A stretch of DNA of 64,000 bases from contig JAVCDE010000024.1 of the NCBI GenBank assembly GCA_030765185.1, positions 443,538 through 507,537 on the forward strand. The letters are read 5' to 3'. Under the pieces are notes generated by a model. It had not been told where the DNA came from and made no database searches. It saw nothing but the letters and a program-made list of their open reading frames with translations. A program made the translations under genes and the position numbers. Below are positions 1 through 64,000 of this stretch, in pieces. The DNA is from Candidatus Aceula meridiana (GTDB lineage Bacteria > Omnitrophota > Gorgyraeia > Zapsychrales > Aceulaceae). The first letter of the stretch is position 1. The number at the start of each line of letters is the position of its first letter.

Positions 1-595
1 AAATATCGATGTGTTTCATATGCATGATGCGCGTTGCCTCATCGATCGGAGTCTCAAGGGTTGTAATGTCTTTTACCGGGCGGGCAAGGTCTCTCGCTAA
101 AATCTGATTTGGCGTACTAACATAAAATTTCTTAAATTTATCCGCCAAGGCTTGGGCGGAAAGGTCTTCTTTTAAAAGTTTCTCTATATTATTTTGATCG
201 TTAAGAAATCGGATAATAGCAGACATAGCCTGCAGAACAAGATAAGGCTCAGCCGAATCTGAGATAAAAAGGAAAATGATTTTAACAGGCTTTTTGTCAA
301 CGCTATCAAAATCAATCCCCTGACGGCTGATTCCCATTGCAATCTTGAATTGTCCCCAGCCGTCTATGCGCGCATGAGGAAAGGCCAACCCACTGCCAAT
401 CGCCGTTGTCTGAGTTTTTTCTCGACTAACTACCTCAGCGCAGGCCTTTTCTTTGCTAACCGGATGCGTAGCCATTCCTTCTTTTTGATAAATTTTCTCA
501 ACAAGCTCGGCTATCACGCCCTCTTTTGTTCTTGCTTTGACATCAAGAACAATATGGCTGTGTTCAATGTATTGACTAATATCAACAATGGTCAT
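1..595 (-). CDS. PTS EIIA(Ntr)-type domain protein with C-terminal CBS-like region; partial, C-terminus lies beyond the window start
   Basis: Hand translation of the minus strand from ATG at 595 is open to position 1 (MTIVDISQYIEHSHIVLDVKARTKEG...GSGLAFPHARIDGWGQFKIAMGISRQGIDF...). GLAFPHAR is the PTS EIIA type-2/PtsN His-site motif. The tail ILARDLARPVKDITTLETPIDEATRIMHMKHIDI looks CBS-like. Missing from the ORF track because it is truncated. Confidence 0.55.
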   Translation of the reverse strand, partial: MTIVDISQYIEHSHIVLDVKARTKEGVIAELVEKIYQKEGMATHPVSKEKACAEVVSREKTQTTAIGSGLAFPHARIDGWGQFKIAMGISRQGIDFDSVDKKPVKIIFLFISDSAEPYLVLQAMSAIIRFLNDQNNIEKLLKEDLSAQALADKFKKFYVSTPNQILARDLARPVKDITTLETPIDEATRIMHMKHIDI

Positions 596-704
596 AATAA
601 AACTCTATAAAAGGTTTTTTAAAATAAGCCTTATTCTAATTGCATTTTATTATATGGATATTTATAACCCGGGACAAGAGAATAGCAGAATAGTTTTGAA
701 ACTT

Positions 705-872
705 TTATTTCTTCTTAGCGCCTAAACGACTTGTGCGGCTTAAAGCTTTTTTCATGCGCTCGGCAGCCTGAGCTTTGGTCGTGCCTTCTGTTAAATTTCC
801 ATCGCAGAGAGCGGCAAAGCCTTTTCGATTCTTCATCTTAAAAACTTTAACTGTCTTTTTACCAATTTTCAT
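705..872 (-). CDS. small basic protein (55 aa), possibly HicB/UPF0150-like; hypothetical
   Basis: Minus-strand ORF MKIGKKTVKVFKMKNRKGFAALCDGNLTEGTTKAQAAERMKKALSRTSRLGAKKK, preceded by an AAAGGGGGAT RBS. Below the 60 aa track cutoff. Confidence 0.3.
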   Translation of the reverse strand: MKIGKKTVKVFKMKNRKGFAALCDGNLTEGTTKAQAAERMKKALSRTSRLGAKKK

Positions 873-885
873 GTATCCCCCTTTG

Positions 886-1545
886 TTATTTCTGACGAAT
901 ATATGTTTCCAAAACCGGGCCGGTAAAAATTGTCATAGCGGTATTATCTTCTGAGATAGTATATGTGTATGTAATTGTTAACGGTGGCTTGACGCCGCCA
1001 GGACAAGAAGACTGCAGCATAACAAGCGTTATAGCATCATCCTCTGAGGAAAGGCTGCCCGAAGTATAGCATGTTCCGCTAGAGTCGTAGTCCTTTGCCC
1101 GTAGATTAAGCGTTGCCGGTGTTTGGCCCGCTAAAGCTCCATCAACATAGGTAGCTGTGCGAAGCCAGGTTCCTAAAAAAGGCTGTCCATTTTTCTCACC
1201 TTCCTCAGAATCATAGCCTAGTGTTCTAGCGCCCCCGGGTCCTTTGCTAAAATCATCCTGGCTGGATCCAAGACCGTGCAGGCTTCCCTTTTCATCACCG
1301 GATGAACGGCCTACTTCTGATTTTTCTGCAAAAGCTTTTTTGCCGTCGATTTTTACTTTCTCGGAAGACTCTCCGCCACCGCCATCGTCCTTAACGGCAG
1401 TCTGGCTCGGCCTTAGTAATCCTCCATAAGGGTCATTAGCATTGCTTGCCTTACCCTTAAAAACATCTAAAGGATTGCCGGCAAAACACACTTGGGCTGC
1501 AAAAACAACCGTAATTAACAATGAGGGAATAAAAATTCTTTTCAT
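886..1545 (-). CDS. secreted Gly/Ser-rich protein of unknown function
   Basis: N-terminal signal peptide MKRIFIPSLLITVVFAAQVCFA. Low-complexity GGGGESSEK region. Confidence 0.5.
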   Translation of the reverse strand: MKRIFIPSLLITVVFAAQVCFAGNPLDVFKGKASNANDPYGGLLRPSQTAVKDDGGGGESSEKVKIDGKKAFAEKSEVGRSSGDEKGSLHGLGSSQDDFSKGPGGARTLGYDSEEGEKNGQPFLGTWLRTATYVDGALAGQTPATLNLRAKDYDSSGTCYTSGSLSSEDDAITLVMLQSSCPGGVKPPLTITYTYTISEDNTAMTIFTGPVLETYIRQK

Positions 1546-1602
1546 ATAAGTATTTTACTTGTGGCTAAGGCACTTGACAAGAAAAAGGCATTTAATATTT
1601 TC

Positions 1603-2742
1603 TTACAGGCTCCATGCTTTTTTGAGCTGATGTTGATTATCAATAAGAGCATTCATGTACGTTAGCTCCAAATCAATCATTTCCGTATCTTTTCGACGCA
1701 GCCACTCCGAAAGCCAAGCAAAGCGAAGAGCGATAATAAATTCTAATAAATATTTCCAGCTTGTCACCGAGATTGTGCCTGGGGCTTTCATCTCTTCTAA
1801 GAAAGAAATGACTAAATCTCCTAAAAGACTTGAAGGATGCTCAACGCCGACGCATCCTATGAGATTAGCTATGTCATAGGTCTCCGGCTTAATGCCGCAG
1901 AACTCCCAGTCAATGACACATCTTATATTATCTTCGCCCCAAACAATATTCATGGGATGATAATCTCCATGACAAAATTGAGTTGGTAGGCTGTCGTAGA
2001 CTTTCATAAAATCTTTCTCAAGAAAACTAATCACACCATCGACTTGGGCTTCAATAGGTGGATAATGCCTCTTAATCGATTGCTGCAACTTATAAATGTA
2101 GCCTTTGAGTGAAAAATCTTTCTTTCGGTCCTCGGGAAAAATATCTTTAGATTTCGCGTAAAGCGAAATCAAGAAATCCGCTAAAAGCGGCCCACGCCAT
2201 TTTTCATAAATATATTTTGTGCGGTCAAGGGCGACGCCTGGAATAAAATGCGCAACCTGCCAAAAACTCTTTTTGTGTTCTAAAATATGCTGGCCTTGCC
2301 TATTTTTTAAATAAGGCCGGACAAGAGAAAGATGTTCTTTGACAAGAAACTCTAGAGTGCGGGCAATTCTTCTTTTTGTTTCAAGGCTTTTATGCTCAAC
2401 TTGCTCAAGTAAAAAGAAATTCTTATTTTCATCTTCAGCAACAACACGAAAAACACTTCGCTCGGGGCTTCCCTCGATAAGAATATCATAATGCAAAGCC
2501 TTTAGCGTAATCCCAAAAAGTCCTGCCACCTCATGAAGAACTTCGAGGCTAACAGTCGGATAGCGCTCTTTAACAACGATATGGGTTTCTTTTTTTGACT
2601 TTAAAATACGTGCTGCATACACGATGCCTTTAGGACATTTATTACCCTTAACCTCAACGGTCTTTTCATCCTTCCAATCAAGGCTTAAATTGCAACCATT
2701 AGGGCACTCTTTGCAGATAAGATTTTTTTTAGGGTCTGTCAT
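1603..2742 (-). CDS. phosphotransferase (APH/choline-kinase-like fold) with N-terminal CxxC-type zinc ribbon
   Basis: Brenner-type catalytic motif HGDYHPMNIVW...IDWEFCG. N-terminal CKECPNGC...CPKG. Confidence 0.6.
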   Translation of the reverse strand: MTDPKKNLICKECPNGCNLSLDWKDEKTVEVKGNKCPKGIVYAARILKSKKETHIVVKERYPTVSLEVLHEVAGLFGITLKALHYDILIEGSPERSVFRVVAEDENKNFFLLEQVEHKSLETKRRIARTLEFLVKEHLSLVRPYLKNRQGQHILEHKKSFWQVAHFIPGVALDRTKYIYEKWRGPLLADFLISLYAKSKDIFPEDRKKDFSLKGYIYKLQQSIKRHYPPIEAQVDGVISFLEKDFMKVYDSLPTQFCHGDYHPMNIVWGEDNIRCVIDWEFCGIKPETYDIANLIGCVGVEHPSSLLGDLVISFLEEMKAPGTISVTSWKYLLEFIIALRFAWLSEWLRRKDTEMIDLELTYMNALIDNQHQLKKAWSL

Positions 2743-2897
2743 GTTTTTAGTCTTTTAGAGGGGTAAGTTTGACCATATTAGCAATTTCTTTGAGGGGTGT
2801 CTACATTTTCATCAGATTTCAAGCAAAAAATCTTTACAACAAAATCTCTGACTGATAAGATAGCCACATCAATAAACTTTTAAAAGGAAAAATCCCT

Positions 2898-3446
2898 ATG
2901 AAAAAAACAATAGTCTTCATTCTCATCTTAACTTTTATCTTTGGATTCTCATCTTTAGCTCTTGCCGGATGGAAAGAAAGCCCGCATAAAAAAGAAATGC
3001 TCCTAAAAGAATCGAATTTAGCCATTCAAAATTTTAAATATGCCGATCCTGAAATCGAAAGATTTTTTGAAAGAGCTTACGGCTGGGCGATTTTCCCAAC
3101 TGTCGGCAAAGCTGCTTTTGGCATTGGCGGCGCTTACGGCGAAGGCCTTGTTTACGAAAAAAAAGAAACTATCGGCCACGCATCATTAACACAACTTAGT
3201 TTTGGGTTTCAAGCTGGCGGGCAAGGCTACAGCGAAATTATCTTTTTTAAAGATAGTGACACCCTTAGCCAATTTAAACAAGGTAATTTCAAGCTTGGGG
3301 CAACTGCCTCAGCTGCCATTGTAACGCTTGGCGCATCCATGGATGCAGATTTTAACGAGGGCCTCGCGATTTTTACTCTTGTTAAAGGCGGACTAATGGT
3401 CGAGGCGTCTGCAGCCGGGCAAAAATTTAAATACTGGAATTATTAA
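2898..3446 (+). CDS. SYLF (Ysc84/DUF500) lipid-binding domain lipoprotein-like protein
   Basis: Signal peptide. FGIGGAYGEG, FKLGATASAA and GLMVEASAAG match SYLF-domain conserved blocks. Confidence 0.7.
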   Translation: MKKTIVFILILTFIFGFSSLALAGWKESPHKKEMLLKESNLAIQNFKYADPEIERFFERAYGWAIFPTVGKAAFGIGGAYGEGLVYEKKETIGHASLTQLSFGFQAGGQGYSEIIFFKDSDTLSQFKQGNFKLGATASAAIVTLGASMDADFNEGLAIFTLVKGGLMVEASAAGQKFKYWNY

Positions 3447-3454
3447 TTCTTAAA

Positions 3455-4648
3455 ATGGAAACACTTAAAACTTTTTATGATTTAATGTTTCAAACAAGAG
3501 ACGCGCGACGCCTTCTTGTTTTAGATTGCCTTGAAAACAAAACGCTCGAACACAAGGACATCTTACCTCTAAAACAAGCTCTTGCTACACTCGAAGCAAC
3601 TCCAAAGAAAGAAAATCAATATATTCTAAAGCTGGAAGGTGAGAAAACAATCGCCCTTGACTTATCTTATGAAATTGATGAATTAAAAAAGGATCTTCTT
3701 TTTTTAGAAAAAGGCGAAGATGCGCTCTTAAAATTTCTAGAAAACATTCATGCCGATTTTGAGACACAAATTAAAAGCGTCGTGTCTGCGCTTAGCGCAA
3801 AGAAATTTCATACGCTCATTACCGATCGTGATGGCACTGTAAACAATTATTGCGGTCGCTATGCTTCTTCGATTCAATCCGTTTATAATGCAGTCTTTTT
3901 AACGCGCTTTGCTAAAAAACTAGACAATGCCGTTATTTTAACCTCCGCCCCTCTTAGAAGTATCGGACTTGTTGATATCAGCGTTGTCCCACAAGGTGCT
4001 TTTATCCATGCTGCCTCAAAAGGGCGAGAATACATCAATAAAAAAAACAAGCGCTGCCACTTTCCGATAAAGGAAGAAAAACAAAAAAAACTCGATGAAT
4101 TTAACGCCGAGCTTTCTTCTCTTGTTAAAAATCCGCAATATGCAAAGTTTGCTTTAATAGGATCAGGCCTGCAGTTTAAATTTGGCCAAACGACCATCGC
4201 CCGACAAGACATTACAAAATCTATTCCCAAAGACGAATCCTTAAGATTTTTAAAGCTTGTTGAAAATTTGGTTAGCCGTATAGGTAACCAAAAACAATTT
4301 TTCCGTATCGAAGACACGGGTAAAGATGTTGAAATTATTCTAACTGTTGAGAACGTTCAGTCAGGTCTAGATCCGAAAGATTTTGATAAAGGAGATGGCG
4401 TCGCTTTTCTCGAGAAACATGCTTCCCTCCATATGGCAAAAGGTGGGAATTTAATCTGCGGAGATACTCCGTCAGATATCCCGATGATCCCGGCTGCCCT
4501 CCACTATTCAAATGACACAACCGCTATCTTTGTTTCAAATGGAAACGAGGAATTCGAGCAAAAAGTCAAAAGGCTTTATCCAAACACGATTGTTGTCAGC
4601 ACACCCGACATTCTTGTCACGGCTTTAAACGCTCTTGCCCGCGATTAA
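3455..4648 (+). CDS. HAD-superfamily IIB phosphatase (trehalose-6-P / mannosyl-3-phosphoglycerate phosphatase-like) with about 110-aa N-terminal extension
   Basis: HAD motif I ITDRDGT, motif II ILTSA, motif IV ICGDTPSDIPM. Confidence 0.6.
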   Translation: METLKTFYDLMFQTRDARRLLVLDCLENKTLEHKDILPLKQALATLEATPKKENQYILKLEGEKTIALDLSYEIDELKKDLLFLEKGEDALLKFLENIHADFETQIKSVVSALSAKKFHTLITDRDGTVNNYCGRYASSIQSVYNAVFLTRFAKKLDNAVILTSAPLRSIGLVDISVVPQGAFIHAASKGREYINKKNKRCHFPIKEEKQKKLDEFNAELSSLVKNPQYAKFALIGSGLQFKFGQTTIARQDITKSIPKDESLRFLKLVENLVSRIGNQKQFFRIEDTGKDVEIILTVENVQSGLDPKDFDKGDGVAFLEKHASLHMAKGGNLICGDTPSDIPMIPAALHYSNDTTAIFVSNGNEEFEQKVKRLYPNTIVVSTPDILVTALNALARD

Positions 4649-5290
4649 AGCTAATTTCTTTTTTTTAGGCCAGCTCTTAATTTGCGCCTCGCGTTTCATG
4701 GCTTCAACCCGTCCGTCTAATTTCTCTGAATATAGTAACTTTTCAAAACCAAAAACTTTTGTAAAACGCGCGCCCTTACCATTTTTGTGAGCGGCCATGC
4801 GCTTTTCAATATCATTAGTAATCCCGGTATAAAGCGTCTTTTTTTGAGATTCCAAAATATAAACATACCACGCGCCAACCGTAGGTGTATTGATCCGACG
4901 GATTTTAAACTTTCGGTCGGCCCACAGGCCAATAATTTCTTTAACAGGAAAATTCCACTTCTTAATTTCTTCAATAGCTTTTAAAGTCTGTTTCTTTTGT
5001 TCATCTCGGCCTGTGGGATTGCGCACACAATTAAAATGGCCGACAACAGCAACAGCTTGGGATTTATGCCTAAAAACAGATATTTCCACGCGCCTTTTGA
5101 TGGATAAAACACCTGCCTTTTCTTTGCCCTCGGCCAACATTTTATTGGGACCCGCCTCAGTTATCATGTCGATAAAGGCACAGCCATATTTATTCTTTAA
5201 ATACTTAACAACAGGTTCCTGTGTGCGCCCATCCATGCAGTTGATCGCTGTTACAAATTTCTTGCTCATTCTTAAAATACTCCCTTTCAA
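4625..5290 (-). CDS. fusion protein: unknown N-terminal domain plus C-terminal GIY-YIG (UPF0213/YhbQ-like) nuclease domain
   Basis: C-terminal WYVYILESQKKTLYTGITNDIEKRMAAH...IKSW is a GIY-YIG signature. N-terminal 120 aa carry CMDGR and HFNC motifs. Confidence 0.55.
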   Translation of the reverse strand: MKGSILRMSKKFVTAINCMDGRTQEPVVKYLKNKYGCAFIDMITEAGPNKMLAEGKEKAGVLSIKRRVEISVFRHKSQAVAVVGHFNCVRNPTGRDEQKKQTLKAIEEIKKWNFPVKEIIGLWADRKFKIRRINTPTVGAWYVYILESQKKTLYTGITNDIEKRMAAHKNGKGARFTKVFGFEKLLYSEKLDGRVEAMKREAQIKSWPKKKKLALIAGKSV

Positions 5291-5341
5291 GAATTAAACA
5301 TTGTCCTATCTGCCTAAAGAAAAATGTGACGAAAAAAACTC

Positions 5342-6148
5342 TTAGCGCTTCTTTTCTGCATCCAGCCTTAAAAATAACAGCCCTTTCCCAAGGTAAGGGC
5401 CAAACATAGAGTCAAAATGCACATTCCTTTTCACGCTAAGATTATCTTGATATTTCTCTTCCATCGCAGAAAAAATCTTTTCAAGCTTTTCTCTCTCCTG
5501 AGGGGATAATTTTCCTGTCGAAGGGCCCTGCATTTTATCTAAATAAAAACGGCTCCTAGCAACCTGAATTTGAGCAATAAACTCATCTTCCTTTGCTTGG
5601 TTAGCCGCTATGGCAAGATACCGGCTAAACGTGTTATTAGAATTCGTAGCCCCTATTCGGCTAACAAGCTTGCGATAATAATCTAATGTTTGGGGCATAA
5701 CTTTTAAGGCTTGTTGAAAATTTAAAATAGCCTTCTCGTATTCTTTGCGATCAAAGAAAATCATTCCCCTGTCAAAAAGATAAGAATAGATATAAGGGTT
5801 TGCTTGAATAGCTTTATCGTAAAATTTAATTGCCTTTGAAAGATTGTTAAGTTGAACATAGCAGTACCCTGTGTTCCCATACGCATAATCTTGTCCGGGG
5901 AGCATATGCAAAAATTCTTTGTAATAATTAATAGCCCGTACAAAATCAAAACTGCGCATCTCTTGCCCCTCGGAGAGCCTTTCAACCAGTTCCCCTTCAA
6001 AATGCTGCTGGTTCCCCAGCCTAGCTAACTCAACCTGAAAAGGCTGCCTTTGCGCCAACTGAAAGAAAATAAAACCCACAACAAAATACAACCACAAGTA
6101 TCGTGTAAAGGCTACCCGAAAGTATTTTATCCAAGAAAATTTTTTCAT
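5342..6148 (-). CDS. membrane-anchored tetratricopeptide (TPR) repeat protein
   Basis: N-terminal TM helix. Repeated AxxYY(K/Q) TPR consensus (AINYYKEF, AIKFYDKAIQANP). Confidence 0.6.
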   Translation of the reverse strand: MKKFSWIKYFRVAFTRYLWLYFVVGFIFFQLAQRQPFQVELARLGNQQHFEGELVERLSEGQEMRSFDFVRAINYYKEFLHMLPGQDYAYGNTGYCYVQLNNLSKAIKFYDKAIQANPYIYSYLFDRGMIFFDRKEYEKAILNFQQALKVMPQTLDYYRKLVSRIGATNSNNTFSRYLAIAANQAKEDEFIAQIQVARSRFYLDKMQGPSTGKLSPQEREKLEKIFSAMEEKYQDNLSVKRNVHFDSMFGPYLGKGLLFLRLDAEKKR

Positions 6149-8388
6149 AACTTTTGCCTGCTACGATTAAAATATTTTAAATCCTTTATAAATAAAAAAA
6201 TCACCCACAAAAACATTCCGTTAAAAATACAAAGGATCAGCACATATATTTCTGCACCGCCTAAAGGAGAATAAACAAGTCGCATAACATTCTTGCCCGC
6301 AGGCAAAACAATTCCCTTAAAAGCAATATTAGCCCTATATATCTTCGTAGGGTTACCATTAAAAAACAATTTCCAATCCTTATGATAGCTGTCGTTATAG
6401 ACTAAAAACTTTTTTGTATCAAAATTTGTTTCTAAGACAATTGAATTTGTGTCAAAGTGGGTTACCGAAAGTTCTTGCGACGGGCCCTTAACGATCTTAG
6501 CCTTTTGAGAGACCTTTGATGATCCTTGAAGAAAATTAAGATCATCATCAAAGTCCTCTTGGGCAACAAGCGCCAAGTTTAAATCCTCCTGAAAAACTTT
6601 TTTCACAAGATCAAGGTCTTCTTCTTTCTTGCCAGAGAGCGCTCGCCCTTTATCATAAATATAAAATTTATACTTTACATATTCTTCAACTGTTTCCTTT
6701 GGCAAATTTTCAAAAAGATAAGCCGTCCACCAACAGGGAAAATGAGAATTTCCTACATAGCTGATGAAGTCGCGCATCTGGAGAAGATGCCGAATGTGAC
6801 TCCTGCTGTTAACAATTCCCTCATAGTCAGGGCGGACATAGCGAAATAAAAAACCATCTGAAGGCGGGAAAATATAATCGATCGCATAGCTCTTATCGTT
6901 AAAAGGATCACCGCGATAATGCCACATCCCTTGAAGAGGCTGAATCGAAACACACACAAAAAGAATCAAAAGCGATAACCATCGATAAATCTTGTTTTTA
7001 AAGAAGAACTCAGAACAAAAATATATAAAACTTAAGAAAATTGTAATATAAAAAGAGGCGATTGTGTTCTTTTGCCAAAAAAGAAATGCTAAAACAGCTA
7101 AATGCGCCGCAAACAGAACCCAAAAAATTCCCCTCTGGCTTAAAACAAATTGCTCTTTGATAATCGTGCGCCACTGCAACGTCGTAAAGAGGACAAAAAT
7201 ACCTACAAAGGCCGGCCAAAAAGACGAAAACGAATGAATAACTTTAAACATAGGAAGAACTTTGTAAAAAACCGCGTACATCTTTCCTGGAGGGCCTAAA
7301 AGAAGAAAATATAAAAGAATGAGCATCAAAAGCAAGGTAAAAGACTTCCGGGTAATACGGTTGAAAGCGCCTAACAAAAAAATAATAACAACAAAAAATG
7401 GAATAAGAATATAATCGCTCCACCAACCACGAAAATACAAATTATTGGAGAAATGCTGACTTAAGAAACTTTTGGAATCAAACGAATCCGAAAGAAGCTC
7501 GTCTGGGTTCATCTCTCCTCCTTTTTTTGAAAGGGCATCTTCACCCTGTGGATGGCGGTCGTGAAAAACAACCTCCTTGTTCTTGGACATGGCAAAAGCC
7601 CGCCAAACAGGCACCAGAGTTACACCTAAGAGTGAAAAACAAACAAAAATTAAAATAAAATTTTTCTTAGAAAAGGTAACCATAGAGGCGACAGAATTTA
7701 CAGCAAACTTAAAGTCGCACACAAAGGTTGTAAAAATAACAAAAAAGAAGACCATTAACCAATACGGAGGGAAATAGGACGAGGCAATGACCATTAAACA
7801 AAAAATAAGCCCAACAAAAAATTTTGGTTTTTGCGTCTCACAAAGACGAAGCCAGCAATAAAAGAACCAAACCATTGGAACATAAATAATTGATATCGTT
7901 GCAAAATTCTCAAAAACACATTGCATCGCAAAAAACATCATCAAAAAAGATAAATATGCACCAAGGTTATCTTTTAAAAAAGCCTTCGCAAAAGAATAAA
8001 AACCCATCATCCCAAAAAAGAAAAAGATAACATTGGTATAGAGATAAGAAAAATAATACGAAATGCCTATTTTATGAAGGATAAAAACAAGCCACCAGAT
8101 AGGATTAAAGATGCCAAAAAAGTTATTCCCGACAAGGTCTGGAACTCCCCACACCACAAAAGGGTTCCACAAGGGGAAGTCCCCCCTAATGATGTTTTTA
8201 ATAAAATAGGTAACCAGCCCATAAATAATATGGCCGTCTCCGACAACAGAACTCTCCCCTGTCAAAAAACCACCAAAAATAAAAACCCAAATCCCAAAAG
8301 GAATAAAAAACTTAAAAATTCTTCCTATCGCCTTTAAGGCAGCAGATTGATTGTAATCCTCAAAGATTCTTTTTAACATAGATGTCAT
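6145..8388 (-). CDS. YfhO-like polytopic membrane glycosyltransferase (GT-C fold) with C-terminal soluble domain
   Basis: 747 aa, more than 12 predicted TM segments, C-terminal globular region. Overlaps the downstream GT2 gene as in GtrB/YfhO-type pairs. Confidence 0.55.
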   Translation of the reverse strand: MTSMLKRIFEDYNQSAALKAIGRIFKFFIPFGIWVFIFGGFLTGESSVVGDGHIIYGLVTYFIKNIIRGDFPLWNPFVVWGVPDLVGNNFFGIFNPIWWLVFILHKIGISYYFSYLYTNVIFFFFGMMGFYSFAKAFLKDNLGAYLSFLMMFFAMQCVFENFATISIIYVPMVWFFYCWLRLCETQKPKFFVGLIFCLMVIASSYFPPYWLMVFFFVIFTTFVCDFKFAVNSVASMVTFSKKNFILIFVCFSLLGVTLVPVWRAFAMSKNKEVVFHDRHPQGEDALSKKGGEMNPDELLSDSFDSKSFLSQHFSNNLYFRGWWSDYILIPFFVVIIFLLGAFNRITRKSFTLLLMLILLYFLLLGPPGKMYAVFYKVLPMFKVIHSFSSFWPAFVGIFVLFTTLQWRTIIKEQFVLSQRGIFWVLFAAHLAVLAFLFWQKNTIASFYITIFLSFIYFCSEFFFKNKIYRWLSLLILFVCVSIQPLQGMWHYRGDPFNDKSYAIDYIFPPSDGFLFRYVRPDYEGIVNSRSHIRHLLQMRDFISYVGNSHFPCWWTAYLFENLPKETVEEYVKYKFYIYDKGRALSGKKEEDLDLVKKVFQEDLNLALVAQEDFDDDLNFLQGSSKVSQKAKIVKGPSQELSVTHFDTNSIVLETNFDTKKFLVYNDSYHKDWKLFFNGNPTKIYRANIAFKGIVLPAGKNVMRLVYSPLGGAEIYVLILCIFNGMFLWVIFLFIKDLKYFNRSRQKL

Positions 8389-9064
8389 TTAGTAAAATAA
8401 AAACTGTTTTCAGTGTCCTCAAAAAACTGCGCGGACGCAAAGCCTTAGTCTTTCCCTCTCGACGGCCGATATCAATGAAAGGAATTTCCTTATAAGTGCA
8501 TCTGGATTTTAAAAACCGGATGTTATAGCTAGCAATCGCTGCAAGCCCATTTGACCGCACATGAAGGCTTTGCATATGTTTGGTTTTACAAATAAAAGGT
8601 CCCGTGTAACCTTTAAGGCGAAGGCCAAACACAACATTCATACAAACCGTAAAAATCTTTGAAATAAATTTACGCAACCGGCCTTGCTTATTATGATTTG
8701 CCTTGTAAGAAATAATCAAATCTACAGAGCCTATCTCTTTAACGGCATCGCGCCAAGACTCCCAAGCAAGATCATTATCGCCCGGGAAAAAAGTGGTATA
8801 CGTTTTTTCTGCTATAGCGGCGCCCTTGCGAAGGCAGCCCCCAAGCCCGCTGTTGATTTCATTGGCCACAACTTTTATTCTTAAATTCTCATGCGCCTTC
8901 TCTTGTGCAATGGCTTGAGTGTTGTCTTCGCTAGCATCATTGATGACAATAATCTCATAATCCTCAACAAGCCCATCGATTGCGTTCACAACGCTTTCGA
9001 TAGCTGCCCGGATATTGCCCTCTTCGTTAAAAGCCGGAATAATAATCGTGAGGTCTTTTGTCAT
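8360..9064 (-). CDS. family 2 glycosyltransferase (DPM1/GtrB-like, soluble form)
   Basis: N-terminal IIIPAFNEEGNI...IVINDASEDNT GT2 signature. Confidence 0.75.
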   Translation of the reverse strand: MTKDLTIIIPAFNEEGNIRAAIESVVNAIDGLVEDYEIIVINDASEDNTQAIAQEKAHENLRIKVVANEINSGLGGCLRKGAAIAEKTYTTFFPGDNDLAWESWRDAVKEIGSVDLIISYKANHNKQGRLRKFISKIFTVCMNVVFGLRLKGYTGPFICKTKHMQSLHVRSNGLAAIASYNIRFLKSRCTYKEIPFIDIGRREGKTKALRPRSFLRTLKTVFILLNDIYVKKNL

Positions 9065-9068
9065 TTTA

Positions 9069-10373
9069 CTATATAAAATTAATATGTTCAGGGGGATTTT
9101 TAATGTCCCACAAGAATTTATTGATGTAGTCCTGACGGCATCCTACTGTGCAGTCACAATGAACATCAATGTTTTCAGCAATGTCCTTGTGAACTTTCCA
9201 ATATTTTGCACTCTGGACAATACCATAATAAGACTTTTTATGAATGTCGCCCATGCAAAAACGTTCTTTTCCGAAAAAAGGGCCGCACGGATAAACTTTT
9301 CCATTGCCGCTGACCTGGCCTAAAAATGGCGTGCCATAGCAAATGTCATACTTGCGAAAACCATTTTTATAAAGCTGTGTTTCCTCGTTAATGTTAATTT
9401 TGCTCCACTTTACCCGCACGAGATAAGAATCATTGCTGTATTTTTCTGCTTTTTTAAGAATGCCTTGAGCCTTTTTGTATGCCGCATGATCAACGCCAAT
9501 CTCGCCATACTCAGTGTCTGAACATTGTTTAATCTGAAAATAGTCGACCCCGAGCTTTACTCCAAGCTTTGCTAATTTAAGAACCTGATCAAAATTCTCA
9601 GGCAACAAAATCATCTGGATTCCCAGCGTGCATTTATAATTATTTTCTTTCTTAATTTTAGCAAAATTTCTTATTTTATCGATAAGCACATCAAAGCTTT
9701 TCTCACTCACTTGATGAATCCTCGCAAAACCTTTTTTGTCTCCAGCGCTTAAATTAAAACGAATAAACGTCGCATTTTTCAAAAGATCATGAGCCCGGTC
9801 CATTCTCAAAAGAAGACCATTCGTAGCAATGCCAACATCAATATTTCTTTTTTTAGCGCGCACCACAGCATCATACATCGCTGGGTTTAGGGTAGGCTCG
9901 CCGTCTCCGATAAAAGCAATGCTCCGCACTTTCAGTCGTCCGCAATCATCAATAAACCGCATCAAAGCATCTCTTTTGATAAGCGCCCCTTTAACCATTC
10001 CTTGCGCAACGCCCATGCAATAAACGCACCCCATGTTACAAAATTTTGTAAGCCCCATATCAATATGGATAGGAGCAATCCGCTTGTTCCTTTGCCAGTC
10101 AAGAACACGATCCAAATGATGCAAAAGCTTATGTCCATCTAACCGAAAACGCTCACTTTTGTTTTTAAAAGTATGTCCAGTATATTGATTAGGCTTCTTT
10201 TTACCTAAAGAAATTTTTTGAGACTTATCGGGACTCTTTCCCAGAAGAGACCGGTCGACCACTTCTTTTCCTGTTCGAAGCGCATGCCCTCCATGTAAAG
10301 TCGTCTTCAAGCTTTTTACAACTTGAATCTTTTGCGATGTTACCGTCTTTTTCTTGCTTGTTCTTTTTTTCAT
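9069..10373 (-). CDS. radical SAM enzyme with C-terminal Cys-rich (SPASM/twitch-like) region and Lys-rich N-terminal tail; paralog of 11752..12819
   Basis: CNMGCVYC CxxxCxxC motif. C-terminal C...CMGD...CDCTVGC. C-terminus WDIKNPPEHINFI parallels the paralog ending WDLKNSSAHVNFI. Confidence 0.7.
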   Translation of the reverse strand: MKKRTSKKKTVTSQKIQVVKSLKTTLHGGHALRTGKEVVDRSLLGKSPDKSQKISLGKKKPNQYTGHTFKNKSERFRLDGHKLLHHLDRVLDWQRNKRIAPIHIDMGLTKFCNMGCVYCMGVAQGMVKGALIKRDALMRFIDDCGRLKVRSIAFIGDGEPTLNPAMYDAVVRAKKRNIDVGIATNGLLLRMDRAHDLLKNATFIRFNLSAGDKKGFARIHQVSEKSFDVLIDKIRNFAKIKKENNYKCTLGIQMILLPENFDQVLKLAKLGVKLGVDYFQIKQCSDTEYGEIGVDHAAYKKAQGILKKAEKYSNDSYLVRVKWSKININEETQLYKNGFRKYDICYGTPFLGQVSGNGKVYPCGPFFGKERFCMGDIHKKSYYGIVQSAKYWKVHKDIAENIDVHCDCTVGCRQDYINKFLWDIKNPPEHINFI

Positions 10374-10377
10374 AGCG

Positions 10378-10866
10378 CTACACTCTTAAATAGCCGGGTT
10401 CTCGGCTTTTCATCCATTGCTTTACCATCTTAGAAAAATTGGGCTTGCCCTTATAGGGATCATAAACCTTTAGCCCCACGATCTTCATCAAAGCCTTATC
10501 ATCTTTTCCACAGCAATGAGATATCCCCAAGAATCGAAAATAATTATCAACACCTGTTGCAATAAATTTAACATTTAAATTCTGATTAACAACATCATTG
10601 CGTATCTGCTCTAAAGCACGAAAGGCTAAAAAATTTACAATCGAATAAACAACCGGAATCAGTCCTGACGCGGCCATCCCGGAGGCAATCCCCACAGTCG
10701 CCTGCTCCATCATCCCAAAATTAAAAATACGCTCTGGAAATTCTTTTTTAAAATCATCAACAACGCCAAAGCCCATATCGCAAACCAAAAGGACAATACG
10801 GCTATCTTTTCTTGCCCAAGCCAACAGTTCACGTCCTATTGCTTTTCTATAATCTTTATCCTTCAC
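10378..10866 (-). CDS. transketolase C-terminal-section subunit, pyrimidine-binding domain only (162 aa)
   Basis: FNFGMMEQATVGIASGMAASG is a TK Pyr-domain motif. Shorter than a canonical C-subunit. Confidence 0.6.
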   Translation of the reverse strand: MKDKDYRKAIGRELLAWARKDSRIVLLVCDMGFGVVDDFKKEFPERIFNFGMMEQATVGIASGMAASGLIPVVYSIVNFLAFRALEQIRNDVVNQNLNVKFIATGVDNYFRFLGISHCCGKDDKALMKIVGLKVYDPYKGKPNFSKMVKQWMKSREPGYLRV

Positions 10867-11716
10867 AACAATTTCCCATTTCTAATTCTTTTTGAGTAGG
10901 AACACGAAAATGAAATTTAGGAACATTTTCCATACACTTAAGCCCATGCCCTTTTATTGTTTTTGAAATAAGTACGCGAGGTGTTTTTGCCTTACCCATA
11001 TTTTTACGCCATTGTTTAAAAATAGAAGTCATTTCACTTAAGCTATGCCCGCTGCATGTCTTAACCTCAAGCCCAAACCCTTTTATTTTCTGCTGTAAAT
11101 CATTCTTTCTTCCTTTAAGAGTCAAAACATTTTCTAAGAAATCCATAGCCTGCAGACGGTTATGATCAACAATAATTGTTAAATTTGTCAGGCCGAATTT
11201 AGCTGCCGCCTGAATCGCCTCCCAGTTGCTCCCTTCCTGCATCTCTCCATCTCCGACAATGCAGTAAACATGATATTTCTTTTTCTGCAGCTTAGCCCCA
11301 AAAGCGATTCCCACCGCTTGAGGAAGCCCATGTCCCAAAGAGCCGCAACTCATCTCAAGCCCACGCGAAAGATCGCGCTCAACGCAGCCAGTCAAAGAAC
11401 TTTTTTTATAAAAAGATTTCCATTCTTTTTGAGAAATATACCCAAAATCAGAAAGAATCGCATAAAGCCCATAACACCCATGGGCTTTTGAAAAAACCAG
11501 TCGGTCGCGCCCTTCCCATGTCGGATCAGAGCTCAAGCTCATGACCTGATAATAAAGCGCAACAAGAATATCCACGCAAGATAAAGATGGCGCAATATGC
11601 CCTGCTTTATTCTGAATACAAACTCGCAAAAGATCCCGGCGAACAAAATCAGCCTTTTTCTTCGCTGCTTGAACAGATAACTTCTTTAATCTTTCATTTT
11701 TTATCTTTATTCCCAT
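10856..11716 (-). CDS. transketolase N-terminal-section subunit (TPP-binding)
   Basis: GHGLPQAVGIAFG and IVGDGEMQEGSNWEA are TPP-binding motifs. Start moved to internal MGIKIKNERL, which removes the overlap with the upstream gene. Confidence 0.75.
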   Translation of the reverse strand: MGIKIKNERLKKLSVQAAKKKADFVRRDLLRVCIQNKAGHIAPSLSCVDILVALYYQVMSLSSDPTWEGRDRLVFSKAHGCYGLYAILSDFGYISQKEWKSFYKKSSLTGCVERDLSRGLEMSCGSLGHGLPQAVGIAFGAKLQKKKYHVYCIVGDGEMQEGSNWEAIQAAAKFGLTNLTIIVDHNRLQAMDFLENVLTLKGRKNDLQQKIKGFGLEVKTCSGHSLSEMTSIFKQWRKNMGKAKTPRVLISKTIKGHGLKCMENVPKFHFRVPTQKELEMGNCCEG

Positions 11717-11751
11717 CACGTGCCTTAAGTATTTAAAAAAATATTTAAAAC

Positions 11752-12819
11752 TTAAATAAAATTTACATGTGCAGACGAATTTTTTAAATCCCACAAATAT
11801 CGGTTAACCTCATCCATGCGGCAATTCACACGGCAGCAAGAAACATCCATTTCTGATTGCACCCACTCAAGAGACTTTTTCCTTTTATCACTTTTCCAAA
11901 TCTTTTCAAATGCCTCTTCATAAATGTTCCCATAATGAAACTTTTCATCACCCAAATAAACACTACACCCCCAGACGTTACCGCCTGCATCAAGATAAGA
12001 CCAAAACGGCAAAGCCAAACAATGCTTATAATCACGCGCTGCCTCATCCCATTTTTTCATTGCCTTCAGACGAAAAATAACAGAAAAAGACTCTGAATTA
12101 AATTGTTGTAACTCATCGCTCAATTTTTCATATTCTTGATACTTGATGTCTTTGTACTCTTTCGTAATGCTTTGAGGATGCTGAGAATACGGCTTAACAA
12201 CAAAATAATCCATTCCAATTTCTCTTGCTAATTTAGCTAGAGAAATCGCTTCTTGCGCATTCTCCGGTAAAAGAACCATCTGCATGCCAAGGGTACAATC
12301 ATATTTTTTGTTTTTACGAATCTCAGCAGCATTACACGCATTCTCAATAACTTTATCAAAATCTTCCTGAGGACATCGATGAATCTTTGCATATGTTTGC
12401 GCCGTTGCCCCATCGATGCCTATTTTAATCCATTTCAAAGAAAAAAGTAGATTTTCTACTTTTTCTTTCTTTAGCAAGACCCCATTTGTTGTTATCGCCG
12501 CATCAATACCACAGTTCTTTGTATGCTTAATAATTTCAACAATATCCTTATGAAGAAGAGGTTCCCCTTCACCAGCGTACATAATACTCTTAAGACCCAA
12601 CTGACCCAACTCTGCTAAACGCTCCATCAAAATATCTTTATCAAGAAAACGCGGTTGATACTTCATGAAGTCAAGCCCGCAATAAATACAACGATGATTG
12701 CACGCGCCCGTAGGGCTTATTTCCATATAAATAGGAGAAATATTCTCACCTTTAAGCCAATCATTGACTCTAGGAATGTGGTACATAAGCTTATGAGAAT
12801 CTATTTTGTACTTATCCAT
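11752..12819 (-). CDS. radical SAM enzyme with C-terminal Cys-rich (SPASM/twitch-like) region
   Basis: TGACNHRCIYC and GEGEPLL. C-terminal CSVYLGD...CCRVNC. Confidence 0.7.
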   Translation of the reverse strand: MDKYKIDSHKLMYHIPRVNDWLKGENISPIYMEISPTGACNHRCIYCGLDFMKYQPRFLDKDILMERLAELGQLGLKSIMYAGEGEPLLHKDIVEIIKHTKNCGIDAAITTNGVLLKKEKVENLLFSLKWIKIGIDGATAQTYAKIHRCPQEDFDKVIENACNAAEIRKNKKYDCTLGMQMVLLPENAQEAISLAKLAREIGMDYFVVKPYSQHPQSITKEYKDIKYQEYEKLSDELQQFNSESFSVIFRLKAMKKWDEAARDYKHCLALPFWSYLDAGGNVWGCSVYLGDEKFHYGNIYEEAFEKIWKSDKRKKSLEWVQSEMDVSCCRVNCRMDEVNRYLWDLKNSSAHVNFI

Positions 12820-12877
12820 TTTTTCCTTATTTTATTAATAAGACTACCACAAGACTCAGCATAACAATTTTCCAAAT

Positions 12878-13810
12878 TTACCTACGCCCCTCCAAATTTC
12901 GAACCTTCGTAGCCACCTCTAAAGGAGAAATTTCTTCCATGCAAAACTTCTTATTCTTACAAATTGGCAAATAGCACGGTCGATAACAGCATCTCAGTCT
13001 TGACGGCAAAATAGAAATATTTGGTATCCCCCTCATGCGCTTGTGATTTGTAGGACCAAACAAAGTAAGCACTTTCTTCCCAAGCGCCTGGGCAATAAGC
13101 TGGCCTAAAGAATCAGAAGTAACAATCATATTGCAACTATCAATCCAGTTAATATACTGACGAATATTTTTATGTCCCTTTTGCCAACTAACCGTAAAAT
13201 CAGACCTTAAAGACTTCTCGAGGCTTTTCCATTTCTTCAAAGGCCAGCCCTTAGTCGGCCACTTTGTTCCAACTGAATAATTAAATCCGATATCATAAAT
13301 GGGCTTCCTTTTTCCCTTTCGGGTCAAAATCATTCCTTGTCCATTCCACTTTTTTCCAACAGCTTGATAAAGAAGCTCAGCGGTGTTGCAATTAATAAAT
13401 CGATGATTTTCTTGGCCGGCAAGAAGATAGCGGGTGGCCTGTCGACAAGTTGCGATATCATGTATCTTTTCGTTAAAATAAAATCCAAATTTCTTTTTTG
13501 CCTTAACTTGCTTTAAAAATGCACAAATACCAATATCTTTTTCTAAATTAATAAAAATGTCGTAATGACTGCACGTAATCTTACGAAACGTCTGGCTTCC
13601 AAAGATAAGAAGCTTATGAATGAAGGGATTGTCTTTGAAAAGCCCCTTAGCCGCAGAAGATGTGACCCACGTGACATGGTCATTTTTATAAAGATGTAGC
13701 AGGGTCGTACAAAAAAGGACATCTCCTAAGCTTACTGTTGTGGAGATACCACGGTCTAAGAATTCAGAAAATCCCGTTTTGATAATAAGTATTTTTCTTT
13801 TCTTCTTCAT
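12878..13810 (-). CDS. GT9 family glycosyltransferase (LPS heptosyltransferase-like)
   Basis: KILIIKTG...SLGDVL N-terminal motif and C-terminal LFGPTNHKR. Start set at MKKKRKILII to abut the upstream stop. Confidence 0.6.
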   Translation of the reverse strand: MKKKRKILIIKTGFSEFLDRGISTTVSLGDVLFCTTLLHLYKNDHVTWVTSSAAKGLFKDNPFIHKLLIFGSQTFRKITCSHYDIFINLEKDIGICAFLKQVKAKKKFGFYFNEKIHDIATCRQATRYLLAGQENHRFINCNTAELLYQAVGKKWNGQGMILTRKGKRKPIYDIGFNYSVGTKWPTKGWPLKKWKSLEKSLRSDFTVSWQKGHKNIRQYINWIDSCNMIVTSDSLGQLIAQALGKKVLTLFGPTNHKRMRGIPNISILPSRLRCCYRPCYLPICKNKKFCMEEISPLEVATKVRNLEGRR

Positions 13811-13811
13811 G

Positions 13812-14711
13812 TTATTCAAACAAAATATCGGTTGAACAAAAGCCATCCTGCTGAAGATGGTTAGTTTTTACTTTTATGTCACATGGGCTGCAAGTCCCAT
13901 AACGAGAACAATCCCTATGCACGTACTCGATTTTTAAACTTGGGTCTAAAAGATTACCAATGGCCACTTCTTTTCTATTGGAATAAAGGTCTGCATGACA
14001 TCGGTAAACAGTCCCATCAGGTGCAATAGGCAAGACCATATTGCGACATTTAACTTTTTTTCCTGTCGCCTTGCCTATGCAAGCATCAGAATATTTATAG
14101 TGGCCATAAATTTTACCATCCCATTCGCCTAGAAATGTCTTTGTGCGAAACTCAACACCTTTTTCTTTGGCGTATTCTCTTATTTCTTCGACGAGATTGG
14201 GATAAGCCGGATGTTCAATGTGAAAAAGCCCAATACTTAAAATTTTCTGAAATTCTGCAATACGGTCAATTAGCTGTCGGTAATCATTCTGTCCATGATG
14301 ATAACTTACGCGAATTGTAGGATACGGCGCATCACGTTTATTCCAATCAAGCGTTTTTAGTGATTGGAAATGTTTTGGCGTAAGGTTTGGTGGTAAGGCT
14401 GTAAGGATATCGACCTTGTGTTGAATGTTCTCCAGAAGATCCCAAATACCTTTATATAAAAAAGGCTCTCCTCCTTGAAATGTCAGAGGAACGCCGTTAG
14501 GAAGTTTTAGCCGATTGAGCGCCGCAATCCATTGCGAAGAACCCACTTCTTCACCCTGCTTTATATTAATATATTTATTATTATAATTTGTTATACAGTA
14601 TTCGCAAGAAAGAAAACACCGATTTGTTAGGTAGACTCCAATGTAGTCTGTGTCTACAGGAAGGTCGACTTGAGGCAAAATTACGCTTGAAAGGTTCTTT
14701 TCTTCAGCCAT
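13812..14711 (-). CDS. radical SAM / SPASM-domain protein
   Basis: CFLSCEYC, FQGGEPFL. C-terminal CRNMVLPIAPDGTVYRC...CSRYGTCSPCD. Confidence 0.7.
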   Translation of the reverse strand: MAEEKNLSSVILPQVDLPVDTDYIGVYLTNRCFLSCEYCITNYNNKYINIKQGEEVGSSQWIAALNRLKLPNGVPLTFQGGEPFLYKGIWDLLENIQHKVDILTALPPNLTPKHFQSLKTLDWNKRDAPYPTIRVSYHHGQNDYRQLIDRIAEFQKILSIGLFHIEHPAYPNLVEEIREYAKEKGVEFRTKTFLGEWDGKIYGHYKYSDACIGKATGKKVKCRNMVLPIAPDGTVYRCHADLYSNRKEVAIGNLLDPSLKIEYVHRDCSRYGTCSPCDIKVKTNHLQQDGFCSTDILFE

Positions 14712-14901
14712 TGTTTTGATTTTGAGTATCCCTCATTATACAAAAAACCCAAATCTTTTCAACAAATATCACCTTCCGTAACAAATCCAAGCATCCTTGG
14801 CGCAAGGACTGAATTTATGAAAAATATTATTATTTCGATAAAAATCTCTTATGATATATAATAATGCTTAATTAAATTCCTCTTTAAAAAATAAAGAAAT
14901 A

Positions 14902-16698
14902 ATGAATCCGTCACAAAAACAAAAAATATTCTATTTCGCGATTATTCTTATCGTTAATTTGATTATTTTCCTTCCTTCGTTCTCTCAAATCGCGCGGCAC
15001 GACCATCTTCACTATATTGCTAACCGGACAGGGGAAGAAAGCTGGTTTTCTTTGGCCGTGCAAAACTCCTTAACATATAATAGAAAACACTACGCCTTCG
15101 CCGAACGCGACCCCCTCTTGTTTCGTCCGCTTTTTTACTTTGTCTTGGGAACAGAGCTATCTTTGTTTGAATACGATTTCCGTCTCTGGCAAATCACTGG
15201 ATTTCTCATGCACATGCTTGTCGCGTGGTCCTTGCTAAGCCTCCTGTTTCGAATTCGCTCAGGCCCGTTGGCTGGAATGTGGACCTTACTTTTTACAGTC
15301 ATGTACGGAAATGTCGAGATGGTTATCTGGCACAATATCAGCAGTTACATGATTTACGTTAGCTGCATCCTCACATGCTTTTATATTTTTTATGATGTCG
15401 ATGAGACCCGTACAATAACTACGCACAAATCCTGGCTTTTATTTCTACTATTTTTTATCAGCTGTTTTATTTATGAAGTCGGATTTTTAATGTCCTTTCT
15501 CTTTTTCGCGGCTTCCTATTTTATTACAACCACTCCACAACAAAAAAAATCCTTTGCCACTAAGTATTGGCGCTTCATGATTTTTTTTCCGGGGCTCTTC
15601 TATCTTTTGCTAAACCTTGTCGTGTTCTTCTCGAAAACTCAAGGCCTGGCAGAAACAAAACACATTGCCCATGCCTCCTTTTTCCAAATATTTAAAGCAA
15701 TCGGCATGAGCATTTACTGGTGGCTTTCAACAGGGCTTTTCCCTTGGCTCTTAAAGCCTGCCTTAGGCGAGAGAGTTATTTTTTATTACAATGGAGCTTT
15801 TTTAAACCCAAGATCTATTTTTCTCATTAATCATCCCACAGCAGCCTTAGGATTAATATCTCTTTTCGGCGCGGCCACATGCTTCTTTATTCTACTTAAA
15901 AAAGGATTAACAAAAAAATTTATTAAACAGAGGCTTCCGTTTCTCATATTAGTTCTAAGCGCTTGGGCTGTTCACCTTGTTGTCATTGTTGTTGGCCGTA
16001 GAATTTGGGCTGATCAACCGGCCCTTGCCAACAACAGTTACTACAACTATTTCTTCTGGTTTTATCTGATTGTCGCCTCTTATAGCCTTATTAATTTTAA
16101 AAAAAATGCTTGCTTCCATAAATTCTTAAATTCAAAAAATTTTTTGCTGGCCTTCTGCTTCTTGCTCATGTTTGTGAATGCGTCAAAAATCCTCACGCTA
16201 AACCGCCGTTATCAAAATGTTTTTCAAAAACGCTTATTAGTTTTAAATAAAGCCAGAAACCTTATCAAAACCCATCGCACCGAGGAAGGCTTTACCTTTA
16301 TCATTGATAAAAACTCTATAACCCCCATGCCGTTCTTGGAAAAAGAACCGCCCGTCCCAGGCGAACAACCCTATGCTTATACGCAAATGATTTATCCAAT
16401 GTTTTTTCAAAAAGAAAATCCTCGCTATATTATTTCTTTGACGCCGGAACAAATTCAGCAAGCTAACTTATCTTCCCTAGAAGCACGGGTTGAGAACTTT
16501 ATCGAGCCTCCAGTCTTGCGATGGGGTCAATCAGACTTAGATTCTTTTCTCCTGCTTGTTAACGCTTATATCGAAACCGGCGAAAAGGACAAGGCGCTTA
16601 GTCTTGTAAATAAAATTCTCAAATTCCACACCAACGATCACCAATTGGTAGAATTTGCTCTAACAATAAAAGAAAAAATAATTAAGCCAAGAAACTAA
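14902..16698 (+). CDS. polytopic membrane protein, possible GT-C/ArnT-like glycosyltransferase, with C-terminal TPR-like tail
   Basis: 598 aa, more than 10 TM helices. Hydrophilic C-terminus. Confidence 0.4.
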   Translation: MNPSQKQKIFYFAIILIVNLIIFLPSFSQIARHDHLHYIANRTGEESWFSLAVQNSLTYNRKHYAFAERDPLLFRPLFYFVLGTELSLFEYDFRLWQITGFLMHMLVAWSLLSLLFRIRSGPLAGMWTLLFTVMYGNVEMVIWHNISSYMIYVSCILTCFYIFYDVDETRTITTHKSWLLFLLFFISCFIYEVGFLMSFLFFAASYFITTTPQQKKSFATKYWRFMIFFPGLFYLLLNLVVFFSKTQGLAETKHIAHASFFQIFKAIGMSIYWWLSTGLFPWLLKPALGERVIFYYNGAFLNPRSIFLINHPTAALGLISLFGAATCFFILLKKGLTKKFIKQRLPFLILVLSAWAVHLVVIVVGRRIWADQPALANNSYYNYFFWFYLIVASYSLINFKKNACFHKFLNSKNFLLAFCFLLMFVNASKILTLNRRYQNVFQKRLLVLNKARNLIKTHRTEEGFTFIIDKNSITPMPFLEKEPPVPGEQPYAYTQMIYPMFFQKENPRYIISLTPEQIQQANLSSLEARVENFIEPPVLRWGQSDLDSFLLLVNAYIETGEKDKALSLVNKILKFHTNDHQLVEFALTIKEKIIKPRN

Positions 16699-16734
16699 GA
16701 TTGTATTCTTTTAAGAAACGCTAAAATAAAACTC

Positions 16735-17549
16735 ATGAAATTTGCCGCTATTGTTAAAGACCAAATTCAAACAGACCGTTTTGTCATCCCCTATCGTATC
16801 TATGACAAAAATGGTCCTGATATTATCTGTCTTAATGGTGTGTTCAGCAGTCCATGGCTATGTGGCAGAGCTTTATCCGGCGATTTTCAGCTCACTACAG
16901 AATTGTCCTTTTTGATTTTCCGGGCCAAGGAAAAGGACGCGTCTTGTCCGGATCTTCTTCAGTATCGTTAGATGAAGAGGTTGAGATTCTTCATGAGGTT
17001 GCCAAGATTACCAAAGTCAAAGACACCTTCCTTTGCTCAGCTTCATGGGGCGGAGTCGTGGCTTTGGCGTTTGCGACAAAGTATCCTCATCTCATCAAGC
17101 GCCTTGTTTTAAGAAGCCTAGGCACAAAGCCCAATAAACGCATGGTTGAGACAATTAAATCCGGGACAAAAATCGATTCGGACAACCGTGAACAAATCGC
17201 CAAGACTTTAATTAATAGTTTTGGGGAAAATCTTCCTAGCCCAGTCAAGAGACGAATTGCCAGTCAGTTTATGGCAATGACCCCTGAACGCCTATCTGCT
17301 TTTTACGAACACGGTCTTTTGGTTATCGCTGCAAGAAATTTGCGGGACGTGGTAAATTTTAAAGAAATCCATACAGAAACGGTTTTACTAGCTGGAGAAA
17401 ACGACACTATCATCGACTTAGACGATGTCAAATATCTTGCCACTCAGCTACCTAATTGCAGCATTAAAATTATTAAAAATATCGGTCATTTTATGCATTT
17501 AGAAAGTGATGATGTTTTAGAAATTTATAACGAGGTTTTGTCACAATAA
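16735..17549 (+). pseudogene. alpha/beta-hydrolase fold protein interrupted by a -1 frameshift near 16850
   Basis: ORF 16735..16971 ends ...PDIICLNGVFSS in frame 1. ORF 16854..17549 continues MWQSFIRRFSAHYRIVLFDFPGQGKG...SASWGG...GHFMHLE in another frame. Together they form one alpha/beta hydrolase. Confidence 0.55.
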
Positions 17550-17583
17550 CAATATCTTTCTAAAAACTTATTTTTATTAAAGA

Positions 17584-17622
17584 AAAGAGCCCGTTTCTCG
17601 AGAAAGGAGAAACGGGCTCTTT
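17584..17622. terminator. bidirectional intrinsic terminator between convergent genes
   Basis: Perfect hairpin AAAGAGCCCGTTTCTC-loop-GAGAAACGGGCTCTTT flanked by A/T runs. Confidence 0.6.
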
Positions 17623-17642
17623 AAAATTTCTAAAAACTTAGA

Positions 17643-18833
17643 CTACTTCTTCAAATTCAATACACGAACCTTGACAACACCCTTAATCCCATAAAGGGCT
17701 TTGATAATCTTTTCCGTTGGCTCGCTTGAGACATCAATCACATTGCAGGCGTAATCGCCTTTGCTTTTATTAAGCATTTCTGCGATATTAATATTAGCCT
17801 TAGCCAAAATCGAAGAAAACTGTCCGATTATATTGGGAACATTTTTATTCATAATCACAAGACGAAAATCAGAGCTTTGGTCTAGCTTGCAATTTGGATA
17901 ATTAACAGAATTCTTAATTTTTCCAGTCTCAATAAAATCCCTTAATTGCTTAGCAATCATAGACGCACAATTGCCTTCGGCTTCTGCCGTCGAGGCTCCA
18001 AGATGCGGAATTGCAATAACATTATGCATGTTTAAAAGTTCATCATCCGGAAAATCTGTAACATAACGCGCAACGATGCCTTGCTCAATAGCTACTTTTA
18101 AGTCATCATTGTTAACAATTCCACCGCGTGAAAAATTCAGAATTTTTGCTCCTTTTTTCATGCGTGCAAACTTTTCCGCATCAATCATTCCGCGAGTTGC
18201 ATCGGTTAGTGGTGCATGCAAAGAAATATAATCACTATTAGCAATTAAGGCATCAATGCCTTCAGCACGCTGCACTTCTCTGGATAAACCCCAAGCCGAT
18301 TCAACAGAAATAAACGGATCATATCCAATAACTTCCATTCCTAAGTCCAATGCACTGTTAGCAACCATCACGCCAATTTTTCCAAGGCCGACAACGCCCA
18401 ATGTTTTTCCGGCAATTTCGCCTCCGGCAAAATTCTTTTTGTTTTCTTCAACTAAAGCCGGTACATCAGCGCCTTTCCCTTTTAAAGTCTGCGCGAACGC
18501 GATACCGGCGGCAATATCTCGAGACGCTAAGAGTAAACTCGCGATCGCTAATTCTTTAACAGCATTCGCATTGGCCCCAGGCGTATTAAAAACAACAACA
18601 CCTTTTTCAGAGCATTTTTCAATTGGAATGTTATTGACTCCGGCACCGGCACGACCAACGGCCAATAAAGATGCAGGAAGTTCCATATCGTGCATTTTAA
18701 AGCTACGCAAAATAATCACATCCGGCTGCGTAATTTCAGTTCCAATTTCATATTGGTCTAGCGGAAATGCCGCTAGGCCGTCTTTTGCAATTTTGTTAAG
18801 TGTTTTAATTTTATACATAATGATGGTCTCCAA
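17643..18833 (-). CDS. serA: D-3-phosphoglycerate dehydrogenase with C-terminal ACT domain
   Basis: 2-hydroxyacid dehydrogenase NAD-binding fold (GLGKIG). 396 aa with a C-terminal regulatory domain. Confidence 0.8.
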   Translation of the reverse strand: METIIMYKIKTLNKIAKDGLAAFPLDQYEIGTEITQPDVIILRSFKMHDMELPASLLAVGRAGAGVNNIPIEKCSEKGVVVFNTPGANANAVKELAIASLLLASRDIAAGIAFAQTLKGKGADVPALVEENKKNFAGGEIAGKTLGVVGLGKIGVMVANSALDLGMEVIGYDPFISVESAWGLSREVQRAEGIDALIANSDYISLHAPLTDATRGMIDAEKFARMKKGAKILNFSRGGIVNNDDLKVAIEQGIVARYVTDFPDDELLNMHNVIAIPHLGASTAEAEGNCASMIAKQLRDFIETGKIKNSVNYPNCKLDQSSDFRLVIMNKNVPNIIGQFSSILAKANINIAEMLNKSKGDYACNVIDVSSEPTEKIIKALYGIKGVVKVRVLNLKK

Positions 18834-18870
18834 TTAAAAGATTTTAAATGTTTTATCCGTTTTCTTTTTT

Positions 18871-18938
18871 AAATGAGCCCCGCCCTGGCGGGGCGAATTT
18901 ACCCCAGGAGCGCTTCTTGAGCGACGCGGGGCCTCCTT
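18871..18938 (-). repeat. copy A of a conserved structured intergenic element (serC-serA spacer)
   Basis: AAATGAG-GCCCCGCCCTGGCGGGGC (perfect hairpin)-GAATTTACCCC...GGGG. Related copies at 20037, 27719 and 31120. Confidence 0.5.
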
Positions 18939-20021
18939 TTAAATGTTTTCTTTCTCAAACTCCTGCATAAAAGCCACCAAGGCCTGAACACCCTCAAGAG
19001 GCATCGCATTATAAATGCTCGCGCGCATTCCTCCAACGGTGCGATGGCCCTTAAGAGTCTTTAACCCTTTTTCGGCAGCTTCTGCAATAAACTTTTTATC
19101 AAGCTCTTCATTGCCCGTTACAAAAGGAACATTCATCAGAGACCGGCTTAGTCTTTCAATCGGACTTTTGAAAAGCTTTGAATTGTCTAAATAATCATAA
19201 AGAATTTTAGCCTTATCTTGATTTACTTTTTGCATAACCGCTAACCCACCTTTTTCTTTAATCCATTGAAAGACCAATCCTGCAATATAAATAGAGTAAC
19301 AAGGCGGCGTATTAGCCATAGATCCATTTTTAGCTTGAACTTGATAATCCAAGAGTATCGGAATATTTTTAACGGCATTGCCGATGAGATCCTCTCTGAT
19401 AATCACAATCGTTAAGCCTGCTGGTCCAATATTTTTTTGTGCCCCTGCAAAAATCATACCAAACTTTGTAACATCAATCGGCTCAGACAAAATATTCGAA
19501 GACATATCAGCGATTAATGGCACATTGCCGGTATCCGGAATCTGTGGATAAACAGTCCCATAGATCGTATTATTGGTGACAATATAAAAATAATCTGCAT
19601 CCTTTGTAAATGTTGCCGGGTCTAACTCAGGAATGCGAGTAAATTTATCACCCTCCGAAGATGCAACAACATTAACCTCGCCGTGCTTTTTAGCCTCAGC
19701 AATGGCCTTTTTAGTCCACTGCCCGGTATGCACGTAATCTGCTTTTTTATTCTTAGTCATCAAGTTCATTGGCACAGCGGCAAACTGCATCGAGGCCCCA
19801 CCCTGTAAAAATAACACCTTATAATTCTCAGGGATTTTCATAATTGCCCTTAACGTTGCCTCAGCCTCATCAATGATGCCCTGGAACTCTTTGCCTCGAT
19901 GAGACATTTCCATAACAGACATGCCGCACCCTTTATAGTCTGTCATTTCACCGGCAGCTTTTTTTAAGACTTCTTCGGGTAATGTTGCCGGTCCTGCACT
20001 AAAATTGTATACTCGTGTCAT
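18939..20021 (-). CDS. serC: phosphoserine aminotransferase
   Basis: N-terminal NFSAGPA motif. 360 aa class V aminotransferase. Confidence 0.85.
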   Translation of the reverse strand: MTRVYNFSAGPATLPEEVLKKAAGEMTDYKGCGMSVMEMSHRGKEFQGIIDEAEATLRAIMKIPENYKVLFLQGGASMQFAAVPMNLMTKNKKADYVHTGQWTKKAIAEAKKHGEVNVVASSEGDKFTRIPELDPATFTKDADYFYIVTNNTIYGTVYPQIPDTGNVPLIADMSSNILSEPIDVTKFGMIFAGAQKNIGPAGLTIVIIREDLIGNAVKNIPILLDYQVQAKNGSMANTPPCYSIYIAGLVFQWIKEKGGLAVMQKVNQDKAKILYDYLDNSKLFKSPIERLSRSLMNVPFVTGNEELDKKFIAEAAEKGLKTLKGHRTVGGMRASIYNAMPLEGVQALVAFMQEFEKENI

Positions 20022-20036
20022 AATTTTATCCCCCTT

Positions 20037-20107
20037 AATGAGCCCGCCTTAGCGGAGCGATTTTATCCCAGGAACGCTTTTAAGCGACGCGGGACTTCCT
20101 TAGTTTG
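20037..20107 (-). repeat. copy B of the conserved structured intergenic element (5' of serC)
   Basis: TAATGAGCCCGCCTTAGCGGAGCGATTTTATCCCAGG...CGCGGGACTTCCTTAGTTTG. Hairpins with compensatory changes relative to copy A. Confidence 0.5.
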
Positions 20108-20721
20108 TTAGTAATAAACCTCGCGGCAATAAACCGCAAAGCACTTGTAAAATCCATATCTAGGTAAATAATCTCCTTAGGAACTACTATTTTTTCCGGG
20201 GAAAAGTTTAAGATGCCGCTGACCCCTGCCTTAATGAGCTCATCAGCCACTTCTTGAGCGTTGTTAGCGGGCACCGTGATAATGCCAAGCTCAATAGACT
20301 TCTGTGCAATAATATTTTCCATCTCGCTGATAGCAAAAACATCAATATGTGTTTTAATGCGCTCCAACTTGTTTATGCTATTATCAAATCCCGCAACGAT
20401 TTCAAATCCGTCTTGTTTAAATCTCTCATAATCCAAGAGAGCTGTTCCAAGTCTGCCCAACCCTACGATGCAGGCCTTACGTTTTTTATCAAGCTTGAGT
20501 GTCTGACCTAATTCCTTTTTCAAAGAGACAACTGAATAGCCTTTTCGCGTGTAGCCGGTTACTCCCAGAAGGCTAATATCTTTGCGAATGGTATCATTAG
20601 TGGTACCGATAGCTTGTGCTAAATCTTTTGATGAAACAAAATCCACTTGTCTTTCCTCAAGGCTTTCGAGGCATCCGAAAATCCGGCAAACACGATCAAT
20701 TGTATTGTTCGGTAAATCCAT
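20080..20721 (-). CDS. rex: redox-sensing transcriptional repressor Rex
   Basis: Winged-helix N-terminus plus Rossmann motif VGLGRLG. 213 aa. Confidence 0.8.
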   Translation of the reverse strand: MDLPNNTIDRVCRIFGCLESLEERQVDFVSSKDLAQAIGTTNDTIRKDISLLGVTGYTRKGYSVVSLKKELGQTLKLDKKRKACIVGLGRLGTALLDYERFKQDGFEIVAGFDNSINKLERIKTHIDVFAISEMENIIAQKSIELGIITVPANNAQEVADELIKAGVSGILNFSPEKIVVPKEIIYLDMDFTSALRFIAARFITNKLRKSRVA

Positions 20722-20738
20722 TTAATCCTCCGAAATAT

Positions 20739-20758
20739 TTAGTGAATTATTTCACTAA
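20739..20758. promoter_or_regulatory. Rex operator-like palindrome upstream of rex
   Basis: TTAGTGAATTATTTCACTAA matches the Rex box TTGTGAA-N4-TTCACAA. Lies 18 nt upstream of the rex start. Confidence 0.55.
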
Positions 20759-20896
20759 TATAGCATTGAATGCTCATTTGTCAAGAGGATATTTTAGATA
20801 TTTTTTATTAATTTTGTTAACTACTGGATGGCATACACTTAAGATATTTTTATTTCTCTTGTATCTGTGAAATAAATCACGGATATATACAATAAT

Positions 20897-21193
20897 CTAC
20901 TTATGGATAAACTGCATAATATGAATTGTAACAATGCAAGACCCCAGAGCCATACGAAAACAACGGGCTAATTGATTCTTGATAGCGCTCTCTTGATGGC
21001 TAACTATATCGAAAATAGCTTCCAAACAGAGAAAAGACCCTGCCGCCAAGGAAACAATATCAATTACAACGGGGTCTAAATAACTGCAAGAATCAAACAC
21101 AGAACTCGCCGCTCGCTGAATGCTGTACGCTAAGTAAGAAAAGCCAGCTGAAAAGGCAAAGGCAACGCACAAAGTTTTCTTAAGTTGGGTCAT
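20897..21193 (-). CDS. small integral membrane protein, hypothetical
   Basis: 98 aa, three hydrophobic segments. Confidence 0.35.
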   Translation of the reverse strand: MTQLKKTLCVAFAFSAGFSYLAYSIQRAASSVFDSCSYLDPVVIDIVSLAAGSFLCLEAIFDIVSHQESAIKNQLARCFRMALGSCIVTIHIMQFIHK

Positions 21194-21395
21194 TTTTCTA
21201 AAATTTGAAATAGTTTTAAATTTATTTTCTTATGCTACGCTGTGTGGTCTTAGAAATTCCTATGCCGATGCGAAGAGTTCTACCAAAGCTTTTGGTAACC
21301 CGCCGCTTGAAGACGAATCCCTTTATTTAAATTCCATCAAAATCTTTTTTGATAATTTTATTTTAGCACAACAATCAAAGGAATCCTAAATCTTA

Positions 21396-22166
21396 TTATA
21401 CCTTAGCAGGACGCTTTTTTAACTTTGAAGGATTTTTTATCATTAAAAAAATCATCCATCCACCGAAAACCAAACAAAATCCCATAGATAAAAACCCGCA
21501 AGCACGAAAGAAAAAAGCAACTGCACTGTCAAAAGACAATATTCCCATTTGCGTTAACATATAATTCCAATCGTGGCTAACATCCGGTGTTGCGCCCCCA
21601 ATCGTTACCAGAGGCAACACCATAGCTTGAGCGTCACCGGCGTATGTTGCCACGTTGAAAAAATTAGTAGAAAGCCAGCCAGAACAAAGCACTGTAGCAA
21701 AATAATCACTCTGTCTTAAGAAATTAAGAGCAAGAAAAAAAGGCGCCAAAAGTTGCAGCATTGTACCTCCGGAAACTGCTAGAAACCTTCCATCAAAAGA
21801 AAAAACTATGTGCCCTAGCTCATGAATCCCTAAATTAAGATTCCCGAAAATACTCTGATAATCCGGGTTGCCTAAATACCGGATCAAAAGATAAGCAAAC
21901 CATATCAGCAAAGGAAGGCGAAAAAACCCGTTTCTTTCCTCACACCATTCGGTAATATTTTCTTTCATGTCTGATACAAAACTATGTCGTTTGTTCACGA
22001 TAGGCTTAAAGCTGCTACCATCGGCCTTGCCCTCTTCTATCAAAAGAATGAGCAGTCCCTCTTTTTGTATTTTCTTAATGGCCTCATCCATACTTTGGGC
22101 CTCGACGGCTCCGGAGACATCTTCTAATTTACTATTTTTTGCTTTATAGGGAAAAATAGGTGACAT
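21396..22166 (-). CDS. membrane protein with HExxH zinc-metallopeptidase motif
   Basis: HELGH inside a hydrophobic region. Soluble N-terminal domain. Confidence 0.45.
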   Translation of the reverse strand: MSPIFPYKAKNSKLEDVSGAVEAQSMDEAIKKIQKEGLLILLIEEGKADGSSFKPIVNKRHSFVSDMKENITEWCEERNGFFRLPLLIWFAYLLIRYLGNPDYQSIFGNLNLGIHELGHIVFSFDGRFLAVSGGTMLQLLAPFFLALNFLRQSDYFATVLCSGWLSTNFFNVATYAGDAQAMVLPLVTIGGATPDVSHDWNYMLTQMGILSFDSAVAFFFRACGFLSMGFCLVFGGWMIFLMIKNPSKLKKRPAKV

Positions 22167-22203
22167 TAAAAAATCCCTTTAAAAGGACCGATTTGATTTT
22201 TAG

Positions 22204-23661
22204 TTATTTTTTATGAACATCTTCTTTGGAAACAAGCTTATCGGTCATGCGTAGCCACTCGATAAAAAGTTTTTTATACTGCAGGTCATGAAAAATTTCG
22301 TTAAACCTGTTAGTGTCCACCACATTAACCGCAGCGATGTAATCGTTTAGCGTGATGCGCCCGAATGAATAATTTTCCGTCTCATCCTGCAAAATCGACC
22401 TCGCCAAATCTATTTTCTCTTTGGCGATATTCAACAATTTCTCTTCGCTTTCCATCTGGACTGATAAATTCTTAATATCCGTATATAGCTGAAAATGTGT
22501 TCCTGTGTTAGACAACCTTGTTTTATCTAAATTAATTTTTGAGACCTCGTGCTCGGCGCGGTCTACTTGATCTCCTATCGGCCAATCCAACGAGATGCCG
22601 GCATAAACCATACTATCTTCATTCTTAAGGCTTAAGTTTTTTCCTTGCACATTATACCCAAAAAGCAAATTAATAGACGGTAGAAGATCGTCCGCCTCTT
22701 TATCAACTTCAAGGAAGCTTTTCTTCTCCAAAAGATTCAAAACTTCATACGTGCGGCTGACCTCTTTAAACTCTTGAAAATCTTTTTCAAAAGAAACAGC
22801 CTGTTCAGAATAAAGTCCCGGCGCTTCAGGAACAAGCTCTTTCTGGCCGCTATGACGAATGGCCTTCTCAACAAAGTTAAGTGTCTTTGCATATACCTCT
22901 TTAAGCTCAATGAGTTTTTCTTTCTTAGCCAACACCTGCAAATGCACTTTGTTGACGTCAACGGGAAGGGCAATATTATTTTTCTGTCGCTCAAGGATGT
23001 TATCAAATAATTTCATGTTTTGCTGATAGGAAGATTCGCCTATTTTTAAGCTCTCATACGCCTCATACCAATCGTAGTATCCGATAATAATCGTTGCCAA
23101 ATAATCTTCATAGGCCTCGATAATTTGGTATTTAGCTACGTCGACCTCAACTCCGATAATCTTATCTTTTAAGCGGGTCGCCTTGCCAAAGGCATTTTCG
23201 GCAATAGGCTGGGCAATACCGATGCCGACTTCGCTGGAATTGCTAGCCGATGAATACGAAGCATTGGTTATATATTGGGCCTCAAGACTTGTGCCGGTAA
23301 ACGGAAATAATTTCGTTAAAGATAACGTCCCCTCACCTTCTTTTCTCTCCTGACCAAAAATAAAATCATATTGCCCTTTGGCCGCAAGCACTAAATCGCC
23401 GGCAGGAAGGTTAATGGCTTTCTGATATTGCAAGGATAGCTCATCAATTAAAATACGCTCAAACTCGGTGTCATTGTGAGCTGCCAATGTAATAAATTCT
23501 TCAAGCGGCAGCGTTCTGGTTTCCTGATCCTCTTGTTTTTCAAGGGGCTGAGGCATCTCTCGTTTTTCTTCGGCCATCATGACGCCTGCCCAACACAATG
23601 CCATGCCGAGTGCAACTAGGGTAATAAAAATCATTTTTTGTTTCATATCTTTTGTTTTCAT
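22204..23661 (-). CDS. outer-membrane efflux protein (TolC-like OMF)
   Basis: Signal peptide, coiled-coil repeats. Immediately downstream of the RND pump. Confidence 0.7.
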   Translation of the reverse strand: MKTKDMKQKMIFITLVALGMALCWAGVMMAEEKREMPQPLEKQEDQETRTLPLEEFITLAAHNDTEFERILIDELSLQYQKAINLPAGDLVLAAKGQYDFIFGQERKEGEGTLSLTKLFPFTGTSLEAQYITNASYSSASNSSEVGIGIAQPIAENAFGKATRLKDKIIGVEVDVAKYQIIEAYEDYLATIIIGYYDWYEAYESLKIGESSYQQNMKLFDNILERQKNNIALPVDVNKVHLQVLAKKEKLIELKEVYAKTLNFVEKAIRHSGQKELVPEAPGLYSEQAVSFEKDFQEFKEVSRTYEVLNLLEKKSFLEVDKEADDLLPSINLLFGYNVQGKNLSLKNEDSMVYAGISLDWPIGDQVDRAEHEVSKINLDKTRLSNTGTHFQLYTDIKNLSVQMESEEKLLNIAKEKIDLARSILQDETENYSFGRITLNDYIAAVNVVDTNRFNEIFHDLQYKKLFIEWLRMTDKLVSKEDVHKK

Positions 23662-23663
23662 TT

Positions 23664-26600
23664 TTAAATACTCAATTTAAACTTGTGTTCAAAATCTTTC
23701 AAAAAAGAATAAATACATGGAATAAGGATAAGCGTAATAAGCGTGCCAAACATCAGCCCCCAAGCCAAAGCCAACATCATCTCGGCCAACATTGCATCAT
23801 ATCCGGCAAACCCATAAGCCGTTGGTAAAATCCCGGCTACCGTCGTCAATGTCGTTAATACAACAGCGCGAAGTCGGGTCTTAGCAATATTGGCAATTTG
23901 CCCGCTGGCCTCTTCTTTTCCTCTATCCTTTTTATATTCTCGATCAAGCTTAACCAACATAATAATCGAATCATTGACAACAACCCCCGCGAGGCCCAAT
24001 GCTCCAATGGCTGCAAAAAACCCAAAGAGCACTTTGCCATGCAACCAAAATGCTAAAATAATACCAATCATACCAAAAGGAATAGAAAGCATAATGATCA
24101 AAGGCCTAATCAAAGAATTAAATAATACCGCTAAAACAACATAAATCAGCAAAAGAACCAAAATAATCGCGCTAGCCAGATCGGCTTTGGACTCTCTGGT
24201 GCTTTCAACTTCTCCGGTAAAAGATAATGTTGTCATCGGATATTTCTTCAGAATCCCAGGAAAAACCTCTTTTTCAAAATATTGGGCGATCTCTAAAGGC
24301 GTTTGTGCATGCTTCTTTTTTAAATCCGCATCAATGGTGGTCGTCCTTTTTAAATCTTCGCGCGTAATTGAGTTTAAGACCGTAGTCTTCTCAACATGAA
24401 CAACATCCCTTAAAGGGACCAAATAATTCCCTTTATTTTCGACCGGAAGGCTAAGCACTTCTTCAATGTCCCCCTTGGCCGAATCCACAATAGAAAAGCG
24501 TGTCTGAATATCCTCGTAGGGGCCAGTAAATTCATAAAGGATATTCCCTTCTAAAGCGGCGCGAAATGTCGAGGCAATATCACCTGAGTTAATCGAAAGC
24601 CGTTTGGCCTTGTCCCTGTCAATATCAATGCGGTATTCATCAATGCGCATATCTCCGTCAATCTCCACATTCTCCAAAGACGGGTACGCCTGTAACTTCT
24701 TTTTTAAATCTTGAGAAATAGCCTCACGTTCTGCATCATTATTTTGCTGAACCAAAAGTTCTATAGCGCTGCCTGACGATTGACCCCAGCGGCTTTTGCT
24801 AAAATTAAGTTTTTCAAAACCTTCAAGCCCCTCAACTTCCTTTTTAAGCTTCTCAACAATTTGATCAGCTGACTTCTTACGCTTTTCTTTAGACACGATC
24901 TCAAGAGAAATTCTAAAATTATTTTCTTCTACGGCTCCGCCTCGTCTGCTTCGCGCGATATCAGTGCTAACCCCCACCAATTCTTTATTAAAGTCTCTAA
25001 GAATAATATCTTCAATTCTACGTGTTTCCTGCGCAGTTTCAAAACGTTTCGCCCCCTCATGAATTTTACCGGAAACCATAATATCCCTAGTTTCTTCATG
25101 CGGAAACATAACAAATTTAAATTGATATTTGATAAGCAAGCCCGAAATAATAAACAAAACAACAAAGGCAAGAAAAACAAACCCTTTAAACAAAAGAACT
25201 TTTTCGATAAAGCGCCCATACTTATCTTCAATTTTTTCAAACCAATGGCCTTGCCGACTCATCTGGCCAGGTTCTTTTCTTTTTCCGCTTAACTTGCTTA
25301 AAAAAGGAAATTTTAAATTCATGTGACCCGGCAAAATAAAAATCGATTCGACAAAGCTAGCCGCCAGCACAAGAAAAATAATCGTCGGAATAGGTTGGAT
25401 AAATTTCCCAAAATGCCCGGTGAAAAAATATAACGGGATAAACGCCACGCACGTCGTAATAATGCTGGCTAAGACGGGCAAGATCACATACGCCGTTCCC
25501 TTAACAACAGCCTCGCTTTGCGCCATGCCCTCGTTTGACAAGCGCGTAATATTCTCGGCAACCACAATGGCATCGTCGACGATAATCCCCATCACAATAA
25601 TAATGGCCGCAAGCGTCATGCCGTTAATGGTCTGCCCCATCAACGGTGCTGCAATAGCCGTAAAGCAAAGCGTAAAAGGAATGCCCATTGCCACCCAAAG
25701 CCCGGCTTTGCGGCTTAAAAAAAGAAACAATATAAGGACGACAAGGATAAAACCAAGACTGCCGTTAAGCGCAATGAGCGATAACCGGTTGCGGATATCA
25801 ATCGACTCATCGTCTAGCAAAACAACCTTAAGAGAAGTTTCCTGAAGATTATTCTTTTCAAAATCTTTAACAGCTTTCTTAACGGCATCAATAGCCTCAA
25901 TAATTCCATATGAACTATTTTTAACAACATTCAAAATAACCGCCTGACGGCCGTTAACCTTGCGGATTTCTTTGGTTTTTTCAAAACCCTCTGTGATGCT
26001 GGCAACTTCACCTAGTCGGACAACCTGTCCCTCAAAACCGCCCTGAATAATCAAACTCCTAAGTTTCTCAGGGCTATCCAGCTCGGAAACCAAAGAGACT
26101 TGAGGTTCTTGCGCATTTTCAATATTTCCGGCCGGCTTGCGCACATGATTACTTTTAATCTCATTCATGGCTGTATTAAAAGGAATTTGATATTTGAGAA
26201 GTTTTTCAGGGTAAACTTTAATTTGAAGTTCTTGGTCTAAGTATCCTCGGCGGTTTACGCTATTGACTTGCGGAAGGTTTAGAAGCTGACTTTCAAGAGC
26301 AAAAGCATATTTTTGCAGTTCACGCCTTTGCTCGGGATTAAGGAGATGAATATCTTCGTCATAAAGGGCAATATCAATAATAGCTTTTTTACTGGTCTTA
26401 AAAACCCTGACATCCGGGTCGTCTATCACCTCAGTAGGCAAATTAACATCCAAAACCGTATTACGAATTTCTGTAACAGCCTGATCGATGTCCGGATAAT
26501 TTTGTTCAATTTCAATATTAATATTTGACTGGCCCACACTCGTCGTGCTTGTCACGCGGTAGACACCATCAAGCCCCCGGACAACCTCTTCAATAGGCTT

Positions 26601-26798
26601 AGTCACAAAATATTCAACATCTTCCGCCGGAGCCCCTGGATAAGAAACAGAAATCCTAACCCGGTCAAAAGTAATATCCGGGAGCTCTTCTTTGCTGGTA
26701 TTGTTCCAGGCAAAAATACCGCCTATAAAAACACTGATAAAAATAAGATTGGCAAGAAGGTGCCGTTTGGTGAAATACGAAATGAACTTTTCAAGCAT
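23664..26798 (-). CDS. RND-family efflux transporter permease (AcrB/CzcA-like)
   Basis: 1044 aa, 12 TM plus two large periplasmic loops. Confidence 0.85.
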   Translation of the reverse strand: MLEKFISYFTKRHLLANLIFISVFIGGIFAWNNTSKEELPDITFDRVRISVSYPGAPAEDVEYFVTKPIEEVVRGLDGVYRVTSTTSVGQSNINIEIEQNYPDIDQAVTEIRNTVLDVNLPTEVIDDPDVRVFKTSKKAIIDIALYDEDIHLLNPEQRRELQKYAFALESQLLNLPQVNSVNRRGYLDQELQIKVYPEKLLKYQIPFNTAMNEIKSNHVRKPAGNIENAQEPQVSLVSELDSPEKLRSLIIQGGFEGQVVRLGEVASITEGFEKTKEIRKVNGRQAVILNVVKNSSYGIIEAIDAVKKAVKDFEKNNLQETSLKVVLLDDESIDIRNRLSLIALNGSLGFILVVLILFLFLSRKAGLWVAMGIPFTLCFTAIAAPLMGQTINGMTLAAIIIVMGIIVDDAIVVAENITRLSNEGMAQSEAVVKGTAYVILPVLASIITTCVAFIPLYFFTGHFGKFIQPIPTIIFLVLAASFVESIFILPGHMNLKFPFLSKLSGKRKEPGQMSRQGHWFEKIEDKYGRFIEKVLLFKGFVFLAFVVLFIISGLLIKYQFKFVMFPHEETRDIMVSGKIHEGAKRFETAQETRRIEDIILRDFNKELVGVSTDIARSRRGGAVEENNFRISLEIVSKEKRKKSADQIVEKLKKEVEGLEGFEKLNFSKSRWGQSSGSAIELLVQQNNDAEREAISQDLKKKLQAYPSLENVEIDGDMRIDEYRIDIDRDKAKRLSINSGDIASTFRAALEGNILYEFTGPYEDIQTRFSIVDSAKGDIEEVLSLPVENKGNYLVPLRDVVHVEKTTVLNSITREDLKRTTTIDADLKKKHAQTPLEIAQYFEKEVFPGILKKYPMTTLSFTGEVESTRESKADLASAIILVLLLIYVVLAVLFNSLIRPLIIMLSIPFGMIGIILAFWLHGKVLFGFFAAIGALGLAGVVVNDSIIMLVKLDREYKKDRGKEEASGQIANIAKTRLRAVVLTTLTTVAGILPTAYGFAGYDAMLAEMMLALAWGLMFGTLITLILIPCIYSFLKDFEHKFKLSI

Positions 26799-27007
26799 AT
26801 TTTCTATCCTTATCTAAAGGTATAAACAATATTCCCATTATCCCCTTAGACAGTTTTTATTCAACAAAAGTTCCCTAATATATAATATAAATAAACCTAG
26901 AAATTTAAAAAACATTCTCTTTTTTTAGTAAGTTACAGAGATTATTTTAGCATGGGGTTAAAGAAGATTTCAAAAATTCTAAAAAAATAATCTTATAAAA
27001 TTCCTTT

Positions 27008-27355
27008 TCAATTGTTAGATTTTGGATTAAAAGCTAGAAAAACCGCAACACCCAAAAGCGCGATATCGCGTATTTCCTGAAACTGCAAGGCAATAAGAAT
27101 AGCAGCAAGTTGTAACGCAGCGGCAATAGCCGCCGGGCGTAACCAAAGCCCGCTGATAAGCAAAAGCGCCGTTAATGTTTCAACAGCGCCTAAGCCCCAA
27201 ACAGAATATTGCGCCGGCCAGGGCATGGCTTGAACGACTGGCATCGCCTCCATGCTACGCGCCCAATAGTCGCCGGTAAATTTTCCAATGCCGAAAATCA
27301 AAAAAACAATTCCTAAGGAAGCACGTAATATAATAAAGGCAATTTTGTTTTTCAT
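27008..27355 (-). CDS. DoxX family membrane protein
   Basis: 115 aa, four TM, DoxX-like composition. Confidence 0.7.
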   Translation of the reverse strand: MKNKIAFIILRASLGIVFLIFGIGKFTGDYWARSMEAMPVVQAMPWPAQYSVWGLGAVETLTALLLISGLWLRPAAIAAALQLAAILIALQFQEIRDIALLGVAVFLAFNPKSNN

Positions 27356-27708
27356 TTAGCTTCAATGGTCTTTTCAAGCTTACCGTTAATATTGCAATAA
27401 CCTTCCACCCCGATAATATCTCCTGCTTTAATGTCCGGCAATCGGTAGCTGACTGTTTGCGTGTCCGGTGTCTCTTGGAAAGAAATTTGCTGCCCAATTA
27501 CTTCTTTGTCGTTTATCGAAACATCGATTTTATTAATGTAGTGTTGGTCTGGATTTCGAACCGGATGCACAATGACCGCAGTCACGATCTTGGTGGCAGC
27601 ATCATAGCTTAAATCAATTCGAACAGGCGGATGCGCAAACACCGATTGACTGCTTAATAAAACGACCATAAAACTTACGACAACAATAATAATATTTTTT
27701 TTCATCAC
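27352..27708 (-). CDS. small secreted protein, hypothetical
   Basis: Signal peptide MMKKNIIIVVVSFMVVLLSSQSVFA. Overlaps the DoxX start (operon). Confidence 0.5.
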   Translation of the reverse strand: MMKKNIIIVVVSFMVVLLSSQSVFAHPPVRIDLSYDAATKIVTAVIVHPVRNPDQHYINKIDVSINDKEVIGQQISFQETPDTQTVSYRLPDIKAGDIIGVEGYCNINGKLEKTIEAK

Positions 27709-27718
27709 ACCCCTCCTT

Positions 27719-27780
27719 AAAATGAGCCCCGCCCTAGCAGGGCGAATTTACCCTGGCTGACTTAGGCCAGGGCTTACTTT
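27719..27780 (-). repeat. copy C of the conserved structured intergenic element
   Basis: AAAATGAG-CCCCGCCCTAGCAGGGCG-AATTTACCCTGGC-TGACTTA-GCCAGGG. Begins 11 nt from the start codon at 27708. Confidence 0.5.
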
Positions 27781-27896
27781 AAATTATTCTAACATGCACT
27801 TAAGATGAATTCTAAAAAATTGTTAAATCAAAAAAAATAGGGCCGTCTGGATATGGACGGCCCTTATTCATCAATTTTAAAAACTTTTAAAGGCCT

Positions 27897-29372
27897 TTAA
27901 GTATTCTTAATAAATGTTCGCTTTAAAGTGTCGCCTAAGCGTCCTTTTTTGAGCTCTCCCCATAAAGCTGCGAGAATAAGAATTGGCGCTGTTAAAACAA
28001 ACAATATCAACTCTGAAGGCCTAAAAAATTTCACCTCAAAAATGTTCTTCCTTAATATTTTCACAAACCGGCCAGGTGTATAAAAAGAATATCGCATTCT
28101 TCGACCAATTTTTTTTAAGGCAGCGTGACTATACATATCCGAATAAAGCTCTCCTCTGTCTGTCACATGATAGCCCGGAGTTTTTTCGGCAATTTCTTTT
28201 AGCGCTGAAAACTTTTCTATTCTTAATTTATTAAACGTCATTCCGTCAACGCCGATTTCTTTAGCAAACTCCGGAATGCGCAACATCTCTTCTTCAGTTT
28301 CACCGATATTTCCATAAATAAAATATCCATGACAGTAAATCGGATATTTTGTAAGAACCTTAAAAGCCTCTCTGATATCATTAGAATTAAACCCCTTGTT
28401 AAACTGCTCAAGCACCCAGTCATGAGGTGATTCTATTCCTATCAAAAGCGCCTTAAATCCTGCCTTGACCATTTTATCCAAAAGCTGCGGATGCTTGGCA
28501 ATATCAATTCTTGTCTGGGCAATAAAACGCTTATTCAGCTTACGAGCAATAATTTCATCACAAATCTGCTCTGATCTTTTCTTATTGGCAAAAACTTCAT
28601 CATCCCCAAACAAAATAACGCCAGCGGTAGTATTTTCAATTTCATCGACCACAGATTTAATACTGCGTTCAGAATATTTTCGCTTTTGCCCTAGAGGATT
28701 CAAATTAAACGTGCAAAACTTACAATTAAACGGGCATCCTCTCGCTGTCAAAACAGAATCAAAAGAAAGATTCGCAACGCCAACTCCGTTTAGCGATAAA
28801 AGATATTTGTAACGTCTTAGACTTCGATCTGGAGGAACAAGATCTTCCGCGTCGATAAACGGTCTAAAGCCGGTATGAATAAGCTCACCGTTCTCCCTAT
28901 AAGAAATCCCCAAAATATCTTTAAGAGGTACATCACTTAAGATTTCTTTGATCGTAACCTCTCCCTCTCCTCGCACAACGATATCAACTGTTTCGCACCG
29001 ATCAAGCAACTCAACCGCACATTCTGTTGCCTTATACCCACCGACAATTAAAGGAATTTCTTTAGGAATTTTATTTAATAAATCACAAATTTCATCAAAT
29101 TGGCGGTCCCAGGTTAAACTTACTCCGATAAAATCAATTTCTTCTTGCCGAATAAAATCAACTAAATTATTCGTATCAGACAATTCTTTTTCCTGTCTCA
29201 AGTCAAGGACCGTTATTTTCTCCATATAATCCTTGGAGCTTGTGGCGATATACTCAAGACCAACCGGAGGAAAAATCCTCATCGCGCTGGTAGAGCTGCT
29301 TTCAGTGTAAGGATTTAAGAACAAACCATGACTATATTTCTTTTTTTTCTGCGTCTTTTTTACTTCTATCAT
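27897..29372 (-). CDS. B12-binding domain radical SAM protein (class B) with C-terminal TM segment
   Basis: N-terminal cobalamin-binding-like region. RGCPFNCKFCTF CxxxCxxC motif. C-terminal hydrophobic helix. Confidence 0.7.
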   Translation of the reverse strand: MIEVKKTQKKKKYSHGLFLNPYTESSSTSAMRIFPPVGLEYIATSSKDYMEKITVLDLRQEKELSDTNNLVDFIRQEEIDFIGVSLTWDRQFDEICDLLNKIPKEIPLIVGGYKATECAVELLDRCETVDIVVRGEGEVTIKEILSDVPLKDILGISYRENGELIHTGFRPFIDAEDLVPPDRSLRRYKYLLSLNGVGVANLSFDSVLTARGCPFNCKFCTFNLNPLGQKRKYSERSIKSVVDEIENTTAGVILFGDDEVFANKKRSEQICDEIIARKLNKRFIAQTRIDIAKHPQLLDKMVKAGFKALLIGIESPHDWVLEQFNKGFNSNDIREAFKVLTKYPIYCHGYFIYGNIGETEEEMLRIPEFAKEIGVDGMTFNKLRIEKFSALKEIAEKTPGYHVTDRGELYSDMYSHAALKKIGRRMRYSFYTPGRFVKILRKNIFEVKFFRPSELILFVLTAPILILAALWGELKKGRLGDTLKRTFIKNT

Positions 29373-29390
29373 ATCTTAGATCAACCCCTG

Positions 29391-29840
29391 TTAAAATATT
29401 AACTTATCAGAATCTTCCTTAAGCTTTAAAGTAGCATCCCGCTGTACTTGCTGTAACGTTGCTAATTCCTGGCGAATTTTGATCTTTTTCTGATGATCTT
29501 GCTCGCACAAAACATTTACTTCCGCAATTTCAATTTTTAAAGCATCAAGGACCTTCTGCAAGTCATCTACAGCAGAGACCTCTACGCAAATCGAATCCTT
29601 GATAAACCACATTTTTCTTTTAGCAATGTCGGAATCCTTCTTTTGAATTTCATAAAATTTCTTTTGCCAAGATTGATCAGGACTTGTCGCAAGCTTAAAA
29701 GAGACAACCCAATAATCTTTATTATCCGAGCTGATTCTGATCGAATCTTTATCAATGCCGACAATTTTTATTTCTTGATTCTCGCCACTCATCTGCCTTT
29801 TTCTCCCTTTCTTAAAAACTTTGATTGGCTTAACAACCAA
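29391..29840 (-). CDS. hypothetical protein with coiled-coil C-terminus
   Basis: 149 aa. Sits between the helicase stop and the B12-radical SAM start with gaps under 20 nt. Confidence 0.4.
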   Translation of the reverse strand: MVVKPIKVFKKGRKRQMSGENQEIKIVGIDKDSIRISSDNKDYWVVSFKLATSPDQSWQKKFYEIQKKDSDIAKRKMWFIKDSICVEVSAVDDLQKVLDALKIEIAEVNVLCEQDHQKKIKIRQELATLQQVQRDATLKLKEDSDKLIF

Positions 29841-29854
29841 AATTCTAACTAACC

Positions 29855-31108
29855 TTAACGCCTCCTACGGTTAGAACTATATGTTCTGCGTTGTCCCCTG
29901 CCAGAGCTGCGGGAGCTAAACACCGTTTGAGGCTTATCAAATTTCTCTAGAGAGCTGCCCTCATCAACTGAAAGCGGAATAGTTGCTTTTAACAAGCGTT
30001 CAATATCTTTAACACCTTGTCGTTGGTCAGGCGTAGCAAGCGAAATCGCATGTCCGGCCATTCCGGCGCGTCCGGTGCGACCAATTCTGTGAACATAGTT
30101 CTCTGTATCCTCAGGCAAATCATAATTAACAACTAGCTCAATTCCTACAACATCGATGCCTCGAGAGGCAATGTCAGTTGCAGCTAAAATTCTATATCGG
30201 CCTTTGCGGAATCCTTCTAAGGCTTCCCTGCGCTGGGACAGAGAACGGTCTGAATGGATCTCCGCAGCCCGATGCCCTAAGGCACGAACTGCACGGGCGG
30301 CTTTTTTGGTTCCAATTTTCGTACGGCAAAATAGCAATACTGACCCTCTGTACTGCTTTAGTATTTTTCCTAAAACCTCAATCTTTTTTTCTCTGCGGAC
30401 AATAAATAACTCATGCGATACATCTTCCGCTGAAGTCCCCGGAGGGGCAATTTCCACCTGAACCGGAAACTTCATATAAGAGGTAGCAATACGAACGATT
30501 GTTGATGGCATGGTGGCTGAAAAAAGCATGGTCTGCCGCTTGCCTGTTACAACTTTTAATATTTTCTCAATCTGCGGAGCAAAGCCCATATCCAGCATAC
30601 GGTCAGCTTCATCTAAGACCAAAATGCCAACCTTATCCAGATGAATCTTCCGTTGTTGCATCAAATCGATGAGACGCCCCGGAGTCGCGATAAAAATCCT
30701 TGGATGTTGTTGCAAAGCTCTTATCTGAGTATGGATCGGAGCCCCACCTATCAAAACTACTGTTTTCATATTAAATGGGCGGGCAATTTTAGCAACACTT
30801 TCTTCAACCTGAAAAGCCAATTCTCGGGTTGGAACTAAAATCAACGCCGATAAATTATTTTTAGCAAGATTCTGAACCGTAGGAATAGCAAAAGCCATGG
30901 TCTTGCCTGTCCCGGTCTGCGCGATGCCGATAAAGTCTTTGTCCTCTAAAGCAATCGGTATTGCCTTGTGCTGTATAGGCGTCGCGTTCTTAAATCCTAA
31001 TTGACCAATCTTTTCAATAATCTTTGGGGCAATTCCCAGTCCATAAAAACTAAGCGGTTGTGCATTACCTTCTAGGGTGTCTTTTGTTTCAATTTTTTTG
31101 TTCTTCAT
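29855..31108 (-). CDS. DEAD-box ATP-dependent RNA helicase
   Basis: Q-motif region. AQTGTGKT, DEAD, SAT, HRIGRTGRAG. Arg-rich C-terminal tail. Confidence 0.9.
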   Translation of the reverse strand: MKNKKIETKDTLEGNAQPLSFYGLGIAPKIIEKIGQLGFKNATPIQHKAIPIALEDKDFIGIAQTGTGKTMAFAIPTVQNLAKNNLSALILVPTRELAFQVEESVAKIARPFNMKTVVLIGGAPIHTQIRALQQHPRIFIATPGRLIDLMQQRKIHLDKVGILVLDEADRMLDMGFAPQIEKILKVVTGKRQTMLFSATMPSTIVRIATSYMKFPVQVEIAPPGTSAEDVSHELFIVRREKKIEVLGKILKQYRGSVLLFCRTKIGTKKAARAVRALGHRAAEIHSDRSLSQRREALEGFRKGRYRILAATDIASRGIDVVGIELVVNYDLPEDTENYVHRIGRTGRAGMAGHAISLATPDQRQGVKDIERLLKATIPLSVDEGSSLEKFDKPQTVFSSRSSGRGQRRTYSSNRRRR

Positions 31109-31119
31109 TAACTACTCCT

Positions 31120-31186
31120 AAATGAGTCCGCCACTAAATCAATAACGGATGAATTTATCCCGCACTCGCAGGATTTCCTTAGTTTG
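31120..31186 (-). repeat. copy D of the conserved structured intergenic element (5' of the helicase)
   Basis: AAATGAGTCCGCC...GAATTTATCCCGCACTCGCAGGATTTCCTTAGTTTG. Shares its ends with copy B. Confidence 0.5.
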
Positions 31187-31357
31187 ACTGAGACTTTTGT
31201 GCTCTTTTTTCTTGTGACGCATAATCGCTGTGAACATTACAAAAAGCATCTTCATTGTAAATGCTCAAAGTATGTTTGCAATGAGGATGCTTACATTTTC
31301 TTCCTTTTGGCGAAATTTTTATTTTTTTGATAACAATCCCTTTCGTTTCGAGGGTCC

Positions 31358-31396
31358 AAAAAAACCGCGAAGGTTAGTTGTCTCCCTCGCGGTTTT
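31358..31396 (-). terminator. intrinsic terminator on the minus strand (hairpin plus U7)
   Basis: Minus strand reads AACCGCGAGGG-AGACAACTAA-CCTTCGCGG-TTTTTTT. About 40 nt downstream of a TGgTATAAT extended -10 at 31425..31440. Confidence 0.5.
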
Positions 31397-31440
31397 AAGA
31401 TCCTCTAATCTTTCGATTATTATACCATGTTATCAAATAT

Positions 31441-31535
31441 AATGTATTTTTTCTTAAATGAACACATCTCTTGCGCGACTAAAAGGGAGCGCTAAGATAT
31501 ATGCACGAATTTACCCCGTGTTCGAAACGCATAGG
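31441..31535 (-). repeat. degenerate fifth copy of the structured intergenic element
   Basis: Minus strand reads GGGGTAAATTCG...GCGC-TCCCTTTTAGTC-GCGC...TTCATTTAAG, paralleling copy A. Confidence 0.35.
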
Positions 31536-31538
31536 GGT

Positions 31539-31569
31539 AAAAAAAGGCCCATCGTCATGGGCCTTTTTT
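31539..31569. terminator. bidirectional intrinsic terminator downstream of the ferredoxin gene
   Basis: AAAAAAA-GGCCCATCGTCATGGGCC-TTTTTT. Confidence 0.65.
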
Positions 31570-31586
31570 GTATCAAATTTTAATAA

Positions 31587-31772
31587 CTATTCAACCGTAA
31601 TCGCTGCGGCTGGGCAAGCATCTGCTGCGGACTTGCATTTATCTTCTAGTCCTGCAGGAACCTCTGCGGCGTGAACAACTGCCTTATCATTTTCCATCTT
31701 AAAAACCTCAGGGCAAGTATCAACGCAATCCTGACTTCCAACGCATAAATTTTGATCAACTTTTGCTTTCAT
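31587..31772 (-). CDS. small ferredoxin (single-cluster, Pyrococcus/Thermotoga type)
   Basis: MKAKVDQNLCVGSQDCVDTCPEVF...CKSAADACP (CxxxxCxxxCP...CP). Start set at the internal ATG with a GGAGGGAG RBS. Confidence 0.75.
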   Translation of the reverse strand: MKAKVDQNLCVGSQDCVDTCPEVFKMENDKAVVHAAEVPAGLEDKCKSAADACPAAAITVE

Positions 31773-31906
31773 TTTTGCTCCCTCCTTTTTTATATTATAA
31801 ATAAAATATTCATTTCTTATTAAGTGGTGGTATTGTACCTCCAGCATAAAATAACCGCAAGTTAAATTACCTTGCCGAACATGCCTATATCGAACTATAA
31901 ATAATA

Positions 31907-31953
31907 TTGTACACGTTGGGTTTGTTTGTTATAATCGGGATTCAAACAAACAA
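31907..31953 (+). promoter_or_regulatory. sigma70-like promoter with overlapping inverted-repeat operator upstream of the MFS transporter
   Basis: -35 TTGTAC (31907-12), 17-nt spacer, -10 TATAAT (31930-35). Inverted repeat TTGTTTGTT (31922-30) / AACAAACAA (31945-53) brackets the -10. Confidence 0.45.
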
Positions 31954-32007
31954 TTCTTTATTAGAATTATTACTAATTTTATTATTAATTAAGGAGACAG
32001 TGCTTAC

Positions 32008-33750
32008 ATGAATCAGTCAACCCATCATGAAACAGCTCCCGAAGATCGTATTCCGGTTTCTCAAAAACTTGCCTACAGCATGGGATCAATGGCCAATGAC
32101 AGTCAAGCTGCTTGGATTGGCCAAATGGTAGCTATTTTGATCCTTGGCTTAGGCATCAGCCCTGCCTTAGTTGGTCTAATAGGATTTATCCCTCGTATTT
32201 TTGATGGTGTTTTGGATCCCATCATTGGTTTTAGCTCAGATAACGCACGTACAAAATACGGCAGACGCAAACCATTTATTTTCTGGGGGGCTATCATAGC
32301 GGGTATCTGTTATGCGCTTATGTTCCAACTTTATCCTGAAAACAGCAATACCTTCAACGGCTGGTACTTTTTAATATTGCAAGTCATATTTTTTGCGGCT
32401 TTTACTTGCTTTTCCATTCCCTGGCTTGCCTTGGGTTATGAGTTAACCCCTGACTATCATGAACGAACAGCCTTGCAGGGTTGGAGTAGGGTTATGGCGC
32501 AAATACCTTGGCTTATCTCTCCTTGGTGCTGGGCTATTCTCTACAACAAAAATTGGTTTTCTAATCCTCAAACAGGTGAAGCCGATCCTGTTTTGGGAGC
32601 TCGCCTTGTCGCAATTATTATCGGTGGTCTGATCATTGCCGGCGGCGTCCTTCCAGCCATTTTTAATAAAGAACATTTTGCCAATCTTCCTAAGCCAAAG
32701 AAAATAACTGGCGACTTTATTAAGAACCTAACGTCGCAAAGCAAAGAATTTCTTTCCAGGCTTTACATTATTTGCTCTGCACTTGCCTTTCTCTTTTCTT
32801 TTTATATTAGCTCGGAAGCTTTTCCTTGGTTTACCTTACCCGTAAGGTTTGCGGCTATTGCCTTAGGCGGTGCGGTGTTTTCAGGTGTCTTCATGCTACT
32901 CTATGCGGATCCTGTACTTAAAAAATTATTTGATAATATTGCCCTTACGTTTAAAATTAAACTTTTTGTTAAAATTTGTGCAGGCACATTTTTAGTCTTT
33001 AATGGATTCATGCTCTCTTCCACTTTTATTCTTTGGGTTATTTTCTTTCATCTCTTTAAAAATGCTCCTGACACAGGACTGGCTTATTCTGCAGGAGGAA
33101 AACTGCTTGGTGTCTACGGAACTTTTAGTGCGATCTGTATGGCTCTTATTATCCCAAGGATTGTATGGCTTACCAAAAAGCTAGGAAAAAGGAGTGCCTT
33201 TTTTATCACCATCCCCCTTTCTATTGTTGGTTTTGCAATGAAATGGCCTGCATACTTACAAGTCCATCCGGCAAATAGTGAACTCTGGTCCATGTTAAGT
33301 GCACCAGGTTTTATCAACTTCGTGAAAGTTTGCTGGTTTGTTGCCATGGAGCATTGGCTTCTCTTGGCATGTGCACCGTTTATTGCTTTTGGCCTTGGAT
33401 CAATCTTTACTATTTTCTTATCGATGCTCGCAGACACCTGTGATGTTGATGAACTTGAGACAGGAGAACGCCGCGAAGGGATGTTTACCGCAGTCTACTG
33501 GTGGATGGTCAAAATGGGGTTAGCCGTTTCGGGTCTTCTCGGTGGAGCCATGCTCACTTGGACAGGATTTGATCAAGCAAAAGGCACTGGTCAGTCTTTA
33601 GACACGTTGCTATGGATGAGAATTCTTGATGTTAGTATTCCCATAATAGCTTCTTTAATCGCGATTGGCTTTATTACAACTATTAAATTTTCGGAAAAAG
33701 ATGCCTACGAAGTCCGTAGACAGCTAGAAGAACGACGAGGAAAAGCATAA
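32008..33750 (+). CDS. MFS transporter, glycoside-pentoside-hexuronide (GPH):cation symporter family
   Basis: 580 aa, 12-14 TM. MelB-like N-terminal motifs (GYSMGSMANDSQ, DPIIGFSSDN). Confidence 0.75.
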   Translation: MNQSTHHETAPEDRIPVSQKLAYSMGSMANDSQAAWIGQMVAILILGLGISPALVGLIGFIPRIFDGVLDPIIGFSSDNARTKYGRRKPFIFWGAIIAGICYALMFQLYPENSNTFNGWYFLILQVIFFAAFTCFSIPWLALGYELTPDYHERTALQGWSRVMAQIPWLISPWCWAILYNKNWFSNPQTGEADPVLGARLVAIIIGGLIIAGGVLPAIFNKEHFANLPKPKKITGDFIKNLTSQSKEFLSRLYIICSALAFLFSFYISSEAFPWFTLPVRFAAIALGGAVFSGVFMLLYADPVLKKLFDNIALTFKIKLFVKICAGTFLVFNGFMLSSTFILWVIFFHLFKNAPDTGLAYSAGGKLLGVYGTFSAICMALIIPRIVWLTKKLGKRSAFFITIPLSIVGFAMKWPAYLQVHPANSELWSMLSAPGFINFVKVCWFVAMEHWLLLACAPFIAFGLGSIFTIFLSMLADTCDVDELETGERREGMFTAVYWWMVKMGLAVSGLLGGAMLTWTGFDQAKGTGQSLDTLLWMRILDVSIPIIASLIAIGFITTIKFSEKDAYEVRRQLEERRGKA

Positions 33751-33763
33751 GGCAAGGTGGCGC

Positions 33764-34705
33764 ATGACAAAAAATGTCTCTGATAAAAGTCTAAAATTAA
33801 AACCTCTGATTATTTTTCCCCACCAGGGGTACGAAAACAATAAACAATGTGAATGGTATTTTTGGTGGACCGTTCAGAGGTGTAAAGAAATTGACCCCAA
33901 GCCGATTGTTGTCTTATCCAGAGACACGGTCATCCGAGGCGATGCTGTCTCTTTCATTGAGGATGAAAGATACAAAACTCTTGAGGTAATCCAAACCTGG
34001 TCTGTGGATACGTGCCAGACATGGCTTGCCGGGTGGGGCCATGTGCTTGACAACTACCCGAAAGCCGAAAGGCTTGTGCAAATCCCCGGGGATATTGACT
34101 ATATTCACGAGGACATTGAATTCTACAACAATCTCGGAAACTTTATTGAAACACCTTCCTCAGATATTACCATAGGCGATTTTATAACAGGCGATAAATA
34201 TAGCGCAAAGAGCTTGGTTGACACTTATGGGACCTATTCCCTCCTGGCAAACTGGTTTCCTAAGATCTCGCAAGGCATCAGGTCCCTGCCTTTAAATCGG
34301 CCGCGGTCTGAATTTCTTAATATTAAGACATCTGTTTTAAGTAATCTTTTGATTAATAACAAGAATTTTGCTTATGAACAAACTCTAAACTTTCTTATCA
34401 AAAGCTGGAACTATGAGAAGTTAAATTGGAAATATGATATTTCCATTTTTCCTTTAGGAACCTTATCTGACAATAAATCTTTTAGGGACTACAGAGGATG
34501 CATCGATCAAATTGAAAGAATCGAAAGGATGCTTTCTTTGTTGTGGCGGGAAATTCATGAGCCAAGAAAGCAAGATGGCGTAAGTGATCAAGAATTTGAA
34601 GAGCAATATGCCTTATTCAGCAATGAATATGACAACCTCCGCACCAAATCAAAGGGCATTATGGAAACCGCCCGAACAACCATAAGAGCGCTTTTAGGAG
34701 TATAA
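33764..34705 (+). CDS. hypothetical cytoplasmic protein (313 aa) encoded with the GPH transporter
   Basis: Start 14 nt after the transporter stop. No recognisable motif. Confidence 0.45.
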   Translation: MTKNVSDKSLKLKPLIIFPHQGYENNKQCEWYFWWTVQRCKEIDPKPIVVLSRDTVIRGDAVSFIEDERYKTLEVIQTWSVDTCQTWLAGWGHVLDNYPKAERLVQIPGDIDYIHEDIEFYNNLGNFIETPSSDITIGDFITGDKYSAKSLVDTYGTYSLLANWFPKISQGIRSLPLNRPRSEFLNIKTSVLSNLLINNKNFAYEQTLNFLIKSWNYEKLNWKYDISIFPLGTLSDNKSFRDYRGCIDQIERIERMLSLLWREIHEPRKQDGVSDQEFEEQYALFSNEYDNLRTKSKGIMETARTTIRALLGV

Positions 34706-34740
34706 AAAGCGAAGTCTCTCCTTTTAAAAATTTTAGCATC

Positions 34741-34777
34741 AAAAAAAGCCCAGTTCTTTTTAAGAACTGGGCTTTTG
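34741..34777. terminator. bidirectional intrinsic terminator between convergent genes
   Basis: AAAAAAA-GCCCAGTTCTT-TTTA-AAGAACTGGGC-TTTT. Confidence 0.65.
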
Positions 34778-34806
34778 AGTTTGGCCTATTACAATTTAAG
34801 ACGGCA

Positions 34807-37281
34807 TCAGGCCTTAAGAGATTTCACTTTCCAGATTTCGTTGTTATATTCACGAATTGTTCGATCACTTGAAAAAGCATAGGAATGGGAAACATTAATA
34901 ATTGATTTCTTAAACCATTCCTCTCTATCCAAATACAAATTCGAAACAGCATCTTGCGCCGCACAGTAAGAATCAAAATCAGCGCAGATAAAAAAGGGAT
35001 CTGCGTTATAGACGGAATCTAAAACGGGATTAAATAATCCCGGATGATAAGCAGAAAAATAATTCTTTGAAATTAATTCAAGAACCTCTTTTAGTTTTGT
35101 AGACCGATTAATGAAGTCCTCAGGACGATATCCCTGCCGGCGAAGCTGGTCAATTTCTTGCGCATTTTTTCCAAAAATAAAGATGTTCTCTTCACCGACA
35201 AGCTCCGCGATTTCGATATTAGCCCCGTCTAAAGTGCCGATCGTTAAGGCCCCGTTGAGCATAAATTTCATATTGCCTGTTCCGGAGGCCTCGGTCCCGG
35301 CTGTCGAAATTTGCTCGGACAGATCACTGGCGGGGAATATTCTTTCAGCCAGAGAAACACGATAATTTTCCAAAAACACAACTTTCATTTTGTCCTGCAC
35401 CGCTTTATCCCTGTTAACAATATCGGCGATACAATTAATTAATTTTATTGAAAGCTTAGCCATAGAATAACTCGGCGCGGCCTTTCCCCCAACCATAAAC
35501 GTTCGGGGCTGAATAAAACTCTTAGGGTCATTTTTGGCTTTTAAATACTGAGAAATCATAAAAAACGCAAACATCAATTGCCTTTTATATTCGTGAATAC
35601 GTTTAATCTGAATATCAAAAATGCTCTCCGGGTCGATAATAATATTTGTTTTGCTTTTAATATATTCCGCAAGCTCATTTTTGTTCTGCTGCTTTATCTT
35701 CTGCCAGCGTGCGCGGAAGGGATTGTCTTGCGCAAGCGGAAGCAATTTTTTGAGCTGGTCTAAATCCGTGACCCACGTTTTGCCGATGGCCTGCGTTATC
35801 AAGCCGGATAAAGCCGGATTTGCTTTAAGCAGCCACCTTCTTGGAGTAATCCCGTTAGTTTTATTATTAAATTTTTCGGGATAGAGGTCGTTAAAATCTT
35901 TGAGCATTTTGGTTTTCAAAAGTTCTGTGTGCAGCTTGGAAACGCCATTGACTGAAAAACTTCCCACAATAGATAAAAATGCCATTCGGATTTTCTTAGG
36001 ATACCCCTCCTCGACAATGGATACACGCCTCAACAAATCTGTATTGCCCGGATAACGACCCGCGATATCGCTCAAGAACCTTGCATTTATTTCATAAATA
36101 ATTTGAAGATGGCGAGGCAAAATCCGTTCGAACAAGTCAACAGGCCAACATTCCAATGCCTCCGGCATCAAGGTATGATTTGTGTAGGCAAATGTCTTAG
36201 CCGTAACATTCCAGGCCTCATCCCAATCAAAACTATAGTCATCTAACAAAATCCTCATAAGCTCAACAATCGCTATTGAAGGATGCGTGTCATTAAGCTG
36301 TATCGTTGCCTTTTGCGGCAATTCTCTTAAATCGGAATTCTCAGATTTAAAACGGCGGATAATATCTGCGATAGAAGCCGCGGAAAAAAAATATTCCTGC
36401 TGAAGGCGCAACTCCTTGCCCTTGCTGATATCATCGCTGGGATAAAGAACTTTTGAAATATTCTCCGATAAAATCTTTTGTTGGACAGCGCGTTCATAAT
36501 CTCCGTGACGAAAATAATCAAAATCAAATTCTTCTGTGCTGCGCCCGGCCCACAAGCGCAGAGTGTTGACGATATCATTTTTATATCCCGGAATAGGAAA
36601 ATCATATGGAACAGCCAAGACATCATGCGTATCAACCCATCTAAAGTTTAACTGGCCGTTTTTATCAGTATAAGATTCACTGCGGCCATAAAATTGAATC
36701 TTCACTGCATATTCGGGCCTTGCAAACTCCCAAGGACTGCCGTTTTGAAGCCATTCGTCAGGAAGCTCAACTTGATATCCATCTTTTATCTTTTGATTAA
36801 AAATGCCATATTCAAAACGAATTCCGTATCCATGGGCTGGCAACCCCAGCGTTGCAATCGAATCTAAAAAACACGCAGCTAACCGGCCTAGCCCCCCGTT
36901 GCCCAGGCCTGCGTCAAGTTCTTGTTCGCGAAGTTCTTCAGCGTCAAAACCTAATTCTTGCAGGGCAGCCCCTAATTCTTTTTCTAGCCCGAGGTTATAC
37001 ATATAGTTGCCTAATAACCGTCCGATGAGAAATTCCATAGAGAGATAATATACCCGTTTAACATTTTGCTTATGATAGCTCTGCTGGGTTTGGATCCATC
37101 TTTCCACGACTCTATCCCGCACGGCTAAAGCCGTCGCCCAATAATTATCGTTCATCGTGGCAGAATACTTATCTTTTGAAATGGCGTATTCTCTGTTTTC
37201 ATGGAAAGCTACTTTAAGCGCATCTTTATCCATGCTTTTATATTTAACTTTCCAAACCTGATTTTTCGCCTTTTTTGGCAT
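34807..37281 (-). CDS. glgP: alpha-glucan (glycogen/maltodextrin) phosphorylase
   Basis: EASGTGNMKFMLNGALTIGTLDGANIE pyridoxal-phosphate site. 824 aa. Confidence 0.9.
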   Translation of the reverse strand: MPKKAKNQVWKVKYKSMDKDALKVAFHENREYAISKDKYSATMNDNYWATALAVRDRVVERWIQTQQSYHKQNVKRVYYLSMEFLIGRLLGNYMYNLGLEKELGAALQELGFDAEELREQELDAGLGNGGLGRLAACFLDSIATLGLPAHGYGIRFEYGIFNQKIKDGYQVELPDEWLQNGSPWEFARPEYAVKIQFYGRSESYTDKNGQLNFRWVDTHDVLAVPYDFPIPGYKNDIVNTLRLWAGRSTEEFDFDYFRHGDYERAVQQKILSENISKVLYPSDDISKGKELRLQQEYFFSAASIADIIRRFKSENSDLRELPQKATIQLNDTHPSIAIVELMRILLDDYSFDWDEAWNVTAKTFAYTNHTLMPEALECWPVDLFERILPRHLQIIYEINARFLSDIAGRYPGNTDLLRRVSIVEEGYPKKIRMAFLSIVGSFSVNGVSKLHTELLKTKMLKDFNDLYPEKFNNKTNGITPRRWLLKANPALSGLITQAIGKTWVTDLDQLKKLLPLAQDNPFRARWQKIKQQNKNELAEYIKSKTNIIIDPESIFDIQIKRIHEYKRQLMFAFFMISQYLKAKNDPKSFIQPRTFMVGGKAAPSYSMAKLSIKLINCIADIVNRDKAVQDKMKVVFLENYRVSLAERIFPASDLSEQISTAGTEASGTGNMKFMLNGALTIGTLDGANIEIAELVGEENIFIFGKNAQEIDQLRRQGYRPEDFINRSTKLKEVLELISKNYFSAYHPGLFNPVLDSVYNADPFFICADFDSYCAAQDAVSNLYLDREEWFKKSIINVSHSYAFSSDRTIREYNNEIWKVKSLKA

Positions 37282-37368
37282 ATCAACTCTCTTTCGCTAA
37301 AAACTATTTCTAAAAAATGCGCCTCAGAGGATTTACAATCTTTCTTTTCAGATCAATAAAGCAATTAC

Positions 37369-37794
37369 CTACTTTGTGCTCCATTGACCGTCTTCAAGCT
37401 GAATTTTCTCGCCGGGTTCTGCGTTATCCCTTTGAGTTTGAGCAAAAACTTTCTCAATCGTAGCGATGGCACTCTCAAGATTATTCTGCCTGGCAATCGT
37501 TTGATAAATGATTTTTCTGTCCTTATTTTCTAAATCAACGAGCCTTTTGACATCTGCTTCATCCGAAAAAGCATCCACATATCCTCGATTATTTTCTCCA
37601 GCTTTACCCTGCTGCTTTATTCTCTGTAGCTCATCATAACGACTTCTACGGTCTTCTAAAGCAGACATAACTTCAGGCGTCATTTCCTTGATCGTATATT
37701 TCTCAGCAGCCCAGACAATAGGAGCCAAAGATGTCATGGATACCATTGATATTATAAAAAAGAACATTAAAAAAATAGAAACTTTGCGAAACAT
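37369..37794 (-). CDS. YdbL-like (DUF1318) periplasmic protein
   Basis: Signal peptide. Third gene of a ydbH-ynbE-ydbL-like arrangement. Confidence 0.5.
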   Translation of the reverse strand: MFRKVSIFLMFFFIISMVSMTSLAPIVWAAEKYTIKEMTPEVMSALEDRRSRYDELQRIKQQGKAGENNRGYVDAFSDEADVKRLVDLENKDRKIIYQTIARQNNLESAIATIEKVFAQTQRDNAEPGEKIQLEDGQWSTK

Positions 37795-37804
37795 GTTTTC
37801 CTCC

Positions 37805-38014
37805 TTATTTTTCTATGGGTAAGCTTTTCTTTGATGTCTTGCCGCTAACATAATCTTCGATGCCTGTTGCGGTGTTCTGCAAGCCGTTAATGTCCACCAC
37901 AATATGGGCATTAATAGTAATCGGACGATTAGGGTCGCCCACTGCCTTAACCGTACACCCTACGGCTAAAAAAGCAAAGACCAAAAACATAAAAGGAATA
38001 TTATTACGAATCAT
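37805..38014 (-). CDS. YnbE-like small lipoprotein
   Basis: 69 aa, lipobox LAVGC, directly follows the YdbH-like gene. Confidence 0.5.
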   Translation of the reverse strand: MIRNNIPFMFLVFAFLAVGCTVKAVGDPNRPITINAHIVVDINGLQNTATGIEDYVSGKTSKKSLPIEK

Positions 38015-38018
38015 TGGC

Positions 38019-39047
38019 TTAAGATCCTTTCTTAAAAAAAGAAAATTGGTTAAGGTTCTTCAAAAGGCTTTGTATTCCGCCTTCAATTATAACATCAACG
38101 GTAACATTTATATCAAGATTAAGATACTCGCTTTGAATTCGAATATCAGCAGAAATAGTTTTAGAATCTTGGTCGGCCAAGTTCATTTGTGCATTATTCA
38201 CGCGAATACGGCCGTTATTTTTAATAACCGCTTTGATGTTTTCTCTCTGAGTGCTCTTTGGGATATAGGGCAATAACGGCTCAAGCATTTTGGCCTGAAT
38301 TTCTCCATCCTCTCCAAGACGCATATCCAGGTCAATATTTTCAATTCCCCCGGCCGGGCCAATGACCTCGATGACTCCGTATATCCGACCCCGCACCTGC
38401 GAAAAAAATGACAAATTGATATCTTCCATTTCTGCGGTATCCAACCCCTCAAATGCTATGTCCGCCTCATAATGTGGGGTCGGTACAAAATAAACATGCG
38501 CGTTTCCGGTGATTTTTCCTTTATAAGAATCTCCGCTGATCCCTGAGATAACAGCGTCTTTATCTGTTACAACCACCTTTGCATTAATGCCTTTCACCTG
38601 AAAACCATTGCTCTCAACTTTCTTAGCAGAGGCCGGGCCGGACCACTTTTGCATGCTCTCTGAAACAAGCTCAATATTCAATCCTTCTAGGCGAAAAGCT
38701 GAAGACCTAACCGCACCCTCCTTTATCTGCAAAATCGTTCCCTTTCCCGAAGAAAAAATATTCATAACTTCAGATATCTTAATCTCTCCGAAGCTCATCA
38801 TATAGGTGTCTTTGCCTTGTTTAAGCGTCAGAGATACATCTTCAAGCGTAAACTGCCGCGGCAAGTTGCAAGCCTGGTTTTTAATGACCAAGTCATTCAT
38901 AGTGACATCAGCCAAAAATTTGTTTGAGCTGAACATTAGAATGCTTCCCATGATTTTCGGAGAAGAGCACGCAGTCAAAAAAATTGCAAAGCCCACAATA
39001 ACGGTAAGGACAATGAGAATAAAAAGGATTTTTAAAAATATTTTCAT
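38019..39047 (-). CDS. YdbH/AsmA-like membrane-anchored periplasmic protein, short form (342 aa)
   Basis: N-terminal TM anchor, beta-rich repetitive body. Synteny with ynbE/ydbL-like genes. Confidence 0.45.
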   Translation of the reverse strand: MKIFLKILFILIVLTVIVGFAIFLTACSSPKIMGSILMFSSNKFLADVTMNDLVIKNQACNLPRQFTLEDVSLTLKQGKDTYMMSFGEIKISEVMNIFSSGKGTILQIKEGAVRSSAFRLEGLNIELVSESMQKWSGPASAKKVESNGFQVKGINAKVVVTDKDAVISGISGDSYKGKITGNAHVYFVPTPHYEADIAFEGLDTAEMEDINLSFFSQVRGRIYGVIEVIGPAGGIENIDLDMRLGEDGEIQAKMLEPLLPYIPKSTQRENIKAVIKNNGRIRVNNAQMNLADQDSKTISADIRIQSEYLNLDINVTVDVIIEGGIQSLLKNLNQFSFFKKGS

Positions 39048-39205
39048 AGAATTATATTTTAGATGAAAACTTTGTATAAATCAACTGAGCTAAGGCATCG
39101 TATGCAAAGAATGAGGCAAAGACAAGAAGAGAAAAATAGCAAGAGTCGCGCCACTCCACCGCTTATTGAACAAGGAAGGCGAAGCACGCAGCCAATCGTA
39201 AAAAT

Positions 39206-40666
39206 CTAATCTAATTCTTCCGGAGATTCGATGCAACTTGATAATTCTTTTTGAATATCCTCCGAAACCTCTGGAAAATAAACGCCGACGCGGTACAACT
39301 CGCCCTCTGCCTTTTCTTTACGCATAACCTTACACGTCAGCTCAAAGGAAGCCTCGCCTCGAGGTCGATAAATCCGACATAAAAGTTCTTTATCAAGAAT
39401 ATCCTCAGTGGAAAGAAGCAACATTCCTCTTTTTGAGATATTGGCTATCTCAAGAGCTTTAACATTTTCTTTTTTCGACGGATCAATCATTTCAATCTTA
39501 GTGCCTGAGGTAGGATTAAGCCTTATCATCCTTCTTCTTTCCGAGACCGATTTGTTTTTTCCTTCACGTTTCGCTTGGCGTAGGGCACTGTCGGCAACCC
39601 AAATCAATTCCTTAAGATCGCTTGCATTGTTCGGAAAAACAGCTATTCCCGCGCTAAACTTTAATTTAAGCTCGCTTTCGTTCTTTGCATGCGGTGAAGT
39701 TATCTTTTTTTGGTTAAAATCATGACGGATTCTATCTAAAACCACAAAGGCAGGCTGTGAATCTGATTCCGGAAGAATGATGATAAACTCATCTCCTCCG
39801 TATCGGCCCACGATATCTATATTTCTGATATTCTTTTTAATAATACTGGCAAAAGTAACCAAGGCATCATTACCTGCCAAATGGCTATGCTCGTCATTGA
39901 TCTGCTTAAATTGATCGATATCAATCATGATGATACTGACTTTTTTGTGATGGCGCTTGGACCGGGCGATCTCCTTTTCTAAAAGCTCCATGGTCGATTT
40001 GAAATTTACACAACCCGTGAGTCCGTCGTGACTAGCCAGATCCTTTATTTTTTCTTCTGCCTCCTTGCGCCTGGTAATATCCTCGATCGAGAGCAAAATA
40101 AGCTGCCTCTTGTCGATTTTACGATTGATCTTTCGGGCGTCGAGGATCATTGTTCTCTTTCCGATCCCTGGAAAATGATGCTCCACCTCAAAATTATCAA
40201 AGCTTATCTTGTCAGGAAGGATATCTTCCAGCAGCTCGCGTAGCTTAGGAATATCCCATTGTCGATTACCGAGTTCATAGATATGTTGCCCCTCGGTATT
40301 TTTGCATTCCGCTTTAAAAGTTTTATAAAATGACCGGCTGGCAGAAATGACCCTTAGCCCCGCGTCCAAGACAATTAAAGGGTTACGCACGGTACTGATA
40401 ATTCCGTTAGCGTATTCAAGAGCATCTTCGACCTTTTGCTCTGATTGCTTACGCTTTTCTATCTCGGCATGAAGTTGCCTTTGGATAATTTTTTCTGTGG
40501 ATGTGCGGCTATCGACATGACTCTCGAGCGTCTTCTGAAGTGCGTTTAGTTTCTTTTCTTTTTTTGCCAACCTTGGCCTTAACTTTACAAAATATTCTAT
40601 CTTCTGCTGAAAAGAAACAATAATGTGCTTAAATGCCTGCTGCCAAGTTTTCTTTTTTCTTTCCAT
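39206..40666 (-). CDS. PAS-GGDEF diguanylate cyclase with C-terminal PilZ domain
   Basis: GGDEF (RYGGDEF). PilZ RxxxR (RRRMIR) and N-x-S-x-x-G (NISKRG) motifs at the C-terminus. Confidence 0.75.
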   Translation of the reverse strand: MERKKKTWQQAFKHIIVSFQQKIEYFVKLRPRLAKKEKKLNALQKTLESHVDSRTSTEKIIQRQLHAEIEKRKQSEQKVEDALEYANGIISTVRNPLIVLDAGLRVISASRSFYKTFKAECKNTEGQHIYELGNRQWDIPKLRELLEDILPDKISFDNFEVEHHFPGIGKRTMILDARKINRKIDKRQLILLSIEDITRRKEAEEKIKDLASHDGLTGCVNFKSTMELLEKEIARSKRHHKKVSIIMIDIDQFKQINDEHSHLAGNDALVTFASIIKKNIRNIDIVGRYGGDEFIIILPESDSQPAFVVLDRIRHDFNQKKITSPHAKNESELKLKFSAGIAVFPNNASDLKELIWVADSALRQAKREGKNKSVSERRRMIRLNPTSGTKIEMIDPSKKENVKALEIANISKRGMLLLSTEDILDKELLCRIYRPRGEASFELTCKVMRKEKAEGELYRVGVYFPEVSEDIQKELSSCIESPEELD

Positions 40667-40733
40667 GTCTTTTTATCCTTCCTTCATTCGCTTAATTTCA
40701 CAAACACAAAACTTTTCTTTCTATTCTTCAATA

Positions 40734-41783
40734 CTAATCACTTTTATTCATTTCAATGCGTATCCGCGGTAAACATTCCGGGAAGCGTTGTTGCAAGAAC
40801 TCCAGAAGCTTTTCCCGAACTTCACAACGCAGACCCCAGGCAGTAGGAGAATCCGCTGCGCTCATCAGAGCTCTCAGCTCAACTGTTTTTTCAGTTGCAT
40901 TGGTAACCTGCAACACATTGACCTTTTTATCCCACTTTGGGCTGTTTTCCAGAATACGCGTTAATTCATTACGGACTTTTTCCACGGACACAGTATAATC
41001 AGTATAGACAAAAACACTTCCTAATAAATCTGCGGAAGCCCGTGTCCAATTCTCAAACGGTTTCTCAAGAAAATACGATATGGGGACAACTAACCGTCTT
41101 AGATCCCAGATGCGAACGACCACAAAAGTGAGAGTAATTTCCTCGATCCAACCCCATTCATTTTCAATAATAACCACATCGTCCAGCCGAATTGGCTGAG
41201 CAATGGCTATTTGAATTCCAGCGATAAAGTTTCCCAATGTCTTCTGAGCCGCAAAACCTAAGATGATACCAAGCACTCCTGCCGAAGCAAGCAAGCTAAT
41301 GCCAATTTGTCTCACATGAGGAAAAGACATGAGCATAAACGCTATCGTTAAAACAAAAATGCCTACATCGATTATGTTTTCAATTAATCTAATCTGCGTA
41401 AATACCTGTCGAGCCGCAAGGTTGTCTTTTGCTTTCATGTCATAGTTTTCCAAGATTGCTTCGAAAACCATATGAATGACTCTTATCGCAAGCCATCCGA
41501 TAGATGCGATTATCCACAAGGTCACTATATGTGAAATAAAAGCTTGTAAGCCCTCGCTAAACCGCAAAATAGGAAACGCAATTAAAACGCAGACTGCCGG
41601 GATTAACGATCTTAAAGCACCTTTCATTTGTTCAGGGCGTATCTTGACACGCTTTAAAATAACGATACGGCTCCACCTCTTAAATATGAACATAGCAATA
41701 AAGTATATAATTGCGCCTGCAAAAAGAGCTATCGCAATAGTAATTGTAGAAAACAATAAATCGCTAGTTTGCATCTTTATCAT
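40734..41783 (-). CDS. mechanosensitive ion channel, MscS family
   Basis: TM helices followed by the conserved MscS beta-domain block (DDVVIIENEWGWIEEITLTFVVVRIWDLRRLVVPIS). Confidence 0.8.
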   Translation of the reverse strand: MIKMQTSDLLFSTITIAIALFAGAIIYFIAMFIFKRWSRIVILKRVKIRPEQMKGALRSLIPAVCVLIAFPILRFSEGLQAFISHIVTLWIIASIGWLAIRVIHMVFEAILENYDMKAKDNLAARQVFTQIRLIENIIDVGIFVLTIAFMLMSFPHVRQIGISLLASAGVLGIILGFAAQKTLGNFIAGIQIAIAQPIRLDDVVIIENEWGWIEEITLTFVVVRIWDLRRLVVPISYFLEKPFENWTRASADLLGSVFVYTDYTVSVEKVRNELTRILENSPKWDKKVNVLQVTNATEKTVELRALMSAADSPTAWGLRCEVREKLLEFLQQRFPECLPRIRIEMNKSD

Positions 41784-42600
41784 CCTTTGTAATTCTTTTA
41801 TCTAAAAAACATCTATCGCAGCACTGACTATTTATCTAAGGATGGCGGTAGTTAGCCGACCATAAAACCATACAACATCATTCGCTGCAATATCATCCGG
41901 TCTTTGTTGCTGAAAAATATCCAATCCCGAAGCCCAGCAGTATCATTAACGGAATCAAAATGATCTGGGACATAGAAAACTTCCAAAATAAGAAATGAAA
42001 CGCTACGACATGGGTATTCTGAAGCAATACAACGAGTAATAGAATCCCGACGGAAAGAAAAGCTATTTGTTTTGGCTGCATGGACATCTCTCTCCTTAAT
42101 AATTTAATTTTAATATTTAGTCGACGCTATTTTGCCGTTAAAATGTTATCCCAAACAAATTCATTATTGACCTTATGCCGATAGACATGAAAAGGACAGC
42201 TAAAACAGTTACAATAATTCCAATTATTATGCCCTTTGTTTTCATTCTTAAATAACTCCTTCTTTTCTTGCAAATTCGCAAGCGTTATTTAGGCCACGTC
42301 ATTTCCGCACTATTTTCCCCGCTTTGAATCTTAAAATGCGATCCCTGTTCCGGTGGGGGTGGAGCTTTCGTTGCGCACCCTGTATCCATAGATACAAAAA
42401 GAAATAGTGCGAAGATGAAACAAACATTTTTCGTATTTATCGATATTTTCAATATGTCCTCCTTAATTTCTTTCTCCTTAGTTTTTTAAAGATTCCCCTG
42501 CGCCTGCTTCTAAAAAGGCGCCGGGGATACCATCTATTTCTTTGAGAAAGGTTCCTTCACCATTTGTCTTGGTTCCATCAATGATCACTGTTGCTGTAAT

Positions 42601-42957
42601 CTATCTTCCAGCCTGGCCTATCTTGACGTCTATTTCTCTCTTAGCTTTTTCGCAATAATAAACATCGTCCTTAACGTCAATATTATTATACTGTCCCAGT
42701 TTTTCTAGTTTGAAAATAGCGTCGGAAAGATGCGAATTTGCACTACGGTATGATTCTTGAGCTTTAAAGGCAACTGTTGCACATTCGCCTTTCTTTATCC
42801 ACCGGTTAGCTTTTTTATAACTGATGTTCGCTTCTCTTAGCCTAGAATCCCCGGTTAGCTCTTTCTTGTAGGGCGATCCGCATGTAGAGCAAGCACTGAG
42901 CGATGTAATGGCAAGCCCCGCAATCAAGAAAATAAATCCACGACTATATTTCTTCAT
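42601..42957 (-). CDS. lipoprotein, hypothetical
   Basis: Signal peptide plus lipobox LSACS. Confidence 0.45.
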   Translation of the reverse strand: MKKYSRGFIFLIAGLAITSLSACSTCGSPYKKELTGDSRLREANISYKKANRWIKKGECATVAFKAQESYRSANSHLSDAIFKLEKLGQYNNIDVKDDVYYCEKAKREIDVKIGQAGR

Positions 42958-43038
42958 TTTATAAGTCCTCCTAAAAAAAGGCTCTCTTTTAAACTATTGC
43001 TTCTTGCCAATTAAAAAATAAAGTTTCTGTAAAAAGAG

Positions 43039-43617
43039 CTACTTCTTTTCTTCGCTTTTTGCAAAAGGTTCTTTAACGACAACTTTGACTCCGTCAATCG
43101 TTCCCGTTGCCGCATTTTTAACTTTGTCCCCGGCCTCGGCGCTTATCTTATACGCTGCTTTAACGGCTCCTGTGGCTGCTGCAGAGACTGCTTTTTCTGC
43201 ATCAATGCCTGTCTCTTTTGTCGAATGGATAACTCCTTTGAGCAGGCCCTTTGTTGCATCTAGCAAATTTCCCCCGGCGTTGCCGGTCGTCTTAATGATC
43301 TTACCGGCTAAAGTTCCGATCGCAGTAAACGCTTCTTCTCCGATTGTCTTGGAGCCCTTTAATATTCCTATGACAAGACCCTTCACGCCATCTTCTAGGC
43401 TCTTTCCGGCTTCAACGATTCCGCTGATACTCGAACTGATGATCTCCTGCGCAGATTCAATTAATGCCGCACCGGTTTTCCCTGTCTCTTTTGCTAAGTT
43501 GCTCACCATTGTACTTACTGTGTCAACAATGGCGTTGACAATATCCCCTGCGCCTGTTATCGCGCTAACAATACTGTCCTTTACTGATTTAATAACTCCT
43601 TTTTTCTCTTCACCCAT
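43039..43617 (-). CDS. low-complexity Gly/Ala/Lys-rich repeat protein (LEA/phasin-like stress protein)
   Basis: Repetitive G-x-K-x-x-G periodicity over the whole 192 aa. Confidence 0.45.
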   Translation of the reverse strand: MGEEKKGVIKSVKDSIVSAITGAGDIVNAIVDTVSTMVSNLAKETGKTGAALIESAQEIISSSISGIVEAGKSLEDGVKGLVIGILKGSKTIGEEAFTAIGTLAGKIIKTTGNAGGNLLDATKGLLKGVIHSTKETGIDAEKAVSAAATGAVKAAYKISAEAGDKVKNAATGTIDGVKVVVKEPFAKSEEKK

Positions 43618-43710
43618 TTCACACCTCCTGTTTTTGTTTCTATTTGTTAATTATAATTACAAACCACTGTCCGCCCCGTTATAGACGAGGCGGACAAGTA
43701 GCCCATGAAA

Positions 43711-44496
43711 CTATTTCACTGGCAAAGAATCTGCTATGGTCATATTGTTGATCACGCTTGTCACCCCAATGACATCGTTGGCAACTTTTCCAGCCATGTC
43801 TTTTCCGGCAGGACTATTAGCCTTGCCGCTTAACGTGACAATACCATTATTTGTCGCAACGCCGGTCTTAAAGAAGCTGGTTGAATGATGAGTTAAAAGC
43901 GCCATTTTAATCTGGGCAGTAATAGATGCGTCATCAATTTTCTCCCCCATGGTCTGCTTCGTTTCGCTTGGGGCCTTAACTTTTGGGGTCTTGGCTATTG
44001 TCATTTCGTTCTTTACCTCCTTAACACCATTAATGTCTTTGGCGTATTCACCGGCTAGATCCTTTTGTGCCTGATTTCCAGCTTCACCTTTAAGCGTTAC
44101 GATGCCATCCTTAACGAATACCTGGGTATCACTGCCGCTCACATTCCGGTTATAGAGAAGTGAATATTTCACCTGCATGCTGATCCATCCGTCAGATTTT
44201 TCAGGTGGGCCCTGTAGTTCCAGTTTATTGTAGACGTTTTTGACCCCGGGCATGTTCGCTACCGTTTCTTGGGCCAATGACTTATGGGATTCTTCTGCGA
44301 CGGTGCCCGTCAAGGTGACATAGCCATCCCTGGACTTAAGTTTAATATTATCTTCCGTTAGATACTTTTTAAATACATAAGAACTCTTGGCAGATGATTC
44401 AATGCGATCATCCATTTCTGATGCAAGCGCAGATACGCTCACGAGCAATACCGCGGCCGTAGCCGTGATTAACACTTTCGAATAATTTATTTTCAT
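43711..44496 (-). CDS. OsmY-like periplasmic protein with three BON domains
   Basis: Three repeats of the GxVTLxGxV...GV..V.N.M pattern. Start moved to MKINYSKVLITATAAVLLVSVSALA (signal peptide) with an AAGGAAGGTG RBS. Confidence 0.75.
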   Translation of the reverse strand: MKINYSKVLITATAAVLLVSVSALASEMDDRIESSAKSSYVFKKYLTEDNIKLKSRDGYVTLTGTVAEESHKSLAQETVANMPGVKNVYNKLELQGPPEKSDGWISMQVKYSLLYNRNVSGSDTQVFVKDGIVTLKGEAGNQAQKDLAGEYAKDINGVKEVKNEMTIAKTPKVKAPSETKQTMGEKIDDASITAQIKMALLTHHSTSFFKTGVATNNGIVTLSGKANSPAGKDMAGKVANDVIGVTSVINNMTIADSLPVK

Positions 44497-44579
44497 AAAA
44501 CACCTTCCTTTGTAATACTGCTTATTTTTTGATTTATCATTCTTAACAACCTGATCTAATCCGACCTCTTTAAAAACTT

Positions 44580-44747
44580 TTATGCTGCTGATCTTTGTCT
44601 TCCGAATATTAAAGAGATAACCGCTAACATCAAGAAAATAACAAACAAAATCTTGGCAATGCCAATAGCTGAACCTGCGATACCTGTAAATCCCAACAAC
44701 GCTGCAACAATCGCAATGACAAAAAATGTTGCTGCCCAATGTAACAT
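44580..44747 (-). CDS. DUF1328 (UPF0391/YtjA-like) small membrane protein
   Basis: Hand translated: [66 protein letters not shown]. Below the track size cutoff. Confidence 0.7.
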
Positions 44748-44765
44748 AATGACCTCCTTCCTTAG

Positions 44766-45008
44766 TTAATTAACGGTATCTCTGATAGAATCTGCCACAT
44801 CACGACCTGTATTTCTAATATCATCTCCTAATGATGTCTTTCTAAAAAGTGGCCGTTCTCCGGCGATGGCCCAAATAAGGTAAGCCACCAACAAAATCGT
44901 CAAAATACCCATAGGCTTATATCCCCAAGCCTTGCTGTGCGGCCATGCAGGCAAAGCGACAAAGACCAAAGCAATAATTACAAACAGTAATAACGTTTCA
45001 GTAGACAT
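44766..45008 (-). CDS. DUF3309-like small membrane protein
   Basis: ALPAWPHSKAWGYKPMG motif typical of DUF3309. Confidence 0.55.
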   Translation of the reverse strand: MSTETLLLFVIIALVFVALPAWPHSKAWGYKPMGILTILLVAYLIWAIAGERPLFRKTSLGDDIRNTGRDVADSIRDTVN

Positions 45009-45103
45009 TGAGTTCCTCCTAATTTTTTAAGAACGCAGAACTAGGGCAGCTATCACACACAAGCGTATCGCAAGCCCTAGCCTACATCTTTCTTCACGCG
45101 GTA

Positions 45104-45565
45104 TCACTTGCCTGATAAAGCAACGCGGGCATTTTGCGTTACAGGTAAAACCTGTGCAAAATGCGCCAGCATGTCCTGCGAAGATTCCAACTTAACAATT
45201 TGCATATTACTCTCATGCAGATTCACATCATACCCGGTTTCATTTCTGATAATTCTTTTAATGCTTGCCATGGTGCTATGCTTGGGGTCAAATTTAACCT
45301 GTTTTAAATCCTGAATATCCAAAGAACTTCTGGATGTCCCGGGGAGATAAATCGTCCCATTATTGAAATCAACGGCATAGGCAATGATCCCTGGAACAAA
45401 GAAAAACAACAAACCTATCCCATCTAAAATAGCAACCCCTGCATCAATTTTTCCGCTTTTTTGACCCTTGCGCTCAGGATACAAAAGAGTACCGCATCCG
45501 GTCAGTTGAAAAATCAAAATGGCACAGAGTGAAAATTTAAACACACCTATCAATTTCTTAATCAT
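45104..45565 (-). CDS. lipoprotein, hypothetical
   Basis: Lipobox LTGCG. Confidence 0.45.
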   Translation of the reverse strand: MIKKLIGVFKFSLCAILIFQLTGCGTLLYPERKGQKSGKIDAGVAILDGIGLLFFFVPGIIAYAVDFNNGTIYLPGTSRSSLDIQDLKQVKFDPKHSTMASIKRIIRNETGYDVNLHESNMQIVKLESSQDMLAHFAQVLPVTQNARVALSGK

Positions 45566-45610
45566 ATTCCCCTCCTTTTATTTTAATAAAGAATCTTTTT
45601 TGAAAGACCC

Positions 45611-45769
45611 TTAATCATTATGACCAACGGTTCTTTGAATACTTCCTCCAGCATTCTCTATATCTTTCCCCGCGCCCTTCATCATGTTGCAGCCCATAAC
45701 TGAAATCATTAAAATTAGCACGATAAAGACGGGTATCAATTTTACTTTCTGTAAACATTTGTTTCTCAT
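45611..45769 (-). CDS. entericidin EcnA/EcnB family lipoprotein
   Basis: MRNKCLQKVKLIPVFIVLILMISVMGCNMMKGAGKDIENAGGSIQRTV matches the entericidin pattern (GCN..G.G.DI...G..I....). Internal start with a GGAGGTG RBS. Confidence 0.6.
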   Translation of the reverse strand: MRNKCLQKVKLIPVFIVLILMISVMGCNMMKGAGKDIENAGGSIQRTVGHND

Positions 45770-46051
45770 AACACACCTCCTGACTTTTTTAAAATAAAAA
45801 ATGTTCTCGTCTGACAACTCATCGTATGCATCCCCGAGCTCACAGAATCTTCTTCTTCCTCAACGAAAGCAAAACCTCCCTGGATACTCAAAACGCCGGG
45901 CTTAACCTTTTCACAATAAACAACGCACCGATTAGAATCTTCCTTTGACTTTTTAGGACTCTCGAAAATATTTTGAGGAATAAGACTTCGATAAAACTCC
46001 TCTGCTGCATAATCCGGCATGAGTTCTCTTTCCATAACTTCCCCCTTTTTT

Positions 46052-46417
46052 TTAAAACGCCAGGTTAATTAAATCAACTAATGCCTGGTCATTAAACGGC
46101 TTTTGTAAAAATCCCACGGCCCCTGCATCTAAGACTTGGTCTCTAAGGTGGCCATTCTTGTCAGCCGTAATGATAATGACCGGGCGCGTGCAACCGGATT
46201 TAATAAGCTGTTTTATCGTTTCCCATCCATCTAGTCCAGGCATATGAATATCAAGAACTAAACACCCCTCGGCACTATTGGGCACGTCGCTAAAAAATTT
46301 CTCTGCCGAAGAAAATGTCTCCACCTTAAATCCAAACGTAATTAAAAGAAATTTAAGAGCACGGCAAATCGACGCATCATCATCTACAACATAAATTTTC
46401 TTTCTGCCTATAGCCAC
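46052..46417 (-). CDS. single-domain response regulator (CheY-like receiver)
   Basis: YVVDDD...D (phospho-acceptor)...K receiver signature. 121 aa. Confidence 0.8.
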   Translation of the reverse strand: MAIGRKKIYVVDDDASICRALKFLLITFGFKVETFSSAEKFFSDVPNSAEGCLVLDIHMPGLDGWETIKQLIKSGCTRPVIIITADKNGHLRDQVLDAGAVGFLQKPFNDQALVDLINLAF

Positions 46418-46515
46418 TATGCTGCTCTCCTTTTGTTTTCAGTGTAGTCCTAATTAAAAATGAATCAATTGTACTTGGGTATAACTATAACGTAATCGTT
46501 AGACCATCACTTTGT

Positions 46516-47175
46516 TCACTCTTGTGATGCCTCTTGTGATGCCGAATCATTCTCTTTCTTTTCGATGGTAACGATGGACTCAGCGATCTCCCTGCTTAAT
46601 GACGCGCAAACCGTACTTAGCGTTTTAGCTAAGCCAGAATAATTCTGCGGTATGATCGGCTGGCGGAATTCTGATCTTTTGATAATCATGATTTTTGTAT
46701 TTTGCACATCAATAACCTGCCATTGCGCGATAAGAAACAGTTCCTTCTGAAGATCGCTATCCAATTGAATAACTTCCACAACCACCTGGTATTTAGCCTC
46801 AATGGCTGAATTCCAAGGATACAAAATAAATTTTGCTCGCGGAAACATAGCTGTAAGATTCTCTCTAATCAGACGCGTCACGCCAAGGCTAAGGGATTCT
46901 CCCCAGCGGTCGAATTCAGAAAATTTGAGCATCTGGTCTTTACCCCTGGTTACAATTTTGGCTCTGTCCTGATATTCCGGGATTTTAACCGGCCCGATAC
47001 CAATAACAAAATCAGAAGTAGCACCTATCTTCTTATTTACTTGATTTTCATATCCAGCCTGAAGCACATAAAACCGCGGCGTTGGGCTATTTGATACTGA
47101 TATGCAACCACCTAAAACCAAGGCAAAACCTACCCCGATAATCATTATGAATGAACGAATCCAAATCTTATTCAT
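46516..47175 (-). CDS. PqiC/YmbA-like (DUF330) ABC-transport auxiliary lipoprotein
   Basis: Lipobox LGGCIS. Last gene of the MCE-type ABC operon. Confidence 0.55.
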   Translation of the reverse strand: MNKIWIRSFIMIIGVGFALVLGGCISVSNSPTPRFYVLQAGYENQVNKKIGATSDFVIGIGPVKIPEYQDRAKIVTRGKDQMLKFSEFDRWGESLSLGVTRLIRENLTAMFPRAKFILYPWNSAIEAKYQVVVEVIQLDSDLQKELFLIAQWQVIDVQNTKIMIIKRSEFRQPIIPQNYSGLAKTLSTVCASLSREIAESIVTIEKKENDSASQEASQE

Positions 47176-47884
47176 CTTGTTCTCCTGTCTTTCCTTTTAA
47201 GATCGCTTCCGGATGCTGCTCAAGATACTCGGTAAGAAACCGAAAAGAACGCATTGATTGTTTTGTCTCTTTAAGAGTTTCAGGTAGTTCGTAAAAACTT
47301 TCCCGTAAATCACTCGAATTTACTAATCTATTGATTTCCTTAGCGATAGCCTCCAAATTTTTGGCAATTTCTTTAATTGGCAATTCATTCATAAGTTCAA
47401 ATATGTCTCCGGAGGTTGGAAGCGTGGGCAATTCCGAATAAGCTTTCGAAATACCCCGTAATTGCACCGGTTCTTCCGGAGAAAAATCAAATGAAATCAT
47501 AAGCTGACCGGTTAAGAAATTCTGCACCTCAATCTTCCCTCGAAGGCCGAACTCAATCATTTTCTCAACTCCGCCTGGTTCGCTAAAGCTTGGAGTTCCC
47601 TCAATGCGGCCTTCTTCAATCTCTATAACAACTGGAAGTATGATGGTCCCGGCCTTTGAATCGTAAATCAGGCTGATATCTTTGACGATACCGATACTAA
47701 CCCCACGAAACATAACAGGGGCTCCTATGGAAAGACCTTTCACAGAACCATCGAAGTACAAAACAAATTTATTTGTCTTTTTAAAAATTGTCCCCGAACC
47801 AAGAACCAATATTCCTATGATCAGTAGTACCAGCGCCCCTACTGCAAATAAACCAATCATTTTTTTGTTAGCTTTTCTGCTCAT
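47168..47884 (-). CDS. MCE/MlaD-family substrate-binding protein
   Basis: N-terminal TM plus MCE domain (LYFDGSVKGLSIGAPVMFRGVSIG). Confidence 0.75.
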   Translation of the reverse strand: MSRKANKKMIGLFAVGALVLLIIGILVLGSGTIFKKTNKFVLYFDGSVKGLSIGAPVMFRGVSIGIVKDISLIYDSKAGTIILPVVIEIEEGRIEGTPSFSEPGGVEKMIEFGLRGKIEVQNFLTGQLMISFDFSPEEPVQLRGISKAYSELPTLPTSGDIFELMNELPIKEIAKNLEAIAKEINRLVNSSDLRESFYELPETLKETKQSMRSFRFLTEYLEQHPEAILKGKTGEQDE

Positions 47885-47887
47885 TAT

Positions 47888-48655
47888 TTAAACTCCTTGC
47901 ATTCTGGCTCTAGTTAAAAACTGAGTGACCCTGGGATCCTTAGAATTAGCCAGCAAATCCTTGGGGTCACCGGTCGCAATCATAGTTCTACTTTCCGCAT
48001 CAAGAAACACGGAATTATTCCCAATGGCAAAAATACTGGCAAGCTCATGCGTAACAACAATTACCGTAGCGCCTAAACCATCTCTTAAGTCAAGAATCAA
48101 GTCATCAAGCTTCCGTGCATTTATTGGGTCAAGTCCAGCAGACGGTTCATCAAAAAGAATAATATCCGGATCAAGTGCAATGGCCCGCGCAAGGCTGGCT
48201 CTTTTACGCATCCCCCCGCTTATTCCCGAGGGGAAAGAATCCACATGTCCTTCCAACCCTACTAACGAAAGTTTAAAATCTACTATTTCCTTTATTTGGC
48301 CGAAAGATAACTTTGTATAAAGCTGTAAAGGAAGCGCAACATTCTCCCCTAAAGTTAAAGAACTCCATAGCGCTCCGCTTTGATAAAGAACTCCAAAACG
48401 CCGCATAATATCATGTTGCCCTTTTTCATCCTCATCCCAAAAACTTTTTCCGGAGTATAAAACCTTACCCTTCGTCGGAGATTTAAGGCCGATCAAGCTC
48501 TTAAGCAAAGTGCTCTTTCCGCATCCGCTGACCCCCATGACAATAAATATATCGCCTTTATTCACACTGAAACTAATATTACTCATCACCGGATTATCGT
48601 TATACCCTAGATCAAGATCCTGCACTTCAACGATTGGCATCTCTGTTAAATTCAT
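47888..48655 (-). CDS. ABC transporter ATP-binding protein (MlaF-like)
   Basis: Walker A GVSGCGKST, signature LSGGMRKR, Walker B ILFDEP. Confidence 0.85.
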   Translation of the reverse strand: MNLTEMPIVEVQDLDLGYNDNPVMSNISFSVNKGDIFIVMGVSGCGKSTLLKSLIGLKSPTKGKVLYSGKSFWDEDEKGQHDIMRRFGVLYQSGALWSSLTLGENVALPLQLYTKLSFGQIKEIVDFKLSLVGLEGHVDSFPSGISGGMRKRASLARAIALDPDIILFDEPSAGLDPINARKLDDLILDLRDGLGATVIVVTHELASIFAIGNNSVFLDAESRTMIATGDPKDLLANSKDPRVTQFLTRARMQGV

Positions 48656-48658
48656 AAT

Positions 48659-49786
48659 TTACACTCCCAAAACCTGACAAATAAAGGTGATGATGGCAGT
48701 TGCAAAAACAATACCCGTTATTCCAGTAACCACTGCCGAGGTAGTTGCCTTTCCCACGCCGGCTGCGTTCCTTTCACACTCAAGACCGCGCAGACATCCG
48801 GCAAATGCAACAATCACGCCAAAAACAATACTGTGAATAAGGCCAATCCACACATAACTAAGCTTTACAGCCGTTTGAGTATGATTCAAATATTCTACCG
48901 GATTTAGCTTAAGCATCCCCGTGCTAATAATAAAACCACCGAATACGCCCATAAGATCCGCATAGATGGTTAAGATTGGCATCATAATGACTAATGCCAA
49001 AACACGCGGTACAACCAAAAACTCAACAGGAGAAACACCTAAAGTTTTCAGCGCATCAACTTCCTCGTTCGCCTGCATCATCCCCAGTTCCGCCGCGAAA
49101 GACGCCCCGATGCGTCCAGACACAATAATACCGGTCATCACCGCTGCCAATACGCGCACCATGGAGATTCCGACGATATCGGCAATAAAAACTTGAGCCC
49201 CAAGCATTTTAAGTTGTATCGACCCAACAAAGGCAAGGATCATGCCGACTAATAAACTTATCAAAGAAACAAGCAACAAGGTATCGACTCCGCATTTCTG
49301 CACAATGAGAAGAAAATCATCCCAGCGAAAATATACTTTTCCTGCAATCAGACGGATAAAAGAAGCGACGATATCCCCTAAGAAATCAAGCCCTGACGCT
49401 AAGCTTTCCCTGATTTGCAAAACTTTTTCTCCGCATTTCTCAAAAAATGATGCATGAGAAATTTTAGACAAAACTCTTTCTTCATGTACTTTTAAAGCAA
49501 GCGAGAGAAGTTTTTGAGCCCCCTGCGGTAAGTTTTCGCGAACGACAGAAATCTTCCTCTGCTCACACTCCTTGGTCAACTTAAGTAAAAAAGCGATAAG
49601 CCCACTATCCCACTTTAGATCTTCGGAAACATTTATATTGACTTCTGTGACATCAGAATGGCTGGTGAGTTGCGAGGTAACCTCATTTACCGACAGGAGG
49701 CCCGCGGAAATCTGCCAATCTCCGCTTAATTTAATAAAAAGGGTTTTGGGTATTGAATAATCAAGGACAATCTTTTCCGATAGCAT
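48659..49786 (-). CDS. MlaE-like ABC permease with N-terminal STAS (MlaB-like) domain fusion
   Basis: About 110-aa N-terminal STAS-like region followed by the MlaE permease core. Confidence 0.7.
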   Translation of the reverse strand: MLSEKIVLDYSIPKTLFIKLSGDWQISAGLLSVNEVTSQLTSHSDVTEVNINVSEDLKWDSGLIAFLLKLTKECEQRKISVVRENLPQGAQKLLSLALKVHEERVLSKISHASFFEKCGEKVLQIRESLASGLDFLGDIVASFIRLIAGKVYFRWDDFLLIVQKCGVDTLLLVSLISLLVGMILAFVGSIQLKMLGAQVFIADIVGISMVRVLAAVMTGIIVSGRIGASFAAELGMMQANEEVDALKTLGVSPVEFLVVPRVLALVIMMPILTIYADLMGVFGGFIISTGMLKLNPVEYLNHTQTAVKLSYVWIGLIHSIVFGVIVAFAGCLRGLECERNAAGVGKATTSAVVTGITGIVFATAIITFICQVLGV

Positions 49787-49897
49787 GGTACCTTTATAGC
49801 AGCTACTAGAATAAAAGCAATTGTACCTGGGTATAATACCGGCTTTTTAAGAAAACTTTGGAAAAGATATTTTGGAAAAGAATGGACTAAGGAATGT

Positions 49898-50522
49898 TTA
49901 TTCTTTGGAAGAGACAAGCCCGACTTTTTTGGCAAAACCGATGAGTTCGGTAATAGTCTTGGCTTGCATTTTCTGCATGACACGAGAACGGTGAACTTTG
50001 ATTGTTTGTAGGGCTGTCCCTAATTTTCGGGCAACCTGCTTACTCAACATCCCCGTGGCCACTAAACGGAAAACTTCAAGTTCTCTAGGCGAAAGAGTTT
50101 TGATGCGACGCCATATTTTATCAATTTCGGCTTGTTCTTTGTTTATAATTTTATCTCTTGCAATCGCACGATCGATAGCCTCCAGCAGATCTTTATCAGT
50201 GAAAGGTTTGGGTAGGAAATCTACGGCCCCCCCTCATCGCTTTCACGCTTTTGGGAATACTCCCGTGTCCTGAAATGAAAATAATAGGAATGGTGAGGCC
50301 TCGCACCTTCAATGCTTCCTGAAGAGCAAGTCCATCCATATGCGGAAGACGTAAGTCCAAGATCAAGCAAGAGGTAACTTTTGGATGTTTAAAAGCCAAA
50401 AAATCTGCTGCGCTTGAAAACGCCTCGACAATAAACCCGTGTGCTTTCAACAATAACTTCAAGGCCCGGCGCACAGAAAGATCATCATCAACAACATAAA
50501 TAATAAGATTACGATTGGTCAT
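49898..50522 (-). pseudogene. NarL/FixJ-family response regulator (receiver plus LuxR HTH) disrupted by a frameshift in a C7 (G7 on the coding strand) homopolymer
   Basis: Receiver domain 50196..50522 ends at ...KAMRGG then stops. Removing one G from GGGGGGG at 50228..50234 restores AVDFLPKPFTDKDLLEAIDRAIA...LSPRELEVFRLVATGMLSKQVARKLGTALQTIKVHRSRVMQKM, a LuxR HTH, ending at 49898. Confidence 0.6.
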
Positions 50523-51916
50523 AACGCATCCTTTATCCCTGTGCTTTTCGCAGATATCACAGGAATAGTGAAATAAAAAGTCGCGCCACGATCAGGATTA
50601 TTCTTAGCTTCTAAACGTCCACCATGAGCTTCAACAATAGAACGGCTGATAGACAACCCCATACCCAAGCCATCAAGCTTGCTGGTAAAAAAGTGTTTAA
50701 AGAGCTTTTTCATGTTCTCTACCGGAATGCCACATCCGGAATCCTCGAGTTCCACCATAATCGTATTAGAATTCTTACGCGATGTGCGAATCATGAGTTG
50801 ACGAGATTCATCGCGAGATTCCATCGCGTCCAAACTGTTACTTATCAGATTCAGAAGAACCTGTTGCAATTGGATTCGATCACCGCGTATAAGAGGAAGC
50901 TTCTTAGCTAACTCAACTTTAACGACCTTATTCCTTACAGTAACATCTGTCGTAATAAGAACAACCGTTTCATTAACAATCGCGTTCATATCAAGAGGCT
51001 TAAATTCAGGATCGCTTTTCTTCAATAAAGACCTAAGCCGCCGGATGACCTCCGACGCCCGCTGGTCATCATTAACGATGTATTGTAAGATTTCTTGGAG
51101 CTGAGGTTCCCTTCCTGCAAACATGCGTTGTGCAGCTTGAGTGTACGAAAGAATGGCCGTTAAGGGCTGGCTGATTTCATGAGCGAGGGATGAAACAAAT
51201 TCGGCAAGTTTTCCCACTCTCGTGACATGCAAAAGGTCTTCACGTTGTTCTTTGATTTCTAAATCCTTCTGTCGCATGGATGTAACATCCGTCTGAATCC
51301 CCGCATAATGGGTAACGATGCCGTTTGCATCACGAACAGGAGCAATGCGCAGGTAATTCCAGAAATTCTCTCCGTTTTTCCGAAAATTAAGCATCTCTCC
51401 ATGAAAAGATTTGTCCTGATGTAAAGTGTTTTTTATTTCTTCAGCGATTCTCGGGTCAGCAGCAGCTCCGTAAAGCAAAAAGTAGTTTTGCCCGACGATG
51501 TCTTTCTTGGGCATACCTATCATCATATGGAATGCTTGATTGGAGTAAATAATCGGAAAATCAGTCTTTTGAGCATCGATAATAAAAATGCCATCCGATA
51601 CCGAGTCCATGACCTTGGTGCGAATGTAGACCTGCTCTTCTGATAGTTTTTCTTTGTCGATCCATGCTTTTATTTGTCCATTCTTAATTTTTAGCTCATC
51701 CGCCTGGTGGCTGACCATCGTGGTTAGATCATTATGCGTTTTATCTTTATCAGAAACCCGCCTAGAACAATGCTGACGATCCTCATTGCCAGATTTTTTC
51801 TCCAAAATCGGCTTTTTTGCTTTCTTTTGCCCACTAGCACTCGATTTTTTCTTACTCTTTTTCAAACTCTGTAGCTTTCGCTTGGAATCAGTAATTTTCT
51901 TAGAGGATGTTTTCAT
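50519..51916 (-). CDS. PAS-domain sensor histidine kinase
   Basis: HisKA H-box LAHEISQPLTAI and HATPase_c G-boxes (DSGCGIP, GLGMGLSI). Overlaps the response regulator start. Confidence 0.8.
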   Translation of the reverse strand: MKTSSKKITDSKRKLQSLKKSKKKSSASGQKKAKKPILEKKSGNEDRQHCSRRVSDKDKTHNDLTTMVSHQADELKIKNGQIKAWIDKEKLSEEQVYIRTKVMDSVSDGIFIIDAQKTDFPIIYSNQAFHMMIGMPKKDIVGQNYFLLYGAAADPRIAEEIKNTLHQDKSFHGEMLNFRKNGENFWNYLRIAPVRDANGIVTHYAGIQTDVTSMRQKDLEIKEQREDLLHVTRVGKLAEFVSSLAHEISQPLTAILSYTQAAQRMFAGREPQLQEILQYIVNDDQRASEVIRRLRSLLKKSDPEFKPLDMNAIVNETVVLITTDVTVRNKVVKVELAKKLPLIRGDRIQLQQVLLNLISNSLDAMESRDESRQLMIRTSRKNSNTIMVELEDSGCGIPVENMKKLFKHFFTSKLDGLGMGLSISRSIVEAHGGRLEAKNNPDRGATFYFTIPVISAKSTGIKDAL

Positions 51917-52544
51917 TTTTGATTCTTCTAATTCACTAGAATTGATATTTTAAATTATAACTCTGCGAATAAAATTATACAACTTATTATAAAAAACATG
52001 AATTATCTGAAAATTGAACCGAAATGCTTTCAAGCCTGATCAAATGGGGTTATGGAGTCCCACGACTAAAGTCGTGGTCCCTTCTAATGACCCGGCTTCA
52101 CTCCAAAGCTTCCCCCTGAACCATGTGCAAGCTTAGGTGTAGGGTTCGCTTGGGAGCTTCGCAGGGTTATCCATCCAGAAAAAGGCGAACATCCTCCGAA
52201 GCAGAAAATGCCTTATATTTTATTCACATACACCCACGGGCAATCCCGTGATTTTCTGCGAAGGATGGATAAGAACTGACTTTTTCAATGCCCAGATCAA
52301 CAAGCCCGCCCTTAATTAAAAGGCGGGCGCCATTTATACCAAACATGAAATGCCGTGGTATCAACAAAGATTTAAACCTTAAGTATTTGTGCCTGAGCAA
52401 CCAACGTCTTAAACGTTCGCCTAGATTTTACTTAACTCTCTTCTAGTCTTTCTCTATGATGTCTACATTGAACGGACAGATTGTTTTTGGCAAACTATCA
52501 TCACCTTGCGAAAATCAAAAACGTGCTTCAAGCCTTTTAATTTT
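51917..52544. other. ORF-free, highly structured intergenic block (candidate ncRNA or long leader)
   Basis: No ORF of 60 aa or more on either strand over about 630 nt. Nested stems TTATCCATCC(52166-75)/GGATGGATAA(52262-71), GCAGAAAAT/ATTTTCTGC, CACGGG/CCCGTG, GCCCGC..GCGGGC. Confidence 0.3.
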
Positions 52545-54908
52545 TTAACTCTTGTTAGATATTCTATCAAGAAGAAACTCTATGTGTTTCATATCAAAAA
52601 TTAATATTTCAAGAAAAACAAAAACAAAAACAATACTCATCACAAGACAAAACATGAAAATAAAAATATTCAAGCTTGATCTCAAGCCGTCATAAAAAAA
52701 GAAACGCACAAGACTTTTGCCCTTCCCGACATGAACTGCTTTAAAAGCCAAGTAGGCCTCATAAATATTCACCTTTTTCCCATTGACAGTCGCATGCCAT
52801 CCCGGATGAAACGCATCCGCATAAACAAGCCAAGCTCCTGCCTCATCGACGACGTTCGTTTCTATTGTTATCTCATTTGAGCTAAATTTTATTACCTTAA
52901 TGTTCTGCCTAATCTCCGAATTCGATTTGCTATTTGCCGTAGAACGCGTTCTTTCATCCACTCCTCTCAGTATGACAGTATTTTCTAAGTCATGATGTTC
53001 TTGAATTTGTTTTCTCGCGTCCTCGATCGTATCGCAAAAGGCTGCCCTGGAAACAAGCCGTAATTTTGGATGATGCCATCCTAGTATTTTACGAAAAGAA
53101 GGATTCGAGGGGTTTGAGATCTTCAGCAACCTATCGACCCTTTCAGACAAAAAATATGCTTTGCTTTGATCAACAACCATGCAACGGTCAATTTGAATAA
53201 AATTACTATCCTGTTGATACGGCCCTCCAAACCCTTCTTTGCGCCTCATCAGTTTCTGAGCTTTTTTTTGTCTTTCAAGAAACGGCTCCAGGACCCGCGC
53301 TTCCTGAAACTGGGGCTGATTAACCTCAACACTTTCTAACAATATTTGGTTGGTCCTTAAAAATTTTGGAGCATTGTGATACGCTGTCCACTGAAAAGAA
53401 AAAAGATCCAAGCAAAAAGGAATAGTCAAAGATAGGACAATAAGACCATAAATAAAACTATCTTTCTTTTCTCTGCCGATTCCTTTTTTCTTAGAAATAA
53501 AATTTGTTATTACTGCCATTATAAAAAGAAAGGAAAAGGAAAGAAAATACCTCCCTACGGTGGGAATGAACTCTCTTAAACCTTCCGGCATTAAATTCAT
53601 TGCTTTAAGCTTTTCAACCACAGGCGGATCCAGCAAGCTAATCAGTACATATCTTGATATCGAAAGAACGTCAAATACAAATACAAAAACCGCCAAAATA
53701 ATGAAAAAATATCCCAGCTTTTCTCTTGCCCTCACTTTCCAAAAATAATCCAGCCCGAAACCCGCACAAATCAAAATTAAAATTTTTATAATTCCGTAAA
53801 CAAAACCAATGTGTCGATAGAGATGCATTGCGGGAAAGAAATACACGCCTGCCGAAAAAAATCCCCCGAAAGAAAACCAAAAAACAGAAATAAGAACGCT
53901 AAGAAATGCCAAAAATAAAATATTTCTCACTTTCAGCAAAGACCAGACAAAAAAGACCAGCGGCAACAATCCTATATAAACGGTGCTGTTAAATTTTCCC
54001 GTTGAAGATAAGAACAAAGAGCCCTGAAAAAAGAAGTGCTGAATAATGTCTTTAAGCTGTGCCGGGCCGCCATAATTTAGAAATGTAAAAAGAGAAGTCG
54101 TGCCGGTGGCAAAGTCTCGCTGGGTCAAGTAGAGCGAGGTTTCATGCGATATCATCTTTCCACAAAGAATGCAAGCAACTGAGATAACGACAAAAGATAA
54201 AAATAAAAAAATATTAGAAAAAGATTTTAAAAAAAGACAGCGCCAAAAACGTTTATACTTCAGGCATAATACAACGAAAAAAACAAAAAGAAGAAAAAGC
54301 CATAATCCTACAAAATACAAAACCGTCCCCCCAACCCAGGCGCTGAGCATAACTATGCCGCTGATCCATAAGAATTCCGGACGTTCTTTCTTGAAAAACA
54401 AGACGATAAAATAAAATGCCCAGGGAAGCAGGTAATAAATATAAAAATTGAATTCTATCTGGGAAAACCAAACCGTGCTCATGGTTGCGCCCAGGCAGGT
54501 TAGAAACGCGGTGCTCCTTCGCGAATAAATCAAGCGCGAAAGCAAATACATGCCTGATAAAAATACCATCTGATTAGCTAAAATCGAAAGCTTAAAAATA
54601 AACAGAGCACTTTTTATTTTTAAGAAAAAGCCAATAAGGGCCGCGAGATACCCCATGGGCGTCACATTATGAATCTGCAGTAATGTCCCGGGAAACCCAT
54701 AGCTGTGAAAGGGCAACCACAAGGCTAGGTCTTTATTAAAGAATAATTCGCTATAAAAATAATGAAACACACCAAAAATGGTCTGCGTGTCATGCAGGGG
54801 GAAAAAATGCTTTTGGAAATACGGATAATTAAAGACCAACAAGAAGGATACAAGGATTAAAAAGTCACACTTTTTAAAATAGCGATATAATAATTTAAAA
54901 TTCCTCAA
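52545..54908 (-). CDS. YfhO-like polytopic membrane glycosyltransferase (GT-C fold), second copy
   Basis: 787 aa, more than 12 TM plus C-terminal soluble domain. Directly downstream of a GtrB-like GT2. Confidence 0.55.
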   Translation of the reverse strand: MRNFKLLYRYFKKCDFLILVSFLLVFNYPYFQKHFFPLHDTQTIFGVFHYFYSELFFNKDLALWLPFHSYGFPGTLLQIHNVTPMGYLAALIGFFLKIKSALFIFKLSILANQMVFLSGMYLLSRLIYSRRSTAFLTCLGATMSTVWFSQIEFNFYIYYLLPWAFYFIVLFFKKERPEFLWISGIVMLSAWVGGTVLYFVGLWLFLLFVFFVVLCLKYKRFWRCLFLKSFSNIFLFLSFVVISVACILCGKMISHETSLYLTQRDFATGTTSLFTFLNYGGPAQLKDIIQHFFFQGSLFLSSTGKFNSTVYIGLLPLVFFVWSLLKVRNILFLAFLSVLISVFWFSFGGFFSAGVYFFPAMHLYRHIGFVYGIIKILILICAGFGLDYFWKVRAREKLGYFFIILAVFVFVFDVLSISRYVLISLLDPPVVEKLKAMNLMPEGLREFIPTVGRYFLSFSFLFIMAVITNFISKKKGIGREKKDSFIYGLIVLSLTIPFCLDLFSFQWTAYHNAPKFLRTNQILLESVEVNQPQFQEARVLEPFLERQKKAQKLMRRKEGFGGPYQQDSNFIQIDRCMVVDQSKAYFLSERVDRLLKISNPSNPSFRKILGWHHPKLRLVSRAAFCDTIEDARKQIQEHHDLENTVILRGVDERTRSTANSKSNSEIRQNIKVIKFSSNEITIETNVVDEAGAWLVYADAFHPGWHATVNGKKVNIYEAYLAFKAVHVGKGKSLVRFFFYDGLRSSLNIFIFMFCLVMSIVFVFVFLEILIFDMKHIEFLLDRISNKS

Positions 54909-54928
54909 AAAAATTCTCCCTTAAAAAT

Positions 54929-55885
54929 CTACTTATCAAAATTTATCCTCTCTCTTTCGATCACGAGGGGTCGTTTTCTTACCTGAAAATGAATAGCGCA
55001 GATATATTCGCCCAAAATACCCAAAAAAACAAGCTGAATCCCTGAAAGGAAAAACAGTGCGACAATCAGCGTCGGAATTCCAGACGGAGCGTTTCCACCA
55101 TTAAAAAACAAAACCGTAATCAAAGAAAAGATTGCATACACAATAGATGCAAAAGAAATAAACAGCCCGGCGATGATGGCCACTCTCATAGGCAAAAAAG
55201 AAAAAGAAATGAGGTCGTTGAGGCCTTCGTCAAAAAGATGATAAAAAGTGTTTTTAGACATCCCCTTCTTCCTCTTTCTCCACTCCAGATCAACACCGAT
55301 AGATTTAAACCCACAGCTGGCAATCATTCCCCTGATGCTCGGATAATAATCATCAAATTGCTTTAAGGCCTGCAGAACTTTCTTGTCAATAAGCTGAAAG
55401 GCGTTGGCATGAAACGGAATGCTGATATATGAAAATTTACGAACGATATGGTAGTAGAAATTTCTTATCATTCTCATTATAATGTTTTCCCTGCGTACTT
55501 TTCTTACGCCAAAAACGACCTCATAACCCTCTTCCCATTTCTTTACAAATTCAATAATGGCCTCCGGGGGATCCTGCAAATCCGCGGCCAGCAAAACAAC
55601 AACGGCATCCCCCGAAGCGTTCATCAGCCCGTTAAAGGTCGATCGAAGGATTCCAAAATTCCTTGAATTAATAATTACTTTAATATTTTTGTCTTTTTGA
55701 GAAATTTCTCTGAGAGCGTTTACCGTATTATCCGTCGATCCATTATCGCAAAAAATATGCTCATATTCATATTGCGCGAGTTCCTCTTTGAATATTAACT
55801 GTACTTTTTCATAGCAATCAAAGATATTTGATTCTTCGTTAAAAACCGGAGTAATCACGCTTATAAATTTTTTTTCGCTTTCCAT
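54929..55885 (-). CDS. polyprenyl-phosphate glycosyltransferase (GtrB/ArnC-like GT2 with two C-terminal TM helices)
   Basis: ISVITPVFNEESNI and DNGSTDNT motifs. Two C-terminal TM segments. Confidence 0.8.
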   Translation of the reverse strand: MESEKKFISVITPVFNEESNIFDCYEKVQLIFKEELAQYEYEHIFCDNGSTDNTVNALREISQKDKNIKVIINSRNFGILRSTFNGLMNASGDAVVVLLAADLQDPPEAIIEFVKKWEEGYEVVFGVRKVRRENIIMRMIRNFYYHIVRKFSYISIPFHANAFQLIDKKVLQALKQFDDYYPSIRGMIASCGFKSIGVDLEWRKRKKGMSKNTFYHLFDEGLNDLISFSFLPMRVAIIAGLFISFASIVYAIFSLITVLFFNGGNAPSGIPTLIVALFFLSGIQLVFLGILGEYICAIHFQVRKRPLVIERERINFDK

Positions 55886-55905
55886 TATAGTCCCACGCTT
55901 TCTAT

Positions 55906-56820
55906 TTATTTACACATCGTTAATGCCGTCTGAACAATATTTTCATCCGAGATACCTTGTCGACGGCAAAGGTACTCCTGGCTTCCGGAAACATCAATTT
56001 CATTTTGCCTTAAATAAAGGCAAACAAATTTCAAAGGCTTTCCCGCCATTGCCAAGACTTCTGATACCACAGCAGCCAAGCCGCCTGCACCATGCTCTTC
56101 TATTGTCATAACTCTTCCCGTTGCCAAGGCCCACTTGAGTAACGACTCCTTGTCTAGAGGTGAGAGTGTGTGCATGCTCAAAACCGTGGCGCTGATGTTT
56201 TTACGTTTTAGCTCTTGCGCGGCCTTCACGGTTTTTTCCAATACGCCCCCTGTGCTAATCAACGTTATATCCGAGCCTTCGCTCAATATAAGGGCTTTGC
56301 CAATTTGAAATTCTGGCTCGTTTTCATATACTTTTAATTCCTGTGTTTTACCCAGCCTTAAATAACATGGCCCCCTCTGCCTGAGAATGTCCCGTAGCGC
56401 TAATCTGGTCTCCACGGGGTCTCCCGGAGCGATCACCGTCAAGCCGGGCAAAACGCGCATGACTGCCAAATCTTCCAGGCCGTAATGAGAATAGCCCTGG
56501 CTTCCATATGACAATCCGCCCCCGACCGAAACTATGGTAACCGGCAAGGAATGATAGCAGATATCATTTCGTATCTGCTCGAAACATCTTAAAGTCGGAA
56601 AATTGGCAATTGAATAAATAAAAACACGGTATCCTTCGTAGGCAAGGCCGGCCGCCACTCCTGCCATATTTTGTTCGGCGATTCCCGCATTTAAAAATCT
56701 TTCCGGAAACTCTTCCACAAACGGCTCAATCACGGAAAAGCCTAAGTCTCCGACGATAAGAAATATATCGGGATGAATCCGCGCCTGGGCAACAAGCTCC
56801 TGAATAAACGCCTTACGCAT
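55906..56820 (-). CDS. transketolase C-terminal-section subunit
   Basis: FLNAGIAEQNMAGVAAGLAYEGYRVF Pyr-domain plus TK C-terminal domain. 304 aa. Confidence 0.8.
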   Translation of the reverse strand: MRKAFIQELVAQARIHPDIFLIVGDLGFSVIEPFVEEFPERFLNAGIAEQNMAGVAAGLAYEGYRVFIYSIANFPTLRCFEQIRNDICYHSLPVTIVSVGGGLSYGSQGYSHYGLEDLAVMRVLPGLTVIAPGDPVETRLALRDILRQRGPCYLRLGKTQELKVYENEPEFQIGKALILSEGSDITLISTGGVLEKTVKAAQELKRKNISATVLSMHTLSPLDKESLLKWALATGRVMTIEEHGAGGLAAVVSEVLAMAGKPLKFVCLYLRQNEIDVSGSQEYLCRRQGISDENIVQTALTMCK

Positions 56821-57652
56821 GGCTTCCTTTTTTTAACTTTGCAATCGCCAGATCAAGCTGTTGGGCATTCGGCGATCTATAATGCCATTCAAGTTTGTTT
56901 TCCATAAAATCAACCCCTTTGCCTTTCACTGTATTTGCAATAAGGCAAGATGGACTACCCTTATGCCAAGGTGCCGACGAAAGGCTTTTATAAATTTGAT
57001 CATGATCATGGCCGTCAATGTCCCGAACAGACCAACGGAATGATTTTAATTTTTCCCCTAAAGGCTCTAATCCCAAAATATCTGACACCTGCCCCAGGGC
57101 CTGCATTTTATTATAATCAATCACCGCAATTAAATTATCTAAGCGATGGTGCGCCGCGAATAAAAAAGCCTCCCAATTTGACCCTTCCTCCATTTCTCCG
57201 TCGCTTAGTATGACAAAAACGCGCCAATTTTTACCTTTTCGTTTTGCCGCGAGGGCCATGCCGCAAGCAAATGGCAACCCATGACCGAGAGACCCTGTAG
57301 AAAATTCTACTCCTGGTACTTTCCTATCTGAATGAGTTAGAAAATAAGACCCGTCTTGACCGAAGCCTTCCAGCTCTTCTTCCGGAAAAAATCCTCGATA
57401 TGACAGCGCGGCATACAAAGAGGCGCAGGCATGTCCTTTGCTAAAAATAAGACGGTCTCTCGCATCCCAAAGCGGGTTTTTGGGATCAATATTTAAAACC
57501 CTCGAATACAATACGGCAAGCAAATCGGCAACCGAAAGGGCTCCACCGATGTGCGAAGATTTAGCGGCATGCACCATCTGCAAAGATTTTATTCTAATTT
57601 TTAACGCAAAGAGGTGAGAATCCAGATAATTTTCGAAGTCTCTATTTATCAT
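56813..57652 (-). CDS. transketolase N-terminal-section subunit (TPP-binding)
   Basis: GSLGHGLPFACGMALA and ILSDGEMEEGSNWEA. Confidence 0.8.
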   Translation of the reverse strand: MINRDFENYLDSHLFALKIRIKSLQMVHAAKSSHIGGALSVADLLAVLYSRVLNIDPKNPLWDARDRLIFSKGHACASLYAALSYRGFFPEEELEGFGQDGSYFLTHSDRKVPGVEFSTGSLGHGLPFACGMALAAKRKGKNWRVFVILSDGEMEEGSNWEAFLFAAHHRLDNLIAVIDYNKMQALGQVSDILGLEPLGEKLKSFRWSVRDIDGHDHDQIYKSLSSAPWHKGSPSCLIANTVKGKGVDFMENKLEWHYRSPNAQQLDLAIAKLKKGSHA

Positions 57653-58428
57653 TTTGAGTTATCCGGATTGTCAAACTCTGGATTCTTAGAAAGTTTTAAA
57701 TTAAGGTAAGTTTTTTTTCCGTTCTTTTCAAAAAAAGCAAATCCTTTTTTTCCAAAGCTACGCGCGCGTAGCAAGTTTATGATCTGAGATCCGGAATAAA
57801 GGCGGGACAAATCAACGGTATCCAAGAAATCAGCCTCCTTTTTCTTATGATAAACGGCCTTAGACTCGTCTTGGGCAACCGGTTTAATTTTTCCTGCCTT
57901 GATTAACGGCCATTTTTTTTTAAATAATTCTATGATTTCCTTGCGCAGACGATGATAAATATCATAGGCAGTATCTTCGTCTAATAAAGAAACTTCTTTT
58001 TGCGCCCAAACGGGACCGGCATCCGCCTTCTCGTTAATCTGATGAATTGTGACTCCCGTGGGTGTTCCGTCAAGAATGCTGTGGACATGCGGGTACCAGC
58101 CGCGATTGGTGGGAAGGAGCGCTAAATGAAAATTTAGAGTATTTTTTGCCAAACAGAAAAAATCAGGCTTAAGCAGATAAGACCAAAAAACCGTAATGAT
58201 AAAATCCGGAGGGTCCTGCCTCATCTCTTTAAAATGTTCCGGATCTTTTAAAATATCAACGCTGTAAATTCGGTCTTCCGGCACCTTTGCGTTGGCCTTG
58301 ATCTGGTCTGCGTATTTTTGCTCATTGGCATTGTGCAAATAAAGCTTCTCGATTGTATCGCCGCATTCTACCAAATGTTTTGCGACCTGCGCTCCCGGCC
58401 AGTCATTAGCCAATAAATAAATTTTCAT
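57649..58428 (-). CDS. sugar N-formyltransferase (Fmt/ArnA-N-terminal family)
   Basis: Formyl_trans_N fold with HxSLLPxxRG-type motif (FHLALLPTNRGWYPH). Confidence 0.7.
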   Translation of the reverse strand: MKIYLLANDWPGAQVAKHLVECGDTIEKLYLHNANEQKYADQIKANAKVPEDRIYSVDILKDPEHFKEMRQDPPDFIITVFWSYLLKPDFFCLAKNTLNFHLALLPTNRGWYPHVHSILDGTPTGVTIHQINEKADAGPVWAQKEVSLLDEDTAYDIYHRLRKEIIELFKKKWPLIKAGKIKPVAQDESKAVYHKKKEADFLDTVDLSRLYSGSQIINLLRARSFGKKGFAFFEKNGKKTYLNLKLSKNPEFDNPDNSK

Positions 58429-59528
58429 GAAACCCCCAATATTTTGCGTATAATCCCGGCGGCGTAGGAGATGTCATCCTCGCTAAGCTTAGAAGCGCAA
58501 GGAAGATTGATACCGCATGCCGCCAAATGGTCGGCAACAGGTGTTTTTACGGGCTTAAACATCGGAAGCTTACTAATACAGCGGAAAAAAGGCCGACTGC
58601 GAATTCCTTCATCATCCATCCGCTTTATGACCTCATCACGCGTAATTCCGAAATCTTTATCAAGAATTATGGTGGGAACATAATAATTATTATAGATGCC
58701 TGGCTTTTCAACGTTCATGGACATCCCTACGACGTCCCCCAATCGATCTTTATACCAAAAGAAGATCTGGCGCCGGTGATTGATGATCTCCTGGGCGCGT
58801 TCGACCTGTGCCAGCCCAAGCGCAGCCTGAATATTCGACATCTTGTACTTTAATCCGATACCTGTCACGTTCAGCATCCCCGAATTATCGCGGCAATGGT
58901 CCCAATAGTAATATGCGCGTTCGTAAAATTTCTTATCATTTGTCACAAGGACTCCGCCCTCTCCCGTTGTAAACGGCTTGGCCCCCTGAAAACTAAACGC
59001 CGCCGCAAATCCAAGTGACCCAGCTGGTTTTTCATGATAAAGCGATCCAATTCCCGGAGCAGCATCTTCGATGACTGTTACGCCGTGTTTTTCTGCAATT
59101 GCGTTGATCTCATCCATATCTGCCGGATGTCCAAACATATGCACAGGGATAACGGCTTTTGTTTTTGAAGTTATCGCAGCCTGAAAACACTGAGGGTCCA
59201 TGCACCAAGTATCTCGATGGACATCGACAAATACGGGTGTCGCCCCCAGATAGCATACGCATGAGGCCGTTGCGATCCAGGTCGTCTCCGGTATAATAAC
59301 TTCATCGCCGGGTTTTATGCCAAGAGCGGCCATGGCAATATGAAGCGCACCGGTACAGCTTGAGGTTGCGATCGCATATTTTGTATTCGTAAAGCTTGCC
59401 ATCGCAGCTTCAAACCTGTCCAGGTAATTATGCCAATTTTGATACCACCCGTTTCGACAGGCATCTGTAACATAAGCGACTTCTTTTTCCGTAATCCACG
59501 GACCGCCTGAAGGTATTTCTCTTTTCAT
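58425..59528 (-). CDS. DegT/DnrJ/EryC1/StrS-family PLP-dependent sugar aminotransferase
   Basis: SSCTGALHIAMAALGIKPGDEVI and FSFQGAKPFTTGEGG (PLP lysine). Confidence 0.85.
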   Translation of the reverse strand: MKREIPSGGPWITEKEVAYVTDACRNGWYQNWHNYLDRFEAAMASFTNTKYAIATSSCTGALHIAMAALGIKPGDEVIIPETTWIATASCVCYLGATPVFVDVHRDTWCMDPQCFQAAITSKTKAVIPVHMFGHPADMDEINAIAEKHGVTVIEDAAPGIGSLYHEKPAGSLGFAAAFSFQGAKPFTTGEGGVLVTNDKKFYERAYYYWDHCRDNSGMLNVTGIGLKYKMSNIQAALGLAQVERAQEIINHRRQIFFWYKDRLGDVVGMSMNVEKPGIYNNYYVPTIILDKDFGITRDEVIKRMDDEGIRSRPFFRCISKLPMFKPVKTPVADHLAACGINLPCASKLSEDDISYAAGIIRKILGVS

Positions 59529-59560
59529 TGATGAAGACTCTTCATGTTTTATCGTTAAAC

Positions 59561-60811
59561 TTAATCTCGATCTCTATTCCCAAGGTACTCAAGAACGGAC
59601 GTAACACGACCTCCGGAATTAACGTAAGAGGCAAGGTATTTCTTGATCTCGCCAAGATACCCGTAATTAAAAACAATAATCTCGTCAACCGGGTCTTTAA
59701 ATAAATTCTTGGGATCTGATACCAAAACCCCCGTTGCCGGCATTTCCAATCCATGCAATGCTGAATTCATATCATAAACACATTCTATTTCTTTTTTTGT
59801 CAGACCGGCAATCGCCATTGTATGGACCCCCCGGCCTGCCGCTCCGTAGCCAGCAACCCGTTTGCCCTCTGTCCGCAACTTACGGACATGCCTCAATAGC
59901 CGATTGTGGCTTTCCTTAACCATCGCGGAAAAGTCACGATACAAATCCCTTTGCCGTAGCCGCAAAAGAAAACCATTGTCTTGTGGCAGCGCAATCGGCA
60001 GCCGGTTTTTCTCAAGCACGGCAGCGACTATCAAAGAATTTCCGCGGCACATATCCTCAGGAATAAAATTAAAAGATACGGGCTTATAACCCGCATGACG
60101 CAAAACCGACAAAATTGATTCCCTGGTAAGATAGACCGAATGTTCATGTGCAAACAGGCACGCTTCGTTGCGTTGAACGATTTTTTCAAAATCATGCACT
60201 TCAATAATAATAACACCAAAAACCGGATCCAGAATTTTCGAAATATCTTTTAAAAACGCAACCGGATTCGGCACATGATCAAAAGTATACTGGCAGACCA
60301 CAACCTTTGCCTTGCTCATATTCTCCGGAATGAACTTAACCGCATCATCAGAAAAACAAGACGCAACAGTATCGATTTCGTTTTTGATCGCTTGTCGGCA
60401 GAGGCCCTGCGAAGGTTCAAATCCCAGAACCCGGGCACCCAGCTCTCTAAAATATCTTAGTTGAAGACCATCGCCCGAACCGATCTCGATAACCGTATCG
60501 CCTTTTCTTATACCAAACAGGGTGCAAGTCTCATCCGCAAATTTTTTCATAAATCTTTGAACAAACGCAGACTGTGATACAGTGTAGTCATAATTATGAT
60601 AATAATCTGAAAGATCAACATCATGGAGCGTTTGAACGACCCCGCACCGCGGACACCAGTAAATATTAAGATCGGCCAAAAATGGATCTTCTCTATTGCT
60701 CGGATCCACATGGCCGTCTGACATCGGCATATCCGGCAGTCTCAAGAATAAATATAAATTCTCAGCCCCACAGATACGACAAACATTGCGATAAGTAACG
60801 TCAAGCTTCAT
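59561..60811 (-). CDS. NDP-hexose C-methyltransferase (TylCIII/EryBIII-like) with N-terminal zinc ribbon
   Basis: CRICG...CPRCG zinc ribbon. SAM motif IEIGSGDG. C-terminal C-methyltransferase-type domain. Confidence 0.65.
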   Translation of the reverse strand: MKLDVTYRNVCRICGAENLYLFLRLPDMPMSDGHVDPSNREDPFLADLNIYWCPRCGVVQTLHDVDLSDYYHNYDYTVSQSAFVQRFMKKFADETCTLFGIRKGDTVIEIGSGDGLQLRYFRELGARVLGFEPSQGLCRQAIKNEIDTVASCFSDDAVKFIPENMSKAKVVVCQYTFDHVPNPVAFLKDISKILDPVFGVIIIEVHDFEKIVQRNEACLFAHEHSVYLTRESILSVLRHAGYKPVSFNFIPEDMCRGNSLIVAAVLEKNRLPIALPQDNGFLLRLRQRDLYRDFSAMVKESHNRLLRHVRKLRTEGKRVAGYGAAGRGVHTMAIAGLTKKEIECVYDMNSALHGLEMPATGVLVSDPKNLFKDPVDEIIVFNYGYLGEIKKYLASYVNSGGRVTSVLEYLGNRDRD

Positions 60812-60834
60812 GATTTATTTGTACTGGCGAAAGC

Positions 60835-61929
60835 CTATTTTTTTCCCGCAGATAACATCCGCAAATATTCTTCTAATTGCCCCAGGCACAACTGGTAAGG
60901 ATCTGTTTGCTCATACGCCTTATACCACTCAACAGTTCTTTTGATTGCTTCTTTAACGCCCCAGACGGGAGCCCAATCTAAAAATGATCTAGCCTTTGTA
61001 ATATCAAGGCTAAGCATCATAGCCTCATAGGGCCTGTTTCTTTCCCGAACCTCTTTCCATGAACCTTTCCCCCATTCTGCGATAACCATATCGGCAATTT
61101 CGCCAACCTTTTTTATGCAACGGCTGTCGGGACCAAAATTCCAAGCTCCGCAAAACTTTTCAGCATCATCTTGCATACGCGATGCCAGCAACAAATACCC
61201 AAAAAGGGAATCCAACACATGCTGCCAGGGGCGTGTTGCCATCGGAGTTCTAATTTCAATGGCTTTCCCACTCTCCAGCGCCTTTATACAATCAGGAATA
61301 ATCCTGTCCTTTTGCCAATCACCACCTCCGATAACATTACCCGCTCTTACGGATGATAAACTTTTTCCGTGTTTTTTAAAATCGCGGGGGTTAAAGAAAG
61401 ATGCTCGATAGGACTCAGTAATCAGCTCGGAGCAGGCCTTGCTTGAACTATAGGGATCATATCCGCCTAAAGGGTCGCTCTCGAGATAACTACGCGCTGA
61501 TTCATTTTTTTTATAACATTTGTCGCTGGTAACATTAATAATTGTCCCAACCGACTTTGTCAACCTGCAGCATTCGAGCACGTTGATCGTGCCTCCGACA
61601 TTGATATCGTAGGTTTCTTTCGGGCTTACATATGACTCGCGTACGATGGGTTGGGCCGCAAGATGAAAAACAATCTGGGGATTATATTTTTCAAAAACGC
61701 CTTTTAGGCGGTGATAATCTCTGACATCGCCGATGATATGAACAACTTTGTCTTTAAGCCCTGTTACCACAAAATTATCTCGGGCGGTATAAGGCTCAAG
61801 CGCGTATCCTACGATATCGCAGCCTAATACTTTTAGCCAGAGAGAAAGCCAAGAACCCTTGAATCCGGTATGGCCTGTGATTAAAACAACTTTTCCTTTG
61901 TAAAATTCTTCCAAATTAAACGGCATCAT
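60835..61929 (-). CDS. rfbG: CDP-glucose 4,6-dehydratase
   Basis: ITGHTGFKGSWLSLWL is the RfbG hallmark. Start chosen at MMPFNLEEFYKGK with a GGAAAG RBS; the longer ORF reaches 61977. Confidence 0.8.
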   Translation of the reverse strand: MMPFNLEEFYKGKVVLITGHTGFKGSWLSLWLKVLGCDIVGYALEPYTARDNFVVTGLKDKVVHIIGDVRDYHRLKGVFEKYNPQIVFHLAAQPIVRESYVSPKETYDINVGGTINVLECCRLTKSVGTIINVTSDKCYKKNESARSYLESDPLGGYDPYSSSKACSELITESYRASFFNPRDFKKHGKSLSSVRAGNVIGGGDWQKDRIIPDCIKALESGKAIEIRTPMATRPWQHVLDSLFGYLLLASRMQDDAEKFCGAWNFGPDSRCIKKVGEIADMVIAEWGKGSWKEVRERNRPYEAMMLSLDITKARSFLDWAPVWGVKEAIKRTVEWYKAYEQTDPYQLCLGQLEEYLRMLSAGKK

Positions 61930-62704
61930 CTTTCCATACTTTCCAAAAACTTTTATTCTCATCCCATAGCTTATCAAGTTGTATTTTATCTCTTAAGGTA
62001 TCCATGCACTGCCAAAACCCATCATGCTTATAAGCATATAGCTCGCCGTCTTCTGCCATCTTCTTTAAAGGCCCGAGCTCAAAAACTACGTCATCATTTT
62101 GAGGAATGTAGTCAAAAACCTTTGGTTCGCAGATCATAAAACCCGCGTTGATCCATCCGCTTTCTTTTTTCGGTTTTTCCAAAAACTGAAGCACCCTTTG
62201 ATCGCTGGATAAATCCAATTTACCAAACCGGCTATCAAGCTGAACGGCGGTAGTCGTTACGGCCTTCTTGTGACTCTTGTGAAAATTTAATACTTTTGAA
62301 ATATCGATATCGGACACGCCGTCTCCATACGTCAGCATAAATGCCTCGCCCTGGGTATACTCTTTTATTCGTCTTATTCTGCCGCCGGTCATGGCCTCCA
62401 GGCCCGTGTCGATGAGCGTAACTTTCCAGGGCTCGCTTGTATTATTATGGACTTTTATTTGATTATTCGAAAGATCAATCGTAATGTTGCTTTGATACAA
62501 GAAATAATTTGCGAAATATTCTTTAATGATAGAGCCTTTGTATCCCAGGCAGATAATAAAGTCATTGTATCCATAAAAAGAATACATCTTCATGATATGC
62601 CACAAAATCGGCTTTCCCCCAATAGTTACCATAGGCTTAGGAATTTTTTCCGTCTCCTCGCAAATTCTTGTTCCCATCCCGCCGGCTAAAATAACAACTT
62701 TCAT
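61916..62704 (-). CDS. rfbF: glucose-1-phosphate cytidylyltransferase
   Basis: MKVVILAGGMGTRICEETEKIPKPMVTIGGKPILWHIMKMY. Start at internal MKVV with an AAGGAGG RBS. Confidence 0.85.
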   Translation of the reverse strand: MKVVILAGGMGTRICEETEKIPKPMVTIGGKPILWHIMKMYSFYGYNDFIICLGYKGSIIKEYFANYFLYQSNITIDLSNNQIKVHNNTSEPWKVTLIDTGLEAMTGGRIRRIKEYTQGEAFMLTYGDGVSDIDISKVLNFHKSHKKAVTTTAVQLDSRFGKLDLSSDQRVLQFLEKPKKESGWINAGFMICEPKVFDYIPQNDDVVFELGPLKKMAEDGELYAYKHDGFWQCMDTLRDKIQLDKLWDENKSFWKVWKDDAV

Positions 62705-63233
62705 TCTATTTTCCTCCTTAACAAATGTCATTCATTTTACCCTACATTTAAGAATTCGGCAAGACTCAAAATTAAGGCGTGGCAAAAGAATACCAAATTT
62801 GTGCCAACTATTGTATATTAAACAAAAACCCCGCAACTTTTTAGTCACGGGGAGTCTGTAATTCACAGCTTATTACTTCGTAGAAAATAAATTACTTCTT
62901 AACTTTCTTGGCTTTCTTGGCTTTCTTTTTGTTTGCGATTTTATCTCCCATTTTCACATCCCCCCTTCGGTTACCCTAAATAATTAACAATAAAATATTA
63001 TAACATCTTTCTCTCATTCTCAGAGACTTTTTCAATGTGCCAGATAAATGAAAACATGACTTACGGAGCAAAGCGCTCGTAAGTCATTTGTCTGAATTTA
63101 TCCGGCGTATGCTGGATAAATCTACGTTGACCTTTCGAATCCTTGGCGAAGGGTTTGCGCTAACCATCAATCAACAATATTTTTGTTAGCACAGCGTTAG
63201 CACGAAAAATCGCAACATCTCTTCTTGCTTTTT

Positions 63234-63590
63234 TTATTCCGCTTCTGGTGAAACAACTCTGATTAAAAACGCAGCGGGTTGATCTTCAACTGTAACTTCT
63301 AGCTCAACATAGACGCGGTCACCCGGGAAAAGCTGATCCATGCCAATGACCTGGCCGTTTTTAATAATTTTTGTCTGATCGGTCACATAGCAATTCACTT
63401 CTTTAAAGGTGCCTTCTTTTTCGTTAAGCGCTCGCTTTACAACAACCATAGAAACATCCGAATCCGTATCAAAAACCGTCCCATAAAAGCCTTCCTGGCT
63501 ATCAATTATGGAGCCTTGCTGGGCAAAAACCAACCCTGAGAAGAAAATACTGGCCCCTAGAACAATAATCCAAGAAAAATTCTTCATCAC
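63234..63590 (-). CDS. small secreted protein, hypothetical
   Basis: Signal peptide. Leader CACACCCCTCCTTAA matches the one at 27708. Confidence 0.45.
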   Translation of the reverse strand: MMKNFSWIIVLGASIFFSGLVFAQQGSIIDSQEGFYGTVFDTDSDVSMVVVKRALNEKEGTFKEVNCYVTDQTKIIKNGQVIGMDQLFPGDRVYVELEVTVEDQPAAFLIRVVSPEAE

Positions 63591-63643
63591 ACCCCTCCTT
63601 AAATAATTTCTTATTTCTTCTAACGATTAGAAACCGAAAAGCC

Positions 63644-64000
63644 TTACGTTCTTAATATCTTCCCACTCTCCGTCTTCTTAATTTCTTTCACTATCCGAAT
63701 TTCCTTCGGAGCCTTATGTGCCGCAACATTATCATAACAAAATCTTCGTAATTCTCTGGCTAAATCTTTATCTGATTCCTTTTTTAGAACTACATCCGCT
63801 TGTGGCAATTGCCCATAGATATCATGCGCAACGCCATATACAAAAGATTCCTTCACATCAGGATGCGAGTTCAGAACCCCTTCTACTTCGACAGGGAATA
63901 TCTTCATTCCAGCATAATTTATTACATTTTTCTCTCTTCCTTTAATAAAGAGAGAATCTTCATTATCTAGAAACCCTAAATCCCCTGTATTAAACCATCC
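63644..64000 (-). CDS. AMP-dependent synthetase/ligase (acyl-CoA synthetase), C-terminal part; N-terminus beyond the window end
   Basis: ORF 63644..63907 carries ...VEGVLNSHPDVKE...HKAPKEIRIV.EI.KT.SGKILR. Hand translation upstream gives GWFNTGDLGFLDNEDSLFIKGREKNVINYAGMKIF, an AMP-binding motif. Open to position 64000. Confidence 0.7.
   Translation of the reverse strand, partial: GWFNTGDLGFLDNEDSLFIKGREKNVINYAGMKIFPVEVEGVLNSHPDVKESFVYGVAHDIYGQLPQADVVLKKESDKDLARELRRFCYDNVAAHKAPKEIRIVKEIKKTESGKILRT

Follow-up and report, generated by a model that had tools for sequence, protein, structure and literature searches.

Among the described systems closest to the locus analyzed here, the yersiniose A pathway (DdhA-D with YerE/YerF; relatives ErwE, MMAR_2332 and MygE) starts from a CDP-4-keto-6-deoxyhexose, or its 3,6-dideoxy counterpart, supplied by RfbF/RfbG(/RfbH), after which a ThDP enzyme attacks C4 and the ketone of the new branch is processed. 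YerE itself is a single-chain flavoenzyme of the decarboxylase/acetolactate synthase type, which uses pyruvate and moves an acetyl unit, and the branch is reduced in yersiniose A. For miharamycin and amipurimycin biosynthesis, split transketolases (TKs) have been proposed as the enzymes that transfer hydroxyacetyl units to keto sugars (PMC12247030), and 13 Streptomyces sequences belong to the same type (Krug 2024); none of these has been characterized in vitro, and there is no demonstrated case of a TK accepting a keto sugar in vitro (PMC12247030). In the Arn pathway (ArnB, the ArnA formyltransferase domain, ArnC, ArnD, ArnE/F and ArnT), a GT2 places an N-formyl amino sugar on undecaprenyl phosphate, from which a GT-C passes it on outside the membrane, the sugar being UDP-Ara4N. 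In three-component glycosylation systems (GtrA/GtrB/GtrC; CsbB/GtcA/YfhO; PgfS), a large GT-C comes after a GtrB-type GT2 that ends in two TM helices, and the donors are UDP-Glc or UDP-GlcNAc. Sugar 3-C-methyltransferases of the TylC3/TcaB9/MtmC/KijD1 family act on dTDP-sugars; vinelose of Azotobacter is a 3-C-methyl sugar linked to CDP.

The window, i.e. the 64,000-nucleotide stretch analyzed here from the uncultivated diderm Omnitrophota bacterium Candidatus Aceula meridiana, carries nine minus-strand genes at 52545-62704 (Table 1), with intergenic distances of -14 to +32 nt. Framed by two terminator-like hairpins and a promoter-like site, these genes are, as far as such signals can be read from DNA, a single transcription unit. 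A sequence-only reading had named all nine, namely RfbF, RfbG, a TylCIII-like C-methyltransferase, a DegT aminotransferase, a formyltransferase, the two TK subunits, a GtrB-like GT2 and a YfhO-like GT-C; every open reading frame was found where it had been placed, and profile searches upheld each assignment. It was also right in calling this the second split TK of the window, the other being situated at 10378-11794. The RfbF start codon is preceded at 8 nt by an AAGGAGG ribosome-binding site and was chosen over the beginning of the longest ORF at 62731, while RfbG likely starts at Met17 of its longest ORF.

Table 1. Genes and predicted transcription signals of the nine-gene operon.
Feature	Coordinates	Strand	Evidence
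Terminator-like hairpin, 5' operon boundary, ends upstream unit	62829..62852	-	10-bp stem, 6 GC pairs, then T run
Promoter-like site 5' of rfbF	62734..62762	-	TTGCCG-17-TAAAAT; consensus match only
RfbF/DdhA, glucose-1-phosphate cytidylyltransferase (to CDP-glucose)	61916..62704	-	TIGR02623, 386.8 bits, cutoff 300; ATG at 62704
RfbG/DdhB, CDP-glucose 4,6-dehydratase (to CDP-4-keto-6-deoxyglucose)	60835..61929	-	TIGR02622, 459 bits, cutoff 278; likely ATG at 61929
NDP-hexose C-methyltransferase, TylC3/TcaB9/MtmC/KijD1 family	59561..60811	-	Methyltransf_13 + Methyltransf_23 + Methyltransf_14
DegT-family PLP aminotransferase	58425..59528	-	DegT, 359 bits
Sugar N-formyltransferase, N10-formyl-THF dependent	57649..58428	-	Formyl_trans_N + N_formyltrans_C
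Split transketolase N-subunit (TK-N), ThDP-binding	56813..57652	-	Transketolase_N; vs 6yak (C. hydrogenoformans split TK), 257 bits
Split transketolase C-subunit (TK-C), pyrimidine-binding/C-terminal	55906..56820	-	Transket_pyr + Transketolase_C
GtrB/ArnC-type polyprenyl-phosphate glycosyltransferase (GT2)	54929..55885	-	Synechocystis GtrB (5EKE) 186 bits, ArnC 113 bits, both full length
YfhO-family GT-C membrane glycosyltransferase, 787 aa	52545..54908	-	PF09586, 35 bits, cutoff 28.5
Terminator-like hairpin, operon 3' end	52304..52328	-	10-bp stem, 7 GC pairs

Since the matches of both RfbF and RfbG are at equivalog level, the pathway begins with CDP-glucose, followed by CDP-4-keto-6-deoxyglucose. 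The C-methyltransferase aligns end to end with solved structures (MtmC, 158 bits over residues 9-402; TcaB9 and KijD1, about 100-105 bits) and retains the SAM motif, the four-Cys zinc site (Cys11/14/53/56) and the catalytic pair Glu223-His224, whereas the Tyr of the YHEH motif of the known enzymes is replaced by Ala. The TylCIII-like assignment thereby stood up to the challenge set for it, a generic class I methyltransferase, which was rejected on the full-length alignment, the zinc site and the Glu-His pair; by these features the protein truly belongs among the sugar 3-C-methyltransferases, although presumed to use a CDP-sugar where its relatives use dTDP-sugars. It would methylate the carbon adjoining the 4-ketone of CDP-4-keto-6-deoxyglucose, most likely C3, the sequence being compatible with C3 or C5.

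The TK pair has the two-gene architecture of the C. hydrogenoformans split TK, is similar to it in sequence at fold level (6yak/6yaj; 257 and 198 bits) and conserves its ThDP motif, activating Glu and four N-subunit His. In TK-N, His34, His74, His107, His257, Asp151 and Asn181 are invariant across the family, and TK-C retains Arg2, Ser29, Glu49 and His112. The pocket, in contrast, departs from the canonical enzyme, with Gly100 in place of the phosphate-binding His, Ser107-Gln108 in place of Glu-Asp and Lys158 in place of Arg. Gly occupies the position of human H416 in all 79 family members, and the acceptor-binding Asp of the GEDG motif has become Leu, Gln, Met or Ala in the same 79 of 79; there is no such change at the ThDP Glu or at the His residues of the N-subunit. 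Judged from these residues, the acceptor/phosphate pocket is remodelled and non-canonical, and the donor-side and cofactor residues are canonical.

A genome scan listed at least 591 relatives of the TK, of which 80 were kept, 50 of them flanked by 6 kb or more in each direction. RfbF and RfbG lie within 10 kb of the TK in 45 of the 80 kept loci; among the 50 well-flanked ones, both are within this distance in 34 and at least one in 38, which answers the check for co-occurrence with rfbFG that the earlier reading had put forward. Hosts include Verrucomicrobia, Proteobacteria, Bacteroidota, Planctomycetes, Cyanobacteria, Chloroflexi and Acidobacteria, and the commonest layout, RfbF-RfbG-RfbH-SDR-TKN-TKC, is a gene-for-gene analogue of ddhABC-yerF-yerE. 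The pair represents a distinct, widespread and uncharacterized subfamily, physically tied to NDP-4-keto-sugar genes. By description, it resembles the miharamycin and amipurimycin TKs in its context next to keto-sugar-forming enzymes and in the proposed hydroxyacetyl transfer to a ketone; unlike those enzymes of actinomycete secondary metabolism, which serve a nucleoside-type higher sugar, it is tied to CDP-hexose genes within clusters for cell-surface glycans, in many phyla that are mostly Gram-negative. The analogy to YerE and AviB drawn from the sequence alone holds at the functional level only: the window enzyme is a two-subunit member of the TK superfamily, not YerE- or E1-type, and the unit it is proposed to move is hydroxyacetyl instead of acetyl.

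That the pair is an ordinary pentose-phosphate transketolase, placed in the operon by chance, would agree with its closest solved relative being a bona fide split transketolase (6yak/6yaj) and with the existence of thousands of homologs at 61-68% identity. This explanation is nevertheless highly improbable and already largely refuted by the linkage to rfbF/rfbG, which is seen in the majority of related loci and crosses phyla, and by the loss of the phosphate-binding His and acceptor Asp from every relative. The family is also found in proteobacteria that have a full-length tktA, and the pair is deleted in one locus (L089, see below). An unlinked housekeeping gene was rejected on the same linkage and pocket evidence.

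The residue at the GEDG Asp position varies with the neighboring genes, being Gln or Met in seven of the eight loci with a C-methyltransferase and in none of the 33 with the RfbH 3-dehydrase, where it is Leu (Fisher p = 3.6e-7, phylogeny ignored). The C-methyltransferase loci with Gln/Met fall at no fewer than five separate places in an NJ tree, and three further loci, reached independently via DegT, likewise carry Gln; exceptions are L069 and L098, which have Leu despite a C-methyltransferase. As the pocket residue follows the C3-tailoring gene, the TK does see this sugar. Some other ThDP chemistry, such as a phosphoketolase-like acyl-ThDP for N- or O-acylation, or C3-C4 cleavage of the 4-keto sugar as donor, could be read into the heavily remodelled acceptor pocket and into the lipoyl-E2 acyltransferases that adjoin family members at L072, L081 and L082. 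We regard it as quite improbable, given that the four N-subunit His residues, which line the active site of canonical TKs, are invariant and fit ordinary glycolaldehyde transfer, and that dedicated N-acyl transferases (formyltransferase or GNAT) are already there.

No gene of the cassette is better conserved than DegT. It keeps the catalytic Lys184 in SFQGAK, and the solved structures closest to it are 7b0m, perosamine synthase and ArnB. Each of the five DegT relatives sampled (53-74% identity) has a TK pair beside it, either directly or separated by nothing more than a formyltransferase. The acyltransferase varies, being a formyltransferase in the window, L098 and L099, and a GNAT in L096 and in DegT fusions. 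The window formyltransferase retains the Asn99-His101-Asp136 triad, is related to the solved PseJ, VioF, WbtJ, Rv3404c and ArnA N-domain, and overlaps TK-N by 4 nt (translational coupling).

From these genes we would give an even chance to an operon that makes a branched amino sugar, bespoke and CDP-activated, and delivers it to a target outside the cytoplasmic membrane, with a TK-made branch at C4 that is aminated and formylated. Taken separately, the addition of a two-carbon branch by the split TK is probable, and so is the attachment of the sugar to the cell surface by operon products. After C-methylation, the TK would draw on a ketose phosphate or hydroxypyruvate as donor and add a dihydroxyethyl (glycolaldehyde) unit at the C4 ketone, giving a tertiary alcohol with a hydroxyacetyl branch, whose ketone would be aminated by DegT and the amine capped by the formyltransferase, a different fate from the reduction in yersiniose A. 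The GT2 would then take the sugar off CDP and load it on polyprenyl phosphate, as ArnC does with N-formylated Ara4N, some flippase would turn the lipid-linked sugar over, and YfhO would pass it to an envelope acceptor. Branch amination is favored because a ring-C4 aminotransferase and the TK would need the same ketone, which only one of them can use; should the TK act at C4, the amino/formamido group is probably on the new side chain and not on ring C4. The CDP-6-deoxy-C-methyl-formamido sugar suggested earlier thus stands as far as enzymes for C-methylation, amination and N-formylation are present, but the formamido group may sit on the branch, and the name may need changing.

Amination at ring C4 remains a serious rival, possible if rather unlikely. 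Here DegT would aminate the C-methylated CDP-4-keto-6-deoxyhexose, the formyltransferase would yield a 4-formamido-4,6-dideoxy-3-C-methylhexose, the literal product of the sequence-only reading, for delivery by GT2 and YfhO, and the TK would use another portion of the 4-keto pool, making a second branched sugar, or have an accessory role. The solved relatives of both enzymes speak for this and against the TK branch: perosamine synthase and ArnB are C4 aminotransferases, and VioF, WbtJ, Rv3404c and PseJ act on ring C4 amines of 4-amino-4,6-dideoxy sugars and have the N_formyltrans_C domain in common with the window enzyme. The ArnB/ArnA/ArnC logic also works without a TK, and in L089 the TK pair has suffered an internal deletion with RfbF, RfbG, C-methyltransferase, DegT, formyltransferase and GT2 all intact, so that the other steps may proceed in its absence. 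The L089 remnant is, however, still 70% identical and free of stop codons, so that the deletion is recent and tells little about function. Ring amination furthermore leaves a TK translationally coupled to the formyltransferase, and adjacent to every sampled DegT relative, without a role; it also has TK and aminotransferase contest the same ketone, and sits poorly with a TK pocket that follows the C3-tailoring gene.

Homologs of four Arn components, i.e. DegT, N-formyltransferase, GT2 and GT-C, are present, and C-methylation and the TK reaction come on top of the Arn steps. The window sugar is CDP-hexose-derived as opposed to UDP-Ara4N, its GT-C belongs to the YfhO family and not to ArnT, and the operon showed neither an ArnD-type deformylase nor an ArnE/F flippase. 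The GT2 has two C-terminal TM helices, and its best NCBIfam matches are PgfS and ArnC. The PF09586 match of YfhO is confined to the C-terminal 80 residues, and the domain is present in relatives of 737-803 aa. A structure model (pLDDT 85) had only GT-C enzymes as its top 14 fold matches (OST/STT3, ArnT, PglB, AftD, EmbC, ALG12), with modest E-values and low TM-scores. The three-component logic proposed earlier is accordingly borne out in its GT2 and GT-C, but no GtrA/GtcA-like flippase gene was found within the window, the nearest YfhO relative lacks an adjoining GT2, and the donor would be a bespoke CDP-sugar. GtrA-sized proteins with 3-4 TM helices do occur in other TK loci, as in three-component systems.

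It is unlikely, though somewhat less so than exotic ThDP chemistry, that GT2 and YfhO do not form a pair dedicated to this sugar, with the CDP-sugar used by another glycosyltransferase or YfhO taking a different lipid-linked donor. The nearest YfhO relative (57% identity) adjoins no GT2 or sugar gene, others are placed in unrelated sugar clusters, and in L001 an SDR, a radical SAM gene and a different YfhO paralog come after the GT2. Against this, the two window genes are 20 nt apart on one strand with a common terminator, and a GtrB-like GT2 directly follows the TK pair in L001, L003, L042, L056 and L098, and its remnant in L089. In many loci the GT2 is moreover partnered by a large polytopic protein (YfhO, PMT_2, GT87 or unclassified).

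Synteny of the whole cassette is seen in the related loci L001 and L098. As the cassette is also present in other metagenomes, it constitutes a recurrent, though uncharacterized, system.

Nine consecutive minus-strand ORFs were found by ORF calling to fill positions 52545-62731 of the window, with intergenic gaps of -14 to +32 nt and overlaps within three gene pairs (DegT/FT, FT/TK-N and TK-N/TK-C). Domain searches, which the sequence-only reading had asked for, were run with Pfam and NCBIfam models. They recovered the nine-gene cluster claimed there at 52545-62704 and supported all of its gene assignments, namely RfbF, RfbG, a sugar C-methyltransferase (CMT), a DegT aminotransferase, a sugar N-formyltransferase (FT), the two subunits of a split transketolase (TK-N and TK-C; together TK), a GtrB/ArnC-type glycosyltransferase (GT2) and YfhO. 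Elements flanking the operon are collected in the table. No Rfam families were found in the window, including the intergenic region downstream of the operon.

Positions of features in the window and in loci of relatives (L-numbers, from genomes and metagenomes), and gene orders around DegT relatives
Feature	Position	Strand	Description
Small ORF	62892-62951	minus	19 codons, lysine-rich, MGDKIANKKKAKKAKKVKK; G-rich ribosome-binding site
Terminator-like hairpin	62852-62829	minus	5' of rfbF; strong, after the 19-codon ORF and just upstream of the operon promoter
Promoter-like site	62762-62734	minus	5' of rfbF
rfbF start codon	62704	minus	ATG, preceded by an AAGGAGG site; most likely start
Non-coding region	51917-52544		630 nt between yfhO and a PAS histidine kinase gene; several GC-rich hairpins, including the three below
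Strong hairpin	52328-52304	minus	3' of yfhO
GC-rich hairpin	52250-52235
GC-rich hairpin	52212-52188
Second glycan cluster	6145-14711	minus	radical SAM, GT9-like, radical SAM/SPASM, TK-N (312 aa), TK-C, radical SAM/SPASM, GT2, YfhO (747 aa), TPR protein
TK remnant, L089	6944-7454		TK-N residues 8-140 fused to the C-terminal 29 residues of TK-C
YerE-like gene, L095	16943-19104		604 aa, TPP_enzyme_N/M/C
L094, L095			GT-C (PMT_2 or GT87), GT2, CMT-like, MT, DegT-TKN-TKC, adh_short
L096			RfbF-RfbG-TylF-CMT-GNAT-DegT-TKN-TKC
L098			RfbF-RfbG-CMT-DegT-FT-TKN-TKC-GT2, then a 7-TM protein; gene order as in the window
L099			RfbF-RfbG-DegT-FT and a convergent TK pair

RfbF scored 386.8 bits over residues 10-266 against TIGR02623 (glucose-1-phosphate cytidylyltransferase, RfbF/DdhA; equivalog cutoff 300.25), and RfbG 459.3 bits against TIGR02622 (CDP-glucose 4,6-dehydratase, RfbG/DdhB; equivalog cutoff 278.45). 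The CMT, on whose assignment the sequence-only reading had staked its case, carries three domains above cutoff, i.e. PF08421 (Methyltransf_13, zinc), PF13489 (Methyltransf_23, class I SAM) and PF08484 (Methyltransf_14, the C-methyltransferase C-terminal domain). Solved sugar 3-C-methyltransferases among its relatives are MtmC (4rv9), with which residues 9-402 align end to end at 158 bits, and TcaB9 and KijD1, at about 100-105 bits. The zinc cysteines C11, C14, C53 and C56 align with those of MtmC, the SAM motif and a Glu223-His224 pair are present, and the sequence AHEH aligns with YHEH of MtmC, the Tyr being replaced by Ala221. The catalytic Glu-His of TcaB9 is E224/H225. The assignment thus stands, and a generic class I methyltransferase is ruled out by the three-domain architecture and the full-length homology to MtmC, TcaB9 and KijD1. 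On sequence grounds the CMT can be placed in the NDP-hexose 3-C-methyltransferase family (TylC3/TcaB9/MtmC/KijD1), with C3, as opposed to C5, of an NDP-4-keto sugar as its putative site of methylation.

A protein search returned split TK-N homologues in their thousands (61-68% identity), and the solved structure nearest to the TK pair comes from Carboxydothermus hydrogenoformans, also a split TK. By scanning one genome per GTDB species with a TK-N alignment, we found at least 591 confirmed relatives and kept 80 loci, the ORFs of which were searched with the window proteins to obtain neighborhood counts. TK-C follows TK-N in virtually all 80 loci, and both RfbF and RfbG lie within 10 kb of the TK in 45 of them. 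Fifty of the loci extend 6 kb or more to either side; of these, 34 had both genes and 38 at least one. The same CDP-sugar neighborhood was also seen in metagenomic loci. With this linkage, the association of the TK with the CDP-hexose pathway is a conserved one. It also answers the check on TK/rfbFG co-occurrence raised in the sequence-only reading, as an unlinked housekeeping TK is ruled out by the gene neighborhood together with the active site. Across many phyla, the survey shows, CDP-hexose pathway genes in surface-glycan clusters are regularly accompanied by a TK subfamily whose acceptor pocket is remodelled. Cultured hosts include Aquitalea, Paucibacter, Sphingomonas, Mucilaginibacter, Limnohabitans, Polynucleobacter, Pandoraea and Paramagnetospirillum.

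The most common layout of the family, RfbF-RfbG-RfbH(3-dehydrase)-SDR-TKN-TKC, is a gene-for-gene analogue of yersiniose ddhABC-yerF-yerE. YerE is, however, a single-chain TPP_enzyme_N/M/C protein (a decarboxylase/ALS-type flavoenzyme), whereas the window pair carries Transketolase_N in TK-N and Transket_pyr and Transketolase_C in TK-C. The window cassette is not unique: it also occurs in L001, where it is syntenic in its entirety (YfhO-RfbF-RfbG-CMT-DegT-FT-TKN-TKC-GT2), in L098 and, in a TK-deleted form, in L089. The TK pair of L003 is flanked by SDRs, a sulfotransferase and a kinase, and a GT2 and a membrane protein come after it. A rule that an SDR or DegT gene always lies directly upstream of TK-N fails, given that O-methyltransferases (TylF, FkbM), Bac_transf and E2 acyltransferases occur there too. 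In L072, L081 and L082, the genes upstream of the TK pair are not sugar genes but encode an E2 acyltransferase with a lipoyl domain and an E1-beta-like protein, which suggests a TK subgroup that may perform oxidative acyl-transfer chemistry.

The catalytic residues of the TK pair are conserved. The TK-N histidines H34, H74, H107 and H257 are invariant in the family, as are the ThDP/Mg motif (D151 and N181) and the activating Glu (E49 of TK-C). The acceptor pocket is different. In canonical TKs, human H416 and R474 bind the substrate phosphate, and human D424 (D477 in yeast) binds the acceptor C2 hydroxyl; the sugar-phosphate His/Arg and acceptor Asp of canonical transketolase (EC 2.2.1.1) are absent from TK-C, which has Gly100, Lys158 and Gln108 instead. 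Among 79 TK-C relatives compared, the H416 position is Gly in all 79, the R474 position is Lys in 67, the Glu-Asp of the GEDG motif is never Glu-Asp, and the Asp position is never Asp.

What occupies the Asp position tracks, with known exceptions, the C3-tailoring gene of the locus. Gln or Met was found in seven of eight loci with a strong C-methyltransferase and in none of 33 RfbH loci, 30 of which have Leu (Fisher p = 3.6e-7, in a test that ignores phylogeny). In a neighbor-joining tree, loci combining Gln/Met with a CMT occur at no fewer than five separate places among Leu-type neighbors, and three out of three further loci, reached independently via DegT, have Gln. The exceptions, L069 and L098, have a CMT yet Leu. 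In canonical TK, the Asp position contacts the carbon adjoining the acceptor carbonyl. In a 4-keto sugar this carbon is C3, so the covariation is as expected if the CDP-4-keto sugar is the TK acceptor. It constitutes indirect evidence that the TK may form a C-C bond at the sugar ketone.

The DegT and FT assignments were supported too. DegT scored 359 bits against PF01041 and keeps the PLP-binding lysine K184 (SFQGAK184PFTTGEGG), and among solved structures it comes closest to 7b0m, GDP-perosamine synthase and ArnB. A 3-dehydrase of the RfbH/ColD type, which has His, is ruled out by the catalytic Lys and by an RfbH NCBIfam score far below cutoff. In FT, PF00551 (Formyl_trans_N, 68 bits) and the sugar-specific dimerisation domain PF18216 (N_formyltrans_C, 32 bits) were found together with an intact Asn-His-Asp triad (N99, H101 and D136), and the protein resembles VioF (77 bits), WbtJ (72 bits), PseJ, the LgrA F-domain, Rv3404c and the ArnA N-domain. 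A metagenome scan queried with FT alone yielded a single close locus. No other protein of the cassette is as conserved as DegT, which shows 78% identity in L001 and 82% in L089, as compared to 68-70% for TK, and has many relatives at 53-82% identity.

Five DegT relatives, chosen for being on long contigs, were examined for gene context (see table), and in all five loci the TK pair adjoins DegT, either directly or with only FT between. Furthermore, fusions with an N-terminal GNAT acetyltransferase domain were found among the DegT relatives (database proteins P0183, P0256, P0262, P0266 and P0269), and these would be bifunctional N-acetyltransferase/aminotransferases. Because of the adjoining TK pairs and these fusions, the conserved unit is DegT, an N-acyltransferase (FT or GNAT) and TK. 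Long DegT relatives of 550-630 aa with an N-terminal extension lie immediately upstream of TK-N or one gene away from it in L016, L019, L024, L033, L059, L083 and L085. A GNAT-DegT fusion probably explains most of the DegT genes of 550-620 aa in this position in several RfbH-type genome loci; no GNAT domain or Pfam match was found in the N-terminal extension of the L059 protein, the one such genome-locus gene scanned.

From these patterns we infer what chemistry the TK performs and where the amino group is placed. The sugar has a single C4 ketone, which would be required both by a TK and by an aminotransferase acting at ring C4, hence an order in which the TK would act first on this ketone and DegT would then aminate the new side-chain ketone. 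Such an order would make for an economical pathway, and the gene coupling of DegT with TK points to an amino group on the branch. Homology points to ring C4 as the site of DegT and FT action, as this is where their solved homologues act. L089 can be read in the same direction: an internal deletion of about 1.3 kb has removed most of its TK, while the cassette is otherwise intact (RfbF, RfbG, CMT, DegT at 82%, FT at 72% and GT2 at 70%). The TK remnant is undecayed, though, and the deletion is therefore probably recent. Amination of a TK-installed branch is the reading carried into our overall proposal, which is a tentative one and in which we place rather less than half of our confidence. According to this, the cross-phylum TK family (at least 591 members among GTDB species representatives) would use NDP-4-keto-6-deoxy sugars as ketone acceptors and equip them with a hydroxyacetyl branch, to be aminated by a dedicated DegT clade and acylated by FT or GNAT. 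The products would be 4-C-(1-acylamido-2-hydroxyethyl) branched sugars, so far undescribed in glycans, and in Omnitrophota their display would proceed via polyprenyl-phosphate and YfhO.

In a sub-clade comprising L039, L044, L047, L062, L064, L065, L067 and L077 as well as Actinoplanes wps-2 (PMC13390465), with Acidobacteria and Chloroflexi among its hosts, the DegT gene after TKN-TKC is a more distant one and RfbF/RfbG are missing within 10 kb. Some of these loci encode a PglF/CapD-like dehydratase of roughly 650 aa, so the pairing of TK and DegT may operate on UDP-4-keto sugars as well.

Regarding delivery, the GT2 aligns over its full length (residues 8-309) with Synechocystis GtrB (5EKE, 186 bits), scores 113 bits against ArnC and has PgfS and ArnC as its best NCBIfam models. 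With two C-terminal TM helices (235-253 and 273-291), it agrees with the GtrB-like polyprenyl-P enzyme first proposed. GtrB-like GT2 genes (at least 200 bits) were found in 14 of the 80 genome loci as well as in L001, L089, L094, L095 and L098, and in TK loci they are often flanked by a GtrA-sized protein with 3-4 TM segments and a polytopic protein of 500-700 aa. The GT-C partner differs, being YfhO in the window, PMT_2 in L094 and GT87 in L095.

The YfhO ORF of 787 aa matches PF09586 at 35 bits (cutoff 28.5) in its C-terminal 80 residues only. Its N-terminal part holds about ten TM segments, which are followed by a soluble domain (roughly 510-745) and one last TM helix. Only 32 homologues were detectable, most with PF09586. 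In the public (NCBI) annotation, positions 52545-54908 hold a 536-aa 'YfhO family protein', i.e. 68% of the ORF. That the true gene is the whole 787-aa ORF, starting at a TTG, is indicated both by the lengths of relatives (737-803 aa) and by a confident model of the complete protein. A sequence search of the PDB gave no matches, and structure prediction was therefore used. The top 14 Foldseek PDB matches of the AlphaFold model (26 sequences, pLDDT 85, pTM 0.88) were all GT-C proteins (OST/STT3, ArnT, PglB, AftD, EmbC and ALG12), at modest strength (E-values 2e-3 to 8e-2, TM-scores 0.27-0.46). By its model, YfhO is thus predicted to have the GT-C fold, with a polytopic N-terminal module and an extracytoplasmic domain, in line with the YfhO-like GT-C originally suggested. 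For the acidic residue that would serve catalysis in the first extracytoplasmic loop, an H-D-T motif at residues 39-41, after TM1, is a possible candidate; it is the majority consensus, with less than 90% conservation. Since the closest YfhO relative is not adjacent to a GT2, the pairing of the two rests on operon adjacency.

The three-component glycosylation logic seen in the operon by the sequence-only reading holds for the GT2 and the GT-C but not for the small flippase: no GtrA/GtcA-type ORF of 70-220 aa with at least three TM segments was found near the cluster in the window. Such ORFs are present in six other TK loci. The DegT/FT/GT2/GT-C set of the operon mirrors ArnB/ArnA/ArnC/ArnT, and no deacetylase or deformylase domain of the ArnD type was found in the operon or its neighboring genes. 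Ca. Aceula meridiana (phylum Omnitrophota), from which the window derives, carries Mla, AcrB and OEP genes and is a diderm.

The established catalysts of keto-sugar branching are YerE-type (decarboxylase superfamily) and E1-type (alpha-KADH2) enzymes (PMC12247030; PMC9306805), and acyl branches installed by ThDP enzymes undergo further modification, with reductases, transaminases or oxygenases as the catalysts (PMC9306805). Split TKs have been proposed for the Streptomyces nucleoside antibiotics miharamycin and amipurimycin and in 13 further Streptomyces sequences, none of them characterised in vitro (PMC12247030), and a 2026 paper displays MT-TKN-TKC-DegT-GT2-DegT, without assigned function, in an Actinoplanes EPS cluster (PMC13390465). 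In a literature search of incomplete coverage, we found no account of the CDP-hexose-linked TK family, its pocket signature or a glycan with the predicted sugar. Nothing on point was retrieved for TK with YfhO, an O-antigen cluster or CDP-glucose, nor for a dihydroxyethyl-branched dideoxyhexose or a CDP-sugar N-formyltransferase with a C-methyltransferase. Known themes come together in the cluster: sugar branching that depends on ThDP, lipid-linked delivery of the Arn/Gtr type and the tailoring of CDP-deoxysugars. The finding is real, and its original interpretation is supported. The TK family is widespread and uncharacterised, and now has a testable specificity hypothesis. Whether TKs can use ketones or keto sugars as acceptors becomes directly testable, now that the genes, substrates and mutants for this are defined. 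Branched amino sugars of an undescribed family are predicted, and a first glimpse is gained of envelope decoration as it may take place in an uncultivated Omnitrophota bacterium. Transketolases with tertiary alcohols as products hold interest for biocatalysis.

Lastly, a second glycan cluster in the window ends in a similar TK/GT2/YfhO module. Its TK-C has the pyrimidine domain only (162 aa, without Transketolase_C), with Gly and Leu at the pocket positions, and its GT2 (234 aa) is without TM helices. Identity to the operon paralogues is 37-40% for TK and 28% for YfhO, the latter at the C-terminus only. A similar second TK pair is found beside a B12-radical SAM gene in L094. In L095, the YerE-like single-chain ThDP enzyme adjoins an HpcH/HpaI aldolase, which is the ErwE/ErwI arrangement for long-branch sugars, and as the DegT-TKN-TKC cassette is on the same contig, two different ThDP branching systems appear there side by side.
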